DNA of 64,000 nucleotides, taken from assembly GCA_038248855.1 (NCBI GenBank), contig JBBRXA010000005.1, forward strand, positions 22,930 through 86,929, read 5' to 3'. This DNA is from Bacteroidales bacterium. Its GTDB lineage: Bacteria > Bacteroidota > Bacteroidia > Bacteroidales > VadinHA17. The position numbers were made by a program, and so were the translations under genes. Shown one piece after another: positions 1 through 64,000 of the stretch (the first letter of the stretch is position 1; every line of letters begins with the position of its first letter). The notes beneath the pieces are model-generated. The model was not told the DNA's origin, made no database searches, and worked only from the letters and a program-made list of their open reading frames with translations.

Positions 1-1747
1 GCTTTTCGTAGCCGATGATGGTTACATATGTTTTGGCATCGCGTGACACCAGCTTTACAATGCTGTCAGGTGCGGCTTTTTGATATACCCAGCTTGATAT
101 TGCAGCCCGGCATCGCATATGGGCCTGTTCAATGTCCTTGCCTGGTGCTATCCTTACGATTTGCGTCAGAAGTCCGTTTCGGATGTAATTGTCATATTCG
201 GCCTTCCCGGTTTCAGGGGAAGATATTAGGCCAATCTCTGTCAGTTTGGGGTCCATAAGGTAATACAGTGCAAAGAGATCTGCTCTCATCTCCTCAAGGG
301 GTGAAGCATAGTTCTTCAGGGCATTCGGATCAGTTCCCGGGGCAAGCTTTCCGCTGGCATGACCTATGCATTCATGCAAATCGGTATGAAGGGCATCAGC
401 CAATGATGCAAATTCCTTAGCCCTTGTTATCTCATCTTCGTCAAAAGCAAATTCCTCCAGGAAGCCACTGCCCCTGGCAGATATATCCTTTGCGTCAGTT
501 ATGTTTGCAAGGGTGACTGACTTGGAACCAGCTTCACTCCTTATCCAGTTTGAATTTGGCAGGTTTATCCCCAGCGGAGAGGCAGGGTAACAGTCGCCAC
601 CGAGCATTGCCACATTAATAACACTGGCAGCTACGCCGGTGACTTTCTCCTTTCGGAATTGCGGATCAATAGGCGAATTGTCCTCAAACCACTGAGCATT
701 TGATGTAATCAATGATGTGCGCTTTGATGCTTCCAGGTCCTTATAATCGACCACCGACTCCCATGTTGCCTTCATTCCCAGCGGGTCACCGTAGGTCTCA
801 ATGAAACCGTTGATATAATCCACAGACAGACCCGTATTCCCTGCCCAAAGTACATTATAATCATCCCACGTTTTCAGGTCGCCTGTCCTGTAATAATCTA
901 TTAGCAATTCGATCTCGCGTTTTTGAAGATCACTGAGAGCCACCGCTTTTGCTTTTTCGAGCCATGCAATTATTCTGTCAATGGCATCTCCATAAAGTCT
1001 GCCGCTTCGGTAAGGTATTTCTGAAACCTTGCCGTCTCTCTTCATCACTTTGGTATTAAGGCCCCATGATACAGGGGTTGTATCTGCGGGATCGGCCAGG
1101 GCGGCATAATAGCCTTCGACCTCACCCTGGGTAACCCCCTCGTAAAAGTTGTTGGCAGATGAGGCAATCATATCGGTACCCTCTGTCTGATCAACGCGCT
1201 TAGGATATAGCTCCGGGTCAAACAGCAAAGGGGTAAGCAGTGTTGTGAGAGCTTCTCTGTTCATCGCCTCTGTCAGAGGAAGAAGTGAACCATCGCTCTC
1301 CTTTACCAGTGTGGCAAAATATTCTGCCGTGAAGCCTGGAACAAATTTGTCATTTGAATAATGATGGTGAATCCCGTTGGCAAAGAAGATTCGTTTGGCG
1401 TAAATGAGGAAATTCCTGAACTCTTCAGTATCCCTGTCACCTCTGTAAGAATCAATAACAGCCTCAACTGTCTTCCTGATGACAAGGTTAAACCTGAAGT
1501 TCTGATCCCAGAAAATGTCGCGTCCGCACAGAGCAGCCTCGGAAAGGTAATAAATCAGCTCCTTTTCCTGAAGTGAGAGCTGCTCAAATCCCGGGAGCCG
1601 GTATCTGAGTACACTGATATCCTCAAATCTGTCTACCTGGTATGAAAATTCTTCGGCTTTGCCACTTTTGTTTTCAGTCTGACGACATGATGTAAATAAT
1701 GCAATTCCCATGGCTGCAATTGTTCCGATTAATATTATTCTTTTCAT
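1..1747 (-). CDS. Dipeptidyl-peptidase III-like zinc peptidase (family M49), lipoprotein; C-terminal end lies beyond the left window edge
   Basis: The ORF is open at the window edge, so it is absent from the ORF track. My translation from the ATG at 1747-1745 gives MKRIILIGTIAAMGIALFTSC (lipoprotein-type signal), then FSYQVDRFEDISVLRYRLPGFEQLSLQEKELIYYLSEAALCGRDIFWDQN. In-frame HECIGH (codons 376-359) and EEMRAD (295-278) match the two M49 zinc motifs HExxGH and EExR(K)AE(D). Confidence 0.85.
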   Translation of the reverse strand, partial: MKRIILIGTIAAMGIALFTSCRQTENKSGKAEEFSYQVDRFEDISVLRYRLPGFEQLSLQEKELIYYLSEAALCGRDIFWDQNFRFNLVIRKTVEAVIDSYRGDRDTEEFRNFLIYAKRIFFANGIHHHYSNDKFVPGFTAEYFATLVKESDGSLLPLTEAMNREALTTLLTPLLFDPELYPKRVDQTEGTDMIASSANNFYEGVTQGEVEGYYAALADPADTTPVSWGLNTKVMKRDGKVSEIPYRSGRLYGDAIDRIIAWLEKAKAVALSDLQKREIELLIDYYRTGDLKTWDDYNVLWAGNTGLSVDYINGFIETYGDPLGMKATWESVVDYKDLEASKRTSLITSNAQWFEDNSPIDPQFRKEKVTGVAASVINVAMLGGDCYPASPLGINLPNSNWIRSEAGSKSVTLANITDAKDISARGSGFLEEFAFDEDEITRAKEFASLADALHTDLHECIGHASGKLAPGTDPNALKNYASPLEEMRADLFALYYLMDPKLTEIGLISSPETGKAEYDNYIRNGLLTQIVRIAPGKDIEQAHMRCRAAISSWVYQKAAPDSIVKLVSRDAKTYVTIIGYEK

Positions 1748-1852
1748 GACAACTGTGGTATGATAAGGAAAATCTAAAGTAATAAAAAGGTTTGGCGAAT
1801 ATGTTAAAATCCGGATTTTTCGGATGTCTGGCGGAAATTGCAAATAAATTCC

Positions 1853-1860
1853 TAATTTTG
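1853..1860 (+). promoter_or_regulatory. Candidate Bacteroidota -7 promoter box TAATTTTG (consensus TAnnTTTG)
   Basis: Exact match to TAnnTTTG, 21 bp upstream of the in-frame CTG at 1881 and 42 bp upstream of the TTG at 1902 of the M20 gene. No convincing -33 TTTG was seen. Confidence 0.35.
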
Positions 1861-1901
1861 AAGATATAAACCTTCGGGCGCTGAAAAAGAGTATTTTAAT
1901 A

Positions 1902-3209
1902 TTGGTCCTTCTGCTGGCTGCAAGTGTCTCCCGGGCATTTGCACAGGATCTGGCTGAGATTATTTCCGGGGAGGTAAAAAAGTCTCTCCCGGGAGCGGAA
2001 GCGCTATACAGGGACCTTCATCAGAATCCTGAGCTTTCACTTCAGGAATTCAGAACGGCCTCTAAGATGGCTGATGCTCTTCAAAAGATCGGGTTTAAGG
2101 TTACAACAGGTGTAGGCGGTAACGGGGTTGTGGGTGTTTTCACAAACGGTAAGGGTCCGGCACTGATGCTCAGGACTGACATGGACGCCCTGCCTGTTAA
2201 AGAGATGACAGGGCTGCCTTTTGCCAGTAAAGTTATCGCGCGGGACAGCCGCGGTATTGAGACGCCCGTTATGCACGCCTGCGGCCATGATATTCATATG
2301 ACTATCTGGCTGGGGACTCTCGAGACGCTTGTGAAGCTGAAAAGCAGGTGGAATGGCACAATCGTAGCCGTTGCACAGCCTGCAGAAGAAGTAAGCGGCG
2401 GTTCAGGGGAAATGATTGCTGACGGCCTTTTTACGCGTTTCCCTGTGCCGGATTATGCTCTCGCATGGCATATCAGCCCGGATCTGCCAGCAGGCACTGT
2501 CGGTTATTACCCGGGCCCTATTTTTGCAGGCGTCAACTCCGTGGATGTGAAAATTTTCGGCGTGGGAGGTCATGGCGCAATGCCTCACAAAACCATTGAT
2601 CCCATAGTGCTTACCGCCAGAATAATACTCGATTATCAAACTATTGTCAGCCGTGAGATCAACCCGGTCTCCCCTGCCGTTGTGACGGTAGGGTCTGTTC
2701 ATGGAGGTTCAAAGCATAACATTATTCCTTCGGAGGTTGACCTACAGCTTACAATCAGATTCTTCACTGATGATGTATACCGCCAGATCATGACTGCGCT
2801 TAAACGGATTACAGAGGGTGTTGCATATTCAGCCGGTCTCACGGATGAGCAGTTGCCGGTAATTACTGCGGGAAAAGAGTATACGCCCCCTGTGGCAAAT
2901 GATCCTGATCTTGTAAAAAGGGTTGCATCATCAATCAGCACCGTCCTTGGAAAGGAAAATACAATCCTGGTTGACCCTTCCACCGTTGCCGAAGACTTCG
3001 GCAGATACGGACGTACCCCTGAAAATGTGAAGATAGGGCTGTTCTGGCTCGGCGGAGCCAACCAGGCCAGATATGATGAAAGCAAACTCAAAAATACGAT
3101 TCTGCCTGCTCTTCATAGTCAGACATTCCATCCTGATTTCGAGCCCTCCTATGTTACCGGTGTTGCTTCAATGACCAGGGCGGTTATTGACCTCCTGCAA
3201 TCCAAATAA
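1902..3209 (+). CDS. M20D-family amidohydrolase/peptidase (N-acyl-amino-acid amidohydrolase-like), secreted
   Basis: 435-aa ORF with the M20 metal-site motif MHACGHD and a signal-like N-terminus ending AFAQ. The track start is a TTG. An in-frame CTG at 1881 would give a better signal peptide (MKKSILILVLLLAASVSRAFAQ). No ATG exists downstream of the in-frame TAA at 1845-1847. Confidence 0.85.
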   Translation: MVLLLAASVSRAFAQDLAEIISGEVKKSLPGAEALYRDLHQNPELSLQEFRTASKMADALQKIGFKVTTGVGGNGVVGVFTNGKGPALMLRTDMDALPVKEMTGLPFASKVIARDSRGIETPVMHACGHDIHMTIWLGTLETLVKLKSRWNGTIVAVAQPAEEVSGGSGEMIADGLFTRFPVPDYALAWHISPDLPAGTVGYYPGPIFAGVNSVDVKIFGVGGHGAMPHKTIDPIVLTARIILDYQTIVSREINPVSPAVVTVGSVHGGSKHNIIPSEVDLQLTIRFFTDDVYRQIMTALKRITEGVAYSAGLTDEQLPVITAGKEYTPPVANDPDLVKRVASSISTVLGKENTILVDPSTVAEDFGRYGRTPENVKIGLFWLGGANQARYDESKLKNTILPALHSQTFHPDFEPSYVTGVASMTRAVIDLLQSK

Positions 3210-3962
3210 TCACAGCCCCAGCAAATCCATCACCCCGTTAATGAAAGTTAGCGGATGAGCCGGATTACCCGGTACATAAAGATCTGTTTTGTGATCGCTG
3301 AGGAAGCTGCGGTTCAATGACGGGCTTCCGTCGAAAATGCCTCCGCTGATCGCATCAGAGCCAACCAGGATAATTATTTTAGGTGAAGGCACTGCCTGGT
3401 AGGTAAGCTCCAGGGCCCGTGACATATTTTCTGTTATGGGACCGGTGATTACAATTCCGTCAGCATGCCGCGGGGATGCCACAAACTCGACACCGTAACG
3501 CCCGAAGTCGAAGTTTACGTTTCCGATAGCGGCAAGTTCCATCTCGCAGGAATTATCGCCTCCTGCAGAGACCTGTCTCAGCTTCAGGGCTTTCTTAAAC
3601 AGTCTCCTGACATCTTTTCTGACAGTTGATTCGTCAAGCCTGAGCGGTTCCTTCCGGCCGGGGCTGATTATCAGATCCTCCCTCTTGTTTGCAGCAATCC
3701 GGTAATCGTTCAGGAACCTGATCCTTTCCGGCAGCAGAAATGCACATTCATTGCAGAATGCGCACCGGCCAAGATCAATCGCCCCGCTCTTACTGTCTAT
3801 CGCATTTAACGGGCAAAGGGCGGAAACCAATTCTATCTCCTTCGGGGTAATTCCATCAGAGATCACCGGCAGGCCCCTGAAACGTTCTGACACAGTTTGT
3901 TTCCTAAGGTCTTCAATATATTGCCTTCCATGGTCCCGTATTACTCTCAGTTCTCTTTTCAT
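3210..3962 (-). CDS. NuoB/HycG-like small subunit of a Hyf/Ehr-like membrane complex, with an N-terminal ferredoxin-relic extension; most [4Fe-4S] ligands substituted
   Basis: The C-terminal 120 aa has the NuoB/hydrogenase small-subunit pattern (SPRHADGIVITGPIT, ISGGIF, YVPGNPAHP). The ligand positions read GGDNSCEME, GSDAISGG and PGNPAHP where CxxC, GxCxxxGG and PGCPP are expected. The N-terminal ~125 aa carries CP(50) and CAFCNEC(67-73). Confidence 0.8.
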   Translation of the reverse strand: MKRELRVIRDHGRQYIEDLRKQTVSERFRGLPVISDGITPKEIELVSALCPLNAIDSKSGAIDLGRCAFCNECAFLLPERIRFLNDYRIAANKREDLIISPGRKEPLRLDESTVRKDVRRLFKKALKLRQVSAGGDNSCEMELAAIGNVNFDFGRYGVEFVASPRHADGIVITGPITENMSRALELTYQAVPSPKIIILVGSDAISGGIFDGSPSLNRSFLSDHKTDLYVPGNPAHPLTFINGVMDLLGL

Positions 3963-3983
3963 TTTACATTTTCCTTTATGTGT

Positions 3984-5510
3984 CTAAAGGTCATGACCGC
4001 AATATGAAAGGTTGAAGCTCTTGTTGCAAACCGGGAAATCGGATATCTCCTCTCCCCTGACAGCAAGTGCCAGCATCATCCAGTTATGGACTGAGGGATC
4101 CTTGATCCTGTACAATGAAAAATTGCCGTCAGACTCCGTTACTGCGCAGTGGCATATCTCACCCCTCCATCCTTCGGTCAGGCTTACACCAAGCATTCCC
4201 GGCTGAAACTTTAACGACCACGACGGTTTTGGTGCTTCGTTGCCGGTATTGTCTCTCAATGCTGCAAGCAGCTTGATGACAACTGAATAGGAAAGTTCAA
4301 ATTCCACTTTTCTCATCACTGCGCGGGCCAGCACGTCGCCGGATTCAAGCATGGCAGTTTTATAATGAAAATCACGGTACGCCTGGAAAGGATGTGAAGC
4401 GCGCACATCACGGTTCAGGCCTGCTGTTCTTGCGGCCATTCCGACCGCCCCTGATTTCCTTGCCTGGATCAGCGAGACCGTACCTGTATTCTCAAAGCGT
4501 GACAGAATGCCTGCATTGCCGTAGATAAGATCAGTGACATTTATAAATCTTCTCTTGATCTCTTCAAGGTTTCGGGTCAGAATGTCAATCATTTCCGCCG
4601 ACAGGGGATAATTTGTTCCTCCCGGCCTTATCAAGCCCTTGCCGAATCGGTTCCCGCACCACTCCTGTGTGGAATTTATGATCAGGGTCCTGAGTGCCTC
4701 GCAGGTTACCTGTCCCTGCTGGTACCCCACATCACCGCACAGTGCGGCAGTGTCACCCGTATGAACGGCCATACGCTCCATCTCAAGGGCCACGATGCGT
4801 TCAACCTGCAGGATCTTTTCCGGTACGCTGCCTGAAAGCGCCTCCGCCAGCTGTGAAAATGCAAGAGCATGACCTGCTGCAGTATCGCCGGCGATGCTTT
4901 CAGAAAGAACCGACAGCTGATGTAAACTTCGCTTTTCGGAAAAATGTTTTTCAATTGCCCGGTGCTGGTATCCCAGCTGTATTTCAAGATGCAGGATATT
5001 TTCACCGTGACATATAAACCTGAAATGACCGGGCTCAATGACGCCGGCATGTACAGGTCCCACCCCCACTTCATGAACCTCTTCGCTGTCAATCGTGTAA
5101 AACGGATAGGTGTCCATCGACAACCCGGTATCAAACCTGTCGTGCGGGTATCTCACCGGCTTCATCCAGGGGTGTCCTGCAAAATCAATTCCCAGGGTTT
5201 CATGGATCTCCCTTTCGAAGATGTGCATGGGATAGGAGACTGCTGAAATGGATTTCAATGATCGTACCAACTTCTCCTGGACATGTGAGAATATGAAGAT
5301 ACTGTGTGAATCGTCGGAAGCAATAAGGATATAAAACCGAAGTTTCTGCGATGCAGAGTGTACGAAATAGTTCACTACATGATTGCCCTTTTTATTCAGC
5401 AATGCAGTGGTCTGGTCAAAGAATCCTCCGTAATCCAGCACCGGAATATCTTTAATATTTATTGCTTCCGGGTTATTCTTCATTGTGTAGTAGTCCATGG
5501 TCTGGTTCAT
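3984..5510 (-). CDS. NuoC-NuoD fusion / HycE-HyfG-like large subunit lacking the NiFe-binding cysteines
   Basis: 508 aa. It carries the group-4 hydrogenase / complex-I 49-kDa signatures GPVHAGVIEPGHFRF and LGYQHRAIEK. The L1 site reads ESIAGDTAAGH instead of RxCGxCxxxH. The C-terminus reads SFNLSYCGHDL instead of DPCxxCxxR. It overlaps the upstream gene by 4 nt (ATGA). Confidence 0.85.
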   Translation of the reverse strand: MNQTMDYYTMKNNPEAINIKDIPVLDYGGFFDQTTALLNKKGNHVVNYFVHSASQKLRFYILIASDDSHSIFIFSHVQEKLVRSLKSISAVSYPMHIFEREIHETLGIDFAGHPWMKPVRYPHDRFDTGLSMDTYPFYTIDSEEVHEVGVGPVHAGVIEPGHFRFICHGENILHLEIQLGYQHRAIEKHFSEKRSLHQLSVLSESIAGDTAAGHALAFSQLAEALSGSVPEKILQVERIVALEMERMAVHTGDTAALCGDVGYQQGQVTCEALRTLIINSTQEWCGNRFGKGLIRPGGTNYPLSAEMIDILTRNLEEIKRRFINVTDLIYGNAGILSRFENTGTVSLIQARKSGAVGMAARTAGLNRDVRASHPFQAYRDFHYKTAMLESGDVLARAVMRKVEFELSYSVVIKLLAALRDNTGNEAPKPSWSLKFQPGMLGVSLTEGWRGEICHCAVTESDGNFSLYRIKDPSVHNWMMLALAVRGEEISDFPVCNKSFNLSYCGHDL

Positions 5511-6949
5511 TTCAGGTTTATGACGGACAACGGAAGATGATTGTCAAGACCGGATATCGAAGAAAAGAGTCCGGCAAGAAAATCAGGAAGATAGAAACAG
5601 GCAATGACAGCCAGTCCGAAAAAGACAATTTGTGAAAAATATTCGGAAAACGGTACGGTGCCGGTCTGCTCATGAGCCGGCAGTGGATTTCCCATAATCA
5701 CCCTGAGATTCTTGTTGAAAATCCCGTAAAAGATGAGGGTCAGCAGAACGGCAACTGTCAGAAACACCAGCCAGTGACTGTTAATCATCTCCTTAAAGAG
5801 CAGGAACTCGCTCAGGAACAAGCCTGAAGGCGGAATGGCGGTGATGAGAATTACGCCTGACAGTAGGATTACAGCACCTGCCGGATTCAGCGCAAGGTAC
5901 CCCCCCGTCTTGGAAATCTTATATGACTTGAGTACACGATGTAAAATTCCGGCATGAAAGAAGAGCCCTGACTTAATCAATGAATGAACTGTAATCTGGA
6001 TAAGGGCTATATAAATTCCGATTTTACCGAAGCTTAACGCAATCAGTACCAGACCCATATGCTCAACAGTTGAATACGCAAACACGCGTTTCAGATTACT
6101 GGCCTTCTGCATATAGATGGCAGATGCAAGGAGAGAAAGCAACCCGGTAATGAGAAGCACAAGATTCATCCATTCCGTGATCGGTGAGTCAGCCATCGAT
6201 GCAAATACCCTGAAGAAAGCAATGAATCCGCCGTTAACCAGTGCAGTTGAAAGAAAAGCGCTTACCGGCGCCGGCGCCACGTAGTTTGCATCAATTCCGA
6301 TAGTGTAAAGAGGAAATACCTCAAGTTTCGAGCTGTAACCGGTCAGAATAAGAACGAAAGCAATTTTCAGGTATACAGGGTCAATTCCTGCAAAGGACCT
6401 CCTCAGGCTTTCGAATGACATATCACCTGTTTGCCCTGCACCCGGATTGGCGCTGGCGAAGAGAATCCCGATGTATGCAAGGGCGATTCCCACTGAACAG
6501 ATAAAGACATATTTCCAGGTGGCTTCCAGCGATGTAAGGGACCTGTTATGGTTGATAAGTCCTGCAGCTGAGAGAGTGGTCAGCTCGATAAATATCCAGG
6601 AAACAATGACATTATTTGCCGTATAAACACCTGTCAGTGAAATATTCAGGGCTATGAATGAAAAAAAGAAAAGAGCCCTTTTCCTGCGTGAATCATCCCT
6701 GACGTAACCTATACTGTGATAAAAGGAGGCGGCCGCAATCAGCGACATAAGCAATAAAAAGACAACGGCCAGGGCATCGTACGTAAAATAGCGGAAATCG
6801 ACCTTATCCCTGTTTAACAGGGCATAAACGGAAAACGCGGCCTGCAGAACGATAAAGGTAAAGGTGTAAACCAGGGAACTTCGCTTTCCGGGATAAAGAA
6901 GGATAAGGCCTGCAATGATTAACCCGACTATGAAGTATACGCCAACCAT
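5507..6949 (-). CDS. HyfF/NuoN/NuoM-like antiporter-type membrane subunit
   Basis: 480-aa polytopic protein with proton-antiporter-module signatures: WIFIELTTLS, GYSSKLEVFPLY, YSTVEHMG, VHSLIKSGLFF. Confidence 0.85.
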   Translation of the reverse strand: MVGVYFIVGLIIAGLILLYPGKRSSLVYTFTFIVLQAAFSVYALLNRDKVDFRYFTYDALAVVFLLLMSLIAAASFYHSIGYVRDDSRRKRALFFFSFIALNISLTGVYTANNVIVSWIFIELTTLSAAGLINHNRSLTSLEATWKYVFICSVGIALAYIGILFASANPGAGQTGDMSFESLRRSFAGIDPVYLKIAFVLILTGYSSKLEVFPLYTIGIDANYVAPAPVSAFLSTALVNGGFIAFFRVFASMADSPITEWMNLVLLITGLLSLLASAIYMQKASNLKRVFAYSTVEHMGLVLIALSFGKIGIYIALIQITVHSLIKSGLFFHAGILHRVLKSYKISKTGGYLALNPAGAVILLSGVILITAIPPSGLFLSEFLLFKEMINSHWLVFLTVAVLLTLIFYGIFNKNLRVIMGNPLPAHEQTGTVPFSEYFSQIVFFGLAVIACFYLPDFLAGLFSSISGLDNHLPLSVINLK

Positions 6950-7578
6950 CAGTCAGTAAGTTTTGTCAGGCTTTCGGCTTCAAAACCGCCCATTTTATGA
7001 CCTATCCTGGTAAGGAAGATACTCATGATCAGGACGGCGATAAATATGTCAAGCAGGATTCCGGCATTAACGAGAAGCGGAAATTCCTTCCCGATAGCAA
7101 TTGAAAACAGGAATACCGAATTCTCGATTATCAGGAAACCTACCAGGTGGCCGAATATAAGTTTACGCACGCTGATCAGGATGAGACCGGTAAACAGGGT
7201 AAGAAATGCAATTACCAGGAATGCACTGTCAACCATTGGTATGGCAAGAATCCGGGCAAGAAGCAGGCTTATTCCCAAAGCTATGATCATAATAATCACA
7301 GTATAGTTTCCCGGCAGCGATCTTTTATGAACGTTCCGGATTCCCGTTCTCTCGAGAATCTTCCTGAGCATGTAGGGAACAACCAGCGATTTAAACAGAA
7401 CGGTTTCCAGTAAAATGAAGATCAGGTTGATAAAGGTAAAGTTCTCCAGTTGCGTGAGGGCTATTCCGAACAGCAGGAATCCCTGGATCATGTAAACCTG
7501 GATATAGGTGCTGAACTTCTCGGTTGCTGCTATGTACACCAGGGAAATACCGAATAAGACATATAGCATAACTCCCAT
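6949..7578 (-). CDS. HyfE-like small polytopic membrane subunit
   Basis: 209 aa with about 7 hydrophobic spans. The call rests on its position between the NuoH-like and NuoN-like genes, as in hyf operons. It has a 1-nt overlap (TGATG) with the downstream gene. Confidence 0.6.
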   Translation of the reverse strand: MGVMLYVLFGISLVYIAATEKFSTYIQVYMIQGFLLFGIALTQLENFTFINLIFILLETVLFKSLVVPYMLRKILERTGIRNVHKRSLPGNYTVIIMIIALGISLLLARILAIPMVDSAFLVIAFLTLFTGLILISVRKLIFGHLVGFLIIENSVFLFSIAIGKEFPLLVNAGILLDIFIAVLIMSIFLTRIGHKMGGFEAESLTKLTD

Positions 7579-7579
7579 C

Positions 7580-8482
7580 TCAGAAAATATTTTTGGTGAA
7601 TAGTATTACAACGAAAAACAATACCGAAATAAGAGTCACGGTAAGGATATATTGCTGATTCCTGTTCATCTTGAATCTTGTTCTGAACGACTCGCTGAAA
7701 CCTATTGCAACTGAGAACAGAAGCTGTACCGCAAAATAGAGACTTACCCTGACAGCCGGAGGCAGGTCCCGGGGAATAACCGCCGATGCAATAAGGCTCC
7801 CGAAAATTGCAAATTTAAGCATGGATGTCAGTTGTATCATTGCGAGGTTGAACCCGCTTGTATCAAGTACCATAACCTCGTGAATCATAGTCAGTTCAAG
7901 GTGGGTCTTCGGATCATCTACCGGAATACGGCTGTTTTCAACAAGAGTGATATTTCCGATTATGTAAGCAACTATCAATCCGAAAACCAGGCTGTAACCC
8001 TCATTCTGAGAAAGATTGAAAATGGAAGAGAGAGAAAACTGTCCGGTAAAAACCGTGAGGCCCGCAATGAGGATGAAGAGAGCCGGTTCAATCAGCATGC
8101 CGTACAGTGCTTCCCGGCTGGCGCCCATACCTTCTAAACTGCTTCCGCTGTCAAATGCGGTAATTATCATCATGAATCTGCCCAGCGCCATCAGGTAGGC
8201 AAACAGGATGAAATCTCCCCTGAATGAAAGCAACGGTTTGAATCCCGCAACAGGAACCATCAGCGAAGCGACCAGAAGAGCGGCTATGATTACAATGGGT
8301 GCAATCCTGCTGATAATACCTGAAGTCTCGCTGTAGACAGTCACTTTCCTTATCAGCACCATGACATTATTCACAGGTTGAAATATACCCGGCCCCTTAC
8401 GTCCTGACGAGATGCTCTTGACCCTGATTATCAGTCCGGTAGTCATTAGTGAGGTAATCAGTATCAATAAAATTGCAATCAT
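7580..8482 (-). CDS. NuoH/HycD/HyfC-like membrane subunit
   Basis: 300-aa polytopic protein with NuoH-family patterns SSLEGMGASREALYGMLIEPALF and LVENSRIPVDDPKTHLELTMIHE. Confidence 0.8.
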   Translation of the reverse strand: MIAILLILITSLMTTGLIIRVKSISSGRKGPGIFQPVNNVMVLIRKVTVYSETSGIISRIAPIVIIAALLVASLMVPVAGFKPLLSFRGDFILFAYLMALGRFMMIITAFDSGSSLEGMGASREALYGMLIEPALFILIAGLTVFTGQFSLSSIFNLSQNEGYSLVFGLIVAYIIGNITLVENSRIPVDDPKTHLELTMIHEVMVLDTSGFNLAMIQLTSMLKFAIFGSLIASAVIPRDLPPAVRVSLYFAVQLLFSVAIGFSESFRTRFKMNRNQQYILTVTLISVLFFVVILFTKNIF

Positions 8483-8496
8483 TTTCCGGATTCCTG

Positions 8497-10458
8497 TCAG
8501 ATTATTTTCAAAATGGTGAGTAAAAAGATTAAAACCATGAACATCAGGGCATAAAGAACATAATGCTGCAGTTTACCGGTCTGCATCACGGCTGCCCTCC
8601 TGAGCAGATTGACAATGTAATTGGCCGGTCTCATAATAATTTTCGATCTGAAAAAATCAGATGAGCTTGTATGAAAATCACGTTCTTCCGGGAAGATTTC
8701 CTCCGGTTTATAAGTAATGTTCGAGGCCCCGTTTTTGATTACAGGCCTGATCAACCCGGCATATTCCTGGATAAAAGATGTTGCAGTATACTGCTGCCTT
8801 TCATTTACCGCTGTATAACCGCATCCCCAGGTGGGGCCCTGAACAGGTTTTCTCCTCATTTCGAAGAGTTTTCGTATCAGCCAGACTGTCAGGACGGCGC
8901 CAATCATTATCGCTGCAGCAAGGGACAGGTATTTAACAGGCGTCATTATCGGTTCAGGATCAAACATTCTAACGCTGTCAAATTGATCCGAAGCAATGCC
9001 TGTCAGAGGGCCTACCGTCAGGGCGGGGACAACGCCTATGAAAATAATCAGTATTACCGGCAGGATTTTGGCGCTAAGCATAATTCCCGAAGCTTCTGCA
9101 GTGTGCTCAGGCAATTTTGTCCGCGGCTGGCCAAGGAACATTATACTGAATACCTTCGTAAAGCAGAAGATTGCCAGACCGCCTATGAGGACAAGGGAGG
9201 CCATAGCAACCGTAAAGATCAGAAGTGGATAAAACTCAAGACTGCCGATGCCGGTGAACAGGGAGAAGTAGACAAGATATTCTGAGACAAAACCGTTAAA
9301 GGGAGGTAATCCGCTTATGGCAATTGACCCTATCAGGAAGGATAAGGCAGTATACGGCATAAATTTCATTACCCCTCCCATCTTCTCAATATTCCTGGTA
9401 TGCAGCTGTTGAATTACAGATCCGGCACTGTAAAAGAGCAGAGATTTGAAAAGCGAGTGGTTAAGTGTGTGAAGAATGGCTCCCGTGTAACCGGCTACGG
9501 AAATAAGGCTATTGCCTATGGCATTCCCAAAAATACCCAACCCGATACCTATGCCAATAATGCCAATATTTTCGATACTGTGGTAGGCAAGCAGTTTTTT
9601 AATATCATGCTGGAAAATGGCCATCATCACACCGAAAAGGCCAGTTGCCGCCGAGTACACTATCACTATTATCCCGATGTAATACATGTCTGACTGAAGG
9701 TACATGCTGACACGCAGAATACCGTAAATACCTAATTTGATCATCACCCCGGACATTATTCCTGAGACATGCGAGGGTGCTGCAGGATGAGCCTCAGGAA
9801 GCCAGGTATGAAGCAGGATGAATCCCGCCTTGAGCCCGAAACCAATGAAGAAGAGCAGAAAAACAGGCCAGTTGGGAAAATCGCGAAAATAAACCGTAAG
9901 ACTGTCGAAAGAGATGTTTCCTGACCCCTTTGAAGATATGATCAGGGCAAAAAGTATAAAGAGCATCCCGATGTGCATCTGAACCAGATAGTTAATCCCG
10001 GCCGCCATTGTGCCCTTAATGTCATAATCAAAAATGACAAGTACAAATGATGAAAGGGTCATTAACTCCCATGCGATCAGAAAACTAAAACCGTCCCTGA
10101 AAAGTAACACAGCCACCATCGATATCTGCAACCAGGCAAGAGCCAGATAATGAAGTCTGAGCCAGGCGGAGGGTTTACTCTGAACATGCGGTTTCAGGTA
10201 ACCTGTCGAATATATAAAACCGGTGGCAGCTGTAAAATTAATTATGAGGATGAATACCGCACTCAGCCTGTCGCACGTGATAGCACCAGGAAGGCCGATA
10301 TCAGGCATCACCCCGCTTACCAGAACTTCTATGGCCAGCCACGAAGTCACTGATATGGCGAAGAAAATAAAAATACCTGTCAGAATCAGTGAGACCCTCC
10401 TGTTGAATGCCAACTGAGTAATCGCTATAACAAACAGATAAACAAGCAAATAAGACAT
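8497..10458 (-). CDS. NuoL/HyfB/HycC-like antiporter-type membrane subunit
   Basis: 653 aa with signatures FLIAWELMTLSSF, GFGLKAGFILLHTWLPEAHPAAPSHVSGIMSG, LAYHSIENIGI, LNHSLFKSLLFYSAG. It is the first gene of the six-gene cluster. Confidence 0.85.
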   Translation of the reverse strand: MSYLLVYLFVIAITQLAFNRRVSLILTGIFIFFAISVTSWLAIEVLVSGVMPDIGLPGAITCDRLSAVFILIINFTAATGFIYSTGYLKPHVQSKPSAWLRLHYLALAWLQISMVAVLLFRDGFSFLIAWELMTLSSFVLVIFDYDIKGTMAAGINYLVQMHIGMLFILFALIISSKGSGNISFDSLTVYFRDFPNWPVFLLFFIGFGLKAGFILLHTWLPEAHPAAPSHVSGIMSGVMIKLGIYGILRVSMYLQSDMYYIGIIVIVYSAATGLFGVMMAIFQHDIKKLLAYHSIENIGIIGIGIGLGIFGNAIGNSLISVAGYTGAILHTLNHSLFKSLLFYSAGSVIQQLHTRNIEKMGGVMKFMPYTALSFLIGSIAISGLPPFNGFVSEYLVYFSLFTGIGSLEFYPLLIFTVAMASLVLIGGLAIFCFTKVFSIMFLGQPRTKLPEHTAEASGIMLSAKILPVILIIFIGVVPALTVGPLTGIASDQFDSVRMFDPEPIMTPVKYLSLAAAIMIGAVLTVWLIRKLFEMRRKPVQGPTWGCGYTAVNERQQYTATSFIQEYAGLIRPVIKNGASNITYKPEEIFPEERDFHTSSSDFFRSKIIMRPANYIVNLLRRAAVMQTGKLQHYVLYALMFMVLIFLLTILKII

Positions 10459-10517
10459 TCTGCTTTACTGAAATTCCAGCAGCGAAAGTATACAATTTTT
10501 AAATAAAACCCTAAATC

Positions 10518-11978
10518 TTATACTTCAAGCTGATTGGTACTTCCTTCAACGCTAAGAACTTTCGTTGTGCCGCCCTGGAGAAGGTTCGGATCCACAGGCT
10601 TGTTAGCGGTATACGACCCGCAGGTAAAATCCGGAACATCAATTGAAGAAGACCTGTTGGCGACTGACCACTCGCTCAGAGGTGTTATTGAGCTCCACAG
10701 GGCTGCATCATAAACATCCTGATCAAGCGGCAGTCCGTTGCGAAGGCAGTCTATCAGCCTCCAGTCCATAATGAAATCCATTCCTCCGTGGCCTCCCACA
10801 GCTTTGGCCATTTCGCCCACCCTTTTTACTATTTCCGGGGTATACTGTGCCTGAAAGGCTGAAAATTCTTCAGGTGTAGCCCAGGAATGCCCCAGGGCAA
10901 TTCTCTCCGGATCAGGCCATTTACTTGCCATTCCCTTTGTACCGCTTATAAGATGTATGCGGGAATAAGGTCTGGGACTTGTCACATCATGCTGGATCAT
11001 AATAGTTTTTCCCGCAGATGTTTTTACTGTTGTAGTGTTCATGTTGCCGCGGTATTTTTTACCGGTAAAAGGTTCGAAGAAGGGATCTTCCTTAGCAAGT
11101 ACATCAAGTTCGGCAGCCATCTGGAAGTCATTGGATGAAATTGAAGTGAGATAATCCATTTTATCTCCCCGGTTTATATTCATGATCTGGCATACGGGAC
11201 CCAATCCGTGTGTGGGATAAAGGTTTCCGTTGCGGAGGTTCTCTTTCAGTCGCCACATGTCCGCATAACCATTCTTGTCAAAATTCAGGAACCGCAGGTC
11301 GTGAATATACGCGCCTTCGGCATGTACCAACTCACCGAAGAGGCCCTGGCGTGCCATATTAAGGGTTAAAAGCTCAAAGAAATCATAGCAGCAGTTTTCC
11401 AGCTGCATGCAATGCTTCCTGGTGCGTTCCGATGTTTCTACAAGCTGCCAGCTCTCCTCGAGTGTCACAGCTGCCGGCACCTCAGTGGCGGCATGTTTTC
11501 CGCATTCCATTGCGTAAACGGCCATAGGAGTATGCCACGCCCACGGGGTGCAAATGTATACAAGGTCAATATCAGGATCTTCGCACAGTCCCTTCCAGGC
11601 TTCCTCGCTGCCGCCATATGATCTTGCCTGCGGAAGTCCGAATTTGGTGAGCATTGCCTGCATTTTATCAACCCTGTCACTGAATTTGTCGCACAGGGCA
11701 GCCACTTCTACTCCTTCGATATGAGTCATGCGCTCCACAGCACCCGGACCTCTCATACCGAGCCCGATAATCCCGACCCTCACCTTTTCAAGAGTAGGTG
11801 CGGCGAACCCGCTCATATTGAATTTCTGGGTGTGCTTTGCCGTCACAGCCTTCATTATTTCTGGCATGGCAACTTCGGCTTCCCTTCCGGAAGCACATGA
11901 AACAACGGCTCCTGCGGCCACGGCACCAGCACCTGCAACTGCGGCAGTGCGGAGAAAATCTCTGCGGTTTGTCTTCAT
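10518..11978 (-). CDS. TAT-exported Gfo/Idh/MocA-family NAD-binding oxidoreductase (GH109-like)
   Basis: Twin-arginine signal NRRDFLRTAAVAGAGAV followed by VVSC (possible lipobox). Rossmann motif VGIIGLGMRG. The overall architecture is typical of Bacteroidota GH109-type enzymes. The GH109 assignment is tentative. Confidence 0.75.
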   Translation of the reverse strand: MKTNRRDFLRTAAVAGAGAVAAGAVVSCASGREAEVAMPEIMKAVTAKHTQKFNMSGFAAPTLEKVRVGIIGLGMRGPGAVERMTHIEGVEVAALCDKFSDRVDKMQAMLTKFGLPQARSYGGSEEAWKGLCEDPDIDLVYICTPWAWHTPMAVYAMECGKHAATEVPAAVTLEESWQLVETSERTRKHCMQLENCCYDFFELLTLNMARQGLFGELVHAEGAYIHDLRFLNFDKNGYADMWRLKENLRNGNLYPTHGLGPVCQIMNINRGDKMDYLTSISSNDFQMAAELDVLAKEDPFFEPFTGKKYRGNMNTTTVKTSAGKTIMIQHDVTSPRPYSRIHLISGTKGMASKWPDPERIALGHSWATPEEFSAFQAQYTPEIVKRVGEMAKAVGGHGGMDFIMDWRLIDCLRNGLPLDQDVYDAALWSSITPLSEWSVANRSSSIDVPDFTCGSYTANKPVDPNLLQGGTTKVLSVEGSTNQLEV

Positions 11979-12060
11979 AATTATCGGATTGCTAAAAGAA
12001 TTGCATTATGGATGCAATATACAAACTTCCGGTTTACCTTCAAACAGCCGGAAAGTGAGT

Positions 12061-12294
12061 CTAAATATCTTTCTGTTTCCTTCCGGATTTCACTTTGAGG
12101 AAAATATCCTTTGTCATTGATCCTAAAAGATATCCCAACACCATTCCCCACGGCACCATCAGGTACCAGTTGGATTTAATGGCACAGGTACCTGAAACGC
12201 AGCCGACAAGTTTCCAGTAGAGAAACCCACCGATTGCTCCGATGAATGTTCCGGCAATCTCCGGAAAATATTTTTTCAGTGTAGTTTTAGCCAT
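12061..12294 (-). CDS. Small two-TM membrane protein with a GCxSGxCxI motif (DUF6132-like)
   Basis: The ORF track gives 12061..12321. I prefer the internal start MAKTTLKK (12294), which overlaps the upstream GT gene by 8 nt. Motif VGCVSGTCAIKSN. Confidence 0.55.
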   Translation of the reverse strand: MAKTTLKKYFPEIAGTFIGAIGGFLYWKLVGCVSGTCAIKSNWYLMVPWGMVLGYLLGSMTKDIFLKVKSGRKQKDI

Positions 12295-13426
12295 TTTTCT
12301 TATATGTTTCAGATATAACACGCCTGAAGAGATCTTGTTCTGTTATCTTTTCCCTTTCCCAGGTGACGTCCTGGGCCGCAGCCACTGCTTTATTTTTAAG
12401 CAAGGCCAGAAGCGAAGCGTCATTTTTCAGAAGCATCAGCTTTGCAGCTATTTCTGCCGGTGTTACTTCACTGAGTATTATCCCGCATCCGAAGTCAGCC
12501 ACAAGGGCTGAGACTTCCGGAAGCGGTGATGTTATGACGGGTATGCCGGCAGAAATATAGTCAAAGAATTTGTTAGGCAGGCTGTAACGCTGGTTGAGGC
12601 AGGTGTCTTTATCAAGCGAAAGGCCGGCATCACAGCTTCGCGTATAGCTTATCATTTCCTCCCACGGCATTCTGGGAAGAAACTTCACTTTTTGTGAAAC
12701 CCCTCTTACAATTGCCAGCCTTTTCACAGCTTCATATGCGTCTCCGGATCCTATTACAAGCAGTTTCACTCCTTCGGTCAGGGCCATGGCTTCTATCAGT
12801 TCCTCCGCTCCTCTTCCCGGGTTGATGCCGGAACCCTGGAAGACGGTGAGCAGATCTCCCTCCTTCGCCCCCGCTTCAGTGCGGCTTCGCGGAGAAATGT
12901 TTGCAGCTGATGGTGATACGTTGCGTACTACGACCGGATTTACACCGTATTCCCTTTCATAGAGCCCTGCAATGGATTTGTTTACAGTTATCATCCATCT
13001 GATGCGCGGAAGAAGAAATTCTTCAAGCCGTTTCCAGACATAATATCTTGACCTTCTTTCTGCAAGGCCGTGCTGTCCTGTAAAATACTCGTGCGAATCA
13101 TATACGAGAGGCCTTCGGTACAGCTTTGAGACAAGGAATGAAGGAAGAAGTGTGTCAAGGTCATTAGCGACATAGAGATCCGCCTTCCTTCCAAGCAGGG
13201 AAATGAAGAGCCTCAGATTGAACACCGCATACATCAGGGGACCTTTTTCAAAGGGAATTTTAAGCCGTATCTCCCCTGACCGGCTGGTCCGCAGGTCACT
13301 GATACCATGAATTTTTCTTCCGATAACGGTAACATTAAAACCGTTTTCTCTCAGCAGTTCCGCCTGTTTAAGAACCCGCTGGTCAGTTGAGATGTCACTT
13401 ATTACGGTTAGTACAGCCTTCTTCAT
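12287..13426 (-). CDS. Glycosyltransferase, GT4-like (GT-B fold)
   Basis: 379 aa. The N-terminus MKKAVLTVISDISTDQRVLKQAELL and the C-terminal half (EEMISYTRSCDAGLSL...NKFFDYISAGIPVITS) follow the GT-B, EX7E-type pattern. Confidence 0.75.
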   Translation of the reverse strand: MKKAVLTVISDISTDQRVLKQAELLRENGFNVTVIGRKIHGISDLRTSRSGEIRLKIPFEKGPLMYAVFNLRLFISLLGRKADLYVANDLDTLLPSFLVSKLYRRPLVYDSHEYFTGQHGLAERRSRYYVWKRLEEFLLPRIRWMITVNKSIAGLYEREYGVNPVVVRNVSPSAANISPRSRTEAGAKEGDLLTVFQGSGINPGRGAEELIEAMALTEGVKLLVIGSGDAYEAVKRLAIVRGVSQKVKFLPRMPWEEMISYTRSCDAGLSLDKDTCLNQRYSLPNKFFDYISAGIPVITSPLPEVSALVADFGCGIILSEVTPAEIAAKLMLLKNDASLLALLKNKAVAAAQDVTWEREKITEQDLFRRVISETYKKNG

Positions 13427-13496
13427 CAGATTCCCGGTACTTTAACCCGGTTGAACTCTCCGGACAAGAGCCCTGAAAGATACTAAAGAATTGTTT

Positions 13497-13504
13497 TAAC
13501 TTTG
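13497..13504 (+). promoter_or_regulatory. Candidate -7 promoter box TAACTTTG
   Basis: Exact TAnnTTTG match 28 bp upstream of the ATG at 13533, in the divergent intergenic region between the two glycosyltransferase genes. Confidence 0.35.
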
Positions 13505-13532
13505 TGGGCCTTCACTTGTTACTAAATAAAAA

Positions 13533-14678
13533 ATGGATCAGGCAGCTCCCTCAATAATCCATATTGTCAGTTTCAATGTACCCTATCCTCCGGATTACGG
13601 TGGGGTTATGGATGTTTTCTACAAGATCACATCTTTGAGAAAACAGGGAATCGGAGTGATACTTCACTGTTTCAGTTACGGCAGATCGATGTCAAAAACG
13701 CTTGAGCGCGAATGCCTCAGGGTACACTATTACCAGAGAAACCTGAACCTTTTTCTCCTTTTAAGAAGACAGCCCTTCATTGTACTGTCACGTGAAAACG
13801 AGAAACTTCTCGCTGCCCTGAAAGCCGACAACCATCCGATAATTTTTGAAGGTATCCATTCAACGGCCTGGCTGGGTCATCCTTCGCTCAATGGAAGAAT
13901 GACGATGGTTCGTACACATAACATCGAGCATCTCTATTATAAAAATCTTGCCCAGTCAGAGAAAAATCCTTTCAGAAAGATTTTCTTCCAGACGGAATCG
14001 CGAAAGCTTGAACGGTATGAAACCCGTCTTTCTGAGGCATCACTGCTTTTACCCATTTCCCCCGGGGATACTGAATATTTCAGGACAAAATACGGTAAGG
14101 CACTCTTTATCGGTCCTTTCCACCAGTCTGATAAGTGTGTTTCATCATTGGGCAAAGGAAACTATATACTCCTGCACGGCGACCTTTCAACTCCTGAAAA
14201 CAACGCCTCCGCCTTGTATATAGTACGAATGGTGGCTTCAAAGTGGCGTTACCGGACGGTTCTGGCAGGCAAGAGACCGTCAGCCGAGCTGATGCGGGCG
14301 GCATCTGACTTCAAAAATATCAGGATAATATCCAATCCCTCCCAGTCTAAGATGATTGAACTTATCCTCAACGCGCAGATATGCATTTTGCACGCATCGC
14401 AGCCCACCGGAATGAAACTGAAACTTATCAATGCAATATGTTTTGGAAGACACATTATCGCCTCAGAACCGGTTGTGTCCGGCACCGGGCTTGAAAGCCT
14501 TGTAAGTATTGCCTACAGAGGTGAGGATTGGATTGATCTTTCCTCCAGACTCATGGAGACCGGTTTCACTGATGATATCATCCGGAGGAGAGACGTTCTG
14601 CTTCGTAAAGTAGCAGATAATCAGGCCAATGCAATCAAGATCATTGAGTCCATCAATAACCACAATGTACACCCTTAA
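13533..14678 (+). CDS. Glycosyltransferase (GT1/GT4-type, mannosyltransferase-like)
   Basis: 381 aa. The N-terminus IIHIVSFNVPYPPDYGGVMDVFYK is typical of a Bacteroidota GT-B subfamily. It is divergent from the GT4 gene. Confidence 0.7.
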   Translation: MDQAAPSIIHIVSFNVPYPPDYGGVMDVFYKITSLRKQGIGVILHCFSYGRSMSKTLERECLRVHYYQRNLNLFLLLRRQPFIVLSRENEKLLAALKADNHPIIFEGIHSTAWLGHPSLNGRMTMVRTHNIEHLYYKNLAQSEKNPFRKIFFQTESRKLERYETRLSEASLLLPISPGDTEYFRTKYGKALFIGPFHQSDKCVSSLGKGNYILLHGDLSTPENNASALYIVRMVASKWRYRTVLAGKRPSAELMRAASDFKNIRIISNPSQSKMIELILNAQICILHASQPTGMKLKLINAICFGRHIIASEPVVSGTGLESLVSIAYRGEDWIDLSSRLMETGFTDDIIRRRDVLLRKVADNQANAIKIIESINNHNVHP

Positions 14679-15672
14679 TAAAGACCTTAAGACATTCAAT
14701 ACCTTCGGGATTTCCTGTCTGGCAGGGTCTTTCTTTCAGTTCAGCGAAGAAGAAGAGCTTGTATCATTTATAAGGACAGGAAAAACAGAACAATCTGATA
14801 TTCTGATCCTTGGCGGCGGCAGTAATTTTCTTTTCACCCGTGATTTTCCGGGGTTGGTAATCCACCCGGCCATTTCGGGCATAAGAGTTGAACATCTGAC
14901 AAATGGTTATGTAATTGCAAACGTCGGAGCAGGAGTCATCTGGGACGACTTTGTATCCTGGGCGGTAGAACGGGGGCTGGGCGGAGTCGAGAACCTGTCA
15001 TACATTCCCGGCCTTGCAGGAGCATCTCCGGTTCAGAACATCGGTGCATACGGGGCCGAGGCTGAGGATACTGTCATAAGCGTCAGGTGTGTAATGCTTT
15101 CGAACGGAGAAACTACCGAACTTACATCAGGGGAATGCAACTTTTCCTACCGCAACAGCATATTCAAGAGTGACCTGAAAGGAAAGGCAGTGGTTACGGC
15201 AGTCCGTTTCAGGCTATCAAGAAATCCGGAGCTGAACCTTGCCTACCCAGAGGTAGCCAATGAATGTGGGCTCCTTGGCGGGGCAACACTTGACAATGTA
15301 AGAAAAGCGGTGATAAATATCCGTAGACGTAAACTTCCAGACCCTCTGGAAACAGGCAATGCCGGAAGTTTTTTCAAAAACCCGGTTGTCACTGCTGAAA
15401 AATTCAGCGAGTGCCTGAAGGAGAATCCGGAATTACCCGGTCATCGTCTGCCTGACGGCGAAGTTAAAATACCCGCAGGCTGGATGATAGAAAAATGCGG
15501 CTGGAAAGGCAAAACAGTCGGAGATGCCGGTGTGCACCGCCACCAGGCCCTTATCCTGGTAAATCACGGCAGGGCGAGGGGCAGTGATATAGCTGACCTT
15601 GCCCGGGAGATAAAAAAATCAGTACTTGAAAGGTTTGGCGTGGAACTTGAACCTGAAGTGGAAATAATCTGA
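14665..15672 (+). CDS. murB: UDP-N-acetylenolpyruvoylglucosamine reductase
   Basis: LKTFNTFGI, ILGGGSNFLF, NAGSFFKNP and KIPAGWMIEKCGWKG match E. coli-type MurB. I prefer the start MYTLNK at 14665 to the track start at 14629. Confidence 0.9.
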   Translation: MYTLNKDLKTFNTFGISCLAGSFFQFSEEEELVSFIRTGKTEQSDILILGGGSNFLFTRDFPGLVIHPAISGIRVEHLTNGYVIANVGAGVIWDDFVSWAVERGLGGVENLSYIPGLAGASPVQNIGAYGAEAEDTVISVRCVMLSNGETTELTSGECNFSYRNSIFKSDLKGKAVVTAVRFRLSRNPELNLAYPEVANECGLLGGATLDNVRKAVINIRRRKLPDPLETGNAGSFFKNPVVTAEKFSECLKENPELPGHRLPDGEVKIPAGWMIEKCGWKGKTVGDAGVHRHQALILVNHGRARGSDIADLAREIKKSVLERFGVELEPEVEII

Positions 15673-15673
15673 A

Positions 15674-16699
15674 CTATCTGTAAATTTTTCTTTTGTTCAG
15701 TTCACGCTGATATTCACTGGCATACCGGTTATGCTCTGCAAGAGTCCTCGAGAATTTATGATAACCCGAGAAATCTGATTTTGCTACAAAATAGACAAAA
15801 TCATGCTTTTCGGCTTTCAGAACAGCATCAATCGCAGTTTTGGTCGGGCACCTGACCGGACCGGGCGGAAGCCCCCGGTGAATGTACGTATTGTACGGTG
15901 AATCGACCTTGAGATGCTGTTTTAAAACCCTGCGGATAGTGAAATTGTTAAGCGCAAATTTTACTGTAGGGTCTGACTGAAGCGGGATGCCCAGACGGAG
16001 CCGGTTAAGATAAACTCCTGCCATTCGTGGTTTCTCCTCATTCATTGTTGTCTCCTCATCTATGATTGATGCCAGGACGGACACTTCCGAAGAATTAAGT
16101 CCTGCAGCAGCCGCAGAAGCAAGACGGTCATTATTCCAGAACTTTTTGTACTCCTTTAACATTCTTTCATAGAATTCACCTGCAGCGGTTGTCCAGTAAA
16201 ACTGGTAGGTATCCGGAATGAAGACGGAGATCACCGTCTGATAAGTGAACCCGTCATCAGAATAATTGGCATTGTCTGCGAAAAATGTCATAATTGCTGC
16301 AGAGTCTGCCTCAATCTGCCCTCCAATTTTTCCTGCAAGTTCATTCAGTGTCCTGATATTGTTGAACGTGACATTCACAGGAGACTGCCTTCCGGCTCTG
16401 AACATATTGATTATCTGATTATTGTTAACTCCTTTTTCAATCCTGTAAAATCCGGGTTTAACCGATCCTGAAAAACTCTTCAGCCTGGCAGCAGATACAA
16501 AGCTCTTCCTGTTCTTCAACGCACCTACAGAGAAAAGTGTATCCGTCAGGGCATTGACAGTTATTCCGTCGGATACTAAAATACGGTAGGGCGCCTCAGG
16601 TCCTGCATTTGGCTTAAAAGCGACGCTGCGGATCAGTGAAGCAGTGGTTACTAAACCGAGTACAATGATAACCAGCGATATAATGAGTTTCCTTTTCAT
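15674..16699 (-). CDS. mltG: Endolytic murein transglycosylase (YceG-like)
   Basis: N-terminal TM segment, YceG-domain patterns, and SPYNTYIHRGLPPGPVRCP (the LPPGPI motif). Confidence 0.9.
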   Translation of the reverse strand: MKRKLIISLVIIVLGLVTTASLIRSVAFKPNAGPEAPYRILVSDGITVNALTDTLFSVGALKNRKSFVSAARLKSFSGSVKPGFYRIEKGVNNNQIINMFRAGRQSPVNVTFNNIRTLNELAGKIGGQIEADSAAIMTFFADNANYSDDGFTYQTVISVFIPDTYQFYWTTAAGEFYERMLKEYKKFWNNDRLASAAAAGLNSSEVSVLASIIDEETTMNEEKPRMAGVYLNRLRLGIPLQSDPTVKFALNNFTIRRVLKQHLKVDSPYNTYIHRGLPPGPVRCPTKTAIDAVLKAEKHDFVYFVAKSDFSGYHKFSRTLAEHNRYASEYQRELNKRKIYR

Positions 16700-16726
16700 T
16701 GTACCCGCAAAAATACAAATTTGATC

Positions 16727-17614
16727 TCACTCTTCTGCCTTTTCAAGTACAGGCTTCCCTTTACGAATCTTTACAACTCTGCATACCAGAGTGCTGCCTG
16801 CAGGTACTTCTGAAAGAGTCAAAGTGTGGCTGAAGCCGTTGTCATCGAAGCCGTCACAGATAAATCCTTCACCGGTCTCCAGCGGTGTGCAGGAAGCCAC
16901 GGTGACCCGCATTCTATCTCCCGGTTTAAACCACGGATTTTCTGGCTCAACGGTTTTACGGCTGCCGCTGCTGTATCTCACGATCTTACCCCTGAAAGAG
17001 GCGCCCACCTTAAACCCGTAATGTGAATAGTACCTGACCCGCAGGAGGTGTATATCACCATAGATATCAACTGCAGCATAACAGGGTTCATCATCGGGGC
17101 CGGAAACTGTCTTTATAATCCTGAAATCGTAACTTTTGCCCTCATCAAGCCTTTCCAGATCATCTGCCTCCCTTCTCCGGGTGAAGTACAGTTTACCCTT
17201 GGAGATCCGTTCGACCACCAGGCTTAACTTTTCTCCTTCCTCCTGCAATCCGGCCATGAGCTCCACAGGTACATTTATGAGGTTGCCGAGCATGTCAGAA
17301 ACGGTTGCACTACAGCACCTTATCCCGCTACTGTCAGTGTATTCTGATTTATACCTCACATCGAAACCGTAGCTCTCCCCTTCATTGTAAAAGGGGTTTG
17401 CAGGTTCAAGGAATACCTTGCCACTGCAGTTTATTTTATCGATTTTGCACTGTACAGGGCCCGGCGAAACAAGATTATAACCCCGGTAACACGAAAGCGG
17501 TAAAAGGTATTTTTTGCCGTCCGGCCCTCTAAGCATAAGGTTAACCTCCCCGCCCGGAAGTTCAACAGTCTTTACAGCGTTGAACGTATATGTTTTTCCC
17601 TCCTCTAGTTTCAT
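16727..17614 (-). CDS. Hypothetical protein with an internally duplicated A-B-A'-B' architecture
   Basis: 295 aa. Residues ~3-75 and ~147-225 are visibly paralogous (EGKTYTFNAVKTVELPGG...EPANPFY versus EGKSYDFRIIKTVSGPDD...EPENPWF). No family was recognised. Confidence 0.6.
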   Translation of the reverse strand: MKLEEGKTYTFNAVKTVELPGGEVNLMLRGPDGKKYLLPLSCYRGYNLVSPGPVQCKIDKINCSGKVFLEPANPFYNEGESYGFDVRYKSEYTDSSGIRCCSATVSDMLGNLINVPVELMAGLQEEGEKLSLVVERISKGKLYFTRRREADDLERLDEGKSYDFRIIKTVSGPDDEPCYAAVDIYGDIHLLRVRYYSHYGFKVGASFRGKIVRYSSGSRKTVEPENPWFKPGDRMRVTVASCTPLETGEGFICDGFDDNGFSHTLTLSEVPAGSTLVCRVVKIRKGKPVLEKAEE

Positions 17615-17626
17615 ATGCGGGCAGGG

Positions 17627-19087
17627 TCAGTACAGAGGGCCGAAGATGCGGGCGAGAGACTCTTTGTATCTTTCCTTCCTGTTTCTCTTTTCCCATTCTG
17701 ATTTCACTACCTCCCTGCATCCCTTCAGATCTTCAAAAAAGAGAGTGTTGAGCTCCGACGCAAAATTCAGGTCATATATCAGTGCCGTGACTTCAAAGTC
17801 GAGGTCAAAACTCCTTATATCGACATTGGGTGAGCCTACGGAGGCGAAAACACTGTCTACAAGCAGGTACTTTGAATGAATGAATCCTTCGTTGAAAAGA
17901 TAGACCCTTACACCTGCCTCCAGAAGTTCACTTATATATGACCTTGTGTTCCAGTTTGCAATGATGGAATCCGATGTTCTGGGAAAGATTATCCTGATGT
18001 CAATGCCGCTCAGGGCTGCCGTTTTAAGTGCGGTGAGAAGGCTTTCGTCGGGACTGAAATAGGGAGAAGTCAGGTAGATCGATCGCTTCGCTGTGGCGAT
18101 GGCGGCGAAATAGACCTGCAATATGGTCGCCCAATCGGTATCCGGACCGCTGGAGGCAACCTGCACCAGGCACCTGTTGCCGGTTTTGCTGTATTTCAGG
18201 AGCGGTTCCATGTCAGGGACCGGCTTACCGCTGACAAAGTCCCAGTCTGCAAGAAAAATACCGTTAAGGGCTGCCACAGACTCTCCTTTCAGTTCCAGGT
18301 GCGTGTCTTTCCACGGACCTATATCGGGAAGCCCGTAAAGATACTTGTCTGCTATGTTGAGGCCGCCCACGAATCCCACATTGCCGTCAACCACGAGTAT
18401 CTTCCTGTGATTCCGATAGTTTACCTTGCTTGAGAAGCTCGGGAAACGGACAGGCATAAACGGGAAAATGCTGACTCCTGAAGCCCGCATGTCGCGCAGG
18501 TAAGACTTTCCGATATTCCAGCTTCCGACATCATCATAGATAACCCTCACCCGGACTCCCTCAGCTGCCTTTTGTTTCAGCAGCTCCTTGAACTCCGTGC
18601 CCAAAGTATCGGGTTCGAGGCGGTAAAACTCGAGGTGAATATAGTTTTGTGCGCCGGCAATTGCCTCTCTCATTGCGGGAAATGTCTCCTTCCCGTTTTT
18701 CAGCAATTTCACAGTGTTGTCCACAGTCAGAACTGACCTGTTGTTGTTGAGGAGCAGTCGCATCAGGTGGGCCTTTGACTGTATATCATTACTCTCACCG
18801 GCGATTACCGTTGGGAGAGAGACCACCTGGCGTGCGACAAAATCAGAGAGAATTTCGCTGTCCGAAATGCTTTTGCGGCTGTAGATCTTTTGTTTGCGGT
18901 AATTCCTGCCAAAGAAGACATAAATCAGGATGCCGGCAACCGGTACAAGGATTATTACAAGGAGCCACGAGTGTGTCTTCAGGGGATTCCTGTTCTCGAA
19001 GACAATCATGAGGCTTATGGTAAAAACAGTAACCAGGTAAAGAATTGCCAATATCCACAGTATAATAGAAATGCTGTTACCTGACAT
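17627..19087 (-). CDS. cls: Cardiolipin synthase (PLD superfamily)
   Basis: Two N-terminal TM segments and two HKD motifs (HRKILVVDG, HSKYLLVDS). Confidence 0.9.
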   Translation of the reverse strand: MSGNSISIILWILAILYLVTVFTISLMIVFENRNPLKTHSWLLVIILVPVAGILIYVFFGRNYRKQKIYSRKSISDSEILSDFVARQVVSLPTVIAGESNDIQSKAHLMRLLLNNNRSVLTVDNTVKLLKNGKETFPAMREAIAGAQNYIHLEFYRLEPDTLGTEFKELLKQKAAEGVRVRVIYDDVGSWNIGKSYLRDMRASGVSIFPFMPVRFPSFSSKVNYRNHRKILVVDGNVGFVGGLNIADKYLYGLPDIGPWKDTHLELKGESVAALNGIFLADWDFVSGKPVPDMEPLLKYSKTGNRCLVQVASSGPDTDWATILQVYFAAIATAKRSIYLTSPYFSPDESLLTALKTAALSGIDIRIIFPRTSDSIIANWNTRSYISELLEAGVRVYLFNEGFIHSKYLLVDSVFASVGSPNVDIRSFDLDFEVTALIYDLNFASELNTLFFEDLKGCREVVKSEWEKRNRKERYKESLARIFGPLY

Positions 19088-19120
19088 TATTTCTGAATGT
19101 TTAAAATGCCTTCACCGGTA

Positions 19121-19157
19121 AAAATAAAAAAACTCTCCCGTTTATCAGCGGGAGAGT
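19121..19157 (-). terminator. Rho-independent terminator downstream of the OMP gene
   Basis: Perfect 9-bp stem actctcccg (19132-19140) / cgggagagt (19149-19157) with an 8-nt loop. The A-run at 19121-19131 becomes a U-tract on the minus-strand transcript. Confidence 0.75.
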
Positions 19158-19179
19158 CCTGTTTTATTGTCTTACCTGT

Positions 19180-19797
19180 CTAAAAAATCAGGCCGACCTG
19201 CAGCAACAGGGCGCCTGTTCTGTCATCCAGCGTGAATGTCTCACCGGCAATTGTGATCTGGTCCCCGAACTGGTTAAGGTTGCCTTCATAACGTACGTCA
19301 ACCGTCAACCTTTTAAAAAGATCAAGGCCAAGACCTGCCTGATAGCCAAAAGTAGCCCTCTTATAGGTTGCTCCCAGAATTACTTCTTTAGTGTCTGTAA
19401 TGAGTATAGAGGCTGCCGGACCGGCATTAACCCTCAGAAATGCCACTTTCAGGCCAATCATGACCGGGATATTGAGTTTTGTAAACTTCTGATTGTAGAT
19501 AACCGGGGCGCCGCCGCCCTCAACATCATCATATGATATTGAGTTTGTTGCAGTTGCAAGCAGAATCTCAGGCTGAACATATAACCCTGCAAACGATGCT
19601 CTCAGGAATGCCCCTCCCTGGAAGCCCCATTCTGCGTCTTTGGCATTCTGCAGAATTACCTCAAAATCAGTCCCCTGAAGGGTCTGGTTTGTGTAAGTGA
19701 AGTCAGTACTAGCTCCGGCTTTCAGCCCGAATTTTACCTGTGAGAACAGGGGTACAGTAAGCATAAGTGCAAACAGAATTACAAGGATCTTTTTCAT
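19180..19797 (-). CDS. Outer-membrane beta-barrel protein (small porin / OmpW-PorT-like)
   Basis: Signal peptide, alternating beta-strand pattern, and a C-terminus LLLQVGLIF ending in Phe. Confidence 0.75.
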   Translation of the reverse strand: MKKILVILFALMLTVPLFSQVKFGLKAGASTDFTYTNQTLQGTDFEVILQNAKDAEWGFQGGAFLRASFAGLYVQPEILLATATNSISYDDVEGGGAPVIYNQKFTKLNIPVMIGLKVAFLRVNAGPAASILITDTKEVILGATYKRATFGYQAGLGLDLFKRLTVDVRYEGNLNQFGDQITIAGETFTLDDRTGALLLQVGLIF

Positions 19798-19887
19798 TGT
19801 TGTGAAATTTAAGTTAAACCAGTCTATTGCTATATAGAACGTTTAAATTTCCCAAAGGTTGCATGGGAAGACTTTTATTGGTTCTTT

Positions 19888-20424
19888 TTAATTCTTCTTT
19901 TGCAGTTCGGCAAAAATCACTTTCTTCATTTTATCAAACTCTTCCCGTTCAAACAGTCGGGTCAGAAAAATTATTTTGCCGTTGCGGTCTATTATTATGT
20001 TACGCGTTACTCCGGCCTCTTTTTCGGCAAAAAGTGAAAAATATGCCGCTCCGGGATCAAGTGCCAGGGGATAGGTAACGGCTATATCTTTTTTAAATTT
20101 CAATACAGTTTCAAGCGGTTCGTCCCGGTCAATACCTATTACCACCAGCCCCTCCTTTTTACCGGGGAGCCATATCTCGTTTTCGATGAAGGGCATCTCT
20201 TTGCGGCAGACACTACACCAGCTGGCGGTGAACTGCAGCATCACAACCTTTCCCCTCAGATCCGAGAGTTTATATGTCTTTCCCCCTGCCTCGGCAATAG
20301 TGAAATCAGGAGCAGTGTCACCCACCCTGACAAGGTACTGGTTTTCATAGGTTTTTATCTCCTGCCCGCTGGCTGAAACTGAAATAATCACAGCCAGGCC
20401 AATCAATAAAGCTTTTATCCTCAT
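19888..20424 (-). CDS. TlpA/ResA-like periplasmic thiol:disulfide oxidoreductase
   Basis: Thioredoxin fold with WCSVC. I prefer the ATG start MRIKALLIGL at 20424 to the track TTG at 20451. Confidence 0.85.
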   Translation of the reverse strand: MRIKALLIGLAVIISVSASGQEIKTYENQYLVRVGDTAPDFTIAEAGGKTYKLSDLRGKVVMLQFTASWCSVCRKEMPFIENEIWLPGKKEGLVVIGIDRDEPLETVLKFKKDIAVTYPLALDPGAAYFSLFAEKEAGVTRNIIIDRNGKIIFLTRLFEREEFDKMKKVIFAELQKKN

Positions 20425-20556
20425 AATTAACCGATTTTTTAACCGATCCAAAAATAACTATTTTAACTTAACCTTTAACCTTCACCAGCACCAAACTGCA
20501 GTCTGTATCCTCATCCGCCGGCTGCCGGAACTCCGGGCATTTTCTCAACTGGTCCT

Positions 20557-20946
20557 CTAATTCCTTTCCTCTCCCGGCCCTTCATCCGGCTCCAGGTATG
20601 AATTATTCTGCTTAAGCTCGAGGTAACCGTCACCGCCATCCCTGAACCCGAATTCAAAGCAGAAAATCCATTTGAGACCTTCAGCTGTCTCAACCAGATG
20701 GGTAAAAAAGGTAAAGTTGTAACCCAGGGCTATGAGAGCGTCACGGTGCAGCCTTCTGTGGCCGTCATCATAAAGATCCGACAGAATCTTGCGGTTTCGC
20801 CTCAGCAGACCGTGAACATTACGGACATAGTTGTTGGAATCACGGTTGAGCCGGTTATTGTAATTGTTTCGGCACTGGTCAGAGCAGAATTTTTTATCAG
20901 ACCGTCCGAGAAGCTTTTCCCCGCAGTCAAGACACACACGTTCCAC
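20557..20946 (-). CDS. Hypothetical protein with an N-terminal zinc-ribbon (CLDCG...CSDQC)
   Basis: 129 aa with an apparent GTG start. Four Cys in a CxxC-N12-CxxxC arrangement, followed by a basic region. Confidence 0.55.
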   Translation of the reverse strand: MERVCLDCGEKLLGRSDKKFCSDQCRNNYNNRLNRDSNNYVRNVHGLLRRNRKILSDLYDDGHRRLHRDALIALGYNFTFFTHLVETAEGLKWIFCFEFGFRDGGDGYLELKQNNSYLEPDEGPGEERN

Positions 20947-21098
20947 AGCGTAATGTTTTGATAAATATACAAAAAAACGTTTACAAACGGGTATAAACGA
21001 CTTCCAAATGAATACAAGCGGTTAACAACCGGGTCGGGCGGACGGGCTGATGCAAATTTGTACTGTCAACTCACTTAATAACTAAAAACAAAAAAAAG

Positions 21099-21485
21099 AT
21101 GAGCACATTAAGAAACAGGGTACAGCTGATCGGCCATCTCGGTCATGACCCGGAGATCAAAACACTTGAGAGCGGAAAGAAACTGGCACGGTTCACCCTT
21201 GCCACAAATGAAAACTTCAAGAATGCCGAAGGTCTGAAGACCGAGGAGACCACCTGGCACAACATCGTGGCATGGAACGGCTCGGCAGAGATTGCATCGA
21301 AGTATCTCGCAAAGGGAAAGGAAGTGTGTATTGACGGCCGTATCACATACCGTACATACACTGACAAGAACGGTGTGCAGAAAGGATCGACCGAGATTGT
21401 CGTGAATGAATTACTACTTCTGGGTTCCACGAAGGAAAAACCTGAAAAGAAAACTGCGAGGGAGAAACAGCCGGCTGTGGAATAA
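21099..21485 (+). CDS. ssb: Single-stranded DNA-binding protein (short form, no acidic C-terminal tip)
   Basis: OB-fold SSB N-terminus RNRVQLIGHLGHDPEIKTLESGKKLARFTLATNE...TTWHNIVAW. The C-terminus ends KQPAVE rather than the canonical D-D-(I/L)-P-F. Confidence 0.85.
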   Translation: MSTLRNRVQLIGHLGHDPEIKTLESGKKLARFTLATNENFKNAEGLKTEETTWHNIVAWNGSAEIASKYLAKGKEVCIDGRITYRTYTDKNGVQKGSTEIVVNELLLLGSTKEKPEKKTAREKQPAVE

Positions 21486-21548
21486 CAGTCTCGTGATGAA
21501 GACTGCCACGGTTTACCCTTGACAGTCTCGTGATGAAGGCCGCCACGG
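21486..21548. repeat. 26-bp direct repeat, two copies (24/26 identical)
   Basis: cagtctcgtgatgaagactgccacgg at 21486-21511 and cagtctcgtgatgaaggccgccacgg at 21523-21548. The first copy starts 1 nt after the ssb stop codon. Confidence 0.8.
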
Positions 21549-21571
21549 AGGAACCGTGGCAGCCTCGTCAT
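21539..21571. terminator. Hairpin between convergent ssb and S9 peptidase genes (probable bidirectional terminator)
   Basis: gccgccacgg (21539-21548) pairs with ccgtggcagc (21554-21563) at 9/10 positions with a 5-nt loop. It is followed by tcatttatttt. Confidence 0.5.
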
Positions 21572-23890
21572 TTATTTTCCCATGTAATCATAGAGGTCGG
21601 CATTCGTCCGGTAATCATAAAGCAGATGCTCAGCAAAATAGTACCACATCAGCCGCTCGAAGTAAACTGCATAATTACCGAAAGAATGACGCTGCCCCGG
21701 CATTAACATCATGTCGAACCGCTTATTGGCCTTAATGAGAGCATCAGCCACCCTGATCGTATTGCCCGGATGGACATTGTTATCAATATCGCCGTGAACC
21801 AGGAGCAAATGCCCCTTCAGTTTCCCTGCAAGATCCTGATTCTTCTTTATTTCAGCTTTGAATGAGATTTTGACGGTATCACCTGTCTCCCCCTCCTTAA
21901 GCTTCACCTTTTTTTCCACCTCTTCCACACCGTCATGCGTCTCTCCCCACCACTGGTTATAGATATTGTTGTCATGATTCCCGGCCGACGATACCGCAAC
22001 ATCATAGAAGTCAGGATAGGAGAGCAATGCCGCCGTTGACATGAATCCGCCACCGGAGTGGCCGTATATGCCTACCCTGTTAATGTCGATGTTGGGACAG
22101 ATATCTGCCAGCTGTTCAATACCGTACTTGTCGTCAGCCAGGGCATAGTCGCGCAGATCATCATACCCGAATGAATGGTAATAATGGCTTCTTTGCGGGC
22201 TTCCGCCGCGGTGTCCGAAATTTACAACAATGAAACCGAGCTGTGCCAGAGCCACATTGTACCTGCCTGAGGCGCTGAAAGTATAGGAAACGCTCTCTGT
22301 CTGAGGGCCGGGATAGACATAGGATATTACAGGATATTTACGGGTGGAATCGAAATCAAACGGTTTGTACATCACCCCGAACAGGTCTGTAACCCCGTCT
22401 TTAGCCTTGACCCTGAAGGTCTCGGGCTTCTTCCAGCCGGTACGGTACAGTTCCGTCAGATCGGGTCTTTCAAGCTCCATCATGATGTTGCCGTTGTTGT
22501 CCCTCAGAACAGATCTTGGCTCCAGATCCACCCTTGAAAAGTTGTCAACATAATACTTTGAACTCTTTGACATACTCATTGAGTGGCTCGCGTCATCCTT
22601 TGTTATCAGGCTCATTCCTCCCCTGTCGATTGAAGCTTTGTATGTAAGGCTGTAGTACGGATGAATCTCCTTTTCCCTGCCGAAAGCCTCAAAGTAGATC
22701 ATCCGGTTCAGGGTATCAATTTGCTGTACATTTCCGGTCACAAAATAACCGTCACTTATCTGATTAAGCAGTTTACCGTTGCCGTCATAATGGTACAGCT
22801 GTCCCCAACCGGTACGCTCTGACCACCAGATGATATCATTGCCCTCATTGAGCACCGAAAGCTGTGCGTAATCGTTGTTGAAATAAGGCCATATCTCTTC
22901 GCTGAAAAGAACCTTAACCTCACCTGTAACCGCATTCACCATGCAAACATCGAGCTTCTTCAGCGGGCGGTCCTTGCGGACCACAATTAGCTTGTCAGCA
23001 CTTTTCTGCGAACTCCAGCGAACCTCTATTGTCTGATCTTTCCATTTATCGAGATTGATATCCACCCTGCCGCGAGTCGCCACCTCAAAAACGGAGATGT
23101 GATCCTGGGGGACAAACTCCTCACCGGGCATCGAATACCGGTATGTTTCAAGTTTAGGCCTCGGCGAAGCAAGCACATCGATCACAAAAAGGTCCCTTAC
23201 CTTACGGACATCAGATCTTTCCGCGAAAAGCTTTTCAGAGTTTTTGAACCATCGGACAACGGGGTACTGCTTCTTGTTCTTGGCCGTGTCACTGCCATTG
23301 CGGGCATAACTGAAATACTGCTCTCCGTCAGTTGTAAGCTGAACACCCACACTGTCCTTGTCATGCCTCTTCATAATATAAAGATTATGATTCAGTGCAT
23401 AGGAGAACCAAACGCTGTCAGGAGAGAAAGCAGCCCATCTCGGCTCTTTCCGGTCCTTCTTGTGAATCGTATCCTTAATTGCCAAAGCCCTGGATACCAT
23501 ATCATAACTGAATTTTACCGAGTCAATCTGGAAGGTAAGCCTTGTGATGCTTTTCTTATCAAATTTAAGTTCCTTTATCGGAAGGTCCAGCTCATTATAC
23601 GCTTTCTTCGTAACAAGATGAAGCTGGGTTGCCATATAACGGCTGTCAAAAAGAGGTTGTTTCGTTTTTTTTGCAGCATCGACATACCACCAGTTCCTGC
23701 CTGAGGGCGTTTTATAAGAAAACCAGAAGATGTCGTTTTCCTCGATCCAGACCGGCTGTACAGCTAGGTCACCGGTACGTGTCGTCAGGTTGGCAGTACT
23801 GAACTTCTCTGCAGCCTGAAAGTCAGCTTTCTGGGCAAGCGAAGCTGCCGCAAGCGCAATAAATAGTGTAATCAGATTCAGTTTTCTCAT
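21572..23890 (-). CDS. S9-family serine peptidase, dipeptidyl-peptidase IV-like
   Basis: 772 aa with a signal peptide and a long beta-propeller-like N-terminal region. The C-terminal alpha/beta hydrolase carries GIYGHSGGGFMS (Ser), VHGDIDNNV (Asp) and PGQRHSF (His). Confidence 0.85.
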   Translation of the reverse strand: MRKLNLITLFIALAAASLAQKADFQAAEKFSTANLTTRTGDLAVQPVWIEENDIFWFSYKTPSGRNWWYVDAAKKTKQPLFDSRYMATQLHLVTKKAYNELDLPIKELKFDKKSITRLTFQIDSVKFSYDMVSRALAIKDTIHKKDRKEPRWAAFSPDSVWFSYALNHNLYIMKRHDKDSVGVQLTTDGEQYFSYARNGSDTAKNKKQYPVVRWFKNSEKLFAERSDVRKVRDLFVIDVLASPRPKLETYRYSMPGEEFVPQDHISVFEVATRGRVDINLDKWKDQTIEVRWSSQKSADKLIVVRKDRPLKKLDVCMVNAVTGEVKVLFSEEIWPYFNNDYAQLSVLNEGNDIIWWSERTGWGQLYHYDGNGKLLNQISDGYFVTGNVQQIDTLNRMIYFEAFGREKEIHPYYSLTYKASIDRGGMSLITKDDASHSMSMSKSSKYYVDNFSRVDLEPRSVLRDNNGNIMMELERPDLTELYRTGWKKPETFRVKAKDGVTDLFGVMYKPFDFDSTRKYPVISYVYPGPQTESVSYTFSASGRYNVALAQLGFIVVNFGHRGGSPQRSHYYHSFGYDDLRDYALADDKYGIEQLADICPNIDINRVGIYGHSGGGFMSTAALLSYPDFYDVAVSSAGNHDNNIYNQWWGETHDGVEEVEKKVKLKEGETGDTVKISFKAEIKKNQDLAGKLKGHLLLVHGDIDNNVHPGNTIRVADALIKANKRFDMMLMPGQRHSFGNYAVYFERLMWYYFAEHLLYDYRTNADLYDYMGK

Positions 23891-23978
23891 TTGAGGGTAT
23901 TTTTCGCGGATAAAAATAACTCAAATTTAAACCGTTATGCTTCCTGAGGTGATGTTAAAGGGCAGATTTTCCCCGTAC

Positions 23979-24560
23979 TTACCGGACCTTTCCTACCCGG
24001 TCCCTGCCAGCCACCAGAGCCTTCAGGTTCAGTTCTACTGTCTCAGAACCCTTTCGTTCAAACAGCTTCCTGACTGCATTTTCCAGGCTCTCAAAAGGAA
24101 GGAATATAAAGGACGAGGCGGCGCCAAGGATAACCATGTTTCCTGCCTTAACCGATCCGAGTTCCTTAGCCGTGGAATCGGCATCGAAAACGATACTGTT
24201 CCTTATCTTATTAATTTCTGCGATGACGGACTCCGGTTCAGGATAGCCCCCGATATTCACAAAAGGGACTGAGTTTGTGACAAGCCACCCGTTCGGTGAC
24301 AGCCACGGCAGGTATCTCAGCGACTCCATGGGCTCGACAGAAATGATGAGATCCGCACACCCGAGAGGGATCAGATCTGAATGTATCTCCCTGTCTGACA
24401 GCCGTAAATGCGATTGCACATCTCCGCCTCTCTGGCTCATGCCGTGAACCTCAGACTGCTTGAGAAAAACTCCGCGTTCAACTGCAGCAAGGCCTATTGT
24501 TGCTGCTATTGAAAGTATGCCTTGCCCTCCGACTCCGGCCAGTATTATATCACATTTCAT
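23979..24560 (-). CDS. iorB: Indolepyruvate:ferredoxin oxidoreductase, beta subunit
   Basis: 193 aa. The N-terminus MKCDIILAGVGGQGILS is typical of the 2-oxoacid:ferredoxin oxidoreductase gamma-type domain. It lies directly downstream of iorA. Confidence 0.85.
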   Translation of the reverse strand: MKCDIILAGVGGQGILSIAATIGLAAVERGVFLKQSEVHGMSQRGGDVQSHLRLSDREIHSDLIPLGCADLIISVEPMESLRYLPWLSPNGWLVTNSVPFVNIGGYPEPESVIAEINKIRNSIVFDADSTAKELGSVKAGNMVILGAASSFIFLPFESLENAVRKLFERKGSETVELNLKALVAGRDRVGKVR

Positions 24561-24574
24561 CTTATTCCGGTTTT

Positions 24575-26182
24575 TTATTTTTTTTCTGCCACTTCGGTTT
24601 TCTTATTCCTTGAGGCAGTCTGAATGCATTCTCTCTGTGCAAGGATCACTGAGACGCCTCTGTAAGCAAGTTCTACCTTCATTACTGAAACGTTCTCATC
24701 ATGGTTCTTTCTGAGAGGAACAATAATTCTCAGATGATCATGATTCACTCCCAGTCCGAGACAGATGCTCTCGAGTCTCCCTGTTGCCTGTGACGACTGT
24801 CCTCCGGTCATTCCGGTGGTGGAGTTATCAGATATAATTACCGTAACCGGTGAGTTTTTGACAACTGCGTCCAACAGTCCCGTCATTCCTGAATGTGTGA
24901 AAGTGGAGTCTCCTATAACGGCAACAGCAGGAATAAGTCCTGCGTCAGAAGCGCCGATGGCCATCGTTACGGACGCCCCCATATCTACACACGAGTTTAC
25001 CATGTTGTAGGGCGGCAGGGCTCCGAGGGTGTAACACCCTATATCTGAAAATACTCTTCCCGGGCCCGCCTCCTTCAATGCTTCGCTCAGAGCGGCATAT
25101 ACATCTGCATGTCCGCACCCCTTGCAAAATGAAGGCGGCCTCTGCTGTACAAGGTGCGGAACATCCCTGTTCTTCGGCACAGTCATTCCCAGAGCTTTGG
25201 CAACAATGGCGGGACTAAGTTCCCCGTCACGGGGAACGGTGCCGTCGAGGCGGCCAAGCACTTTTACATCCCTGTCAAGCATGCCCCTGAGCTGCTCTTC
25301 AATAAACGGGAATCCCTCTTCAAGAACCAGCACCCGGTCACAGCTGCTGACAAGTTTTTCCACCAGCCTTTTATCAACCGGATAAGCAGCAACGGACAGG
25401 ACATTGTATTTCTTTGCTGTGTCACCTGTGTTTTCGAGAAGGTAGTTATAAGCGATGCCGCAGGTGATTATTCCTGTATCCTTATGTGAACCGCATGACA
25501 GCCTGTTGTATGCTGAAAGTTTGCTGTCGCTTCTGAGCGCCTCATATGTTCCGGTCAGAGCTCTGTACTGTTTTCGGGCAATTGCCGGCAGAAGCACGAA
25601 CTGCCTTGGATTATCCGGGAGGGCAAGATTGTTCTGACTGATCTGTTCGCGTCTTTTCACTGACGACCTCGAATGCGCAAGACGGGTTGTAATGCGGTAA
25701 AGAACAGGCAGCCTGTATTTCTCGGATATTTCAAAAGCCTCAAAGACCATATCATAGGCTTCCTGCTGATCACGCGGTTCAAATACCGGCACAAGAGCAA
25801 ACTTTCCGTAGAACCTCGAATCCTGTTCATTTTGTGATGAATGCATAGAGGGATCGTCAGCAGAAACAACTATGAGGCCACCGTTAACACCGGTAACCGC
25901 TGAATTGATGAATGCATCCGCAGCAACATTAAGTCCCACGTGCTTCATTGACACCATTGCCCTGCGGCCGGCATATGACATTCCAAGCGCTGCCTCTGTG
26001 GCTGTCTTTTCATTGCATGACCATTCACGGTGTACTGCCCCTTCAGATGCCTGCCCCGAAGCCTGTATGTATTCCATGATCTCAGTGGAGGGTGTGCCCG
26101 GGTAACCGTACATGCCGCTCATGCCGGCATCCAGCGCTGCCTGCGCAATTGCCTCATCACCAAGCAACAATAGTTTTTGCAT
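24575..26182 (-). CDS. iorA: Indolepyruvate:ferredoxin oxidoreductase, alpha subunit
   Basis: 535 aa with LLLGDEAIAQAALDAGMSGMYGYPGTPSTEI and the TPP-binding region GDSTFTHSGMTGLLDAV. Confidence 0.85.
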   Translation of the reverse strand: MQKLLLLGDEAIAQAALDAGMSGMYGYPGTPSTEIMEYIQASGQASEGAVHREWSCNEKTATEAALGMSYAGRRAMVSMKHVGLNVAADAFINSAVTGVNGGLIVVSADDPSMHSSQNEQDSRFYGKFALVPVFEPRDQQEAYDMVFEAFEISEKYRLPVLYRITTRLAHSRSSVKRREQISQNNLALPDNPRQFVLLPAIARKQYRALTGTYEALRSDSKLSAYNRLSCGSHKDTGIITCGIAYNYLLENTGDTAKKYNVLSVAAYPVDKRLVEKLVSSCDRVLVLEEGFPFIEEQLRGMLDRDVKVLGRLDGTVPRDGELSPAIVAKALGMTVPKNRDVPHLVQQRPPSFCKGCGHADVYAALSEALKEAGPGRVFSDIGCYTLGALPPYNMVNSCVDMGASVTMAIGASDAGLIPAVAVIGDSTFTHSGMTGLLDAVVKNSPVTVIISDNSTTGMTGGQSSQATGRLESICLGLGVNHDHLRIIVPLRKNHDENVSVMKVELAYRGVSVILAQRECIQTASRNKKTEVAEKK

Positions 26183-26258
26183 ATATAGGAGTTTTGTTTA
26201 CCGTTATTAAGACCCCGGTAAAGATGATAAGAAATTGAAGATAAACAAAGCTGAAATG

Positions 26259-26714
26259 TCAGACAATCTTTTCCAGATCGTCAGGTATCAGAGGCCTGAT
26301 GTTGATATGAACAAAATCGAATGCGAAATCCTCAATCTCATCACGGACGGAATTAAACACCCGCATTTTTTCTTCGTCTGTGCCTTCAGCCCTGGCCGGG
26401 TCAGGAAAAGAGTGATGCAGGCGCACTGTTTCTCCCGGAATATAAGGACACGCCTCCCTGGCATTGTCACAAACAGTAATAATATAATCGAAATCCGTTT
26501 CAGAAAGTTCATCAACTGTTTTTGACTTATGACCTGAAATATCTATTACTGCATCCATCATAGATCTGACGGCAAAAGGGTTCAGTCCGTGCGCTTCCAC
26601 GCCCGCACTCCACACATTCGCTGCATCCCCGGCATAATATCTTATCCACGCCTCAGCCATTTGACTGCGGCAGGAGTTGCCTGTGCAAAGGACCAGAATA
26701 TTATTTTTTTTCAT
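26259..26714 (-). CDS. arsC: Arsenate reductase, thioredoxin-coupled LMW-PTPase type
   Basis: P-loop VLCTGNSCRSQMAE plus the downstream Cys pair in ITVCDNAREACPYIPG. Confidence 0.85.
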   Translation of the reverse strand: MKKNNILVLCTGNSCRSQMAEAWIRYYAGDAANVWSAGVEAHGLNPFAVRSMMDAVIDISGHKSKTVDELSETDFDYIITVCDNAREACPYIPGETVRLHHSFPDPARAEGTDEEKMRVFNSVRDEIEDFAFDFVHINIRPLIPDDLEKIV

Positions 26715-26811
26715 TCCAACTCCGGCTTTCGTCTCTATATTAAAGTTAGGTTAAAATTACAAATCAAACACCATAATTGTTTACTTTACGTCGCATTTCA
26801 AATCATTTCTG

Positions 26812-27495
26812 TTGAAGAAGGTCATTTTAATAGGTGCTCTCATCGCATTTGCATGTCTCCGGGCTTCAGGTCAGGAAGAGCAGAATGTCAAATTCATCCA
26901 GATTGACGGTTTAACGATTGATGAGCACGGATCTCTGGTTCACGGTGTAAGCATCTGGTCAAGACAACTGCGCAGGGGAGCTGCCAGTGACAGCAGAGGA
27001 ATATTCTCGATTATAAGCATCCCGGGCGACACTGTCTTCTTCAGTGCAATTGGCTTCAAATCAACACTGCTTACAATACCCTCAAATCTCGCAGGAACAA
27101 ACTACATCACCGATGTTATAATGATTACTGACACAATCCTTATTGGTGAGGTTATGGTACTGCCTTGGAAAACCTACTCCGAGTTCAAACGAGCGGTACT
27201 TGAAAACAAGCCGGAGGACCCTATGATGAAGAACATGCAGTACAACCTGGCGCTGGTGGAGCAGCAGATATGGTCTGACATGCGTTCCACACCGGGACAG
27301 GGTTACAGATACAACATGCAGCAGATGTCAGATAACCTATATACGAAAGGCCAGGGACCTGTAAATAACCTTCTTAACCCAGTCTCCTGGACACGATTTA
27401 TAAGGGAAGTGAAAAGTGGACTTCTCAGGAACGAAAAAAGCACTTCTACAAAGAGGTCGAAGACAAAAATCAGGAAGAAAAAACCAGGTGACTGA
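26812..27495 (+). CDS. Carboxypeptidase-regulatory-like domain protein (secreted)
   Basis: TTG start and signal peptide LKKVILIGALIAFACLRASGQ. CarboxypepD_reg-like beta-sandwich pattern (GLTIDEHGSLVHGVSIWS...SRGIFSI). Its stop overlaps the next start (TGATG). Confidence 0.65.
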   Translation: MKKVILIGALIAFACLRASGQEEQNVKFIQIDGLTIDEHGSLVHGVSIWSRQLRRGAASDSRGIFSIISIPGDTVFFSAIGFKSTLLTIPSNLAGTNYITDVIMITDTILIGEVMVLPWKTYSEFKRAVLENKPEDPMMKNMQYNLALVEQQIWSDMRSTPGQGYRYNMQQMSDNLYTKGQGPVNNLLNPVSWTRFIREVKSGLLRNEKSTSTKRSKTKIRKKKPGD

Positions 27496-29927
27496 TGGAG
27501 CTGACATCCAGAATACCGGTTCTGTTCTTTGTCGTTTTACTTGCTGCCCTTCCGGTTGAAAAACTCAATGCTCAATCCGTTAAAATAAGAGGTACCGTTA
27601 CTGACAATTCCGGCATAGTCATACCCTTGGCAACCGTATATGCACCCGCAGTTAAGAAAGGTACCACCGCCGGGATGAACGGACAGTTCAGCCTGTATCT
27701 TCCAGGCGGACAGGAAAGGGTAATGATCCTGGTGTCCGGTATCGGATATATTACCGATACCCTCTTTGTGAGTCAGCGCTCCGGAGGAATTGAACTGAGC
27801 GTGAAACTAAAGAATGAGGTCGTCAGCATCGACGATGTAAATGTGATTGCTCCGCGTGTGAACAGGTCCGATTTCATTTCCGTTCCCGTGGCGGCCAGCG
27901 CTGTCATCCCTTCACTCTCAGGCGGTATCGAAGCTGTTGTGGTCACAATGCCGGGAGTATCATCATTCAGTGAACTTAGCTACCAGTATTCAGTGAGAGG
28001 AGGCAGTTATGACGAGAACCTAATCTATATAAATGACATAGAGATCTACAGACCTTACCTTGTCAGAACAGGCCAGCAGGAAGGACTCAGTCAGATAAAC
28101 CCTGATCTGGTTGCTTCAGTCAGGTTTTCTCCCGGAGGCTTTAACGCGACATACGGCGACAGGATGTCATCCGTTCTTGACATTCGGTACCGAAGGCCTG
28201 AAGCTTCTGAAGCTTCAGTTTCGCTCAGCATGCTCACCTCATCCGTACATGCCGGAGCCGTGGCCAAAGACGGGAAATTCTATTTTCTTGCAGGAGCAAG
28301 GTACCGTTCAACTGCAATCCCGCTGCGGAGCCCCGATGCCACCGGTCAATACAGACCTCTCTTCACTGATATACAGATCGTTGCAGGTTACAGTCTTAGA
28401 CCGTCATCAAAGCTTACCCTGACACTGTCAGCCAGTTCAAACAGGTATATGTTCGCCCCCGAGAGCCAGACAACAACTTTTGGCTCCGTCACCGCGGCCT
28501 ATAAACTGTTTGCATATTTCGAAGGAGAAGAGCGTGATAAATATGAAAATCTTAACGGCGCTCTGACATACAATAAGAGACACAGTGCGAATCATAATTC
28601 AACTGTTGTCATTGCCGGGCACCTTGGAGCCGAAAGGGAGAATTTTGACATTCGGGGAGCCTACAGTCTCAGCGCACTTGATGAAACGACAGGTTCCGAA
28701 AACAATCCGGACACTCTTATGAATATCGGAGTTGGCAGCTGGCTTTCACATGCCCGCAACTCGCTTACCTCAGAAATTGCATCCGTCATATACAGGGGTT
28801 CGCTCAGCGCCGGCAATAACTTTACCGAATGGGGATTGACGGAGAGATTCCGTCTCTACAGGTCGGTTGTAAACGAATGGGAAAGAGTCGATTCTGCCGG
28901 ATTCACTCTTTCAGATGATCCCTCGAAACTCGCCCTCACATCCTATGAATCTTCCAGGGCCAGTTTCAGAAGCTTTTCCTCCGGGGTGTTCATCAATAAC
29001 CGGACCCGGGTCGACTTTGCCGGTTTCAAATGGGAGTTCACGGCAGGAGTCAGGGCCGTCCTCGATTCATACAACAGCGAGATAATAATTTCTCCCAGAG
29101 TTTCCGCAACAGCGGAGCTTTCCGGATCGCTTTCCGCCCATATTTCCTTGGGTGCTTACAATCAGCCCCCGGGAGGCCGTGAGCTGATGAGACAAGCTGA
29201 AGGCGTCACCTCGGCACTGAAGGCACAGAGGTCATATCATCTGGAGACAGGTGCTGTTTACACATTCCGGGCCTGGGACAGGCCGTTCAGTCTTACTGCG
29301 GACTTATACGGGAAAAAAATGGAACGCATAATCCCGTACCGTGTAGACAATGTCAGGATGATTTATTACGGGGGAAATATTGCCAGAGGTTACACAGCGG
29401 GCCTCGATCTGAGAGTTAACGGGGAGTTTGTCGAGGGTACAGAATCATGGTTCAGTCTCTCGGTCATGAAATCGGAAATACACATCCCTTCATCTTCCAC
29501 ACGCTGGTTCCCCTCACCTCTTGATCAGAGAGTTAATCTCGACATATTCTTTCAGGATTATCTGCCGGGGCACCCCGACTTAAGGGCGCACGTCAATATT
29601 GTCTTCGGAACCGGCATCCCTGCATCTCCTCCGGGGAGAGACCCCTGGGAGATAAATTTCAGAATGCCGCCTTACAGGCGTATCGATATCGGATTTTCAA
29701 AGGTCCTCATTGGCGAAGTAAAGGGGTTCAGAATCGGGAGAAAAGACCTGGGATTCCGGGAGATGATAGCTGGTCTTGAGGTATTCAACCTTGCAGATAC
29801 CCGGAACACAATTTCCTACAACTGGATAAGGAGCGTGAGAAACAGCGAAGGTGTTTCCATAGAATATGCCGTACCGGTTTATCTTACCGGGAGAAGCCTG
29901 AATCTCAGACTCTCAGCCCGGTTCTGA
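27495..29927 (+). CDS. TonB-dependent-receptor-like outer-membrane protein
   Basis: 810 aa: signal peptide, CarboxypepD_reg N-terminal domain (IRGTVTDNSG...GMNGQFSL), a plug-like region, a long beta-barrel, and a C-terminus LRLSARF ending in Phe. Confidence 0.8.
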   Translation: MELTSRIPVLFFVVLLAALPVEKLNAQSVKIRGTVTDNSGIVIPLATVYAPAVKKGTTAGMNGQFSLYLPGGQERVMILVSGIGYITDTLFVSQRSGGIELSVKLKNEVVSIDDVNVIAPRVNRSDFISVPVAASAVIPSLSGGIEAVVVTMPGVSSFSELSYQYSVRGGSYDENLIYINDIEIYRPYLVRTGQQEGLSQINPDLVASVRFSPGGFNATYGDRMSSVLDIRYRRPEASEASVSLSMLTSSVHAGAVAKDGKFYFLAGARYRSTAIPLRSPDATGQYRPLFTDIQIVAGYSLRPSSKLTLTLSASSNRYMFAPESQTTTFGSVTAAYKLFAYFEGEERDKYENLNGALTYNKRHSANHNSTVVIAGHLGAERENFDIRGAYSLSALDETTGSENNPDTLMNIGVGSWLSHARNSLTSEIASVIYRGSLSAGNNFTEWGLTERFRLYRSVVNEWERVDSAGFTLSDDPSKLALTSYESSRASFRSFSSGVFINNRTRVDFAGFKWEFTAGVRAVLDSYNSEIIISPRVSATAELSGSLSAHISLGAYNQPPGGRELMRQAEGVTSALKAQRSYHLETGAVYTFRAWDRPFSLTADLYGKKMERIIPYRVDNVRMIYYGGNIARGYTAGLDLRVNGEFVEGTESWFSLSVMKSEIHIPSSSTRWFPSPLDQRVNLDIFFQDYLPGHPDLRAHVNIVFGTGIPASPPGRDPWEINFRMPPYRRIDIGFSKVLIGEVKGFRIGRKDLGFREMIAGLEVFNLADTRNTISYNWIRSVRNSEGVSIEYAVPVYLTGRSLNLRLSARF

Positions 29928-29931
29928 CCGG

Positions 29932-30885
29932 TCAGAGAAACCTGTTGATTGCAAGCATAACCAGTGGCAGGGTAATTAAACTCACCAGGGTTGAGACAAA
30001 GACGTTCGCTACAGCCAGCTGATCATCAGCGCCCAATTCTTTGGACATGATAACTACGCTTGCCATGCATGGCATTGATGCTTCGAGTATTATTACCGCC
30101 GTGACCAGGCTGTCAGGCAGGAATCCTGTCACTGATGCCAACAGGGCAAAAAGGGACACAAGCAGGGCAGGTACCAGAACCAGCCTGTTAAAACTGAGTA
30201 TATAGATTATCTTTCTTCCGATGAGACCCTTAACATCCGAAAAATACATCATTGCACCAATATAAAGCATTGATAACCATGTATTAGCTGACCCTAGTGC
30301 AGAGAATGGAGTCATTATGACAGACGGAAGCTTCACAGAAAACAGGAAGAAAAAAAGGCCGATCAAGGTAGCTATCGTATTCGGATTGATGATCCTTGAA
30401 AGGCTTTTCTGCCATGATTTTCCATTTCCGTGACTGAGTACCACCACTCCCACCGTCCACATTATAATGTTCGATACTAGCTGGAACATACTTGCATAGA
30501 GTAGTCCTTCTTCCCCGTAAAGGGCCGTAATAAGCGGGAATCCGAGGAAAATAATGTTTCCGAACATCGAATGAGCCTTGAAAACAGCAGCTTCCCTGCC
30601 TTTCATCTTCACAACTCTGGTTGTCAGCCATCCCAACAGGAGCATAAAGAGAATTAATATTCCGGAGACTACGAGAACAATCCCGCTGTTGGCCAGAAGT
30701 CTTGGAGTAGCGTCAAGTCTCAGGAAATTTGTAAACAGCATCAGGGGAAGCGAGATGTTGAATATGACCTTGGAAAGCATATCCTTCGACTCGCGGGTTA
30801 TCACCTTGAACCTGGCGGAGACGGCACCAATAAGTACCACTATTGCCAGGATGACAATCTGTGAAATAATGATTTCCGTCTCCAT
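29932..30885 (-). CDS. AEC-family (auxin efflux carrier-like) transporter
   Basis: 317-aa protein of about 10 TM segments with the typical two-halves AEC topology. Confidence 0.7.
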   Translation of the reverse strand: METEIIISQIVILAIVVLIGAVSARFKVITRESKDMLSKVIFNISLPLMLFTNFLRLDATPRLLANSGIVLVVSGILILFMLLLGWLTTRVVKMKGREAAVFKAHSMFGNIIFLGFPLITALYGEEGLLYASMFQLVSNIIMWTVGVVVLSHGNGKSWQKSLSRIINPNTIATLIGLFFFLFSVKLPSVIMTPFSALGSANTWLSMLYIGAMMYFSDVKGLIGRKIIYILSFNRLVLVPALLVSLFALLASVTGFLPDSLVTAVIILEASMPCMASVVIMSKELGADDQLAVANVFVSTLVSLITLPLVMLAINRFL

Positions 30886-30945
30886 TTAAAGCTATTTTCG
30901 CAGGAATGAGGGAGTAAAAGTAATAATTTATAATTTCGTACCCTG

Positions 30946-31686
30946 ATGAACAGGTTTGAAATCATTTTTACGGCCGTGATGGCAACGATCGTTGTGCATC
31001 TCCTTTTCGCGGTGGTTTTCATGTCCATAAAAGTCTCGGCGATGAAGCGGGAACTTGCTGCCGAGATAATCCTTGACATGGAGGAAGATATCCCTGAAGA
31101 GGATATTAAGAAGGCCATTGAGCTTTCAAAGGATGACTTCGCCGGTAATGTCTCGGCTGAGGAGATGGTCAACATCATCAAGAATCTTGCTGATAAGCCG
31201 ATAGACATTGATCCGAAAGAGTACCAGGATATGATCAAGGAAGAGCTTATCAAAAGCGGAATGCTGAACGAGAAGAACTTCATCGATGATGAAAAGATGG
31301 CCGAGGAGGCCGGTAAAGAGGAGATACCTATTCCGAAGCAGGAGGTCAAACCCAAGGTAACTGTAAAAAAGGAGAGCGCGGCTGAGAAAGGCACCTTCAG
31401 AGGACCCACCCGGATTTTTTACGAGCTGGCGGGCAGACATCACGTCTTTCTTCCGATTCCCATTTACAAGTGCGAGGGTGCAGGACAAATTACACTCACA
31501 ATTGAGGTTGACAGAAACGGAAATGTAATTAAAGCGGAACCTGCCAGCTCACTTTCGACCACCTCTGATGCCTGTCTGACTGAAACGGCTGTGAATCATG
31601 CTTTGAGGACAAAATTTAATTCAGACCTCAGTGCACCGTTAAAACAGGCAGGATTTCTGACATTTGTCTTTGTTTCCCAGCGTTGA
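30946..31686 (+). CDS. TonB-like energy-transducer family protein
   Basis: N-terminal TM anchor, an acidic/Lys-rich linker, and a C-terminal TonB_C-like segment (GAGQITLTIEVDRNGNVIKAEP...). Confidence 0.55.
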   Translation: MNRFEIIFTAVMATIVVHLLFAVVFMSIKVSAMKRELAAEIILDMEEDIPEEDIKKAIELSKDDFAGNVSAEEMVNIIKNLADKPIDIDPKEYQDMIKEELIKSGMLNEKNFIDDEKMAEEAGKEEIPIPKQEVKPKVTVKKESAAEKGTFRGPTRIFYELAGRHHVFLPIPIYKCEGAGQITLTIEVDRNGNVIKAEPASSLSTTSDACLTETAVNHALRTKFNSDLSAPLKQAGFLTFVFVSQR

Positions 31687-31690
31687 ATTT

Positions 31691-32413
31691 TCAGAAGAGT
31701 GTACCCTGCACAGGATAATTGTACGGTTTTACCAGCTCAGGCCGGTTGCGGTCTCCTTTAGAATTGGTAATCAGTGGACTGATTGTATGGGCAGTTAGCA
31801 ATTCTGATGCTACCGGCTCCATCAGTGGAATGGCTGATGCTTTTGCAAGATCTTTCTTTAACCACAGTTTTTCAACTGATGCCGGGAGAATGACAGGCAT
31901 CCTTTTCTTTGTGTTGTGAATCTCAGACATCAATTCATTTGCCCGTGTGGTTACTATTGAAAATGTACTGACGGTGACCCCTCCCTTAATCTTCCAGGAA
32001 TCCCAGATACCGGCAAGAGAGAATATCTCCTCCTCCTGAAGTTGGATGTACCACGGTATCTTCCTGCCACCAATGTGCTGCCATTCAAAGAAGCCGCACA
32101 CAGGTATCAGGCAGCGCCTGGAAACAAATGATTCCCTGAAGGCCGGCTTCAGGTCTATTGTCTCAGAGCGGGCATTGAAGGTCTTGAGCCTCATCTCCTC
32201 AGCCTCAGCCTCATCGGCAGCCCAGGAAGGTATCAGTCCCCATTGCATAAGACGGATCTCCGAAGTGTTGTCTGAACAAATCACTGGCAGGTAAGGAAAG
32301 CTGTGGGCATGGTAATAATAGCTCGGACGGTATTTATCAGGATCCAGAAGTCCTGCCCCGTAACGCTTCTCAAGCTCTTCCTTTACAATATTTACATTAA
32401 CAGTAAAGCACAC
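31691..32413 (-). CDS. SOS-response-associated peptidase (SRAP/YedK family, abasic-site processing)
   Basis: GTG start followed by the catalytic Cys2 (MCFTV...). SRAP patterns TFNARSETI and GFFEWQ. Confidence 0.8.
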   Translation of the reverse strand: MCFTVNVNIVKEELEKRYGAGLLDPDKYRPSYYYHAHSFPYLPVICSDNTSEIRLMQWGLIPSWAADEAEAEEMRLKTFNARSETIDLKPAFRESFVSRRCLIPVCGFFEWQHIGGRKIPWYIQLQEEEIFSLAGIWDSWKIKGGVTVSTFSIVTTRANELMSEIHNTKKRMPVILPASVEKLWLKKDLAKASAIPLMEPVASELLTAHTISPLITNSKGDRNRPELVKPYNYPVQGTLF

Positions 32414-32485
32414 TTAGCTTAAACCTTAATCTTAACCATAAACCAAACCTTTGTCTTTGTCTTTATCTCAGCCTCAGCCCTGGCC
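32414..32485. repeat. Hexamer-periodic low-complexity spacer
   Basis: Successive hexamers read ttagct taaacc ttaatc ttaacc ataaac caaacc tttgtc tttgtc tttatc tcagcc tcagcc ctggcc. A strict 6-bp register runs across the whole intergenic region. Confidence 0.8.
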
Positions 32486-33784
32486 TCACTTCCCTAGCGG
32501 GACCGGCAATGAATAACTGAACAGGTCCTTTTCGGGCCAGTTTCCAACTCTCTGAATGAATTTCGACATCATGTTATCTATGTCGGAGGATAACGCCGGT
32601 CCGTTCCATGCACTCGTGTTAAGAAGTACCACCCACGCAGTGCCGTCAGGCATTCTTTTCATCATGGCGGAAGAGCCCGGAAAAGAGCCTGTACGCCACC
32701 ATACACCGTTTGGCAGTGCCGCTCTCCATCCTACCGGTGCGTAACCGTTGCGGATATCGGTCATGAATTCTATGCTGGCTGCGGAAATAATGTCTTTACA
32801 GTTGTCAAAGCCGTCAACAGCCAGCAGAAGGCGCATAAGGTCAGGTGCTGTGGCAATCCATGCACCTGCGGCGCCAAGGGTTTCAATGTCATTTCCGCCG
32901 TAACTTGACATCATCATCTCACCGGTACCGTATACAGAAGGTTTGGGTCTGGCATCGGATACCTCGTAGTATGAGACTTCATAGGGCAGCTTTTCATCCG
33001 GAAGGTTATGACCGAGAGACATGTCAAAAATACCCAGGGGATGCAGTATGTTTTCAACGCAATAATCTTCATAACTCATGCCGGTCACTTTTTCAATGAC
33101 AAGGCCCAGTATGGCATAACCCAGGTTGGAATATGACTGACCAGCACCGGGAGTGAAATGCATGCTTTTGCCTAATGCGAATCTCACTATCGTTTTGGTA
33201 TCAACCGGAAGCGGTACTCCCATTGACTGCGCTACCACCTGCGGCATGAACATCTGATCACCGTAGCGCTGCGTCCAGCCACCCTTATGACCAAGAAGAT
33301 GGCCTACAGTAATATCGAAAGCCCTTTTATCCTTTGGATTTGAAAAAGCCGTATCAGTAAGGATGCCTCCGGGGCCAAAAACCTGGTCATTGACTGACAG
33401 TTTACCTTCTTCGTGCAGTTTCATGACGGCGATTGCAGTCACCAGTTTGGAGATGCTTGCGATCCTGAAGCGGTGATATGGTTCGACGGGAACTGAATCT
33501 GTAAGGGAGGCGTACCCAAAACCGCGTGCATATACCAGTCTGCCGTCACGTGCCACTGCAATTGACGCCCCTTTCAGGTCATAGGTCCTCATGAACCATT
33601 CCACGCCTTGCTCGGAAGTTACGAACAATTCACTGTCATTCAGGGAATTATTCACGCGTGTATTGGCCGGTACGAAAATATGGCTGACAAGCCGTGCCTT
33701 CTCGGTGCCAACAGGAGACACTGCTGCAATCAGAAGGATCACTGCAACAATAACAATACGTATTTCTTTGGTCGGTAAACCCAT
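32486..33784 (-). CDS. Serine hydrolase, class-C beta-lactamase / PBP4*-like family
   Basis: 432 aa with an N-terminal anchor or signal and the SxxK motif in RIASISKLVT. Confidence 0.8.
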   Translation of the reverse strand: MGLPTKEIRIVIVAVILLIAAVSPVGTEKARLVSHIFVPANTRVNNSLNDSELFVTSEQGVEWFMRTYDLKGASIAVARDGRLVYARGFGYASLTDSVPVEPYHRFRIASISKLVTAIAVMKLHEEGKLSVNDQVFGPGGILTDTAFSNPKDKRAFDITVGHLLGHKGGWTQRYGDQMFMPQVVAQSMGVPLPVDTKTIVRFALGKSMHFTPGAGQSYSNLGYAILGLVIEKVTGMSYEDYCVENILHPLGIFDMSLGHNLPDEKLPYEVSYYEVSDARPKPSVYGTGEMMMSSYGGNDIETLGAAGAWIATAPDLMRLLLAVDGFDNCKDIISAASIEFMTDIRNGYAPVGWRAALPNGVWWRTGSFPGSSAMMKRMPDGTAWVVLLNTSAWNGPALSSDIDNMMSKFIQRVGNWPEKDLFSYSLPVPLGK

Positions 33785-33924
33785 TAAGCCTCAGAATTTT
33801 ATTTTACCCGCACAAAAATAAGATTTTAGAAATTCGCCGGCAAGTTAAATAATTCTAATTCTCAACTGCAGAAAAAAAATATCAACAATGCTGTAAGTGC
33901 CGAAAAGTCGGGTAAATTTGTAAT

Positions 33925-35442
33925 ATGAGCGGTGGCATTAAAAAAACTGTTATCTCCGTTTTCATCATTTCGATGGGATTTTCGCTGCATGCCCAGGAAT
34001 GTTTGACTCAAGGAGATTCACTTACCATCGAGGCCATAGTAAACAGGATTAAAACATTACTGGCAGAGTATAATGAGAATCCGGTTGATCCTGACACATC
34101 CGATTATGAACACTATTATACAGATGCTGTTGACATTAACCTGCAGATTGCCTCATTAAAAGGTGACTGTAACGAGATCCTCAGACTGATGGCTAAAGGT
34201 GCTGATGTAAACAATTTCATCGGTAAGAATGCCAGGCCACTGCAATATGCAGTGGCTGAAGGGAAAAAACCTGCTGCAGAGATTCTCCTTCTGCTCGGCG
34301 CCTCTCCTGACCTGACTGACTATTACGGTAATACGCCGCTCATTGTTGCAGTCAGGGCCAATAACTTGGAAATTTCAGAGTTGCTCATCAGATACGGAGC
34401 CGGAATCACTGTCGGTGATAATAAAGGATCAACGCCGCTACACCATTCGGCGGCACTTGGATTTTTCTACCTGGCGGATATGCTTCTGTACTACGAATCA
34501 CCCATGGAAGTATACGACGCAGAGGGAAACACCCCACTCATGATATCTGTGTGGGCCGGATACCATGATATCACGGATCTCCTGCTGAGTGCCGGGACAG
34601 ATCCGAATGCAGCTGACAAAAAAGGCTTTACGCCCCTTATGATGGCAGCCCAGAACGGTGATACACTTATGCTCCGTCTGCTCCTCGACAACGGTGCCGA
34701 TCTTTATGCCACCAACAGTGACGGTCTGAATGCATTAAGCACTGCCACACGTAACGGCAGAAAAGATGCAGTTGTATTTCTGCTTGAAAACGGTAGCATA
34801 TGGGAGCTCAAGTCAGATGCTAAAATGAATCCTGTAAATATCGCAAGAATATACGGCCACGATGATCTTATTCCTCTGCTCATTGATAAGGGATTAGAAG
34901 CGGCAGGGGTGTTTGCCTTTGAGGAGCTTGTCTTGTATGCCGGTGGAATGGCCACTACACATCATGCTCTTATTTCCGGAAGCGTCTCTCTGAGGGAACC
35001 AAGAATGAAAGCAGGGATAACAGCAGGTGCTGACTTTAATCCGGTAAACGCAAAACTGCTTGTGAAACAGGGAGATAATCTTTTCTACCAGTACAGGGTA
35101 ACGACTTCCGTAATTTATGCCGGAATCTTTAAGGAGTTTAGTTTGGCACAGACACTGTCTGACGCCAGGTGGAGTCTTGTCACATCTCTTACTGCAGGAT
35201 GGCGAATATATTCCTTCTATGAAGGTACCAGGCAAAAACCCGGAGAAAACTTCTGTATCATCCCCTCGGCAAGGATAGAGTGGACAAAAAACCACATCGG
35301 AATGAAAGCCGGAGTAAGCTATATCAACATGCCTTTTTACAAAGTGCCGCCAATATGGGTTAGTCTCGGATGTTCATTTAACCTCTACAGGGAAATACCC
35401 CGCGCCGCTGGCAAAAAAGTAAGACTGTATTCCTATGATTAG
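33925..35442 (+). CDS. Secreted ankyrin-repeat protein with a non-ankyrin C-terminal domain
   Basis: Signal peptide (…GFSLHAQE). About 7 ankyrin repeats (recurrent GxTPLxxAxxxGxxxxxxLLLxxGAD). The C-terminal ~170 aa has an alternating beta-strand-like pattern. Confidence 0.8.
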   Translation: MSGGIKKTVISVFIISMGFSLHAQECLTQGDSLTIEAIVNRIKTLLAEYNENPVDPDTSDYEHYYTDAVDINLQIASLKGDCNEILRLMAKGADVNNFIGKNARPLQYAVAEGKKPAAEILLLLGASPDLTDYYGNTPLIVAVRANNLEISELLIRYGAGITVGDNKGSTPLHHSAALGFFYLADMLLYYESPMEVYDAEGNTPLMISVWAGYHDITDLLLSAGTDPNAADKKGFTPLMMAAQNGDTLMLRLLLDNGADLYATNSDGLNALSTATRNGRKDAVVFLLENGSIWELKSDAKMNPVNIARIYGHDDLIPLLIDKGLEAAGVFAFEELVLYAGGMATTHHALISGSVSLREPRMKAGITAGADFNPVNAKLLVKQGDNLFYQYRVTTSVIYAGIFKEFSLAQTLSDARWSLVTSLTAGWRIYSFYEGTRQKPGENFCIIPSARIEWTKNHIGMKAGVSYINMPFYKVPPIWVSLGCSFNLYREIPRAAGKKVRLYSYD

Positions 35443-35854
35443 ACCCGTTTACTTTATATCATTACTTTTTCTTCTTTTCTTCTCCTGCGAAGACGGATTC
35501 GTGACAGACTGCAGGAAATGTACCGAAGGAGGAACCGGGGATGTGCAGCTTGAATTAATTCTCGGAGGATCTCCTGTATATGAACCGTTTTACAAAACAG
35601 TCACGATCTATGAAGGGGCGATCGAAGACAGTCTCATATTAAATAAATTCGGCACTGAGCTGGCTTATATGACTATTGATGCCATGCTTTACAAAAATTA
35701 CACAGTGACCCTGAGTTTTGTAATCAGTGGAAAAAACTACACCATCGTCGATGCCGCTTGTCCGAAGGTCCGGTATGACGAATCATCCTGTGATCAGCCG
35801 TGCTATTACATTTATGACAACGTTGCCGATCTAAGGCTGCGCTATGGCAAATAG
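35435..35854 (+). CDS. Hypothetical lipoprotein
   Basis: 139 aa with lipobox LLFFSCEDG. It overlaps the ankyrin gene stop by 8 nt. Confidence 0.55.
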   Translation: MIRPVYFISLLFLLFFSCEDGFVTDCRKCTEGGTGDVQLELILGGSPVYEPFYKTVTIYEGAIEDSLILNKFGTELAYMTIDAMLYKNYTVTLSFVISGKNYTIVDAACPKVRYDESSCDQPCYYIYDNVADLRLRYGK

Positions 35855-35868
35855 GTAAACCCGGTGTT

Positions 35869-36639
35869 TCAGATCCTGAGAGTGAGCAGTATATGGCGAA
35901 GTTCATTCGGGGTTATGTCCTCGTGAATCTTTCCTCCGTCAGCCACCGATATTTTACCCCTCTCTTCCGAGACAATTATGACAACTGCATCACTTTGTTC
36001 ACTCAGGCCAATTGCTGCCCTGTGCCTCATTCCGAATTTCGCCGGAAGCCCTGTCTGGTCAGTCGAGGGCAACGGACAACGGGCAGCGAATATCTTGCCG
36101 TTCTGAATAATTACAGCCCCGTCATGCAGCGGTGACCCTTTATAAAAAATGGTTTTCAGCAATTCATCGGTGATCAGGGCATTGAGCAGTTCACCTCCCT
36201 CAGAATAAATGTCAAGGAGACTTGTCCTGCTGATTGCAATCAGGGCCCCGGTGTGGGTACGTGCCATAACCTCCGCAGCCCTGACAATCTCCTCAGCAGT
36301 CTGACTGACATCCTGATCCACCACCCCCGAAGGAAAGTATTTGTCAAAAGAGAAGCGGTTCCTGCTCATATACCTGTTTCCGATGGAAAGCAGAAAACGG
36401 CGTATCTCCTGCTGAAAGACTATGATGAGTGCGATAACCCCTACCCCGATAACCTGACCCAGAAGGGCGCTGATCAATTCCATATTCAGAGCCTTGACAA
36501 CGAGCCAGAAAAGGTAAACGAAGAAAATCCCGATTGAAATGCTGAAGGCAGCAGTTCCCCTGATAAGTCGGTATAATTGGTAGAGTATGGTCGCTACCAT
36601 TACTATATCTACAATATCGAGGACGGTGATTTTAAACAT
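35869..36639 (-). CDS. cdaA: Diadenylate cyclase (c-di-AMP synthase)
   Basis: Three N-terminal TM segments plus DisA_N motifs GALIAISR, LHDGAVII and GMRHRAAIGLSEQSDAVVIIVSEERG. I prefer the start MFKITVLD at 36639 to the track start at 36711. Confidence 0.9.
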   Translation of the reverse strand: MFKITVLDIVDIVMVATILYQLYRLIRGTAAFSISIGIFFVYLFWLVVKALNMELISALLGQVIGVGVIALIIVFQQEIRRFLLSIGNRYMSRNRFSFDKYFPSGVVDQDVSQTAEEIVRAAEVMARTHTGALIAISRTSLLDIYSEGGELLNALITDELLKTIFYKGSPLHDGAVIIQNGKIFAARCPLPSTDQTGLPAKFGMRHRAAIGLSEQSDAVVIIVSEERGKISVADGGKIHEDITPNELRHILLTLRI

Positions 36640-36664
36640 TGGATTATGTGAGGTCCGGACAAAT

Positions 36665-37519
36665 TTAGCAATTAAGATCGAATGGGGGGAATTGCGGATA
36701 AATCTTTTCAAAGAGTGTCACTACCTGCCGGGCTTCTTTGACATCATGGACCCTGAGGAGGGATGCTCCTTTCAGCAGGGCAGTCATATTCAGAGCTGCT
36801 GTTCCCGTCAGAGCCTCTGCCGGAGATATATCAAGCGTCTTCCAGATCATTGACTTGCGCGATAATCCGACAAGAACCGGAAGAGTGGCAATCCTGAATT
36901 CATCAAGCCTCCTTAGCAGCTCAAAATTATCTTCCACGCTCTTTCCGAAGCCGAAGCCGGGATCGATAATTATGTCCTTCACACCTGCCTGGTGCAATCT
37001 TGCGATCCTTGTGCCGAACCACGAAAGAATGTCCGAAACAACATTTTCATAATGCGGTTTTATTTGCATTGTCTGAGGTGTGCCCTGCATATGCATCATT
37101 ACATACGGCACGTTCAGTCTTTCAACCAGGGGAAACATCCCGTCATCCATTTCACCTCCCGAGATATCATTGATTATGTCTGCCCCTGCGCTTCCTACCG
37201 CTGCTTCAGCAACACCTGCCCGCCATGTGTCAACTGATATTACCGCGTCCGAAAAATGACTCCTTATGACTTCCACAGCATTACAGACCCGCTTTTTCTC
37301 CTCTTCCTCAGGCACTTCCAGGGCTCCCGGACGAGTTGAACACCCGCCTACATCCAGAATGTCAGCACCGTCGGCAAGCATATTCCCTGCGGCTTTTATG
37401 ACATCGCTTATGCTTCCGTACCTGCTGCCCTCATAGAATGAATCATCCGTAACGTTTATGATCCCCATGACCCTGGGATGATCAAGATCAATCAACCGAC
37501 CCCTGATATTTATGAACAT
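36665..37519 (-). CDS. folP: Dihydropteroate synthase
   Basis: VMGIINVTDDSFYEGS, DILDVGGCSTRPG, IISVDT, IINDISG and DPGFGFGK are pterin-binding DHPS motifs. Confidence 0.9.
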   Translation of the reverse strand: MFINIRGRLIDLDHPRVMGIINVTDDSFYEGSRYGSISDVIKAAGNMLADGADILDVGGCSTRPGALEVPEEEEKKRVCNAVEVIRSHFSDAVISVDTWRAGVAEAAVGSAGADIINDISGGEMDDGMFPLVERLNVPYVMMHMQGTPQTMQIKPHYENVVSDILSWFGTRIARLHQAGVKDIIIDPGFGFGKSVEDNFELLRRLDEFRIATLPVLVGLSRKSMIWKTLDISPAEALTGTAALNMTALLKGASLLRVHDVKEARQVVTLFEKIYPQFPPFDLNC

Positions 37520-37622
37520 GATTCCGTAATTTCAGCCATAAAGATAATTATTGAAATGATAACAGGCTGTGGCAGCGATTGGGGACACGCCCAAAAAGGC
37601 CTATATTTGCCTTGTAAGTAAA

Positions 37623-37985
37623 ATGATCCAACAGATAAGACATATGAAAGATATTGACTGGGCCAGGGAATTCAGCGTGGCCATAACCGTAACAGACAGC
37701 AACGGTAAAATAATCTATATGAATGAAAAATCAGGTGCGACATTCGGAAAATACGGAGGTATGGATCTTTTGGGCAGTAACCTGCGTGACTGCCACAAGC
37801 CGGAATCCTGGGAAAAGATTACCTCACTTCTGGAGACAAACAAATCCAACTGCTATACAATCGAGAATGATGGTGTTAAAAAACTGATCTGTCAGGCTCC
37901 GTGGTATGACCGGGGAAAACCGTCAGGGCTGGTGGAACTATCTGTCGAGATCCCTTTTGTGATGGAACATTTCATCAGGAAATAG
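37623..37985 (+). CDS. Stand-alone PAS-domain protein
   Basis: PAS-like core AITVTDSNGKIIYMNEKSGATFGKYGG...LRDCH. The track start at 37569 is a GTG. I prefer the ATG at 37623 (MIQQIRHM). Confidence 0.6.
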   Translation: MIQQIRHMKDIDWAREFSVAITVTDSNGKIIYMNEKSGATFGKYGGMDLLGSNLRDCHKPESWEKITSLLETNKSNCYTIENDGVKKLICQAPWYDRGKPSGLVELSVEIPFVMEHFIRK

Positions 37986-38124
37986 TCTGACCGGATCATT
38001 GCCCCGCCTGAAAGAGTGTTCATAAAATCAGGCAGATGCAGGGAGGCCGGCTTTGCATAAATTTTTATCTTTAAAACCTGACCGTTACTGAGCCTGCTCA
38101 GGCTGGCAGGCATAAATTTCAGGA

Positions 38125-38811
38125 ATGAAACTAATAGTTATTGAAGGATTGGACGGTGCCGGTAAATCAACCCAGATCGGTATGCTCAGGGATTGGTTTG
38201 CAGATAAGAGACTTCAGTGCAGGTATCTCCATTTTCCAAGGACCGGGACACCGTATTTCGGGGAGCTAATTGCACGCTTCCTCAGAGGTGAATACGGAGA
38301 CCTTGATCACGTTGATCCATATCTTGTTGCAATGCTTTACGCCGGCGACCGCAAAGATGCCTCTCCCATGATCGAAGCATGGCTGTCAGAAAAATACTAT
38401 GTCCTGCTCGACAGATACACCTATTCCAATATTGCTTACCAGTGCGCCAAAACCGGTTCTGCTGAAGAAGCGGAACGCCTCAGAAAATGGATTCTGGATC
38501 TTGAGTTTGAACATTTTTCCATTCCAAAACCGGATATCAATATTTTTCTCGATGTACCTTTCAGGTTTACAGAACAGAAACTGAACAATCAGCGGAGCGG
38601 TGACGACAGGACTTACCTGAACGGAAGCCGTGATATTCACGAAAGCAGCCTTGATTTTCAGAGAGCTGTCAGAAACACCTACCTGTCAGTTGCCCGGACT
38701 GATGAAAGCCTTCAGGTGATAAACTGCCAGGATGAAAACTCGTCCATGCATAAGCCTGATGCAATATTCAGGCTCATACTTTCCAGGTTAACAGAAAAAA
38801 AGATATTGTAG
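38125..38811 (+). CDS. tmk: Thymidylate kinase(-like)
   Basis: P-loop IVIEGLDGAGKSTQ, a DRY motif (LLDRYTYSNIAYQ) and a lid region. Confidence 0.8.
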   Translation: MKLIVIEGLDGAGKSTQIGMLRDWFADKRLQCRYLHFPRTGTPYFGELIARFLRGEYGDLDHVDPYLVAMLYAGDRKDASPMIEAWLSEKYYVLLDRYTYSNIAYQCAKTGSAEEAERLRKWILDLEFEHFSIPKPDINIFLDVPFRFTEQKLNNQRSGDDRTYLNGSRDIHESSLDFQRAVRNTYLSVARTDESLQVINCQDENSSMHKPDAIFRLILSRLTEKKIL

Positions 38812-40029
38812 ATGGAACGCCTGACCCGAATAATCAGAATAATAACCGGATTGGTTTTTGTCTTTTCCGGACTGGTAAAAGGCATTGATCCGCTGGGAAC
38901 GGCATATAAGCTGAACGATTATTTTTCAGCCTTTAATTTCAGCTTTCTCGATGACCTTGCCCTACCCCTTTCCATTCTGCTCTGCTCGGTGGAATTTCTT
39001 GCCGGGCTGATGCTGGTTACAGGAGCTTTTACAAAGATTGCTTCGTGGGCTGTTGCACTTTTCATGGCCCTCTTTACCCCTCTAACCCTGGCGCTTGCCA
39101 TTTTCAACCCAGTGTCCGACTGCGGTTGCTTCGGCGATGCCATTCATCTTACGAACTGGCAGACATTCTATAAAAACATCATTCTCACTCTGCTTGTCGT
39201 TTTTGTTTTCGTCCGGAGAGATGACAGAAATGCCACAATGAACCTGAAAAGATCAGCAGTTGCCTTAACTGCTTATACAGTGATCTTCCTCCTATTTGTA
39301 TGGTATAATCTTGTCTGGCTTCCGGTGATCGACTTCAGGCCTTACCGGCCCGGAACCAATCTGCCAGCGGCAATGGCAAGGCCTGCCGACGCCCCGGCAG
39401 ACAAATACGACATCCGGTTCCTCTACAGTAAGGATGGAGTGACGAAGGAGTTCACCATGCAGGACTATCCGGCAAACGATACTACCTGGAAATTTGTAGA
39501 TCAGAAATCAGTTCTTGTTTCGGCGGGGTACAAACCGCCGGTGCATGATTTTTATCTCGTCACCGGTGACGGCGCAGATATGACAGAGGATATTCTGGGC
39601 AATCCCGGATTTACGCTTCTCATGATCGCCGGAAAACTTGAGAAATCGAATAAAAAGGCTATCGCTGACGGCCTTAACCTTGGATTTGAGATACAGAAAC
39701 AGAGTATCGGTTTTTATGTTGTAACTGCCACTGCTGCTGAAGCTGCGAGTGCATATTCTGCGGGTTTCAACACACTCTTTGCAGACCATACTACTCTGAA
39801 GACTGTCATCCGTGCCAATCCCGGCTACCTGCTCCTGCAAAACGGAACCGTTATGGCAATGTGGTCACACAGGGATGTTCCGTCGTCTGATAAATTCAGG
39901 GGTGATCTTAACGCCCTTTCAGTTAAAACTCACACCCGGAGAAGCAGTTTACTGTTCGCGGTCTCTTCAGTTTTAATTATTTCACTTCTGTTTTTTATTA
40001 CACAGCCTCTGAGGAAAAAAGAACTATAA
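38812..40029 (+). CDS. MauE/DoxX-type membrane protein fused to an extracytoplasmic domain
   Basis: N-terminal 4 TM segments with the SDCGCFGD motif typical of MauE/DoxX proteins, then a ~200-aa soluble region and a C-terminal TM segment. The start codon directly abuts the tmk stop. Confidence 0.65.
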   Translation: MERLTRIIRIITGLVFVFSGLVKGIDPLGTAYKLNDYFSAFNFSFLDDLALPLSILLCSVEFLAGLMLVTGAFTKIASWAVALFMALFTPLTLALAIFNPVSDCGCFGDAIHLTNWQTFYKNIILTLLVVFVFVRRDDRNATMNLKRSAVALTAYTVIFLLFVWYNLVWLPVIDFRPYRPGTNLPAAMARPADAPADKYDIRFLYSKDGVTKEFTMQDYPANDTTWKFVDQKSVLVSAGYKPPVHDFYLVTGDGADMTEDILGNPGFTLLMIAGKLEKSNKKAIADGLNLGFEIQKQSIGFYVVTATAAEAASAYSAGFNTLFADHTTLKTVIRANPGYLLLQNGTVMAMWSHRDVPSSDKFRGDLNALSVKTHTRRSSLLFAVSSVLIISLLFFITQPLRKKEL

Positions 40030-40046
40030 ACAAAAACAAAAAAATC

Positions 40047-40805
40047 ATGAGAAAAAAGATCGTAGCCGGCAACTGGAAAATGAATATGGATATGAATGAG
40101 GGGGCGGCTCTTGCAACGGCGATAAACGACCATTTTACTGCTTCACCGCTAATAGGCAAAGAGGTTGTACTATGTACTCCGTTCATACATCTGGGGGTAG
40201 TTTCTGCCCTGGTAACCGCCAGGGGCGTCAGTGTGGGAGCCCAGAACTGCAATGATCACAAATCAGGAGCCTATACAGGAGAAATATCCGCAGCTATGAT
40301 ACGTAGCACCGGGGCATCAAATGTCATTATCGGACATTCGGAGCGGCGCTCCCTGTACGGTGAGGATGACAGCCTCCTGGCGGCCAAAACGAATGTGGCC
40401 CTTGAAAACGGATTGCGTGTCATATTCTGCTGCGGGGAGATACTTCCGGAGAGAGAACAGAATCTTCATTTTGATGTTGTAAAACGTCAGCTTGAGCAAG
40501 GCCTGTTCATTCTGCCGGAAGCTGAATTCAAAAAGTGCATAATAGCGTATGAACCAGTATGGGCTATCGGAACAGGCGTTACGGCCTCCCCGGCCCAGGC
40601 ACAGGAGATGCACCGTTTTATAAGGGAACAGGTCGCCAAACGATACGGGACTAACGTTGCTGATGATACGACAATACTCTACGGGGGCAGTTGCAAGGCA
40701 TCCAACGCCGCAGAGCTCTTCGCCAATCCTGACGTTGACGGCGGACTGATCGGCGGTGCATCACTTGTCAGTGAGGAATTATGTAACATTGTGAAAGCGT
40801 TGTAA
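40047..40805 (+). CDS. tpiA: Triosephosphate isomerase
   Basis: AGNWKMN, IIGHSERR, AYEPVWAIGTG and YGGS motifs. Confidence 0.95.
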   Translation: MRKKIVAGNWKMNMDMNEGAALATAINDHFTASPLIGKEVVLCTPFIHLGVVSALVTARGVSVGAQNCNDHKSGAYTGEISAAMIRSTGASNVIIGHSERRSLYGEDDSLLAAKTNVALENGLRVIFCCGEILPEREQNLHFDVVKRQLEQGLFILPEAEFKKCIIAYEPVWAIGTGVTASPAQAQEMHRFIREQVAKRYGTNVADDTTILYGGSCKASNAAELFANPDVDGGLIGGASLVSEELCNIVKAL

Positions 40806-40811
40806 TTACTG

Positions 40812-43800
40812 ATGAAAAAGATTATCATTGCATTACTGGCATTAATCGCCGTTTGCTCTCCCGTGGCGGGGCAGGGTTCAGGGCAGTTTACGGGTGATGC
40901 CTCCAAATTCACCGCAGAGCTGACTACTTTTATGGGAACTCTTGTCAGTAAGCCGCAAAAGGAAGAGGTTAATCTTTTCATCTCATTATTTGACAGCACC
41001 TGCTATTCAACCGTGGTCAAAGACAAAATCGTTAACGTAGCGAGTCAGCTCAGAGGAAGACGAATAAGCCAGGTACCCGGCTTCATCTACTTTTTTCGCA
41101 CACTTTCTGATTTTGTCACCACCGGTCAGGACCAGGATGAGATAGACGCCTGGCTTTCGGGTCTTAGCGAGACTGCCTTCAGTCGTCGCTTTGCCAACGC
41201 CTCGATTGAAAAATTCATTGAGGTGACCGGTCTTTTGCTTGTTGACAATACAATTTATTCAGCAGGGTCTGTCAGATGGAAAACCAAGGAGGGAACAGTT
41301 GAATTTGCACGTGACACGGTTTTAAAGATCGATATTAAAGCTGTAACACTTACCTCCTTTCTTGGCAAGGACAGTACCGAAATCTTTGATTTTACCGGTA
41401 CTTACTACCCTGACATTTTTCTCCTGCACTGTGAGACAGGAACAGTAACCTGGGAAAAAGCCGGCTATGACCCTTCAAAAGTCTTTGCCACTGTCTCCGA
41501 TTTTGATATAAATGTAACTCGCAGTGAGTTCACATGCGACTCAGCCCTGCTTACCCACGAAACCTATTTCCGTGAACCGGTATGGGGGACCCTTACTGAC
41601 AGGGCGGTGGAGATAGTTTCACCTGATAAGGCCACGATGCCCCGTTTTGAAACCCTTGAGACCCGGTTCTTCATCAAAGATATTTACGAGGGGGTGGATT
41701 ATGAGGGAGGTCTGGCCCTCGAGGGTGCGGTAGTACGGGGGACGGGATCAGACTGGTCTCCGGCAGAGGTAAATCTGTACCGCAATGATACCCTGTACGT
41801 TAACCTTAGATCAAAAAACTTTCTTCTCTCGCAGAAATTAATCAACAGCTACGAGACATCCGCCACACTGTATCTGAAAAAAGACTCCATCTTTCATTCC
41901 AACCTGGGCTTCACATACAAGGCCGAAACGCGGGAGGTAAGTCTTTTCCGGACTACCAGCCCGCTTTCACGAAGCCCCTATTTCGACTCCTATCACAATC
42001 TCGATCTCTCCTTCGAACACCTGTCGTGGGACATGGACGAGTCCTCGGTAATCATGTCACGCACCAGGGGAGCTTCAATTGGTGCCGCAAAATTCGAATC
42101 CGTCTCATTTTACAACCAGGCGAACTTCTTCAGACTGATGCGGCTGGATGATGTTCATCCGCTTTACCGTTTCAGGGACTTTGCAAAATATTACGGGTCG
42201 GAGGTCTTCCCCGTCGAGGCATTTGCCCGCTGGACCCGAATGCCAATAGAGCAGGCAACAGCCATGTGCATAGAGCTGGCAAACAACGGGTTTCTGTTCT
42301 ATGACCGTAATTACAATGAGGTAACAGTAAAGAAAAAGCTGGATGATTACATTGCCTCATTTGCAAAGAAAAAAGACTATGACGCCATAGCAATTATGAG
42401 CGAAGCCAGTGGCACGGAAGAAAACGCCATCCTTGACCTTAAAAACTTCCAGCTAAGCATGTGGGGAGTACAGGGGGTTTCGCTGAGCGACTCACAGCGC
42501 GTGGCCATAAAGCCCTACGGGGGGAAGCTCGTAGTGGGGCGGAACCGCTCAATTGTCTTTGACGGAGTTGTGCAGGCCGGGCTTTTCACCATCTACGGGA
42601 AGGAATTTTCTTTCAATTATGACACTTTCTATATCAGACTGGAGAAAATTGACTCAATACGAATTGCGGTCGAGACTGACAAAAGAGATGCATACGGACG
42701 ACCAATTATAAAAAGTATTGACAACATGATTGAGCTTGGAACGGCTGAGCTCTTTATCGATGACCCGAAAAACAAATCCGGACTCCGGAGCCTGAAGCAA
42801 TATCCCATAATTAATGCAGTCACATACTCCTATATCTTTTATGACAAGATCCCGGGGCTGGAAAACGTCTATCCCCAGAAGGATTTCTTCTTTAAGATTA
42901 ATCCCTTCACGTACAATAATCTTGACCACTATTCAAATGAGGATATCGCCCTTGAGGGAGAGTTTGTGGCCGGCGGGATTACCGTGCCTATGAGACAGAT
43001 ACTGACGGTTCAGCCGGACAACTCACTCGGATTCTCAATGACCGTGGGCCCGCAGGGTCTTCCTGTTTACGAAGGAAAAGGTTTGCTTTTTGAACATCTG
43101 AGCATGAGCAATTCGGGACTTATCGGCAACGGAAGGGTAAATTACCTCTCTGCCACTGCGGTGGCTGACACCTTCCTTTTCTACCCTGATTCAATGACAA
43201 CCAGGGCTCTCAGTTTTACAATGACTGCAGATGCGGCCCGCAGGTTTCCTGAACTGAATTCGACCGACGTTGACATTAAATGGCTTGCAGGCAGGGATGA
43301 ATGGCATGCAGTAAACAGCAGTGGGAAAATGTTCAACATGTACGCCAACGGAACCACAATGGCTGGTGCCCTGACTCTTAAACCCTCCGGTATGGACGGC
43401 AAGGGTGAGGTGAACATGGCTGACGCACGCATTACATCACAAACATTCAGCTTCGGGAACAGCACAATTGACGCTGACACATCAGATTACTACCTCAAAG
43501 CCCTCAAGGGCAACGGATACGGCTTTGTGGCCACAAACGCCAACAGCCATGTCAGTTTTAAAGACCAGCGATCCTCGTTCAGCCTTAACACGGATTCGTC
43601 TCTCGTCGTATTCCCCGAAATCGAGTACATATCCAAAATGACAAATTTCGAGTACGACATGACCTCCAAGGTGCTCAACATGTCTCAGCGCGGAAGGGAA
43701 TCAACAACCCTGATGCCGGCAGATCTTCTGATCAAGGTGCCACCGGGCAAGGTTGAAAAACCGACCTTCCTCTCGACTAACAATATGAAGGATACCGTCA

Positions 43801-45311
43801 AATTTCAGTCGGGCAGCGCCTCCTATTTCCTCAGGGATGAATTTGTGAAAGTGGAAGGTGTTAACTATATACCTGTCGCCGATGCGCTTATACAACCCGG
43901 AGAAGGTACGCTCTTCATTGACAAGGGAGCTAAAATAAGGCAAACTGACAGTGCAATCGTAGCTGTCAATAACAGACACCTGATCCACTCCGCCAGGATT
44001 AATATCGAAAGCAGTGCAAGTTACTTCGGTTCCGGAAAATATAATTATGTAGATGAGAGAGGTAATATCCAGATAATAGATTTTCCTGAGATAAGAGTTG
44101 ACACAATGGCCACCAGGGCACAGGGATACATTCCCGAATCGCAGAACTTCTCACTCAGCCCGGCGTTTACCTTTTCGGGAGATGTTTCGATGAGATCAGC
44201 AAAAGACTACCTTAGGTTTACGGGAGCGGCAGGCATAGTTACCATTTGTGCCAACATCAAAAACCAGCCTGTAAAATTCAGTTCGCTGATTGATCCGAAC
44301 AACATTCTCATACCGATTGATGACAAACCCCGGGATATAAACGACGACCTGGTATTCTCAGGTTCATTCGTTACCCTTGACTCCGCAGGAGTATACGGCA
44401 CATTCCTCTCGGAGAGGAAATCATGGAGCGATAACCCACTGATAAATTCGTCCGGATATCTGTTCTACGACAGGGGTGCCGGCAAATACCGGATTGCATC
44501 ACTGGAGAAGCTGTCTGACCTGAGCATGAACGGAAATATGGTAACCTTTGACAGAAACTTCTGTGTCCTTGGAAGCGAAGGGAAATTGACTTTCGGAACT
44601 AACTTTGACCTTTTTGAAATGGAAAGTGCCGGAAATGTGATCCATGACACTGACTCATCCCTTGTCACAGTAAAGGCTATTCTCGGCTTCTCATTCTTCT
44701 TCAGTCCTGAAGCACTTACAATGGCAGCTGACGACTTCCGTTCCGTTCCAACGCTCAAACCGGTAAACCTGGCAACTGAATTTAACAGCAAAGCCATGCG
44801 GGATCTCATCGGAGTTGATGCCGCCAGAGCTCTCGGAGAGGAACTGCAGCTGTTTGGTGTAGTTCGAAACCTGCCAAAAGGATATGACTACCAGTTGCTT
44901 CTCAATGACGTGACACTGGAATGGAATCCGAATTCACTCTCATTTATTTCGAAGGGGAAAATCGGAATCGGGTTCATAGGAAGTCAGCCGCTGAATATAT
45001 ATGTCGACGGTTATGTCGAGCTTCAGCGAAAACGGTCAGGGGACCTGCTTGACATCTACCTGAAAGCAAATGACGGAACCTGGTACTGGTTCTCCTATTT
45101 CAGGGGGGTGATGATGAGCTATTCTTCAAATTCAGCATACAATGACCTGTTAAATACACTGAAGGAGAAGGTGAGAAAACATCCCAGGTCAACAGAAAAA
45201 GTGCCGTACAAATACATGATCGGGTTGCAGGCCAGACTTGCAAGATTCCTGTACAGGATGGAGAATGGCGGTATTTCTGATGAGGATGAATACAACAGTT
45301 TTGATCAGTAG
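40812..45311 (+). CDS. Very large secreted hypothetical protein (1499 aa)
   Basis: Signal peptide MKKIIIALLALIAVCSPVAGQ. One uninterrupted ORF with no motif I can assign. There is no obvious internal tandem repeat and no T9SS-type C-terminal domain. Confidence 0.8.
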   Translation: MKKIIIALLALIAVCSPVAGQGSGQFTGDASKFTAELTTFMGTLVSKPQKEEVNLFISLFDSTCYSTVVKDKIVNVASQLRGRRISQVPGFIYFFRTLSDFVTTGQDQDEIDAWLSGLSETAFSRRFANASIEKFIEVTGLLLVDNTIYSAGSVRWKTKEGTVEFARDTVLKIDIKAVTLTSFLGKDSTEIFDFTGTYYPDIFLLHCETGTVTWEKAGYDPSKVFATVSDFDINVTRSEFTCDSALLTHETYFREPVWGTLTDRAVEIVSPDKATMPRFETLETRFFIKDIYEGVDYEGGLALEGAVVRGTGSDWSPAEVNLYRNDTLYVNLRSKNFLLSQKLINSYETSATLYLKKDSIFHSNLGFTYKAETREVSLFRTTSPLSRSPYFDSYHNLDLSFEHLSWDMDESSVIMSRTRGASIGAAKFESVSFYNQANFFRLMRLDDVHPLYRFRDFAKYYGSEVFPVEAFARWTRMPIEQATAMCIELANNGFLFYDRNYNEVTVKKKLDDYIASFAKKKDYDAIAIMSEASGTEENAILDLKNFQLSMWGVQGVSLSDSQRVAIKPYGGKLVVGRNRSIVFDGVVQAGLFTIYGKEFSFNYDTFYIRLEKIDSIRIAVETDKRDAYGRPIIKSIDNMIELGTAELFIDDPKNKSGLRSLKQYPIINAVTYSYIFYDKIPGLENVYPQKDFFFKINPFTYNNLDHYSNEDIALEGEFVAGGITVPMRQILTVQPDNSLGFSMTVGPQGLPVYEGKGLLFEHLSMSNSGLIGNGRVNYLSATAVADTFLFYPDSMTTRALSFTMTADAARRFPELNSTDVDIKWLAGRDEWHAVNSSGKMFNMYANGTTMAGALTLKPSGMDGKGEVNMADARITSQTFSFGNSTIDADTSDYYLKALKGNGYGFVATNANSHVSFKDQRSSFSLNTDSSLVVFPEIEYISKMTNFEYDMTSKVLNMSQRGRESTTLMPADLLIKVPPGKVEKPTFLSTNNMKDTVKFQSGSASYFLRDEFVKVEGVNYIPVADALIQPGEGTLFIDKGAKIRQTDSAIVAVNNRHLIHSARINIESSASYFGSGKYNYVDERGNIQIIDFPEIRVDTMATRAQGYIPESQNFSLSPAFTFSGDVSMRSAKDYLRFTGAAGIVTICANIKNQPVKFSSLIDPNNILIPIDDKPRDINDDLVFSGSFVTLDSAGVYGTFLSERKSWSDNPLINSSGYLFYDRGAGKYRIASLEKLSDLSMNGNMVTFDRNFCVLGSEGKLTFGTNFDLFEMESAGNVIHDTDSSLVTVKAILGFSFFFSPEALTMAADDFRSVPTLKPVNLATEFNSKAMRDLIGVDAARALGEELQLFGVVRNLPKGYDYQLLLNDVTLEWNPNSLSFISKGKIGIGFIGSQPLNIYVDGYVELQRKRSGDLLDIYLKANDGTWYWFSYFRGVMMSYSSNSAYNDLLNTLKEKVRKHPRSTEKVPYKYMIGLQARLARFLYRMENGGISDEDEYNSFDQ

Positions 45312-45814
45312 CTGCGGTTGCGGCCGCGGTCACCGAACTCGATGACCTCCATATCACCTATCCTGCCCCCGTCAACCGTAAAACGGAGCAGCGTCATTAC
45401 CTTGTGTATACCGGTCTTGCCGGCAGATCCCGGGTTGATACAGAGCATTGAGTTGACCTTGTCATAGATCACTTTCACGATGTGTGAATGACCGCAGACA
45501 AATATATCAGGCTTATATTCCTGTACCAGTTCACGTGCACGAAAGTCATAACGACCGGGGTAACCTCCTATATGAATGAGCAGGACTTTCTTTCCATCAA
45601 CGGTAAAACTCAGATGCTCACTGGCTGCGTTGCGGACCTCGAAACCGTCACAGTTGCCCCAGACGGCGCGCAGAGGTTTAAAAGCTTCGAGCTTCGTAAT
45701 AACATCAATATTTCCGGCATCACCCGCATGCCAGATTTCGTCGACATCGGCAAAGTGCTCATATACAGCAGTATCTAACCAACCGTGGGTATCTGAAAGT
45801 ACTCCGATTTTCAT
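45305..45814 (-). CDS. YfcE/MJ0936-type metallophosphoesterase
   Basis: MKIGVLSDTHG, HAGD, GNCD and CGHSH motifs. Confidence 0.85.
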   Translation of the reverse strand: MKIGVLSDTHGWLDTAVYEHFADVDEIWHAGDAGNIDVITKLEAFKPLRAVWGNCDGFEVRNAASEHLSFTVDGKKVLLIHIGGYPGRYDFRARELVQEYKPDIFVCGHSHIVKVIYDKVNSMLCINPGSAGKTGIHKVMTLLRFTVDGGRIGDMEVIEFGDRGRNRSY

Positions 45815-45876
45815 TCTTTAAAAAGATTTAAACATGCAGTGCTAAATTCAATAAATTTGCGGAAAGAAAGGTCATC

Positions 45877-46581
45877 ATGCAAATATTTTATACTACAGGA
45901 GTAGCGGGTAACGTTGCAGCATTCAGCAGGGATGAGTCGGGCCACTGCATAAGAGTGCTGAGGATGAGAAAGGGCGACGCGATTAACTTCACTGACGGAA
46001 AAGGAAATTTGTATGAGGGAGTGATCACCGGCGAGAGCCCGGTCATGATGGAAGCTTCAGTAACCAAAGTCTTTATGGAGTACGGCAGGAGAAGTTACAG
46101 GCTTCACGCTGCCATATCTCCGTTGAAGAATAATGACAGGTTCGAATGGTTCATTGAGAAAGCAGTTGAAATGGGGATTGACGAGATCACCCCAATCATA
46201 TGTTCCCGCACTGAAAAACAGAGGATAAAGCGTGACCGTCTTGAGAGCATCATAATGTCTGCCATGAAACAGTCTGTCAAGGCCTACCTGCCAGTGCTTA
46301 AAGAACCCATACCCATTACAGATTTTTTAGCCGGAGAATTTTCGGGAGTAAGGTTAATAGCCCACTGCAACGGGATTCCGGAAAGAATACCTATTTCTGA
46401 AGTCGTCAGACGTAATGAGGATACCGTGATCATGATCGGTCCCGAAGGCGATTTCACCGTTGATGAGGTAATGATGGCCACGGAAGCCGGATTTATACCG
46501 GTTCACCTTGGAGAGAGCCGGCTGAGAACAGAAACAGCAGGCGTCACCGCCTGCTGCTCGGTCTACTTAGCCAATATCTGA
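45877..46581 (+). CDS. rsmE: 16S rRNA (uracil1498-N3)-methyltransferase
   Basis: PUA-like N-terminus (HCIRVLRMRKGD) and a SPOUT C-terminus (IMIGPEGDFT...LGESRLRTETAG). Confidence 0.85.
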   Translation: MQIFYTTGVAGNVAAFSRDESGHCIRVLRMRKGDAINFTDGKGNLYEGVITGESPVMMEASVTKVFMEYGRRSYRLHAAISPLKNNDRFEWFIEKAVEMGIDEITPIICSRTEKQRIKRDRLESIIMSAMKQSVKAYLPVLKEPIPITDFLAGEFSGVRLIAHCNGIPERIPISEVVRRNEDTVIMIGPEGDFTVDEVMMATEAGFIPVHLGESRLRTETAGVTACCSVYLANI

Positions 46582-46583
46582 GG

Positions 46584-46811
46584 TCAAACCCTTGCGGATG
46601 AGAAATCGAAAGCCTCCCGTATTCGTTTGACAGGCAGGTTATAGAACTCTGTATACCTGGATCTTTCACAGATCACCGCAGTATTTCTCGTACCCTGAAT
46701 ATTGAAAAACTGGCTCAACTGGCTGTGTTGAATGATCACTCCCTTTACGAGATATTTTTTTCCGCCGCACTTCGGACAGACATACTTCAGTACCGGAAAT
46801 TCACTTTTCAT
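46584..46811 (-). CDS. Small zinc-ribbon-family protein (degenerate second Cys pair)
   Basis: CPKCGGKKY at the N-terminus. At the usual second knuckle, CxxCGYTEFY reads CERSRYTEFY. It is the last gene of the SPFH operon. Confidence 0.55.
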   Translation of the reverse strand: MKSEFPVLKYVCPKCGGKKYLVKGVIIQHSQLSQFFNIQGTRNTAVICERSRYTEFYNLPVKRIREAFDFSSARV

Positions 46812-46986
46812 CTTTACTGTCGCTTTTATTATCCTTTTTTGTCCTGCTTCGCCCGGCTTTGCGCAGCGCCTGGTCGAGTATCCACTCTATCTGACCGTTG
46901 GTGCTGCGGAACTCGTCAGAGGCCCAATGCTCGATGGCACTCAGCTTATCCGGATCGATGCGTATGACAAATGACTTCTTCTGCAT
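46801..46986 (-). CDS. Arc/MetJ-type ribbon-helix-helix DNA-binding protein
   Basis: SFVIRIDPDKLSAIEHWASDEFRSTNGQIEWILDQAL fits the RHH beta-strand plus two-helix pattern, followed by a basic tail. Confidence 0.6.
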   Translation of the reverse strand: MQKKSFVIRIDPDKLSAIEHWASDEFRSTNGQIEWILDQALRKAGRSRTKKDNKSDSKDEK

Positions 46987-46988
46987 GA

Positions 46989-47843
46989 TTACTGATGCAG
47001 GGTGCCGGTGTTGATGATGGGATTGGGATCCTTATCACCGCACAGCACCACCATGAGATTACTTACCATTGCGGCCTTCTTCTCTTCGTCAAGGTCAATG
47101 ATCCCTTTTGCCGAGAGTTGTTCCAGGGCCATTTCAACCATTGATACAGCGCCTTCTACAATCTTGAATCGGGCGGCCACAACAGCCGTTGCCTGCTGAC
47201 GGCGAAGCATGGCGCCTGCAATTTCCTCAGAGTAGGCTATGTAGTTGATCCTTGCCTCAATGACATTGATACCGGCAATCACCAGCCTCTCACGGATCTC
47301 CTTCTCAAGCTCGTCGTTGACCTCTTCACCCCCGCCCCGGAGAGTAATCTCCGCTTCGTGACCCTCCCAGTTGTCGTAGGGATACAGGCCTGCCAGCTTC
47401 CGTAAGGCTGCGTCACTCTGGACAAGCACGAAATGCTCGTAGTTGTCTACATCAAAAGCTGCCTTGAACGTATTTTCAACCTTCCAGACGAGCACAAAAC
47501 CGATCTTAATCGGATTACCGTTTTTGTCGTTAACCTTGATCGGCTCGCTGTCAAAGTTGCGTGCCCGTAGAGAAATCTTCTTCCTGACATAAAAAGGTAC
47601 CGTCCAGAAAAAGCCGTTGTTCTTTACAGTACCCCTGTAGGCTCCGAAAAGGACCATAACGCACGATTCATTCGGATCGACCACAAGGAGACCCGGAAGA
47701 ATCAGTAAAGTCAATACAATCAGAACTGCTCCGAGCCAGAAGACTTCATTGATAAATGAAAAGACCATGGCTGTGATCACAGCCAACCCCAGGATCAGGA
47801 AAAAATATCCTGAAAAGGGTTTGAAATTTTTTTCCGCTTTCAT
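46989..47843 (-). CDS. SPFH/band-7 domain membrane protein
   Basis: Two N-terminal TM segments, an SPFH-like core and a coiled C-terminal part (EEIAGAMLRRQQATAVVAAR). Confidence 0.8.
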   Translation of the reverse strand: MKAEKNFKPFSGYFFLILGLAVITAMVFSFINEVFWLGAVLIVLTLLILPGLLVVDPNESCVMVLFGAYRGTVKNNGFFWTVPFYVRKKISLRARNFDSEPIKVNDKNGNPIKIGFVLVWKVENTFKAAFDVDNYEHFVLVQSDAALRKLAGLYPYDNWEGHEAEITLRGGGEEVNDELEKEIRERLVIAGINVIEARINYIAYSEEIAGAMLRRQQATAVVAARFKIVEGAVSMVEMALEQLSAKGIIDLDEEKKAAMVSNLMVVLCGDKDPNPIINTGTLHQ

Positions 47844-47868
47844 ATTGTTTGATATTATTTTGATATCA

Positions 47869-47876
47869 CAAAGATA
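47869..47876 (-). promoter_or_regulatory. Candidate -7 promoter box (TATCTTTG on the minus strand) for the SPFH operon
   Basis: The plus strand reads caaagata. This is an exact TAnnTTTG match 26 bp upstream of the ATG at 47843. Confidence 0.35.
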
Positions 47877-47918
47877 TTATATTGAAATATAAAAGTCAAG
47901 TAAATCAGGAAAAAAATT

Positions 47919-47926
47919 TACTTTTG
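47919..47926 (+). promoter_or_regulatory. Candidate -7 promoter box TACTTTTG, only 4 nt before the ATG (possible leaderless mRNA)
   Basis: Exact TAnnTTTG match ending 4 nt upstream of the ATG at 47931. Confidence 0.25.
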
Positions 47927-47930
47927 GGTC

Positions 47931-48728
47931 ATGCATGACAGACATACTGACAGGGAAAAGTACTTCAGGGAACAGGCTCAGACCACCCGAAAGCATGTTA
48001 TTCCACTTATAGAAACCGTAAAAAAAGTTGATGAGAATCTTTCCGTGCTTGAAATAGGCTGCGGTGAAGGGGGCAACCTTCTGCCCTTCCTGGATGCAGG
48101 CTGCCGTCGTATCACGGGAATTGACCTTTCGGCAGGGAAAATTGAAAACGCGCGCAAGCTTTATTCCTCTGTCAGCGACGGGGGTAAAATTGAATTTATT
48201 GCTGCTGATATTTATGATTCAGGATCTGCCGGGAGATATGACCTTGTGATGATGCGTGACGTGCTTGAACACATTCACGGTCAGGAAAAATTCATCGGGT
48301 TTGTCAGGACCTTCCTGGAGCCGGACGGAATACTCTTCATAGCATTTCCTCCATGGAACAATCCTTTTGGCGGCCATCAGCAGATGTGCACAAGCCGTGT
48401 ACTTTCAAAGATGCCCTGGATTCACCTTTTGCCAGAAGGAGTATACAGCCGGCTTTTGAGGATGTCAGGTGAGAGCGAAGCAAAGACCGAAGCGCTCCTT
48501 GAGATAAAGGAGACAGGCATTAACCTGGGCAGATTCGAAAGGGCTATAAAAAAAGAGGGATTTCTCGTCCTGAAAAAATCCCTCTGGTTTATCAACCCCA
48601 ATTTTGAAGTCAAGTTCGGCCTTCGTCCGCGTCACCTGCCCCGTTTTCTCGCTGTGATTCCCGGTTTAAGAAATTTTCTCGCAACCACCGGGTATTATAT
48701 TATTTCAGTGCAGCATCAAGGGCATTAA
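47931..48728 (+). CDS. Class I SAM-dependent methyltransferase
   Basis: Motif I VLEIGCGEGGN and post-I/II motifs (GIDLS, DLVMMRDVLEHI). Confidence 0.8.
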   Translation: MHDRHTDREKYFREQAQTTRKHVIPLIETVKKVDENLSVLEIGCGEGGNLLPFLDAGCRRITGIDLSAGKIENARKLYSSVSDGGKIEFIAADIYDSGSAGRYDLVMMRDVLEHIHGQEKFIGFVRTFLEPDGILFIAFPPWNNPFGGHQQMCTSRVLSKMPWIHLLPEGVYSRLLRMSGESEAKTEALLEIKETGINLGRFERAIKKEGFLVLKKSLWFINPNFEVKFGLRPRHLPRFLAVIPGLRNFLATTGYYIISVQHQGH

Positions 48729-50736
48729 TGATCGGCTGTGCCGAAAGCTTCTCTCCCACTGCCCTGTTCATCCAGTGCTGAGGTGTCAGGCGTCCCTGGC
48801 TGTAAATCCGGTCAATCTCACCGGAAAAATTCTTGCCCTTCAGGTACTCATCGATCTGGAACTGTATAATCTGACCGTAGGCATAGTTGGGAAGGTAAAG
48901 AGGAACCTCGATCATATGCGAATAGATTGCAAGCAACGGCGAGTCATTTACTCCAAGTACAGGGGCAAAGTATTTGTTCCACACCTCCCTGGCGCTGACA
49001 ATAGTCTGTTCCTTTAACTGAGCCGGGGTTGCATCAGGATTTTCATAGAGCCATTTCCAGTTCTTCATCTCAACCATTCCCACACCCATTATCTCCATCA
49101 GTGACCACGCTGCATCCAGGGTCTGCAGTCTTTCCTTTTCAGGATTTTCCTGCTGCATTCCAAGGAGCATGAGGTCACGGTCCTGAAAGAGAAATGCCGT
49201 CGCCTCTGTGAACCCGGTATTGGGGACTCCGGCCAGCATGTAATAGTCCACATCGTAAAGTGAGATTGTCTGTTCAACATTGTGACCGAACTCGTGTACG
49301 GCAATGTTATATCCCTTGTAATCCATTCCTTTGTCAGAAATCCGCGTTCTGAGATGTGACACCGCGCCTTTCATACCGGCTCCCCAGGCATGGCCTGAAC
49401 CGCGGGCAGGGTCAACGACTATCTTTTCAGAAATATATTTTGCTCTATCCGGTGACCAGCCAAGCTTTTTAAGCATGTCAGGCATCCCTGCGTTGAATGC
49501 AGCCGGATCAGGATATAGAGCCGTTGTTTTGGAAGTAAGAAGGGACTCGGGAATGGTGCTTCGCGATTTGAAGCCGTCATACCAAATATCATACGGTCTC
49601 AGATCGCGCCCCAGCCTCTCCCTGATCAGTACGGCAAGCACTGGAAGCTGCGGTGAACTGAGGTAAGAGTCAAAAAGCTGCTCAACCTCCTCCTGTGCGA
49701 TCTCCATCTCACCTGAGAATTTGCGCAGAATGGCAGTGTTCATTTCCGGATTGTATGCATCAAGTGCCTTCACAGCCTTAAAAATGTTCACCACATGTGC
49801 GTACCGCGAATCAGGCTCGGCAGCAGCTTCAACCTCCGCTCCGTCTTTTGTAACCTTATTTGAATACGGTGCCCAGTCATAATCAGGGCTGTTGACCACA
49901 ACACCGGGAATTTCCTGGGTGATGATTCGCTCTATCACCCTGTAGATCATCTCCTGCTTTTCAGGTCCGCTTTCCTTATCGGCATAGTTCGCCTTAATCT
50001 CGTCGCGCAGGTTCCAGTGCGAAAGAAGGACCATATCATCGGCAAAAAGCTTGCGTCCGTCATCGGTCCTGAGGTGTCCCATATGTATATTATATTCTGC
50101 AATATACATCTCAGCGTTTCCTGTGGCCACAGTCACTGCCTGGTTCAGTTCTGCCGGAACACGTGATACGAACTGATCACCGAGGCGGGCCATTGCCCAT
50201 TCTTCACGGCTCCATTTCATGCCAAGACTCTCTTTCTCTGCCAATGTGAAATATGGGAAATTCAAGGCTATGACAAACGCGATTTTATTGGCATAAAAGT
50301 CCGACTGCATATGCGATCCTACAGAGTAGTTGCCAAACATCCGGTCGATTTCATCAATCTCTCCTACTGACTCGTCAAGCACTTTCCTCAGGTCCAGGGT
50401 CACTTCGTTCATGTTGCCGCTCAGCGATTCAAAATAATTGCTGATTTTCAGGAATATAGTCCTGCGTTTCGCAGGATCGGATATGTAATTGCCTGCAATG
50501 AACGCCTGGAATTCTTCGGCGGTGCCGTCTTCAGGCCTCCAGAGTGAGGCGGCATGACTTACTCCCTTCTCCAGAAGCAGGAGGTCACTTGCAGGTTGTG
50601 CGGCACTCACACCGTCAATTGCTGTTTTTACTGCGGTTTCATCAATGAAGCCCGCAGCCGGGGCTGCCTCTTGTTTAACGGAAGGCGATGAACATGCAGT
50701 CATGGCGGCAATCATCAGGATTAATATCTTTTTCAT
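48700..50736 (-). CDS. Gluzincin metallopeptidase lipoprotein (ACE/M2- or M3-like; family tentative)
   Basis: I prefer the start MKKILILMIAAMTACSS at 50736. HEFGH plus a downstream TEATAF glutamate. The C-terminal segment LYLPNYAYGQIIQFQIDEYL resembles the ACE-type C-terminal pattern. Confidence 0.7.
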   Translation of the reverse strand: MKKILILMIAAMTACSSPSVKQEAAPAAGFIDETAVKTAIDGVSAAQPASDLLLLEKGVSHAASLWRPEDGTAEEFQAFIAGNYISDPAKRRTIFLKISNYFESLSGNMNEVTLDLRKVLDESVGEIDEIDRMFGNYSVGSHMQSDFYANKIAFVIALNFPYFTLAEKESLGMKWSREEWAMARLGDQFVSRVPAELNQAVTVATGNAEMYIAEYNIHMGHLRTDDGRKLFADDMVLLSHWNLRDEIKANYADKESGPEKQEMIYRVIERIITQEIPGVVVNSPDYDWAPYSNKVTKDGAEVEAAAEPDSRYAHVVNIFKAVKALDAYNPEMNTAILRKFSGEMEIAQEEVEQLFDSYLSSPQLPVLAVLIRERLGRDLRPYDIWYDGFKSRSTIPESLLTSKTTALYPDPAAFNAGMPDMLKKLGWSPDRAKYISEKIVVDPARGSGHAWGAGMKGAVSHLRTRISDKGMDYKGYNIAVHEFGHNVEQTISLYDVDYYMLAGVPNTGFTEATAFLFQDRDLMLLGMQQENPEKERLQTLDAAWSLMEIMGVGMVEMKNWKWLYENPDATPAQLKEQTIVSAREVWNKYFAPVLGVNDSPLLAIYSHMIEVPLYLPNYAYGQIIQFQIDEYLKGKNFSGEIDRIYSQGRLTPQHWMNRAVGEKLSAQPIINALDAALK

Positions 50737-50761
50737 TTGTAACTGGATTATTTTTTCCGGT

Positions 50762-52426
50762 TTACTGAACAAACTGCATGGCGTAGTATTTTGCCGTCAG
50801 TTTTTCACCGGTAGCTTTTTCAATCATTTCATTCCACTGATACCTGGCCCCGGGCATGAATACGTTGGTTTTGAAATATTCACCCACGGCTTTCATATCT
50901 CCGCCGGCATCCCCGGTAAGGACTTTTGTTGTAATGTGGTTGTTAAACTGTGATGCGAGCATTTCTCCAAGGAGGTAGTTATGATAATAGCAGGGATATA
51001 ATGCAACGTGAATTTTTGTGGCCCAGTCCGGCATGTCGCGTCCCTCGGGTTTCTTCATCATCTGGTATTTTTCTACAGTATCCCACCAGAGCTGGTTGAG
51101 ATCCTGGTCCGGATTCTCATACATCGATTTTTCAAAACGGTACATCACCTGTGCCCAGCGACTGAATACAAGCTGCTGGAGCCTCAGCGCCCTGAAGCTG
51201 TCATCCTTGATCTTAGTCATTTCAGCCTCGTCAATAATGCCCATCGATTTCATCCAGGCCGGGTCGGTGGCGAGCCTGCCGAAATAGTTAGCAATTGCCT
51301 CAGTGGTAAAAGTATGAGCCGCGTCCCTGAGGGTGAACTGGAGTGACCTGTCGTTGTAATAAGAATAGACACCGTGACCCAGTTCGTGAAGAATTGTGTT
51401 CATCCAGTAAGAATCAGGTCTTAAATTGTCAAGCGTGCGTACGTCGCCCGTGCGGTCAATATCGGTGCAGAAGGCGTGCTGATTCTTTCCGGGTTTCTCA
51501 TACAAGTCGCTTTTTGCAAGGATTGTACCGACAGGCAGCCCGATACCTTCATAATAAGCTGTCACAAGCTTCACAGGGTCCTGATTCTCATAATATTTAT
51601 CGAAGTCGACAGTGTAAATCTCCGGAGCTTCCTGAAAATACCTGTTCTGGTAATGCCAGGGTTTCAGATCTGAAGCAGGTATCCCGTAACGCTGAGAGAA
51701 ATATGTGTCAATGTCTCCTTTTAAACTTACAAAATTGTCCCTGGTCAGGCTGTCAAGCTCATCGAATATCTTTGTGACTTCTTCAGGATCCTGTCCCGAG
51801 AGCTCGAGGCTCATCTGATGGTAGTTGCTGAAGCCGAGTTTCTGAGCGATTGTATTGCGGTGTTTCACCAGTTTAAGGACATCCACTGCCACAACCGGTC
51901 CTATCAGTTTGTGTCCCTCCCAGGCGGACTGCAGTTCAGTGCTGTTTTTAGAGTTCCGAAGCACATCCTCCACCTCGTTGTCACTGAGCAGTCTCCCGTC
52001 TACCGAAGCCCTGAAATTCGAATATTTTTTACTGATTTCAGTCTCCATCCGGACCTGTTCCGAAATAAGGCTTGTATCAATCTGACCCTGCAGATACATG
52101 TTATAGAGTAAATCAAGTTGCCGGGCAAGGAGCGGTTCCGTGACAAGACCCGAAGCCTTCAGTTCCTTCAGTTCGGCAAATGCCTCACCGTCTGCAAAAA
52201 AGCTGACATAAGCCACTGAGGCTTTCTCACTGCGCGCCCAGGCTTCATCGGTGCCGTTGACATTGGCTTCCCATGATGCTAGCGCAGATTCCTTGTACAG
52301 AGGTATGACTTTTGCCTCATAACCGGAGATAAACTCTTTCATCCTGTTTTCCATTTTTTCCTGCTTTGGGGTGCATGACCACAGTATGGTCACTGAAGCG
52401 ACAAATAACAATGCTATCCTGTTCAT
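50762..52426 (-). CDS. M2 (angiotensin-converting-enzyme-like) metallopeptidase lipoprotein
   Basis: Lipoprotein signal ...ILWSC. HELGH plus TEAIANYF. LWWDTVEKYQ...DWATKIHVALYPCYYHNYLLGEMLASQF parallels the ACE pattern WW..KYQG....K.H....PY.RYF....QF. Confidence 0.75.
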   Translation of the reverse strand: MNRIALLFVASVTILWSCTPKQEKMENRMKEFISGYEAKVIPLYKESALASWEANVNGTDEAWARSEKASVAYVSFFADGEAFAELKELKASGLVTEPLLARQLDLLYNMYLQGQIDTSLISEQVRMETEISKKYSNFRASVDGRLLSDNEVEDVLRNSKNSTELQSAWEGHKLIGPVVAVDVLKLVKHRNTIAQKLGFSNYHQMSLELSGQDPEEVTKIFDELDSLTRDNFVSLKGDIDTYFSQRYGIPASDLKPWHYQNRYFQEAPEIYTVDFDKYYENQDPVKLVTAYYEGIGLPVGTILAKSDLYEKPGKNQHAFCTDIDRTGDVRTLDNLRPDSYWMNTILHELGHGVYSYYNDRSLQFTLRDAAHTFTTEAIANYFGRLATDPAWMKSMGIIDEAEMTKIKDDSFRALRLQQLVFSRWAQVMYRFEKSMYENPDQDLNQLWWDTVEKYQMMKKPEGRDMPDWATKIHVALYPCYYHNYLLGEMLASQFNNHITTKVLTGDAGGDMKAVGEYFKTNVFMPGARYQWNEMIEKATGEKLTAKYYAMQFVQ

Positions 52427-52470
52427 CGTTTAGTATTTGGGTTCTGCAATATAAGAAAAAGAGGAGGATT

Positions 52471-52620
52471 GGCGAACGTCAAAAGTCAGATGCTGGATGT
52501 TAAAAGTCAGATTCCGAATGCCAAAAGTCAGATGCTGATTGCCAAAAGTCAGATTCCGAATGCCAAAAGTCAGATGCTGAATGTCAAAAGTCAGAAGACA
52601 AATGGCGAATGTCAAAAGCA
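52471..52620. repeat. Tandem array, 6 units at exactly 21-bp spacing with two alternating variants (42-bp super-period)
   Basis: Units start at 52480, 52501, 52522, 52543, 52564 and 52585. They read caaaagtcagatgctgNatgY alternating with Yaaaagtcagattccgaatgc. The array is flanked by ggcgaaYgtcaaaag at 52471 and 52604. Confidence 0.9.
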
Positions 52621-52720
52621 AAAAGGAGAAAGAAGAAAGGAGAAGAGAAAAAAGGAGAAGAGAAAAAAATAAAACAGAAAGCTGCCACTCCCAATTCTTA
52701 ATTCTTAATTCTGAATTCTT
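52614..52720. repeat. Polypurine tract with a 15-bp duplication, followed by a 7-bp microsatellite
   Basis: 52614-52680 is almost pure A/G on the plus strand, including ggagaagagaaaaaa twice. 52694-52720 reads attctta attctta attctga attctt. Confidence 0.85.
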
Positions 52721-52721
52721 C

Positions 52722-52925
52722 CTATTGCACTTTGGCGTCGTGGCTGATCCTTTCAAACAGTCCGGCCAGCACTTCGTCCGATGGGTCGTCAGCAATGTCC
52801 TCCCTCAAAGGGAGTATTGCACCCAACTGAATATCAATGCTCCAGGCATCACTGAAAAGATCGGTGGAATAAGCCCTGAGATCGTTAAATGTAAGTAACG
52901 GAGTAAAAGTTTCTTTCATAGGCAT
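52722..52925 (-). CDS. Small acidic hypothetical protein downstream of the sigma-factor gene
   Basis: 67-aa ORF on the same strand as the sigma gene, 48 bp downstream of it. No recognisable motif. Its coding status is uncertain. Confidence 0.35.
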   Translation of the reverse strand: MPMKETFTPLLTFNDLRAYSTDLFSDAWSIDIQLGAILPLREDIADDPSDEVLAGLFERISHDAKVQ

Positions 52926-52973
52926 TTTTTTGTTCTCACTAGAGAAAAACGCCTTTGAAAATCAAATATTGTC

Positions 52974-53561
52974 TCAGTTTACTGAGAGCGTGATGTTTTT
53001 TGCTGACATCGTTTTCCTCATGTTAATGAGTGCATATCTCATACGGCCAAGTGCCGTATTGATGCTCACCCCGGTCATATCGGCAATCTCCTTGAAACTC
53101 ATACCGGCATAATGACGCATGATCACAACCTCCCTCTGGTCTACAGGCAACTCGCCGATAAGACTCCTGACATCACGCAGGACCTGGCGGCGAACCATCA
53201 CATCCTCTACGTTGTCGTCAGCAAGTCTTTTGGAATTATAGAGATCCGACTCATAGTCGTCACTCAGCACCAGTCCCAGCTGTTTTTCACGACGGAAATG
53301 GTCAATGATGAGGTTATGTGCAATGCGCATTACCCATGACAGGAACCGCCCGTCATCCTGGTAACGGCCTGCACGGATTGATTGGACAACCTTCATAAAA
53401 GTATCCTGAAAGATGTCATCTGCCAGATCCCTGCTCCGGATGTAAAGACTGATATACGAATAAACTTTGCTCTTATGACGGAGTATCAGGAGCTCAATGC
53501 TCCTATTGTCACCGTTTATGTAACTGTTTATCAGTTCATAATCGGTTTTTGTGCTCTTCAT
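52974..53561 (-). CDS. RNA polymerase sigma-70 family factor, ECF-type
   Basis: Region 2 (DIFQDTFMKVV...FLSWVMRIAHNLIIDHFRR) and region 4 HTH (REVVIMRHYAGMSFKEIADMTGVSINTALGRMRYA). Confidence 0.85.
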   Translation of the reverse strand: MKSTKTDYELINSYINGDNRSIELLILRHKSKVYSYISLYIRSRDLADDIFQDTFMKVVQSIRAGRYQDDGRFLSWVMRIAHNLIIDHFRREKQLGLVLSDDYESDLYNSKRLADDNVEDVMVRRQVLRDVRSLIGELPVDQREVVIMRHYAGMSFKEIADMTGVSINTALGRMRYALINMRKTMSAKNITLSVN

Positions 53562-53664
53562 AGCTCTCTCTTGTTGGTTAAGAGTAGAAATCTGCTATAG
53601 GCTTTCCTCCTTCATTTATTGTTCAGACTGTAAAGAAAAGAAAAATTCTTAAATCCAAAAATAG

Positions 53665-53672
53665 TAATTTTG
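53665..53672 (+). promoter_or_regulatory. Candidate -7 promoter box TAATTTTG for uvrA
   Basis: Exact TAnnTTTG match 24 bp upstream of the ATG at 53697. Confidence 0.35.
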
Positions 53673-53696
53673 GCTTTTTAATTTTAAGTTGAGCAA

Positions 53697-56468
53697 ATGA
53701 AGGGGAATATTGAGATAAAAGGGGCGCGTGTCAATAATCTGAAAAACATCTCGCTAAACATTCCCCGGAATAAGCTTGTTGTCATTACCGGAGTTTCAGG
53801 TTCCGGGAAGTCATCACTTGCGTTTGACACATTGTATGCCGAAGGGCAGCGCAGATACGTCGAAAGCCTTTCCTCATACGCCAGGCAGTTCCTTGGCCGG
53901 ATGAACAAACCGGAGGTCGATTTTATTAACGGCATTCCTCCAGCCATTGCCATTGAGCAGAGAGTGAATGCACGAAATCCGAGATCCACGGTAGGCACTT
54001 CAACCGAGATATATGATTATCTGAGGCTGCTCTGGTCAAGGGTAGGCCATACAATCTCACCGGTATCGGGGCGGGAAGTCAGGAAACACTCGGTTGACGA
54101 TGTGGTAAACTATATCGCGGGCCTCACCGGCGGAACCAGGGTGGTCATCACTGCCCCGCTAACAGTCCCTGAAAATATTGACACCGGCGAGTACATTAAA
54201 TTTCTTGTCAAGCAGGGTTACAACCGGATCAGTACTGAAAAAGGTCTCCTGAAGCTCGATGATCCAGGTTCTGCAGAGGTGATCAGAGGCGCACAGACAA
54301 TTGATATTATTATCGACAGGCTTTCTTCCTCCGGTAGTCCCGAAGAGTTAAGCCGTACCGCTGACTCAGTACAGACAGCCTTCCTTACCGGCAAAGGGCA
54401 CATTACTCTCACCGTCACAGACGAGGAAACGACTCAGACAGTCAGGTTTTCGGATAAATTCGAAGAAGACGGCATCACCTTTGAGGAACCCACTGAGCAC
54501 CTCTTCAGCTTCAACTCCCCGCTTGGCGCGTGCCCAACTTGCGAGGGATACGGCAAGACCATCGGCATTGACGAGAGTCTTGTGATCCCCGATGAAAATA
54601 TCTCTGTTTTTGATGACGCTGTTGCCTGCTGGAGAGGCGAGACGATGAAACAGTGGAAAGAGAGACTGGTTTTCAACGCAGACAAATTCAATTTTCCGAT
54701 ACACAAACCCTGGTTCAAGCTGACACCAGAACAGAAAGCCCTTGTATGGAGCGGTAACAAATACTTTTTCGGACTGAACCAGTTCTTCCAGTATCTCGAA
54801 GAGAAGAAATACAAGATCCAGTACCGTGTCATGCTAAGCCGCTACCGCGGCAAGCGTGCCTGTCCCGAATGCGGAGGCAGCAGGCTGCGCAAAGAGGCCG
54901 GATGGGTGAAAGTCGGAGGCGCATCGGTGCAGGAAATATCATCCATGCCGGTTGACGAGGCTCATGCTTTTTTCTCGGGACTGATACTCAACGGGGAGGA
55001 AAAGGAAATTGCCGGACGCCTGTTGAAGGAGATCCAGCAACGGCTCGGATATCTGCTTGAGGTGGGGCTCTCATATCTCACCCTCGACAGGCTTTCAAAC
55101 ACTCTTTCCGGAGGTGAGTCGCAACGCATAAACCTGGCGACATCGCTGGGCAGCAGCCTTGTCGGATCACTTTACATACTCGACGAACCCAGCATAGGAC
55201 TTCATCCACGTGATACCGGGCTTCTGGTCAATGTTCTTAAGGAGCTGCGTGACCTCGGGAATACCGTCATCGTGGTTGAACATGAAGAGGAGATCATTAA
55301 AACAGCGGATGAAATAATAGACATGGGCCCCGGGGCAGGTACTCACGGAGGGGAAATAGTGTACCAGGGAGGCGTTGACTTTTCCTCGAAAAACAAATCG
55401 CTTACCGCCGCATATATGACCGGTGCCATGCGCATCGAAGAACCCGCCATGAGGCGTAAATGGAACAGTTATATAGAGGTCACCGGCGCAAGGGAAAACA
55501 ATCTCAAGGAGATAAGTGTTAAATTTCCGCTGCATACCATCACTGCTGTCACTGGTGTCAGCGGATCAGGCAAGAGCACCCTGGTCCACGACATACTATA
55601 CAGTACCATTTCAAACAGGCTGATGGGCACAAGCCTCAGGACCGGTCATTTTTCCGATATCCTCGGTGACACTGCCGCGATTACCTCTGTAGAGATGGTT
55701 GACCAGAACCCTATCGGAAGATCAACCAGGTCAAATCCCGTAACATATCTCAAGGCTTTTGACGATATACGAAAACTGTTTGCCGGGCAGCAGGCAGCGG
55801 TGCAGTACGGATTTAAACCTGCTCATTTCTCTTTCAATGTCGAGGGAGGACGCTGCGAAGAGTGCCAGGGAGAGGGTGTCATCAGGGTCGAGATGCAGTT
55901 CATGGCCGATGTGGAACTTACCTGCGAGACCTGCAAGGGTATGCGTTTCAAGCGTGACATCCTGGATGTCAAGTTTCAGGGAAAGAATATCTATGAAATC
56001 CTGGAAATGACAGTTGAAGAGGCAATTGAGTTCTTCGGCAAGTGTCACGACAGGACTTGTAAAAAGATTGCAGATAAGATTAAACCGCTTGCTGACGTGG
56101 GGCTCGGATATGTGAGGCTTGGACAGTCCTCATCAACCCTTTCCGGCGGCGAGAGCCAGAGGGTCAAGCTTGCCTATTATCTGGGGCAGGAAAACAGTGC
56201 TTCAAAGATTCTGTTCATCTTCGACGAGCCAACCACAGGTCTCCACTTTCATGACATCAATAAACTGATGAAGTCACTGAATGCACTTGTAGAACACGGT
56301 CATTCAGTGATACTTATAGAACACAACATAGAGGTCATCAAATGTGCCGACTGGGTTATTGACCTTGGTCCCGAAGGCGGTGACAAAGGAGGTTATGTTG
56401 TATTTGAAGGCACGCCGGAAAAGTTGAAAAAGTGTAAGGAATCATACACTTCAAGATATCTTAAATAA
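53697..56468 (+). CDS. uvrA: Excinuclease ABC subunit A
   Basis: 923 aa with two ABC ATPase modules ([27 protein letters not shown]), LSGGE signatures and zinc-finger CxxC pairs ([22 protein letters not shown]...CETCKG). Confidence 0.95.
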
Positions 56469-56505
56469 AGACCACAGGAACCTGACTGTTTTTTGCTGTC
56501 TGATC

Positions 56506-56553
56506 TGTACTTTAAGCCCTGTGCTTTACGCCTTGTACTTTAAGCCCTGTGCT
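56506..56553. repeat. 20-bp direct repeat, two copies 28 bp apart
   Basis: tgtactttaagccctgtgct occurs at 56506-56525 and again at 56534-56553. Confidence 0.85.
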
Positions 56554-56664
56554 ACATGCTCATGCTACATGCTCATGCTACATGCTCATGCTCCATGCTC
56601 ATGCTCCATACTCATGCTCCATGCTCATGCTACATGCTCATGCTCCATACTCATGCTCCATACC
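56554..56664. repeat. 13-bp tandem array, 8 full units plus a partial one
   Basis: Units of Mcat(g/a)ctcatgct start at 56554, 56567, 56580, 56593, 56606, 56619, 56632 and 56645, with a partial unit at 56658. The period is not a multiple of 3. Confidence 0.9.
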
Positions 56665-56682
56665 AGAACTACAGTCTACTCC

Positions 56683-57352
56683 CTACTCCCTGCTCCCTAA
56701 AAGGAACCCCATCGGCACATGAAGCCTGCTGCTCCACGACCTTTCGGAGTGGTCATGGCCTTCATATTTCAGTGTAACCCAGTTTTCAGGGGTATAGCCT
56801 GCTGAGACCATCAGCCTGTCAACTTTTTTATGGTAGGGTTCGTACCACTTATACTTTCTGGCGCTTTTGCAACCCTGTTGTCATTTCTTGTGAAAAAGCC
56901 TACTCCTGTCATTGGCAGATGGGTTGAAATACACCCTGCCCCGCCAAAGACGTCAGGATATTCGCAGATGGCGTAAAGCGAGATCAGTCCGCCCATGCTG
57001 GAACCCATTATATATGTATTACTCCTGTCAGTGAGGGTAGAGTAATGCGAGTCAATGTAGGGTTTTATTTCTTTAACCAGCATCCTTAGTTAGGCATCAC
57101 CCAGCGGCTCGCATTTCATTGCCTTCATGACAAATTTTACATGTCGGCGCTCACTCATAAAGGTCAGGGCTGGACTTCATAACGTCTAGTTGAATCATAC
57201 CCTTCAGGGAGCCAGACACTTATATCCCGGGGAGTGAGGATCCCGGAAGAGGTGATGACAAATCTGTCAATCCTGCCTGCAGAAGGCCTGCCCTGTCCGT
57301 TGGAAATAACTGTGACCAGTAAAGCCGTTGCAATAAGTACTATTCTGTTCAT
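56683..57352 (-). pseudogene. Degraded secreted esterase (alpha/beta hydrolase, putative-esterase/IroE-like family)
   Basis: Three pieces lie in different frames. The N-terminal signal plus VWLPEGYD runs 57352-57164 and ends in a stop. The GSSMGG nucleophile piece runs 57083-56811. The C-terminal piece KKVDRLMVSAGYTPENWVTLKYEGHDHSERSWSSRLHVPMGFLL, from my own translation, ends at the TAG at 56683-56685. The segment normally between the first two pieces is largely missing. Confidence 0.75.
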
Positions 57353-57374
57353 TTCGAAAAATATTTATTTACTA

Positions 57375-57401
57375 CCGGATTAACGTTTCGCTGTAATCCG
57401 G
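57375..57401 (-). terminator. Possible terminator hairpin downstream of acr3
   Basis: ccggatta (57375-57382) pairs with taatccgg (57394-57401) with an 11-nt loop. On the minus strand it is followed by tagtaaataaatattttt. The loop is long, so the call is weak. Confidence 0.35.
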
Positions 57402-57448
57402 GTTACAGATTCAGAAATTCCGTGGTGCCGGGATTACTTTTCGTCAGG

Positions 57449-58489
57449 TTAAAAGTATTTCTTTTTAAGCCATAGGGAAACATTAACCAGACCGATCATC
57501 ACCGGCACTTCCACGAGTGGCCCGATGACAGCGGCAAACGCCTCCCCGGAATTAATGCCGAATACTGAAATGGCTACCGCGATAGCGAGTTCAAAGTTAT
57601 TGCTGGCTGCAGTGAATGACAGTGTTGCCGTCTGTGAATAGGTAGCCCCCACCCTTTTGCTCATAAAGAAAGAGATGAGGAACATCACAATAAAATAAAT
57701 AATAAGGGGAATAGCTATCCGAACCACGTCAAACGGAATCTTTATTATAAATTCTCCTTTTAGAGAGAACATTACAAAGATTGTAAAGAGAAGGGCAATC
57801 AGGGTCAGGGGGCTTATCTGCGGGATGAATCTGGAATGATACCATTCCTTGTTCTTTATCCTGATCAGGAAAAATCTTGTAAGAAATCCTGCTATGAACG
57901 GGATCCCGAGATAGATGAAAACGCTTTTTGCAATCTGGCCGATTGTGATTTGTTCAACGAGGTCATTGCCCGGAAGCCCGAACCATCCAGGCAGAACAGC
58001 AATGAAGAGGTAGGCATAGACGGAGAAAAACAGTACCTGGAAGACTGAATTAAATGCCACAAGACCGGCTGCGTACTGTGTGTCCCCTTTTGCCAGGTCG
58101 TTCCAGACAATCACCATGGCAATGCATCGTGCAAGACCTATGAGAATCAGTCCGTACATATAGTCAATATTAAACCTCAGGAAGAGTACAGCGAGAAAAA
58201 ACATCAACACCGGTCCTATCACCCAGTTTTGCACCAGTGACAGTCCGAGAATTTTTGTGTTCCTGAATACATCTGGCAATTCCTCATATTTAACCTTTGC
58301 CAGAGGGGGATACATCATCACAATCAGGCCAATGGCAATGGGTATGTTTGTGGTACCGCTCGAGAGGGAGTTCCAGAAATCCGCAATGCCGGGGCTGCTC
58401 CAGCCAATCAGTACACCGGCAAACATCGCAAGGAATATCCACAGTGTGAGGTACCTGTCCAGTGTTTTAAGTCGTTTCTGAGATGGCAT
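57449..58489 (-). CDS. acr3: Arsenite efflux transporter, ACR3 family
   Basis: 346-aa protein of about 10 TM segments. The N-terminus [20 protein letters not shown] and the patterns MMYPPLAKV and RCIAMV are typical of Acr3. Confidence 0.85.
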
Positions 58490-58501
58490 AGGTCTGTGAT
58501 T

Positions 58502-58667
58502 TTAATTTTTATACCCTGAGACAGTTATGCTGAAGACACCCTTTTCCACGGTCTTATAATTTAGGATCTCATTGTTTTCGGTTATACCTGCGAGCAGGGT
58601 TTGCGCATCTGTTCCGGCAGGTCACCCCTGAGCACAACGTCGGAGACGCAGAAATGGCCGAAATTCA
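58502..58667 (-). pseudogene. Possible 3' remnant of an arsenite S-adenosylmethionine methyltransferase (arsM-like), frameshifted
   Basis: My translation of the acr3-CDF spacer gives HFCVSDVVLRGDLPEQMRKP, then in another frame LLAGITENNEILNYKTVEKGVFSITVSGYKN-stop. This resembles the ArsM C-terminal pattern ISDVV...LPE..R....AGCIAGA....GF..I.I....K. No N-terminal methyltransferase part is present. Confidence 0.4.
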
Positions 58668-58674
58668 TACTCTT

Positions 58675-59568
58675 CTAGTGAATTAACTGTTTATTGTCGT
58701 CTACCATGTACTCAGGCTGAACAGTTGCATGATCAATGTCGTACCGGTGCAATATCTCTTTTATCTGAACCAATATTTTTCCAAAGTCACTTATTTTGAC
58801 ATCATCCAGCACATCGATATGAGCTTCGAACATAAGATCGTGTTCGTTGAGCTGCCAGACATGCACATGATGAGCATTGTTAACTCCATGGATTTTCTCA
58901 ATTTCCTCAACAATTTTGTGAATATCAATCTCTTCAGGTGTGAATTGCATTATGATGCGCAGTGATGATCTGAAGATTCCCCAGCTCATATAAAGAAGAT
59001 AGACTGCTATTGCCATAGAGAAAACACTGTCAGTCCAGTACCACTTCAGGTATTTCATTGCCAGGCCTCCAAGCAATACAACAACGGAGGTAAGCATATC
59101 ACCGACCAGATGAAGGTAAACCGATTTCATGTTCATGTTTGCATGAGAATCGTTCCGGATAAAAAGCACGCTGATACCGTTTGCCAGTATCCCTGCCAAG
59201 GCCAGCCAGATCACAAGGCCCGCGGAAATTGCCACCGGGCTTATCAGTCGCTGTACGGCTTCAAAGAGAATAATGACTGATATGATAATCAGGGTGGCCG
59301 AGTTGATAAATGCGGCAAGAATTTCCGACCGTCTGAATCCGAAGGTCTGTTTTTCGGTAGCTTCCCTTTTCGACAGCCTGTTGGCCAGGTAGCTTATTAC
59401 CATCGATAATACATCACTGAAGTTATGGGCTGCATCACTGAGCAATGCCATACTTCCTGAGATAATCCCTCCTATTGCCTGTGCTATAGTAATGCCGGTG
59501 TTAAGCAGTATGGCAAACCCGAGGTTTTTACCGCTTACCTCACGGTGTTGGTGTCCGGTTTCACTCAT
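58675..59568 (-). CDS. Cation diffusion facilitator (CzcD/ZitB-like) divalent-metal efflux transporter
   Basis: 297 aa with a His-containing N-terminus, CDF signatures ALLSDAAHNFSDVLS and HLVGDMLTSVVV, and a C-terminal cytoplasmic domain. Confidence 0.85.
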   Translation of the reverse strand: MSETGHQHREVSGKNLGFAILLNTGITIAQAIGGIISGSMALLSDAAHNFSDVLSMVISYLANRLSKREATEKQTFGFRRSEILAAFINSATLIIISVIILFEAVQRLISPVAISAGLVIWLALAGILANGISVLFIRNDSHANMNMKSVYLHLVGDMLTSVVVLLGGLAMKYLKWYWTDSVFSMAIAVYLLYMSWGIFRSSLRIIMQFTPEEIDIHKIVEEIEKIHGVNNAHHVHVWQLNEHDLMFEAHIDVLDDVKISDFGKILVQIKEILHRYDIDHATVQPEYMVDDNKQLIH

Positions 59569-59689
59569 GTGCTAAGTAATTGCCGTTTGAGAAAATAAAA
59601 GTAAAGTTACCTTTTTCATACACTTTACAGAAAAGGTTTTGATACAGTTGAAACCATTCCGGCCCTGAATTGTTCCGCAGGCACCGCAA

Positions 59690-61033
59690 TTAAAATACTG
59701 AACCGTAAATAAGGCCTGAAATGGTTGCCATAATCATGACCAGGCTAACATAAATCAGAGTTTTCTGATTCCCGATCACACCCCTTATCACAAGCATATT
59801 TGGCAGTGAAAGGGAAGGACCTGCCAGGAGAAGGGCAAGCGCGGGACCTTTCCCCATTCCGGAAGCTATCAAACCCTGCAGTATTGGTACTTCGGTCAGT
59901 GTGGCAAAATACATGAATGCACCTACAAACGAAGCAAAGAAATTGGAAAAAAGGGAATTGCCGCCCACCAGCGCTGATATCCATTCATTCGGAATAATAC
60001 CGGCAATGGTCTTTCCGTCATGGGTCGACCCCAGAAGGAACCCGGCCGTTACAACGCCTATAGCAAGAAGCGGGAGTATCTGTTTTGCGAAACCCCATGA
60101 AGACATAGTCCATTCCCTGTTCTCATCATCGGTTTTATCAAGAATCGTAATAACACTTAAAGAAATAATACCCACAAGCATTGGAACAAGCGGTCTGAGC
60201 TTAACGTTTTCAATGAATGCATTTGAAAGCAGAATTGAAACAGCCGTAACCACTGCAGCCCCCAATACCCATTGCCATTTGATCTTTAAAATTTTAACCA
60301 ATGAGTAGCACAGCAGAAGGCTGAATGCTCCCGTGATAAGCCATTTGTATGCCCAGATATAGTACCAGGTGCTTGAATTATCTCCTTCTCCGGGCTTTCC
60401 CCAGTTGGCAAAGACAAGGATAATGACAAGAGTGAAGAAGTGAAATGAAGTCTGCCACATTGGGCGTTTCTCGGGCTGAAAGGCAATATTCATCTGCTCC
60501 TCCTTCTTCACCAGTTCTTCCTTACGGTAAATAAACGCCATTATCAGTCCGATAATCACACTGAAGGATATTGCACCAATCGTTCGGGCAACACCCATTT
60601 CAAATCCCAGGATACGCGCCGTCAGAATAATGGCAAGGATATTTATCGCAGGTCCCGAATAGAGAAAAGCTATTGCGGGTCCCAGTCCTGCCCCGCGCTT
60701 GTGAATACTTGAAAACAACGGCAGAATTGTACATGAACAGACTGCCAGCACAGTACCGGAGACCGCGGCAACCGTATATGCCAGCCACTTCTTTGCATTG
60801 GCTCCGAAATAGCGGAGTACTGATCCCTGGCTTACAAACACGGAAATTACGCCGGCTATAAAGAATGCAGGCAGCAGACATAAAATCACATGTTCACGTG
60901 CATACCATTTTACCAGGTCAAATGTTGCATCGATAGCTGTAGTAAACCGTGCACTTTCAACCGGCATAAAAAATGCAAAAACAAATACCACTGTGATCCA
61001 TATCAGGATCTTCATTTCCTTCTTTAATTCCAT
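59690..61033 (-). CDS. DUF318/YraQ/ArsP-type permease
   Basis: Polytopic protein with the vicinal-Cys motif AVCSCTILPLF characteristic of this family. The track start (GTG at 61066) lies inside a palindrome. I prefer the ATG at 61033 (MELKKEMKILIW). Confidence 0.75.
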   Translation of the reverse strand: MELKKEMKILIWITVVFVFAFFMPVESARFTTAIDATFDLVKWYAREHVILCLLPAFFIAGVISVFVSQGSVLRYFGANAKKWLAYTVAAVSGTVLAVCSCTILPLFSSIHKRGAGLGPAIAFLYSGPAINILAIILTARILGFEMGVARTIGAISFSVIIGLIMAFIYRKEELVKKEEQMNIAFQPEKRPMWQTSFHFFTLVIILVFANWGKPGEGDNSSTWYYIWAYKWLITGAFSLLLCYSLVKILKIKWQWVLGAAVVTAVSILLSNAFIENVKLRPLVPMLVGIISLSVITILDKTDDENREWTMSSWGFAKQILPLLAIGVVTAGFLLGSTHDGKTIAGIIPNEWISALVGGNSLFSNFFASFVGAFMYFATLTEVPILQGLIASGMGKGPALALLLAGPSLSLPNMLVIRGVIGNQKTLIYVSLVMIMATISGLIYGSVF

Positions 61034-61051
61034 TGTCTGCTTAAAATTTTC

Positions 61052-61071
61052 ATTTCGTATTATCACGAAAT
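61052..61071. promoter_or_regulatory. Perfect 7-6-7 inverted repeat ATTTCGT-attatc-ACGAAAT, candidate ArsR-family operator upstream of the permease gene
   Basis: It shares the core TTTCGT-N6-ACGAAA with the site directly upstream of arsR (62801-62818). It lies between the CcdA-like stop (61087) and the permease ATG (61033). Confidence 0.5.
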
Positions 61072-61086
61072 ATAATTGTAAAATTT

Positions 61087-61785
61087 TTAAAAGTATACAG
61101 TAATAATATAATAGATTCCAACCGCTATAAACAGAACGGCAACAATCCTCCTGAACCAGAGTTCAAATGCCCTGATACGACTGTAGATCATACCCACATT
61201 TCCAACGGCATAAGCAAGAAACCATGCAAAAATAATTACCGGGATCCCGGTTGCAATTGCAAAGACCACCGGCAGAATGAGTCCGTCAGCACTGGCAACC
61301 GTCATGGGAATGAGCATCACGAAATAAAGTACGGCGCTGTATGGACAGAAAGCCATGGCAAAGAGCATCCCGAGGAGAAGGGTATTCAGATAGCTTTTTC
61401 TTCCCTTCTCACCTATTTTATCAGTCAGGGAGCCAAGACCCGGCAGCTTCAGGTTAATAAAATCAAGCATGAATAACCCTATAATAATCAGCATTGGACC
61501 GAGGACCTTCTCACCCCATTTCTGGAACCATCCCGAAATATCCATCTGGCTGGCTCCGAAGAAGATTATCAGAGCAATGCCCACATAGGTTACAGCACGT
61601 CCCAGTGTATAAACCAGACCGTTAAGGAAAACCCTCCTGCGGTCGCCAAGGTCACGGCTGATAAACCCGATGGCTGAAATATTGGTTGCCAGGGGACAGG
61701 GACTGATGGCGGTCATCAGGCCCAGTACCATGGCAGCAAGAACCGAATACTGAGTATTCTCAAGTATTTTCAGAAGAAACTCCAT
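61087..61785 (-). CDS. CcdA/DsbD-type transmembrane thiol:disulfide electron-transfer protein
   Basis: 232 aa with about 6 TM segments and the two conserved Cys in Pro contexts (AISPCPLATN and AFCPYSAV). Confidence 0.8.
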   Translation of the reverse strand: MEFLLKILENTQYSVLAAMVLGLMTAISPCPLATNISAIGFISRDLGDRRRVFLNGLVYTLGRAVTYVGIALIIFFGASQMDISGWFQKWGEKVLGPMLIIIGLFMLDFINLKLPGLGSLTDKIGEKGRKSYLNTLLLGMLFAMAFCPYSAVLYFVMLIPMTVASADGLILPVVFAIATGIPVIIFAWFLAYAVGNVGMIYSRIRAFELWFRRIVAVLFIAVGIYYIITVYF

Positions 61786-61790
61786 TGAAT

Positions 61791-62231
61791 CTATCTGACC
61801 GGATTCAAAAGAGGATCGATTGCTTTTTTGATTTCAGCCCTAAGTTTGTCCGGACTGGTTGTGGCATACATGAAACCCTTGTCTGTCAAATCAACACGAA
61901 CATCTCCGCTGAGTACAAGAAGTGTCTGTCCGGTTACCTTGCATCTTTCAGCGACAGGTTTGCTTCCCTCAAGATCAAGGTTTACACTTGTAAAACTCAC
62001 ACTCCCTTTTTTCACCTGGTCAGGATAAAGGGCTTCTATGGCGTCTCTCGACACATTTTCAACGGCCTGGCAGGTCACACAGCGGCGCGTAAGGTGAAAG
62101 TAAAAAACCTCCACCTTGTCACCTGCATTTGCCGGCAAAACATCTTTGTTTTCAGGGCTGCGCACTGTTCTGAATGCAAAGAATGCAATGGCAACAACAA
62201 CTGCAACGGAAACAAGAGCTACCTTTTTCAT
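61791..62231 (-). CDS. Membrane-anchored thioredoxin-fold protein (CVTC)
   Basis: N-terminal TM or signal anchor, then VEVFYFHLTRRCVTCQAVE. From memory, homologues in ars-type clusters carry ArsF-family labels. This is not verified. Confidence 0.6.
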   Translation of the reverse strand: MKKVALVSVAVVVAIAFFAFRTVRSPENKDVLPANAGDKVEVFYFHLTRRCVTCQAVENVSRDAIEALYPDQVKKGSVSFTSVNLDLEGSKPVAERCKVTGQTLLVLSGDVRVDLTDKGFMYATTSPDKLRAEIKKAIDPLLNPVR

Positions 62232-62241
62232 TTCGGCATAT

Positions 62242-62475
62242 TTAATTTGTTAAATACTTTTTGAGTTCGTCAGCGGAGGGCACCCGTCCCTTCAAAACAA
62301 CTTTTTCATCAATTACAAGTGCAGGAGTAGACATCACACCGTAGTTCATAATGGCCACAATGTCTTCGACCTTTGTAACCGTCGCCTCTATACCGTTTTG
62401 TTCCACAACCTCACGGGTAAGCTTTTCAAGGGCTTTGCATTTCGGGCAACCTGGGCCCAGAATTTTTATTTCCAT
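62242..62475 (-). CDS. Small thioredoxin-family protein (redox-active disulfide protein 2 type)
   Basis: 77 aa, MEIKILGPGCPKCKALE. Confidence 0.85.
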   Translation of the reverse strand: MEIKILGPGCPKCKALEKLTREVVEQNGIEATVTKVEDIVAIMNYGVMSTPALVIDEKVVLKGRVPSADELKKYLTN

Positions 62476-62478
62476 TCT

Positions 62479-62796
62479 TTATCTATTAAAAAAGTTATTG
62501 AGCAAAAGCCGTGCCTCTTCCCAGTTCTCACGGTTTATACAATATTTGATATAGGGAGGGTTGATCTCCCCCTGTATCAGTCCGGCTTTCTTCAGTTCCT
62601 TAAGATGTTCCGAAAGAGTTGAGCGGGCAATGGGCAATTCCTCAGCCATGTCACCGCTGTAACAGCACCTGTCGAGATTGTTTGCCAGAAAATCCATGAC
62701 GAACACCCTTACCGGATGAGAAAGGGCTTTGCCGTAGCGTGAAAGCTTCTCCTGGTCTGCAGTATAGGGTTTGATTTTAACTTTTCTCTCGCTCAT
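62479..62796 (-). CDS. arsR: ArsR/SmtB-family metalloregulatory repressor
   Basis: Winged HTH (ALSHPVRVFVMDFL ... IARSTLSEHLKELKKAGLI) with a Cys pair in the alpha3 region (DRCCYSGDM). Confidence 0.85.
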   Translation of the reverse strand: MSERKVKIKPYTADQEKLSRYGKALSHPVRVFVMDFLANNLDRCCYSGDMAEELPIARSTLSEHLKELKKAGLIQGEINPPYIKYCINRENWEEARLLLNNFFNR

Positions 62797-62800
62797 TTCA

Positions 62801-62818
62801 TTTCGTAAAATGACGAAA
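62801..62818. promoter_or_regulatory. Perfect 6-6-6 inverted repeat TTTCGT-aaaatg-ACGAAA, candidate ArsR operator
   Basis: It starts 5 bp upstream of the arsR start codon and directly abuts a TAnnTTTG box. It has the same core as the site at 61052-61071. Confidence 0.55.
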
Positions 62819-62826
62819 CAAATGTA
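62819..62826 (-). promoter_or_regulatory. Candidate -7 promoter box (TACATTTG on the minus strand) for the arsR operon
   Basis: The plus strand reads caaatgta. This is an exact TAnnTTTG match, and the predicted transcription start would fall inside the palindrome. Confidence 0.4.
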
Positions 62827-62956
62827 ACTATATATTTAAAATAATAATTTATTAAGGACTTTTTTTTGAGACAATGAAAGAAATCTTTGAATCTTTCCCG
62901 GAACTCTATACCTTCACCTGAAGAAAAATATAAATACTTTGAAAATCAGGCACAGG

Positions 62957-64000
62957 ATGAATCAAAAGTTCAGAATATTAACATCAGGTGACTCAATGGT
63001 GTTGCGGAGTATTACATTAATTCTATCTTTCTCTCTGCTTCTTTTGACAGGGGTTTCATGCAGGAGAACCAGTGACATCAGGGAGACCATCCTCAACGAC
63101 AAAGACAGCTATTATTATATTGATTTTAATGAATATCCGGTTGGAAACCGTAATCTGCCCATTGGCATATTCGATTCCGGAACCGGGGGGCTGGCGGTAT
63201 TAAATGATATATTAAGCTTTGAACTGGCGGTAGACTCAACCGGCAACGGACCAGGGTCCGGCAATGCCTCCGTAAACGGTAACTCAACCGGAGCAGGCGA
63301 TGCACCCCAGGCTGGCACCAGTATGGCAAACCTGAGAAATGAATCCTACATTTTCCTGGGTGACCTGGCCAATATGCCCTACGGGAGCTATGCACTCGAG
63401 AATAATTCCGGCCTGCTGGTTGAGAACGTCCTAAAAGATGTCCAGTTCCTACTCGGCACCAGATATTACAGGTCGGCGGACTCACCTGAATTCATAACAG
63501 ATAAAAGTCCTGTAAAGGCTATTGTGATAGCCTGCAATACTGCAACTGCATACGGGCTCGACACTATCAGAAAATTTCTTCAGCAGGCAGGACTGGATAT
63601 CGGTGTGATAGGCGTCATTGATGCCGGTGCCCGGGGGGCATTCGCAAGTTTCCTGCCTGGAGAAGTGGGAAGCATAGCCGTTCTGGCTACAGACGGTACT
63701 GTTAAATCCGGTGCATATCCTCTCGCCATAAATGCAGTCAGGGACAAACTTGGATACGACGTTGATGTCAGGGTATTTCAGCAGGCAGGAATCGGAATTG
63801 CGGAGGCAGTTGATGAGAACGTGTACTTCATTGACAGGTCCGCCAAAGCGCCCCGCACAGAATATAAAGGACCTACCGAAACCGGAACAGGAGAAATGAA
63901 AATTGACCTGTCAAAACTTGATCGCTATCGGTTTAATATGTCTGACGGGGCCATGCTTTATGAGGGAGAAATCAGCGATCCGCATAACCTGCAAATAAAC
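62957..64000 (+). CDS. Glutamate-racemase-like (Asp/Glu racemase superfamily) protein with a lipoprotein-type signal; 3' end beyond the right edge
   Basis: Open at the window edge, so absent from the ORF track. My translation gives MNQKFRILTSGDSMVLRSITLILSFSLLLLTGVSC..., IGIFDSGTGGLAVLNDIL, a ~45-aa Gly/Asn/Ser-rich insert, then FLGDLANMPYG, VIACNTATAYG and IAVLATDGTVKSGAY. An alternative start is the ATG at 62996. Confidence 0.7.
   Translation, partial: MNQKFRILTSGDSMVLRSITLILSFSLLLLTGVSCRRTSDIRETILNDKDSYYYIDFNEYPVGNRNLPIGIFDSGTGGLAVLNDILSFELAVDSTGNGPGSGNASVNGNSTGAGDAPQAGTSMANLRNESYIFLGDLANMPYGSYALENNSGLLVENVLKDVQFLLGTRYYRSADSPEFITDKSPVKAIVIACNTATAYGLDTIRKFLQQAGLDIGVIGVIDAGARGAFASFLPGEVGSIAVLATDGTVKSGAYPLAINAVRDKLGYDVDVRVFQQAGIGIAEAVDENVYFIDRSAKAPRTEYKGPTETGTGEMKIDLSKLDRYRFNMSDGAMLYEGEISDPHNLQIN

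Follow-up and report, generated by a model that had tools for sequence, protein, structure and literature searches.

Ehr complexes (Ech/energy-converting-hydrogenase-related) are already known from at least 595 species genomes in many phyla. The Geobacter complex is encoded by the ehr genes GSU0739-45, and its subunits are named EhrA-1, EhrC, EhrL, and EhrS. The first-pass annotation of the present DNA stated that Ehr has no assigned role, and none was found in the searchable literature. In the window, which is the whole stretch of 64,000 nucleotides analyzed here from a Bacteroidales bacterium, six co-directional, tightly coupled genes occupy 3210-10458 on the minus strand, like all features of the ehr region given below. 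Their products of 653, 300, 209, 480, 508, and 250 aa resemble HyfB, C, E, F, G, and I, respectively. Rechecking the ORFs gave the same coordinates, lengths, strand, and junctions as before (from ehrA to ehrS, gaps of 14 bp and 1 bp, overlaps of 1 nt at 6949 and 4 nt at 5507-5510, and a last gap of 21 bp), and the codon coordinates and motif strings were verified by translation. The Pfam and NCBIfam E-values of the six proteins were far past chance level. The B-C-E-F-G-I synteny was shared by nearly all of 80 loci, including those of Geobacter, Geomonas, and Pelobacter, which bears out the Ehr-like assignment. The operon encodes an Ehr complex, whose subunits EhrA, B, C, D, L, and S correspond to HyfB, C, E, F, G, and an H-I fusion.

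An AT-rich intergenic region of 59 bp upstream of ehrA (10459-10517) is a possible promoter as read from the sequence; a sigma-70 scan of it, which is uninformative for Bacteroidota, gave nothing above shuffled expectation. The operon may be co-transcribed with the upstream GH109-like gene. Among the window ORFs of at least 200 aa that were scanned, none was a hyp, fdh, nuoEFG, or endopeptidase gene, as had been claimed for maturation and input-module genes. The sole conserved ehr neighbor was an HTH + PTS-EIIA regulator, seen in other phyla.

The four membrane subunits were compared with solved structures and with the family. EhrA (8497-10458, 653 aa) is a HyfB-HycC-like antiporter-type subunit with a C-terminal extension (Pfam Proton_antipo_M, E=1.9e-50), and it scored 509 bits against NCBIfam hydrogenase-4 subunit B, under the cutoff of 667. 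Its closest solved structure was HycC (7z0s_C, 1.5e-58), with which Glu131 of TM5 (WELMTL), Lys210 of TM7 (GLKAGF), and Lys338 of TM12 (HSLFKS) aligned; E131, K210, K241, H330, H334, K338, and E393 were invariant in the family. EhrD (5507-6949, 480 aa), a HyfF-like second antiporter-type subunit (Proton_antipo_M, 4.7e-38), was aligned to MbsH, MbhH, and NuoL, and Glu122 of TM5 (FIELTTL), Lys208 of TM7 (SSKLEV), and Lys326 of TM12 (HSLIKS) fell in the canonical columns and were all invariant across the family. EhrB (7580-8482, 300 aa) is a HyfC-HycD-MbhM-like (NuoH-type) membrane subunit (Pfam NADHdh, 1.1e-22) that matched HycD (7z0s_D, 4.2e-20) and shared with it the loop 'D(S/T)GS...GASREA'; its family invariants were D111, E117, R123, E124, E132, E182, D189, D190, E196, E202, and D207. 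The HyfE-like small membrane subunit EhrC (6949-7578, 209 aa) matched the NCBIfam hydrogenase-4 membrane subunit at 1.7e-12, under the cutoff, and had no match in the Pfam profile search. It has the invariants K63, E152, and D177 and the lowest dN/dS among the six genes (0.027). These results showed that the membrane subunits retain the full Glu/Lys/His relay of complex-I/Mrp-type ion translocators, in agreement with the earlier claim that the ion-translocating subunits are intact.

The large subunit EhrL (3984-5510, 508 aa) joins a NuoC-like domain at its N-terminus to a HycE/NuoD-like domain without NiFe ligands (Pfam Complex1_30kDa and Complex1_49kDa, 1.2e-30). Its closest solved structure was HycE (7z0s_E, 1.5e-31), its AF2 model had a pTM of 0.81, and its homologues formed 515 clusters at 50% identity (E<=1e-30). 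The former NiFe L1 motif now reads 'ESIAGDTAAGH' (E204-H214, 4869-4901). In the phmmer alignment to solved structures, 'RVCGICGFAH' of HycE corresponded to 'SIAGDTAAGH', with the two Cys replaced by Ala207 and Thr210. The former L2 motif and C-terminus (3984-4028) translate as CNKSFNLSYCGHDL followed by the stop codon; 'SLDPCY' of HycE corresponded to 'SFNLSY', with Cys replaced by Ser502 and the following Cys position occupied by Gly505. Four-Cys relatives carry 'NKSFELCYSC.D[RL]' in the same frame. All four Cys columns are thus substituted, as had been proposed, and EhrL is clearly predicted to be unable to bind NiFe. In their place is a near-invariant new residue set, found across phyla (n = 78): E204 (77), G208 (78), D209 (78), T/S210 (77), K497 (78), S502 (78), Y503 (77), G505 (77), and D507 (77), with L508 as the final residue in 75 of the 78. 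The hydrogenase-frame residues of the second sphere (E159-P-G-H-F-R, H214, and D507) are retained. Judged from this conservation over phyla, the former NiFe pocket is re-fixed and not decayed. AF2 monomer models were of low confidence precisely at this pocket and at the former proximal cluster site.

The small subunit EhrS (3210-3962, 250 aa) combines a HycF/NuoI-like ferredoxin domain with a NuoB/HycG-like domain. Residues 138-246 matched Pfam Oxidored_q6 (3.2e-19) and residues 43-101 gave weak NuoI/HycF matches, while some homologues matched Fer4_13 or Fer4_15. By Foldseek, the C-terminal half resembled NuoB/MbhJ and the N-terminal half resembled HycF (7z0s_F, 107 columns, E=4.5e-4). Three of the four proximal [4Fe-4S] Cys are replaced in the alignment to the solved-structure HycG, as the first-pass annotation had it. 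At Asp136 (3555-3557), 'CGGCNGCEIE' of HycG became 'AGGDNSCEME'; at Asp203 (3354-3356), 'GACGNSGG' became 'GSDAISGG'; and at Asn233 (3264-3266), 'PGCPP' became 'PGNPA'. The remaining Cys139 is kept here but is dispensable in the Bacteroidota clade, where it varies (A, Y, T, V, H, G, S), so a residual proximal cluster is unlikely there.

The same annotation had described the arm as redox-dead, with both redox sites lost. The loss of the proximal and NiFe ligands stood; a third site was overlooked, since a HycF-like, ferredoxin-like domain at EhrS residues ~30-100 retains an intact four-Cys motif, C50-P51 ... C67xxC70xxC73 (3744-3815, translated as CPLNAIDSKSGAIDLGRCAFCNEC). This motif, here called cluster B, is predicted to bind a [4Fe-4S] cluster. 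C50, C67, and C70 were present in 68/68 sequences across phyla and C73 in 67/68, and all four Cys were present in 121/121 close homologues; the AF2 pLDDT of residues 31-120 was 79-96 in 10-residue blocks. From the loss patterns, cluster B is probably the middle cluster.

The distribution of these motifs was then compared. A census counted 29 forms with three clusters, 8-10 with two (lacking cluster A), and 29 with one, and cluster B was lost in none. All four proximal Cys were kept in every CCCC-type sequence (n = 39; 37 from other phyla and 2 from Bacteroidota). In these, columns 136, 203, and 233 were Cys in 39/39, versus Asp in 27/29, Asp in 29/29, and Asn in 29/29 of the Bacteroidota clade; the close homologues (n = 121) had 121 Asp, 118 Asp and 3 Glu, and 121 Asn, respectively. 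Proximal-cluster loss is therefore not general to Ehr, as other phyla retain this cluster. In a tree with the ligand columns masked, the DxDN clade was exactly monophyletic (29/29), with a CCCC-type Bacteroidota sequence as its sister. These patterns indicate that the Asp/x/Asp/Asn state marks one exact Bacteroidota clade, with a single origin and subsequent fixation, and that EhrS of this type, as read from its motifs, retains the middle motif alone, both cluster A (distal) and the N2-like proximal cluster having been lost. While the Ehr family itself is known, this 'one-cluster' subtype, confined to Bacteroidota, was previously undescribed.

The Bacteroidota Ehr is most likely a redox-independent or redox-sensing proton/cation translocator. 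Judged by complex I geometry, cluster B would lie >20 Å from the EhrL pocket. Since both neighbors of cluster B are gone, there would be no electron path to the pocket, and the complex would thus not be run by internal electron transfer. The membrane module would move H+ (or Na+/H+). The polar pocket, formed by E159, H162, R164, E204, D209, T210, K497, S502, Y503, D507, and the C-terminal carboxylate, would probably be a protonation- or ligand-controlled gate acting via the HycD-like subunit, and the surviving cluster B could have a structural role or act as a redox/O2 sensor. The net role might be pH/ion homeostasis or ion-gradient interconversion. We give this reading as a whole, a one-cluster Ehr with pocket-gated ion translocation, a probability of about 0.5.

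An oxidoreductase that pumps like Ech, MBH, or MBS is unlikely, but part of the evidence fits it. Cluster B, invariant in all sequences, would take electrons from ferredoxin or flavodoxin, and a substrate or unconventional cofactor at Asp136/Asp203/Asn233 or in the EhrL pocket would drive pumping. The fixation rather than drift of Asp, Asp, and Asn suggests that something is bound there, and a redox path could be restored by an unknown cofactor or metal held by this set. Other phyla keep the complete wire, the window contains at 24575-26182 a 2-oxoacid:ferredoxin oxidoreductase alpha-like gene, and Geobacter Ehr subunits go up on formate. However, Cys139 is variable within the clade, and distal cluster A, the likely docking or entry cluster, is lost too. 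No conserved redox-partner gene was found near ehr, and DxDN-type operons have no conserved adjoining partner or cofactor-biosynthesis gene. We know of no [4Fe-4S] site with Asp/Asp/Asn and a dispensable fourth ligand, which also counts against an oxidoreductase.

By analogy with the CO2-hydrating Cup/DAB modules on complex-I-type subunits, the EhrL pocket might instead run or control a cofactor-free or hard-metal reaction coupled to ion flow, such as hydration/dehydration or group transfer. The pocket residues are equally invariant in the DxDN and CCCC subtypes, with or without the Fe-S wire; the change from Cys to small residues (Ala, Thr/Ser, Ser, Gly), together with the new invariant Asp209, would open a polar cavity, and the retained second sphere also fits. 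We regard such catalysis as quite doubtful, because it comes without a candidate substrate, no conserved enzyme or transporter neighbor was found (a SulP-family transporter was near ehr in just 4/80 loci), and the three clusters of other phyla are left unexplained.

A vestigial or decaying complex is highly improbable. A 2026 Geobacter paper (PMC13194489) took Ehr to be 'nonfunctional' and expected relaxed selection, and 4/80 loci had fragmented ORFs. However, dN/dS was 0.03-0.11 (dS 0.43-0.64) in all six genes, which showed strong purifying selection. The other 76/80 loci were intact, and the fragmented ones also had fragmented flanks, indicating long-read assembly error. With dozens of Ehr residues invariant across phyla and every Geobacter Ehr subunit detected as protein, decay is effectively refuted. 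A true H2-evolving hydrogenase of the Hyf/FHL type, its metal held by unusual ligands, suggested by the gene order, the FHL identity of the closest solved structures, and the source-database label 'Ni,Fe-hydrogenase III large subunit' of homologues, has practically no chance, since Cys is missing from all four NiFe ligand columns both here and family-wide, all NCBIfam equivalog cutoffs are missed, hyp and endopeptidase genes are absent from the scanned ORFs, and EhrL stops at the mature C-terminus without a cleavable extension, and the earlier rejection of a [NiFe]-hydrogenase or formate hydrogenlyase is upheld.

The strong selection despite the loss of two of three clusters suggests that Bacteroidota Ehr, a complex-I-like machine, functions with no internal electron wire, and the first proposal, in which a redox-dead arm would drive or gate the membrane module, is a reasonable hypothesis for this clade. 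Because selection keeps all three clusters of the wire in other phyla, the ancestral Ehr function probably uses electrons, and the Bacteroidota type may have undergone a change of function rather than revealing the common one. As a lead only, a related 'group 4f' complex of Methylocystis was induced at pH 5 (log2FC 4.2-4.5). Mrp transports ions without a peripheral arm, yet Ehr conserves its arm and pocket strictly. This runs counter to pure ion transport and is a hint that real chemistry or binding of a ligand takes place there. The polar pocket of Ehr sits at the position from which, in its relatives, coupling is triggered by NiFe or quinone chemistry.

The six minus-strand ORFs at 3210-10458 were called at 653, 300, 209, 480, 508 and 250 aa and are named here ehrA, ehrB, ehrC, ehrD, ehrL and ehrS. 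When the junctions were recomputed, the 14-bp gap, 1-bp gap, 1-nt overlap, 4-nt overlap and 21-bp gap described in the first-pass annotation were all reproduced. Profile searches assigned the proteins, in this order, to the HyfB/HycC antiporter-like, NuoH/HycD, HyfE, HyfF antiporter-like, NuoC-NuoD/HycE large-subunit and NuoB/HycG small-subunit types. None of them reached the NCBIfam equivalog cutoffs for Hyf/Hyc (HyfB 509 vs 667, HyfF 204 vs 533, HyfE 47.7 vs 136), and the hydrogenase large-subunit models of NCBIfam gave no match to any of the six, which indicated that these proteins are relatives of Hyf/Hyc/Nuo and not family members. The group-4 homology of EhrL was clear from phmmer against solved structures (HycE 1.5e-31, MbhL 2.1e-22) and from Complex1_49kDa (1.2e-30). 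The gene before the operon encodes a TAT-signal GH109-like oxidoreductase (10518-11978), and a convergent M20 peptidase gene follows downstream on the plus strand (1902-3209). The stop codons of ehrS (TGA, 3210-3212, minus) and of the peptidase gene (TAA, 3207-3209, plus) abut with no spacer. In a scan of 2900-10800, no terminator-like hairpin was found between these convergent genes, and sigma-70 promoter and terminator hits were not enriched over shuffles, the sigma-70 model being uninformative for Bacteroidota promoters.

The ligand columns were read from phmmer alignments to solved structures instead of a manual alignment. In EhrL, SIAGDTAAGH was aligned with RVCGICGFAH of HycE, placing Ala207 and Thr210 at the Cys positions, and SFNLSY with SLDPCY, placing Ser502 at the Cys position and Gly505 at the next one. 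The four NiFe Cys columns filled by A207, T210, S502 and G505 were likewise Cys-less in 78 cross-phylum and 119 close homologues. In EhrS, AGGDNSCEME replaced CGGCNGCEIE of HycG (Cys to Asp136, Cys139 kept), GSDAISGG replaced GACGNSGG (Cys to Asp203), and PGNPA replaced PGCPP (Cys to Asn233). The antiporter-like subunits had Glu, Lys and Lys at the TM5, TM7 and TM12 columns of HycC, MbhH, MbsH and NuoL, and the family alignment showed extensive invariant charged networks kept in the membrane subunits. Such an alignment had been set beforehand as the check on the first-pass annotation, whose observation of lost redox ligands beside intact ion-translocating subunits was confirmed throughout, as were its codon coordinates by translation. 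Both group 4 [NiFe]-hydrogenase motifs, L1 (RxCGxCxxxH) and L2 ([DE][PL]CxxCxx[RL]), were absent from EhrL, and together with the missed equivalog cutoffs this upholds the earlier view that the complex is neither a hydrogenase nor a formate hydrogenlyase.

The further description of the peripheral arm as redox-dead is not established, since the N-terminal domain of EhrS, which had been overlooked, keeps an invariant four-Cys motif. EhrS has about 130 additional N-terminal residues with weak NuoI/HycF profile matches, and some homologues gave Fer4_13 or Fer4_15 Pfam matches in the same region. The region was modelled by AlphaFold2 with pLDDT 79-96, and Foldseek on the predicted model superposed the N-terminal half on HycF (7z0s_F, 107 columns, E=4.5e-4) and matched the C-terminal half to NuoB/MbhJ. 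The HycF-like fold indicates that HyfH/HycF is not absent, but fused to the small subunit. The motif consists of C50-P51 and C67xxC70xxC73 (cluster B), and these four residues correspond to the fourth Cys of the first ferredoxin motif and the first three Cys of the second. In 2x[4Fe-4S] ferredoxins, such four Cys jointly ligate one complete cluster. Across many phyla, 67-68 of 68 sequences kept each of the cluster B Cys, as did 121/121 close homologues. The AlphaFold2 monomers confirmed the folds of the large and small subunits, with pLDDT below 50 at the EhrL pocket (117-168, 485-508) and the former cluster region of EhrS (126-165).

The complex is a member of the known Ehr class, hydrogenase-like complexes without NiFe ligands, as the first-pass annotation had recognised: the NiFe motifs are absent, the large subunit has group-4 homology, and the operon is orthologous to Geobacter ehrA-S. 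The class reportedly goes back to Coppi in 2005 and Marreiros et al. in 2013. EhrL had more than 8000 homologues in the database, the best 120 all being full-length, at least 55% identical and mostly from Bacteroidales MAGs. An exhaustive search of 1.84 billion representatives yielded 515 clusters at 50% identity (E<=1e-30), and a pattern scan with one genome per species confirmed at least 595 Ehr loci. The carriers listed include Bacteroidota, Geobacter/Geomonas/Pelobacter and other Desulfobacterota, Planctomycetota, Verrucomicrobiota, Spirochaetota, Melainabacteria, Elusimicrobiota, Omnitrophota and others. The order B-C-E-F-G-I (Hyf letters, ehrA to ehrS) was kept in nearly all of the 80 loci that were retrieved (numbered L0xx), among them those of Geobacteraceae, Geomonas and Pelobacter, sometimes with B duplicated. 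The nearest genome among the matches listed was L034, an uncultured Bacteroidales MAG with 91% amino-acid identity. Two paralogous hydrogenase-like complexes stand in tandem in a Geobacteraceae MAG, where a second, far more divergent B-C/E-F-G-I cluster lies directly downstream of the Ehr operon (L056:13281-20599).

A targeted literature search returned only genomic or proteomic mentions of Ehr, which is described as lacking NiFe ligands and of unknown function (PMC6349859, PMC10284858, PMC4758237). In Geobacter sulfurreducens, Ehr corresponds to GSU0739-45, with EhrA-1, EhrC, EhrL and EhrS named; all its subunits were detected by proteomics, with higher levels on formate, and its role "has never been investigated" (PMC7894505). 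The names ehrA-2 and ehrB are also used in the literature for this organism, whose full set comprises EhrA-1, A-2, B, C, D, L and S.

The former NiFe pocket was compared in 78 EhrL sequences at 40-91% identity. G208, D209, K497 and S502 were present in all 78, E204, T/S210, Y503, G505 and D507 in 77, and L508 was the last residue in 75; the loop E159-P-G-H162-F-R164 and C167 were likewise invariant. Five relatives at about 32-34% identity among the best 150 representatives (including P0372, P0373, P0388 and P0389) are the nearest Cys-containing kin. They read ERICG[VA]C..SH and NKSFELCYSC.D[RL], and thus keep all NiFe ligands, which the window lacks, within the same C-terminal frame and E-R-I-C-G context. 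These four-Cys relatives are probably HydDB group 4f/Ehf, and the literature puts Ehr adjacent to group 4f. The common frame suggests that Ehr descends from a specific hydrogenase lineage, likely that of the four-Cys relatives. Compared with this lineage, the Ehr pocket kept the second-sphere frame, exchanged its Cys for Ala/Ser, Thr/Ser, Ser and Gly, and gained the invariant Asp209. Such a combination argues for a repurposed pocket under selection and indicates that the site was rebuilt, not decayed.

The proximal cluster of EhrS divided the family. Its columns read CCCC in 39 sequences (37 from other phyla and two from Bacteroidota), and Asp/x/Asp/Asn in 29 Bacteroidota sequences including the window (DxDN-type), so that the intact proximal [4Fe-4S] motif of 39/39 others stands against D136/C139/D203/N233 here. 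In 121 close homologues, Asp136 and Asn233 were invariant, and position 203 was Asp in 118 and Glu in 3. The ligand columns were masked, and a neighbour-joining tree was built from concatenated EhrL and EhrS. The 29 DxDN sequences formed one exact clade with a CCCC-type Bacteroidota sequence as sister, which points to a single ancient loss and subsequent retention in Bacteroidales, Flavobacteriales, Saprospiraceae and related groups. Few positions separated the subtypes (T187C in the small subunit; R44H, G142S, A149G, L264Q, P265L and R291K in the large), and no compensating basic residue was obvious among them. As read from these columns, the DxDN state marks a subtype of Ehr, the intact proximal cluster being typical outside Bacteroidota.

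The Cys motifs of EhrS fell into a stepwise series. Outside the DxDN clade, 29 sequences had motifs for three clusters, with the usual eight-Cys 2x[4Fe-4S] ferredoxin domain and the proximal cluster. In 8-10 sequences from unrelated lineages, including Melainabacteria, Elusimicrobiota, Desulfobacterales and one Bacteroidota, the first ferredoxin cluster (cluster A) was lost, with cluster B and the proximal cluster kept. All 29 DxDN sequences retained cluster B only. Since cluster A was lost repeatedly and the other two persisted, we infer that A was the outer and B the middle cluster, a placement argued from the loss patterns alone, with no N6a/N6b assignment used.

The selective constraint on the operon was evaluated against L034. 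The dN/dS values (Nei-Gojobori) were 0.106 and 0.109 for two pieces of ehrA, 0.065 for ehrB, 0.027 for ehrC, 0.075 for ehrD, 0.085 for ehrL and 0.071 for ehrS, with dS of 0.43-0.64 for all. The ehrA gene of L034 has one in-frame TGA in a poorly conserved linker (L034:6530-6580, corresponding to about residues 497-504 of EhrA and about 8950-8970 in the window), splitting the protein into ORFs of 499 and 149 aa, both with dN/dS of about 0.11; this TGA may be a sequencing error, or else the C-terminal extension of EhrA is naturally split off there. Fragmented ORFs were found in 4/80 loci (L025, L028 and L031 among them), all from long-read MAG projects. Their flanking genes were fragmented too, as in L031, where the long-ORF (>=180 aa) coverage of the flanks was 0.00 and 0.47 compared with about 0.75 typically. 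The fragmented flanks point to assembly indel error, not pseudogenisation, as the probable cause of the broken Ehr ORFs. Decay of the ehr genes is thus ruled out by the dN/dS values and by the fragmented flanks of the fragmented orthologues. Ehr has been called non-functional and under relaxed selection (PMC13194489), and this claim is contradicted at the family level.

The genomic context was examined around the 80 loci, and no conserved redox partner was found near the Ehr operons among them. Neither large nor small (40-120 aa) ORFs gave a conserved partner of the DxDN-type, and the FDH/NuoEF neighbours suggested in the literature for some candidate phyla were not seen around these loci. The only recurrent neighbour was an HTH_17 plus PTS-EIIA (type 2) regulator gene directly upstream of ehrA in 15 CCCC-type loci, encoding about 235-262 aa at a median gap of 2 nt, in six or more phyla. 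An example is L049:4106-4894 (plus), with equivalents in L033, L035, L041, L046, L047, L053, L056, L060, L061, L063, L068, L069, L071 and L077. This gene never adjoined the DxDN-type operons in the 80 loci, and its position hints that outside Bacteroidota Ehr is under PTS(Ntr)-like control. A 771-aa SulP-family (Sulfate_transp) transporter was encoded about 1 kb downstream of Ehr at L007:17974-20289 and in three other loci; these 4/80 (three DxDN-type, one CCCC-type) are too few for an association.

In the 64-kb window itself, a scan of ORFs of at least 200 aa bore out the earlier statement that hyp, fdh, nuoEFG and endopeptidase genes are lacking, the remainder being housekeeping. A 535-aa protein with POR_N and TPP_enzyme_C domains, similar to the alpha subunit of indolepyruvate/2-oxoacid:ferredoxin oxidoreductase, is encoded 14 kb from the operon (24575-26182, minus) and could supply reduced ferredoxin within this genome. 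A CdaA-type diadenylate cyclase (35869-36711, minus), whose product c-di-AMP is tied to K+ and osmotic homeostasis, and a run of ion/metal transporter genes for an SBF-family symporter, a cation-efflux CDF protein and an ArsP-type permease (57449-61066, minus) are of contextual interest for an ion-homeostasis reading. Four ORFs had no Pfam match at E<=1e-5, namely 13533-14678 (plus, 381 aa), 16727-17614 (minus, 295 aa), 30946-31686 (plus, 246 aa) and 48700-50772 (minus, 690 aa).

Several features bear on the mechanism: the complex lacks the NiFe site and the proximal cluster, keeps a single conserved cluster motif and intact ion-relay residues, has a rebuilt and conserved polar pocket, and is under strong selection. 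In complex I, each hop between clusters spans about 10-14 Å edge to edge. In the DxDN subtype, cluster B would be without both neighbours and more than 20 Å from the EhrL pocket, beyond the range of physiological electron transfer. Such a complex would be unable to link the movement of ions to electrons arriving in the pocket, which favours a redox-independent proton or cation translocator. We give this reading a probability of about 0.5. The EhrL pocket and the HycD-like loops would then form a gate controlled by protonation or by a ligand, and cluster B, left on its own, would be structural or a sensor. More tentatively, the Bacteroidota Ehr might have its membrane arm coupled to a polar pocket, invariant and devoid of metal clusters, in which a non-redox ligand is bound or transformed or protonation is sensed.

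The strongest point against the translocator is that Mrp needs no peripheral arm, yet the Ehr arm is strictly conserved, a sign that the pocket carries out real chemistry or binds a ligand. A still-redox enzyme with an unconventional cofactor at the fixed Asp/Asp/Asn site is unlikely: the three residues are nearly invariant, but the Cys139 column varies inside the clade (Ala, Tyr, Thr, Val, His, Gly, Ser), making a residual cluster at the proximal site very unlikely. Non-redox catalysis in the EhrL pocket driven by ion flow is considered a little less likely again. Decay, for which the fragmented ORFs might speak and against which the dN/dS values stand, and a genuine hydrogenase, which has the group-4 homology in its favour and every lost NiFe ligand against it, are both effectively excluded, the latter most firmly.

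Several of these features were absent from the searchable literature, a scope outside which Marreiros 2013 lies: a monophyletic Bacteroidota subtype that keeps one cluster and has Asp/Asp/Asn fixed, the fusion of HycF and HycG in EhrS together with its invariant cluster, the graded series of three, two and one clusters, and the invariance of the pocket across phyla together with four-Cys relatives in a common frame. The family is under strong purifying selection with its former NiFe pocket rebuilt and not abandoned, and a large Bacteroidota lineage, including gut and rumen-type Bacteroidales, keeps the whole machine after losing two of three Fe-S clusters. In this lineage, as in a natural experiment, the coupling mechanism can be viewed apart from electron transfer. 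If ions are still moved, a conserved pocket and loops would suffice to drive or gate a complex-I-type arm with electron transfer unneeded. It would be the first natural case of the complex I/hydrogenase coupling machinery without a redox reaction, with a bearing on the long-standing question of redox-to-ion-pumping in complex I, MBH and FHL. The subtype also sharpens the question of Ehr function experimentally, as it predicts a single cluster visible by EPR, the absence of Ni, and phenotypes related to ions or pH. Furthermore, the database labels "Ni,Fe-hydrogenase III" and "NADH-quinone oxidoreductase subunit C" are corrected.

Among known systems, E. coli FHL-1 (HycB-G and FdhF; 7Z0S/7Z0T) and Hyf (FHL-2) were compared with the window. 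FHL gave the best solved-structure matches for the domains of five of the six subunits (HycC, HycD, HycE, HycG and HycF) and has the E-P-G-H-F-R loop and the HycD loop motif in common with it. In FHL, the NiFe site and proximal cluster are present, HycF is a subunit of its own, and HycB and a formate dehydrogenase belong to the complex, whereas the window lacks the NiFe site, the proximal cluster, HycB and FdhF, has the HycF-like part fused with one cluster, and possesses additional HyfE- and HyfF-like subunits. The MBH (6CFW) and MBS (6U8Y) of Pyrococcus furiosus also combine a peripheral arm resembling that of complex I with a membrane arm of the Mrp type; the NuoB-like domain of EhrS has its best sequence match in MbhJ (8.2e-22), and MBS demonstrates that such an arm is able to work without NiFe chemistry. 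However, MBH and MBS retain three [4Fe-4S] clusters, the proximal one among them, together with complete modules of the Mrp type (MrpB, C, E, F, G-like). The window has neither: its proximal ligands are absent, and MbsL (2e-15) and MbsJ (3.4e-9) were weak matches.

Complex I (NuoB/C/D/H/L/M/N) shares six subunit types of common ancestry and the identical lateral Glu/Lys relay with the window. It differs in the N2 cluster, whose four Cys were missing from EhrS in the alignments to NuoB, PSST and Nqo6, and the HyfC-like subunit EhrB is nearer to HycD than to NuoH. The profile search gave no match to the NuoA, NuoJ and NuoK families among the operon proteins, and NuoEFG is lacking. Gly208 of EhrL presumably occupies the column of the quinone-binding Tyr87 of Nqo4, by our own reading of the phmmer alignment. 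The Mrp Na+/H+ antiporter is the model for redox-independent cation/proton exchange through MrpA/D-type subunits, but it has no peripheral arm and requires MrpB, C, E, F and G; the profile search of the operon, which is flanked by unrelated genes, detected only MrpA/D-type Proton_antipo_M domains and none of these five.

Within the Ehr neighbourhood, a seven-gene "group 4f" complex of Methylocystis was up at pH 5 with a log2FC of 4.2-4.5 (preprint 10.1101/2025.08.29.672306). Its quoted motif fragment AARVS resembles Cys-less representatives such as AERVSGDE, and the Cys-less "SGDE" sub-pattern (P0365, P0383, P0390) may correspond to this complex. The acid induction points, as a lead only, to a role in pH homeostasis. 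Geobacter Ehr agrees with the window in the subunit order B-[B]-C-E-F-G-I, the absent NiFe Cys, the GD(T/S) and NKSFNLSYCGxDL motifs and the ferredoxin-NuoB fusion in EhrS, the Geobacteraceae and Geomonas loci being 40-42% identical. Geobacter has two EhrA paralogues and the upstream HTH-EIIA regulator, neither of which occurs in the window, and the Geobacter-type EhrS has four proximal Cys and usually a full 2x[4Fe-4S] domain, giving three clusters compared with one in the window type.
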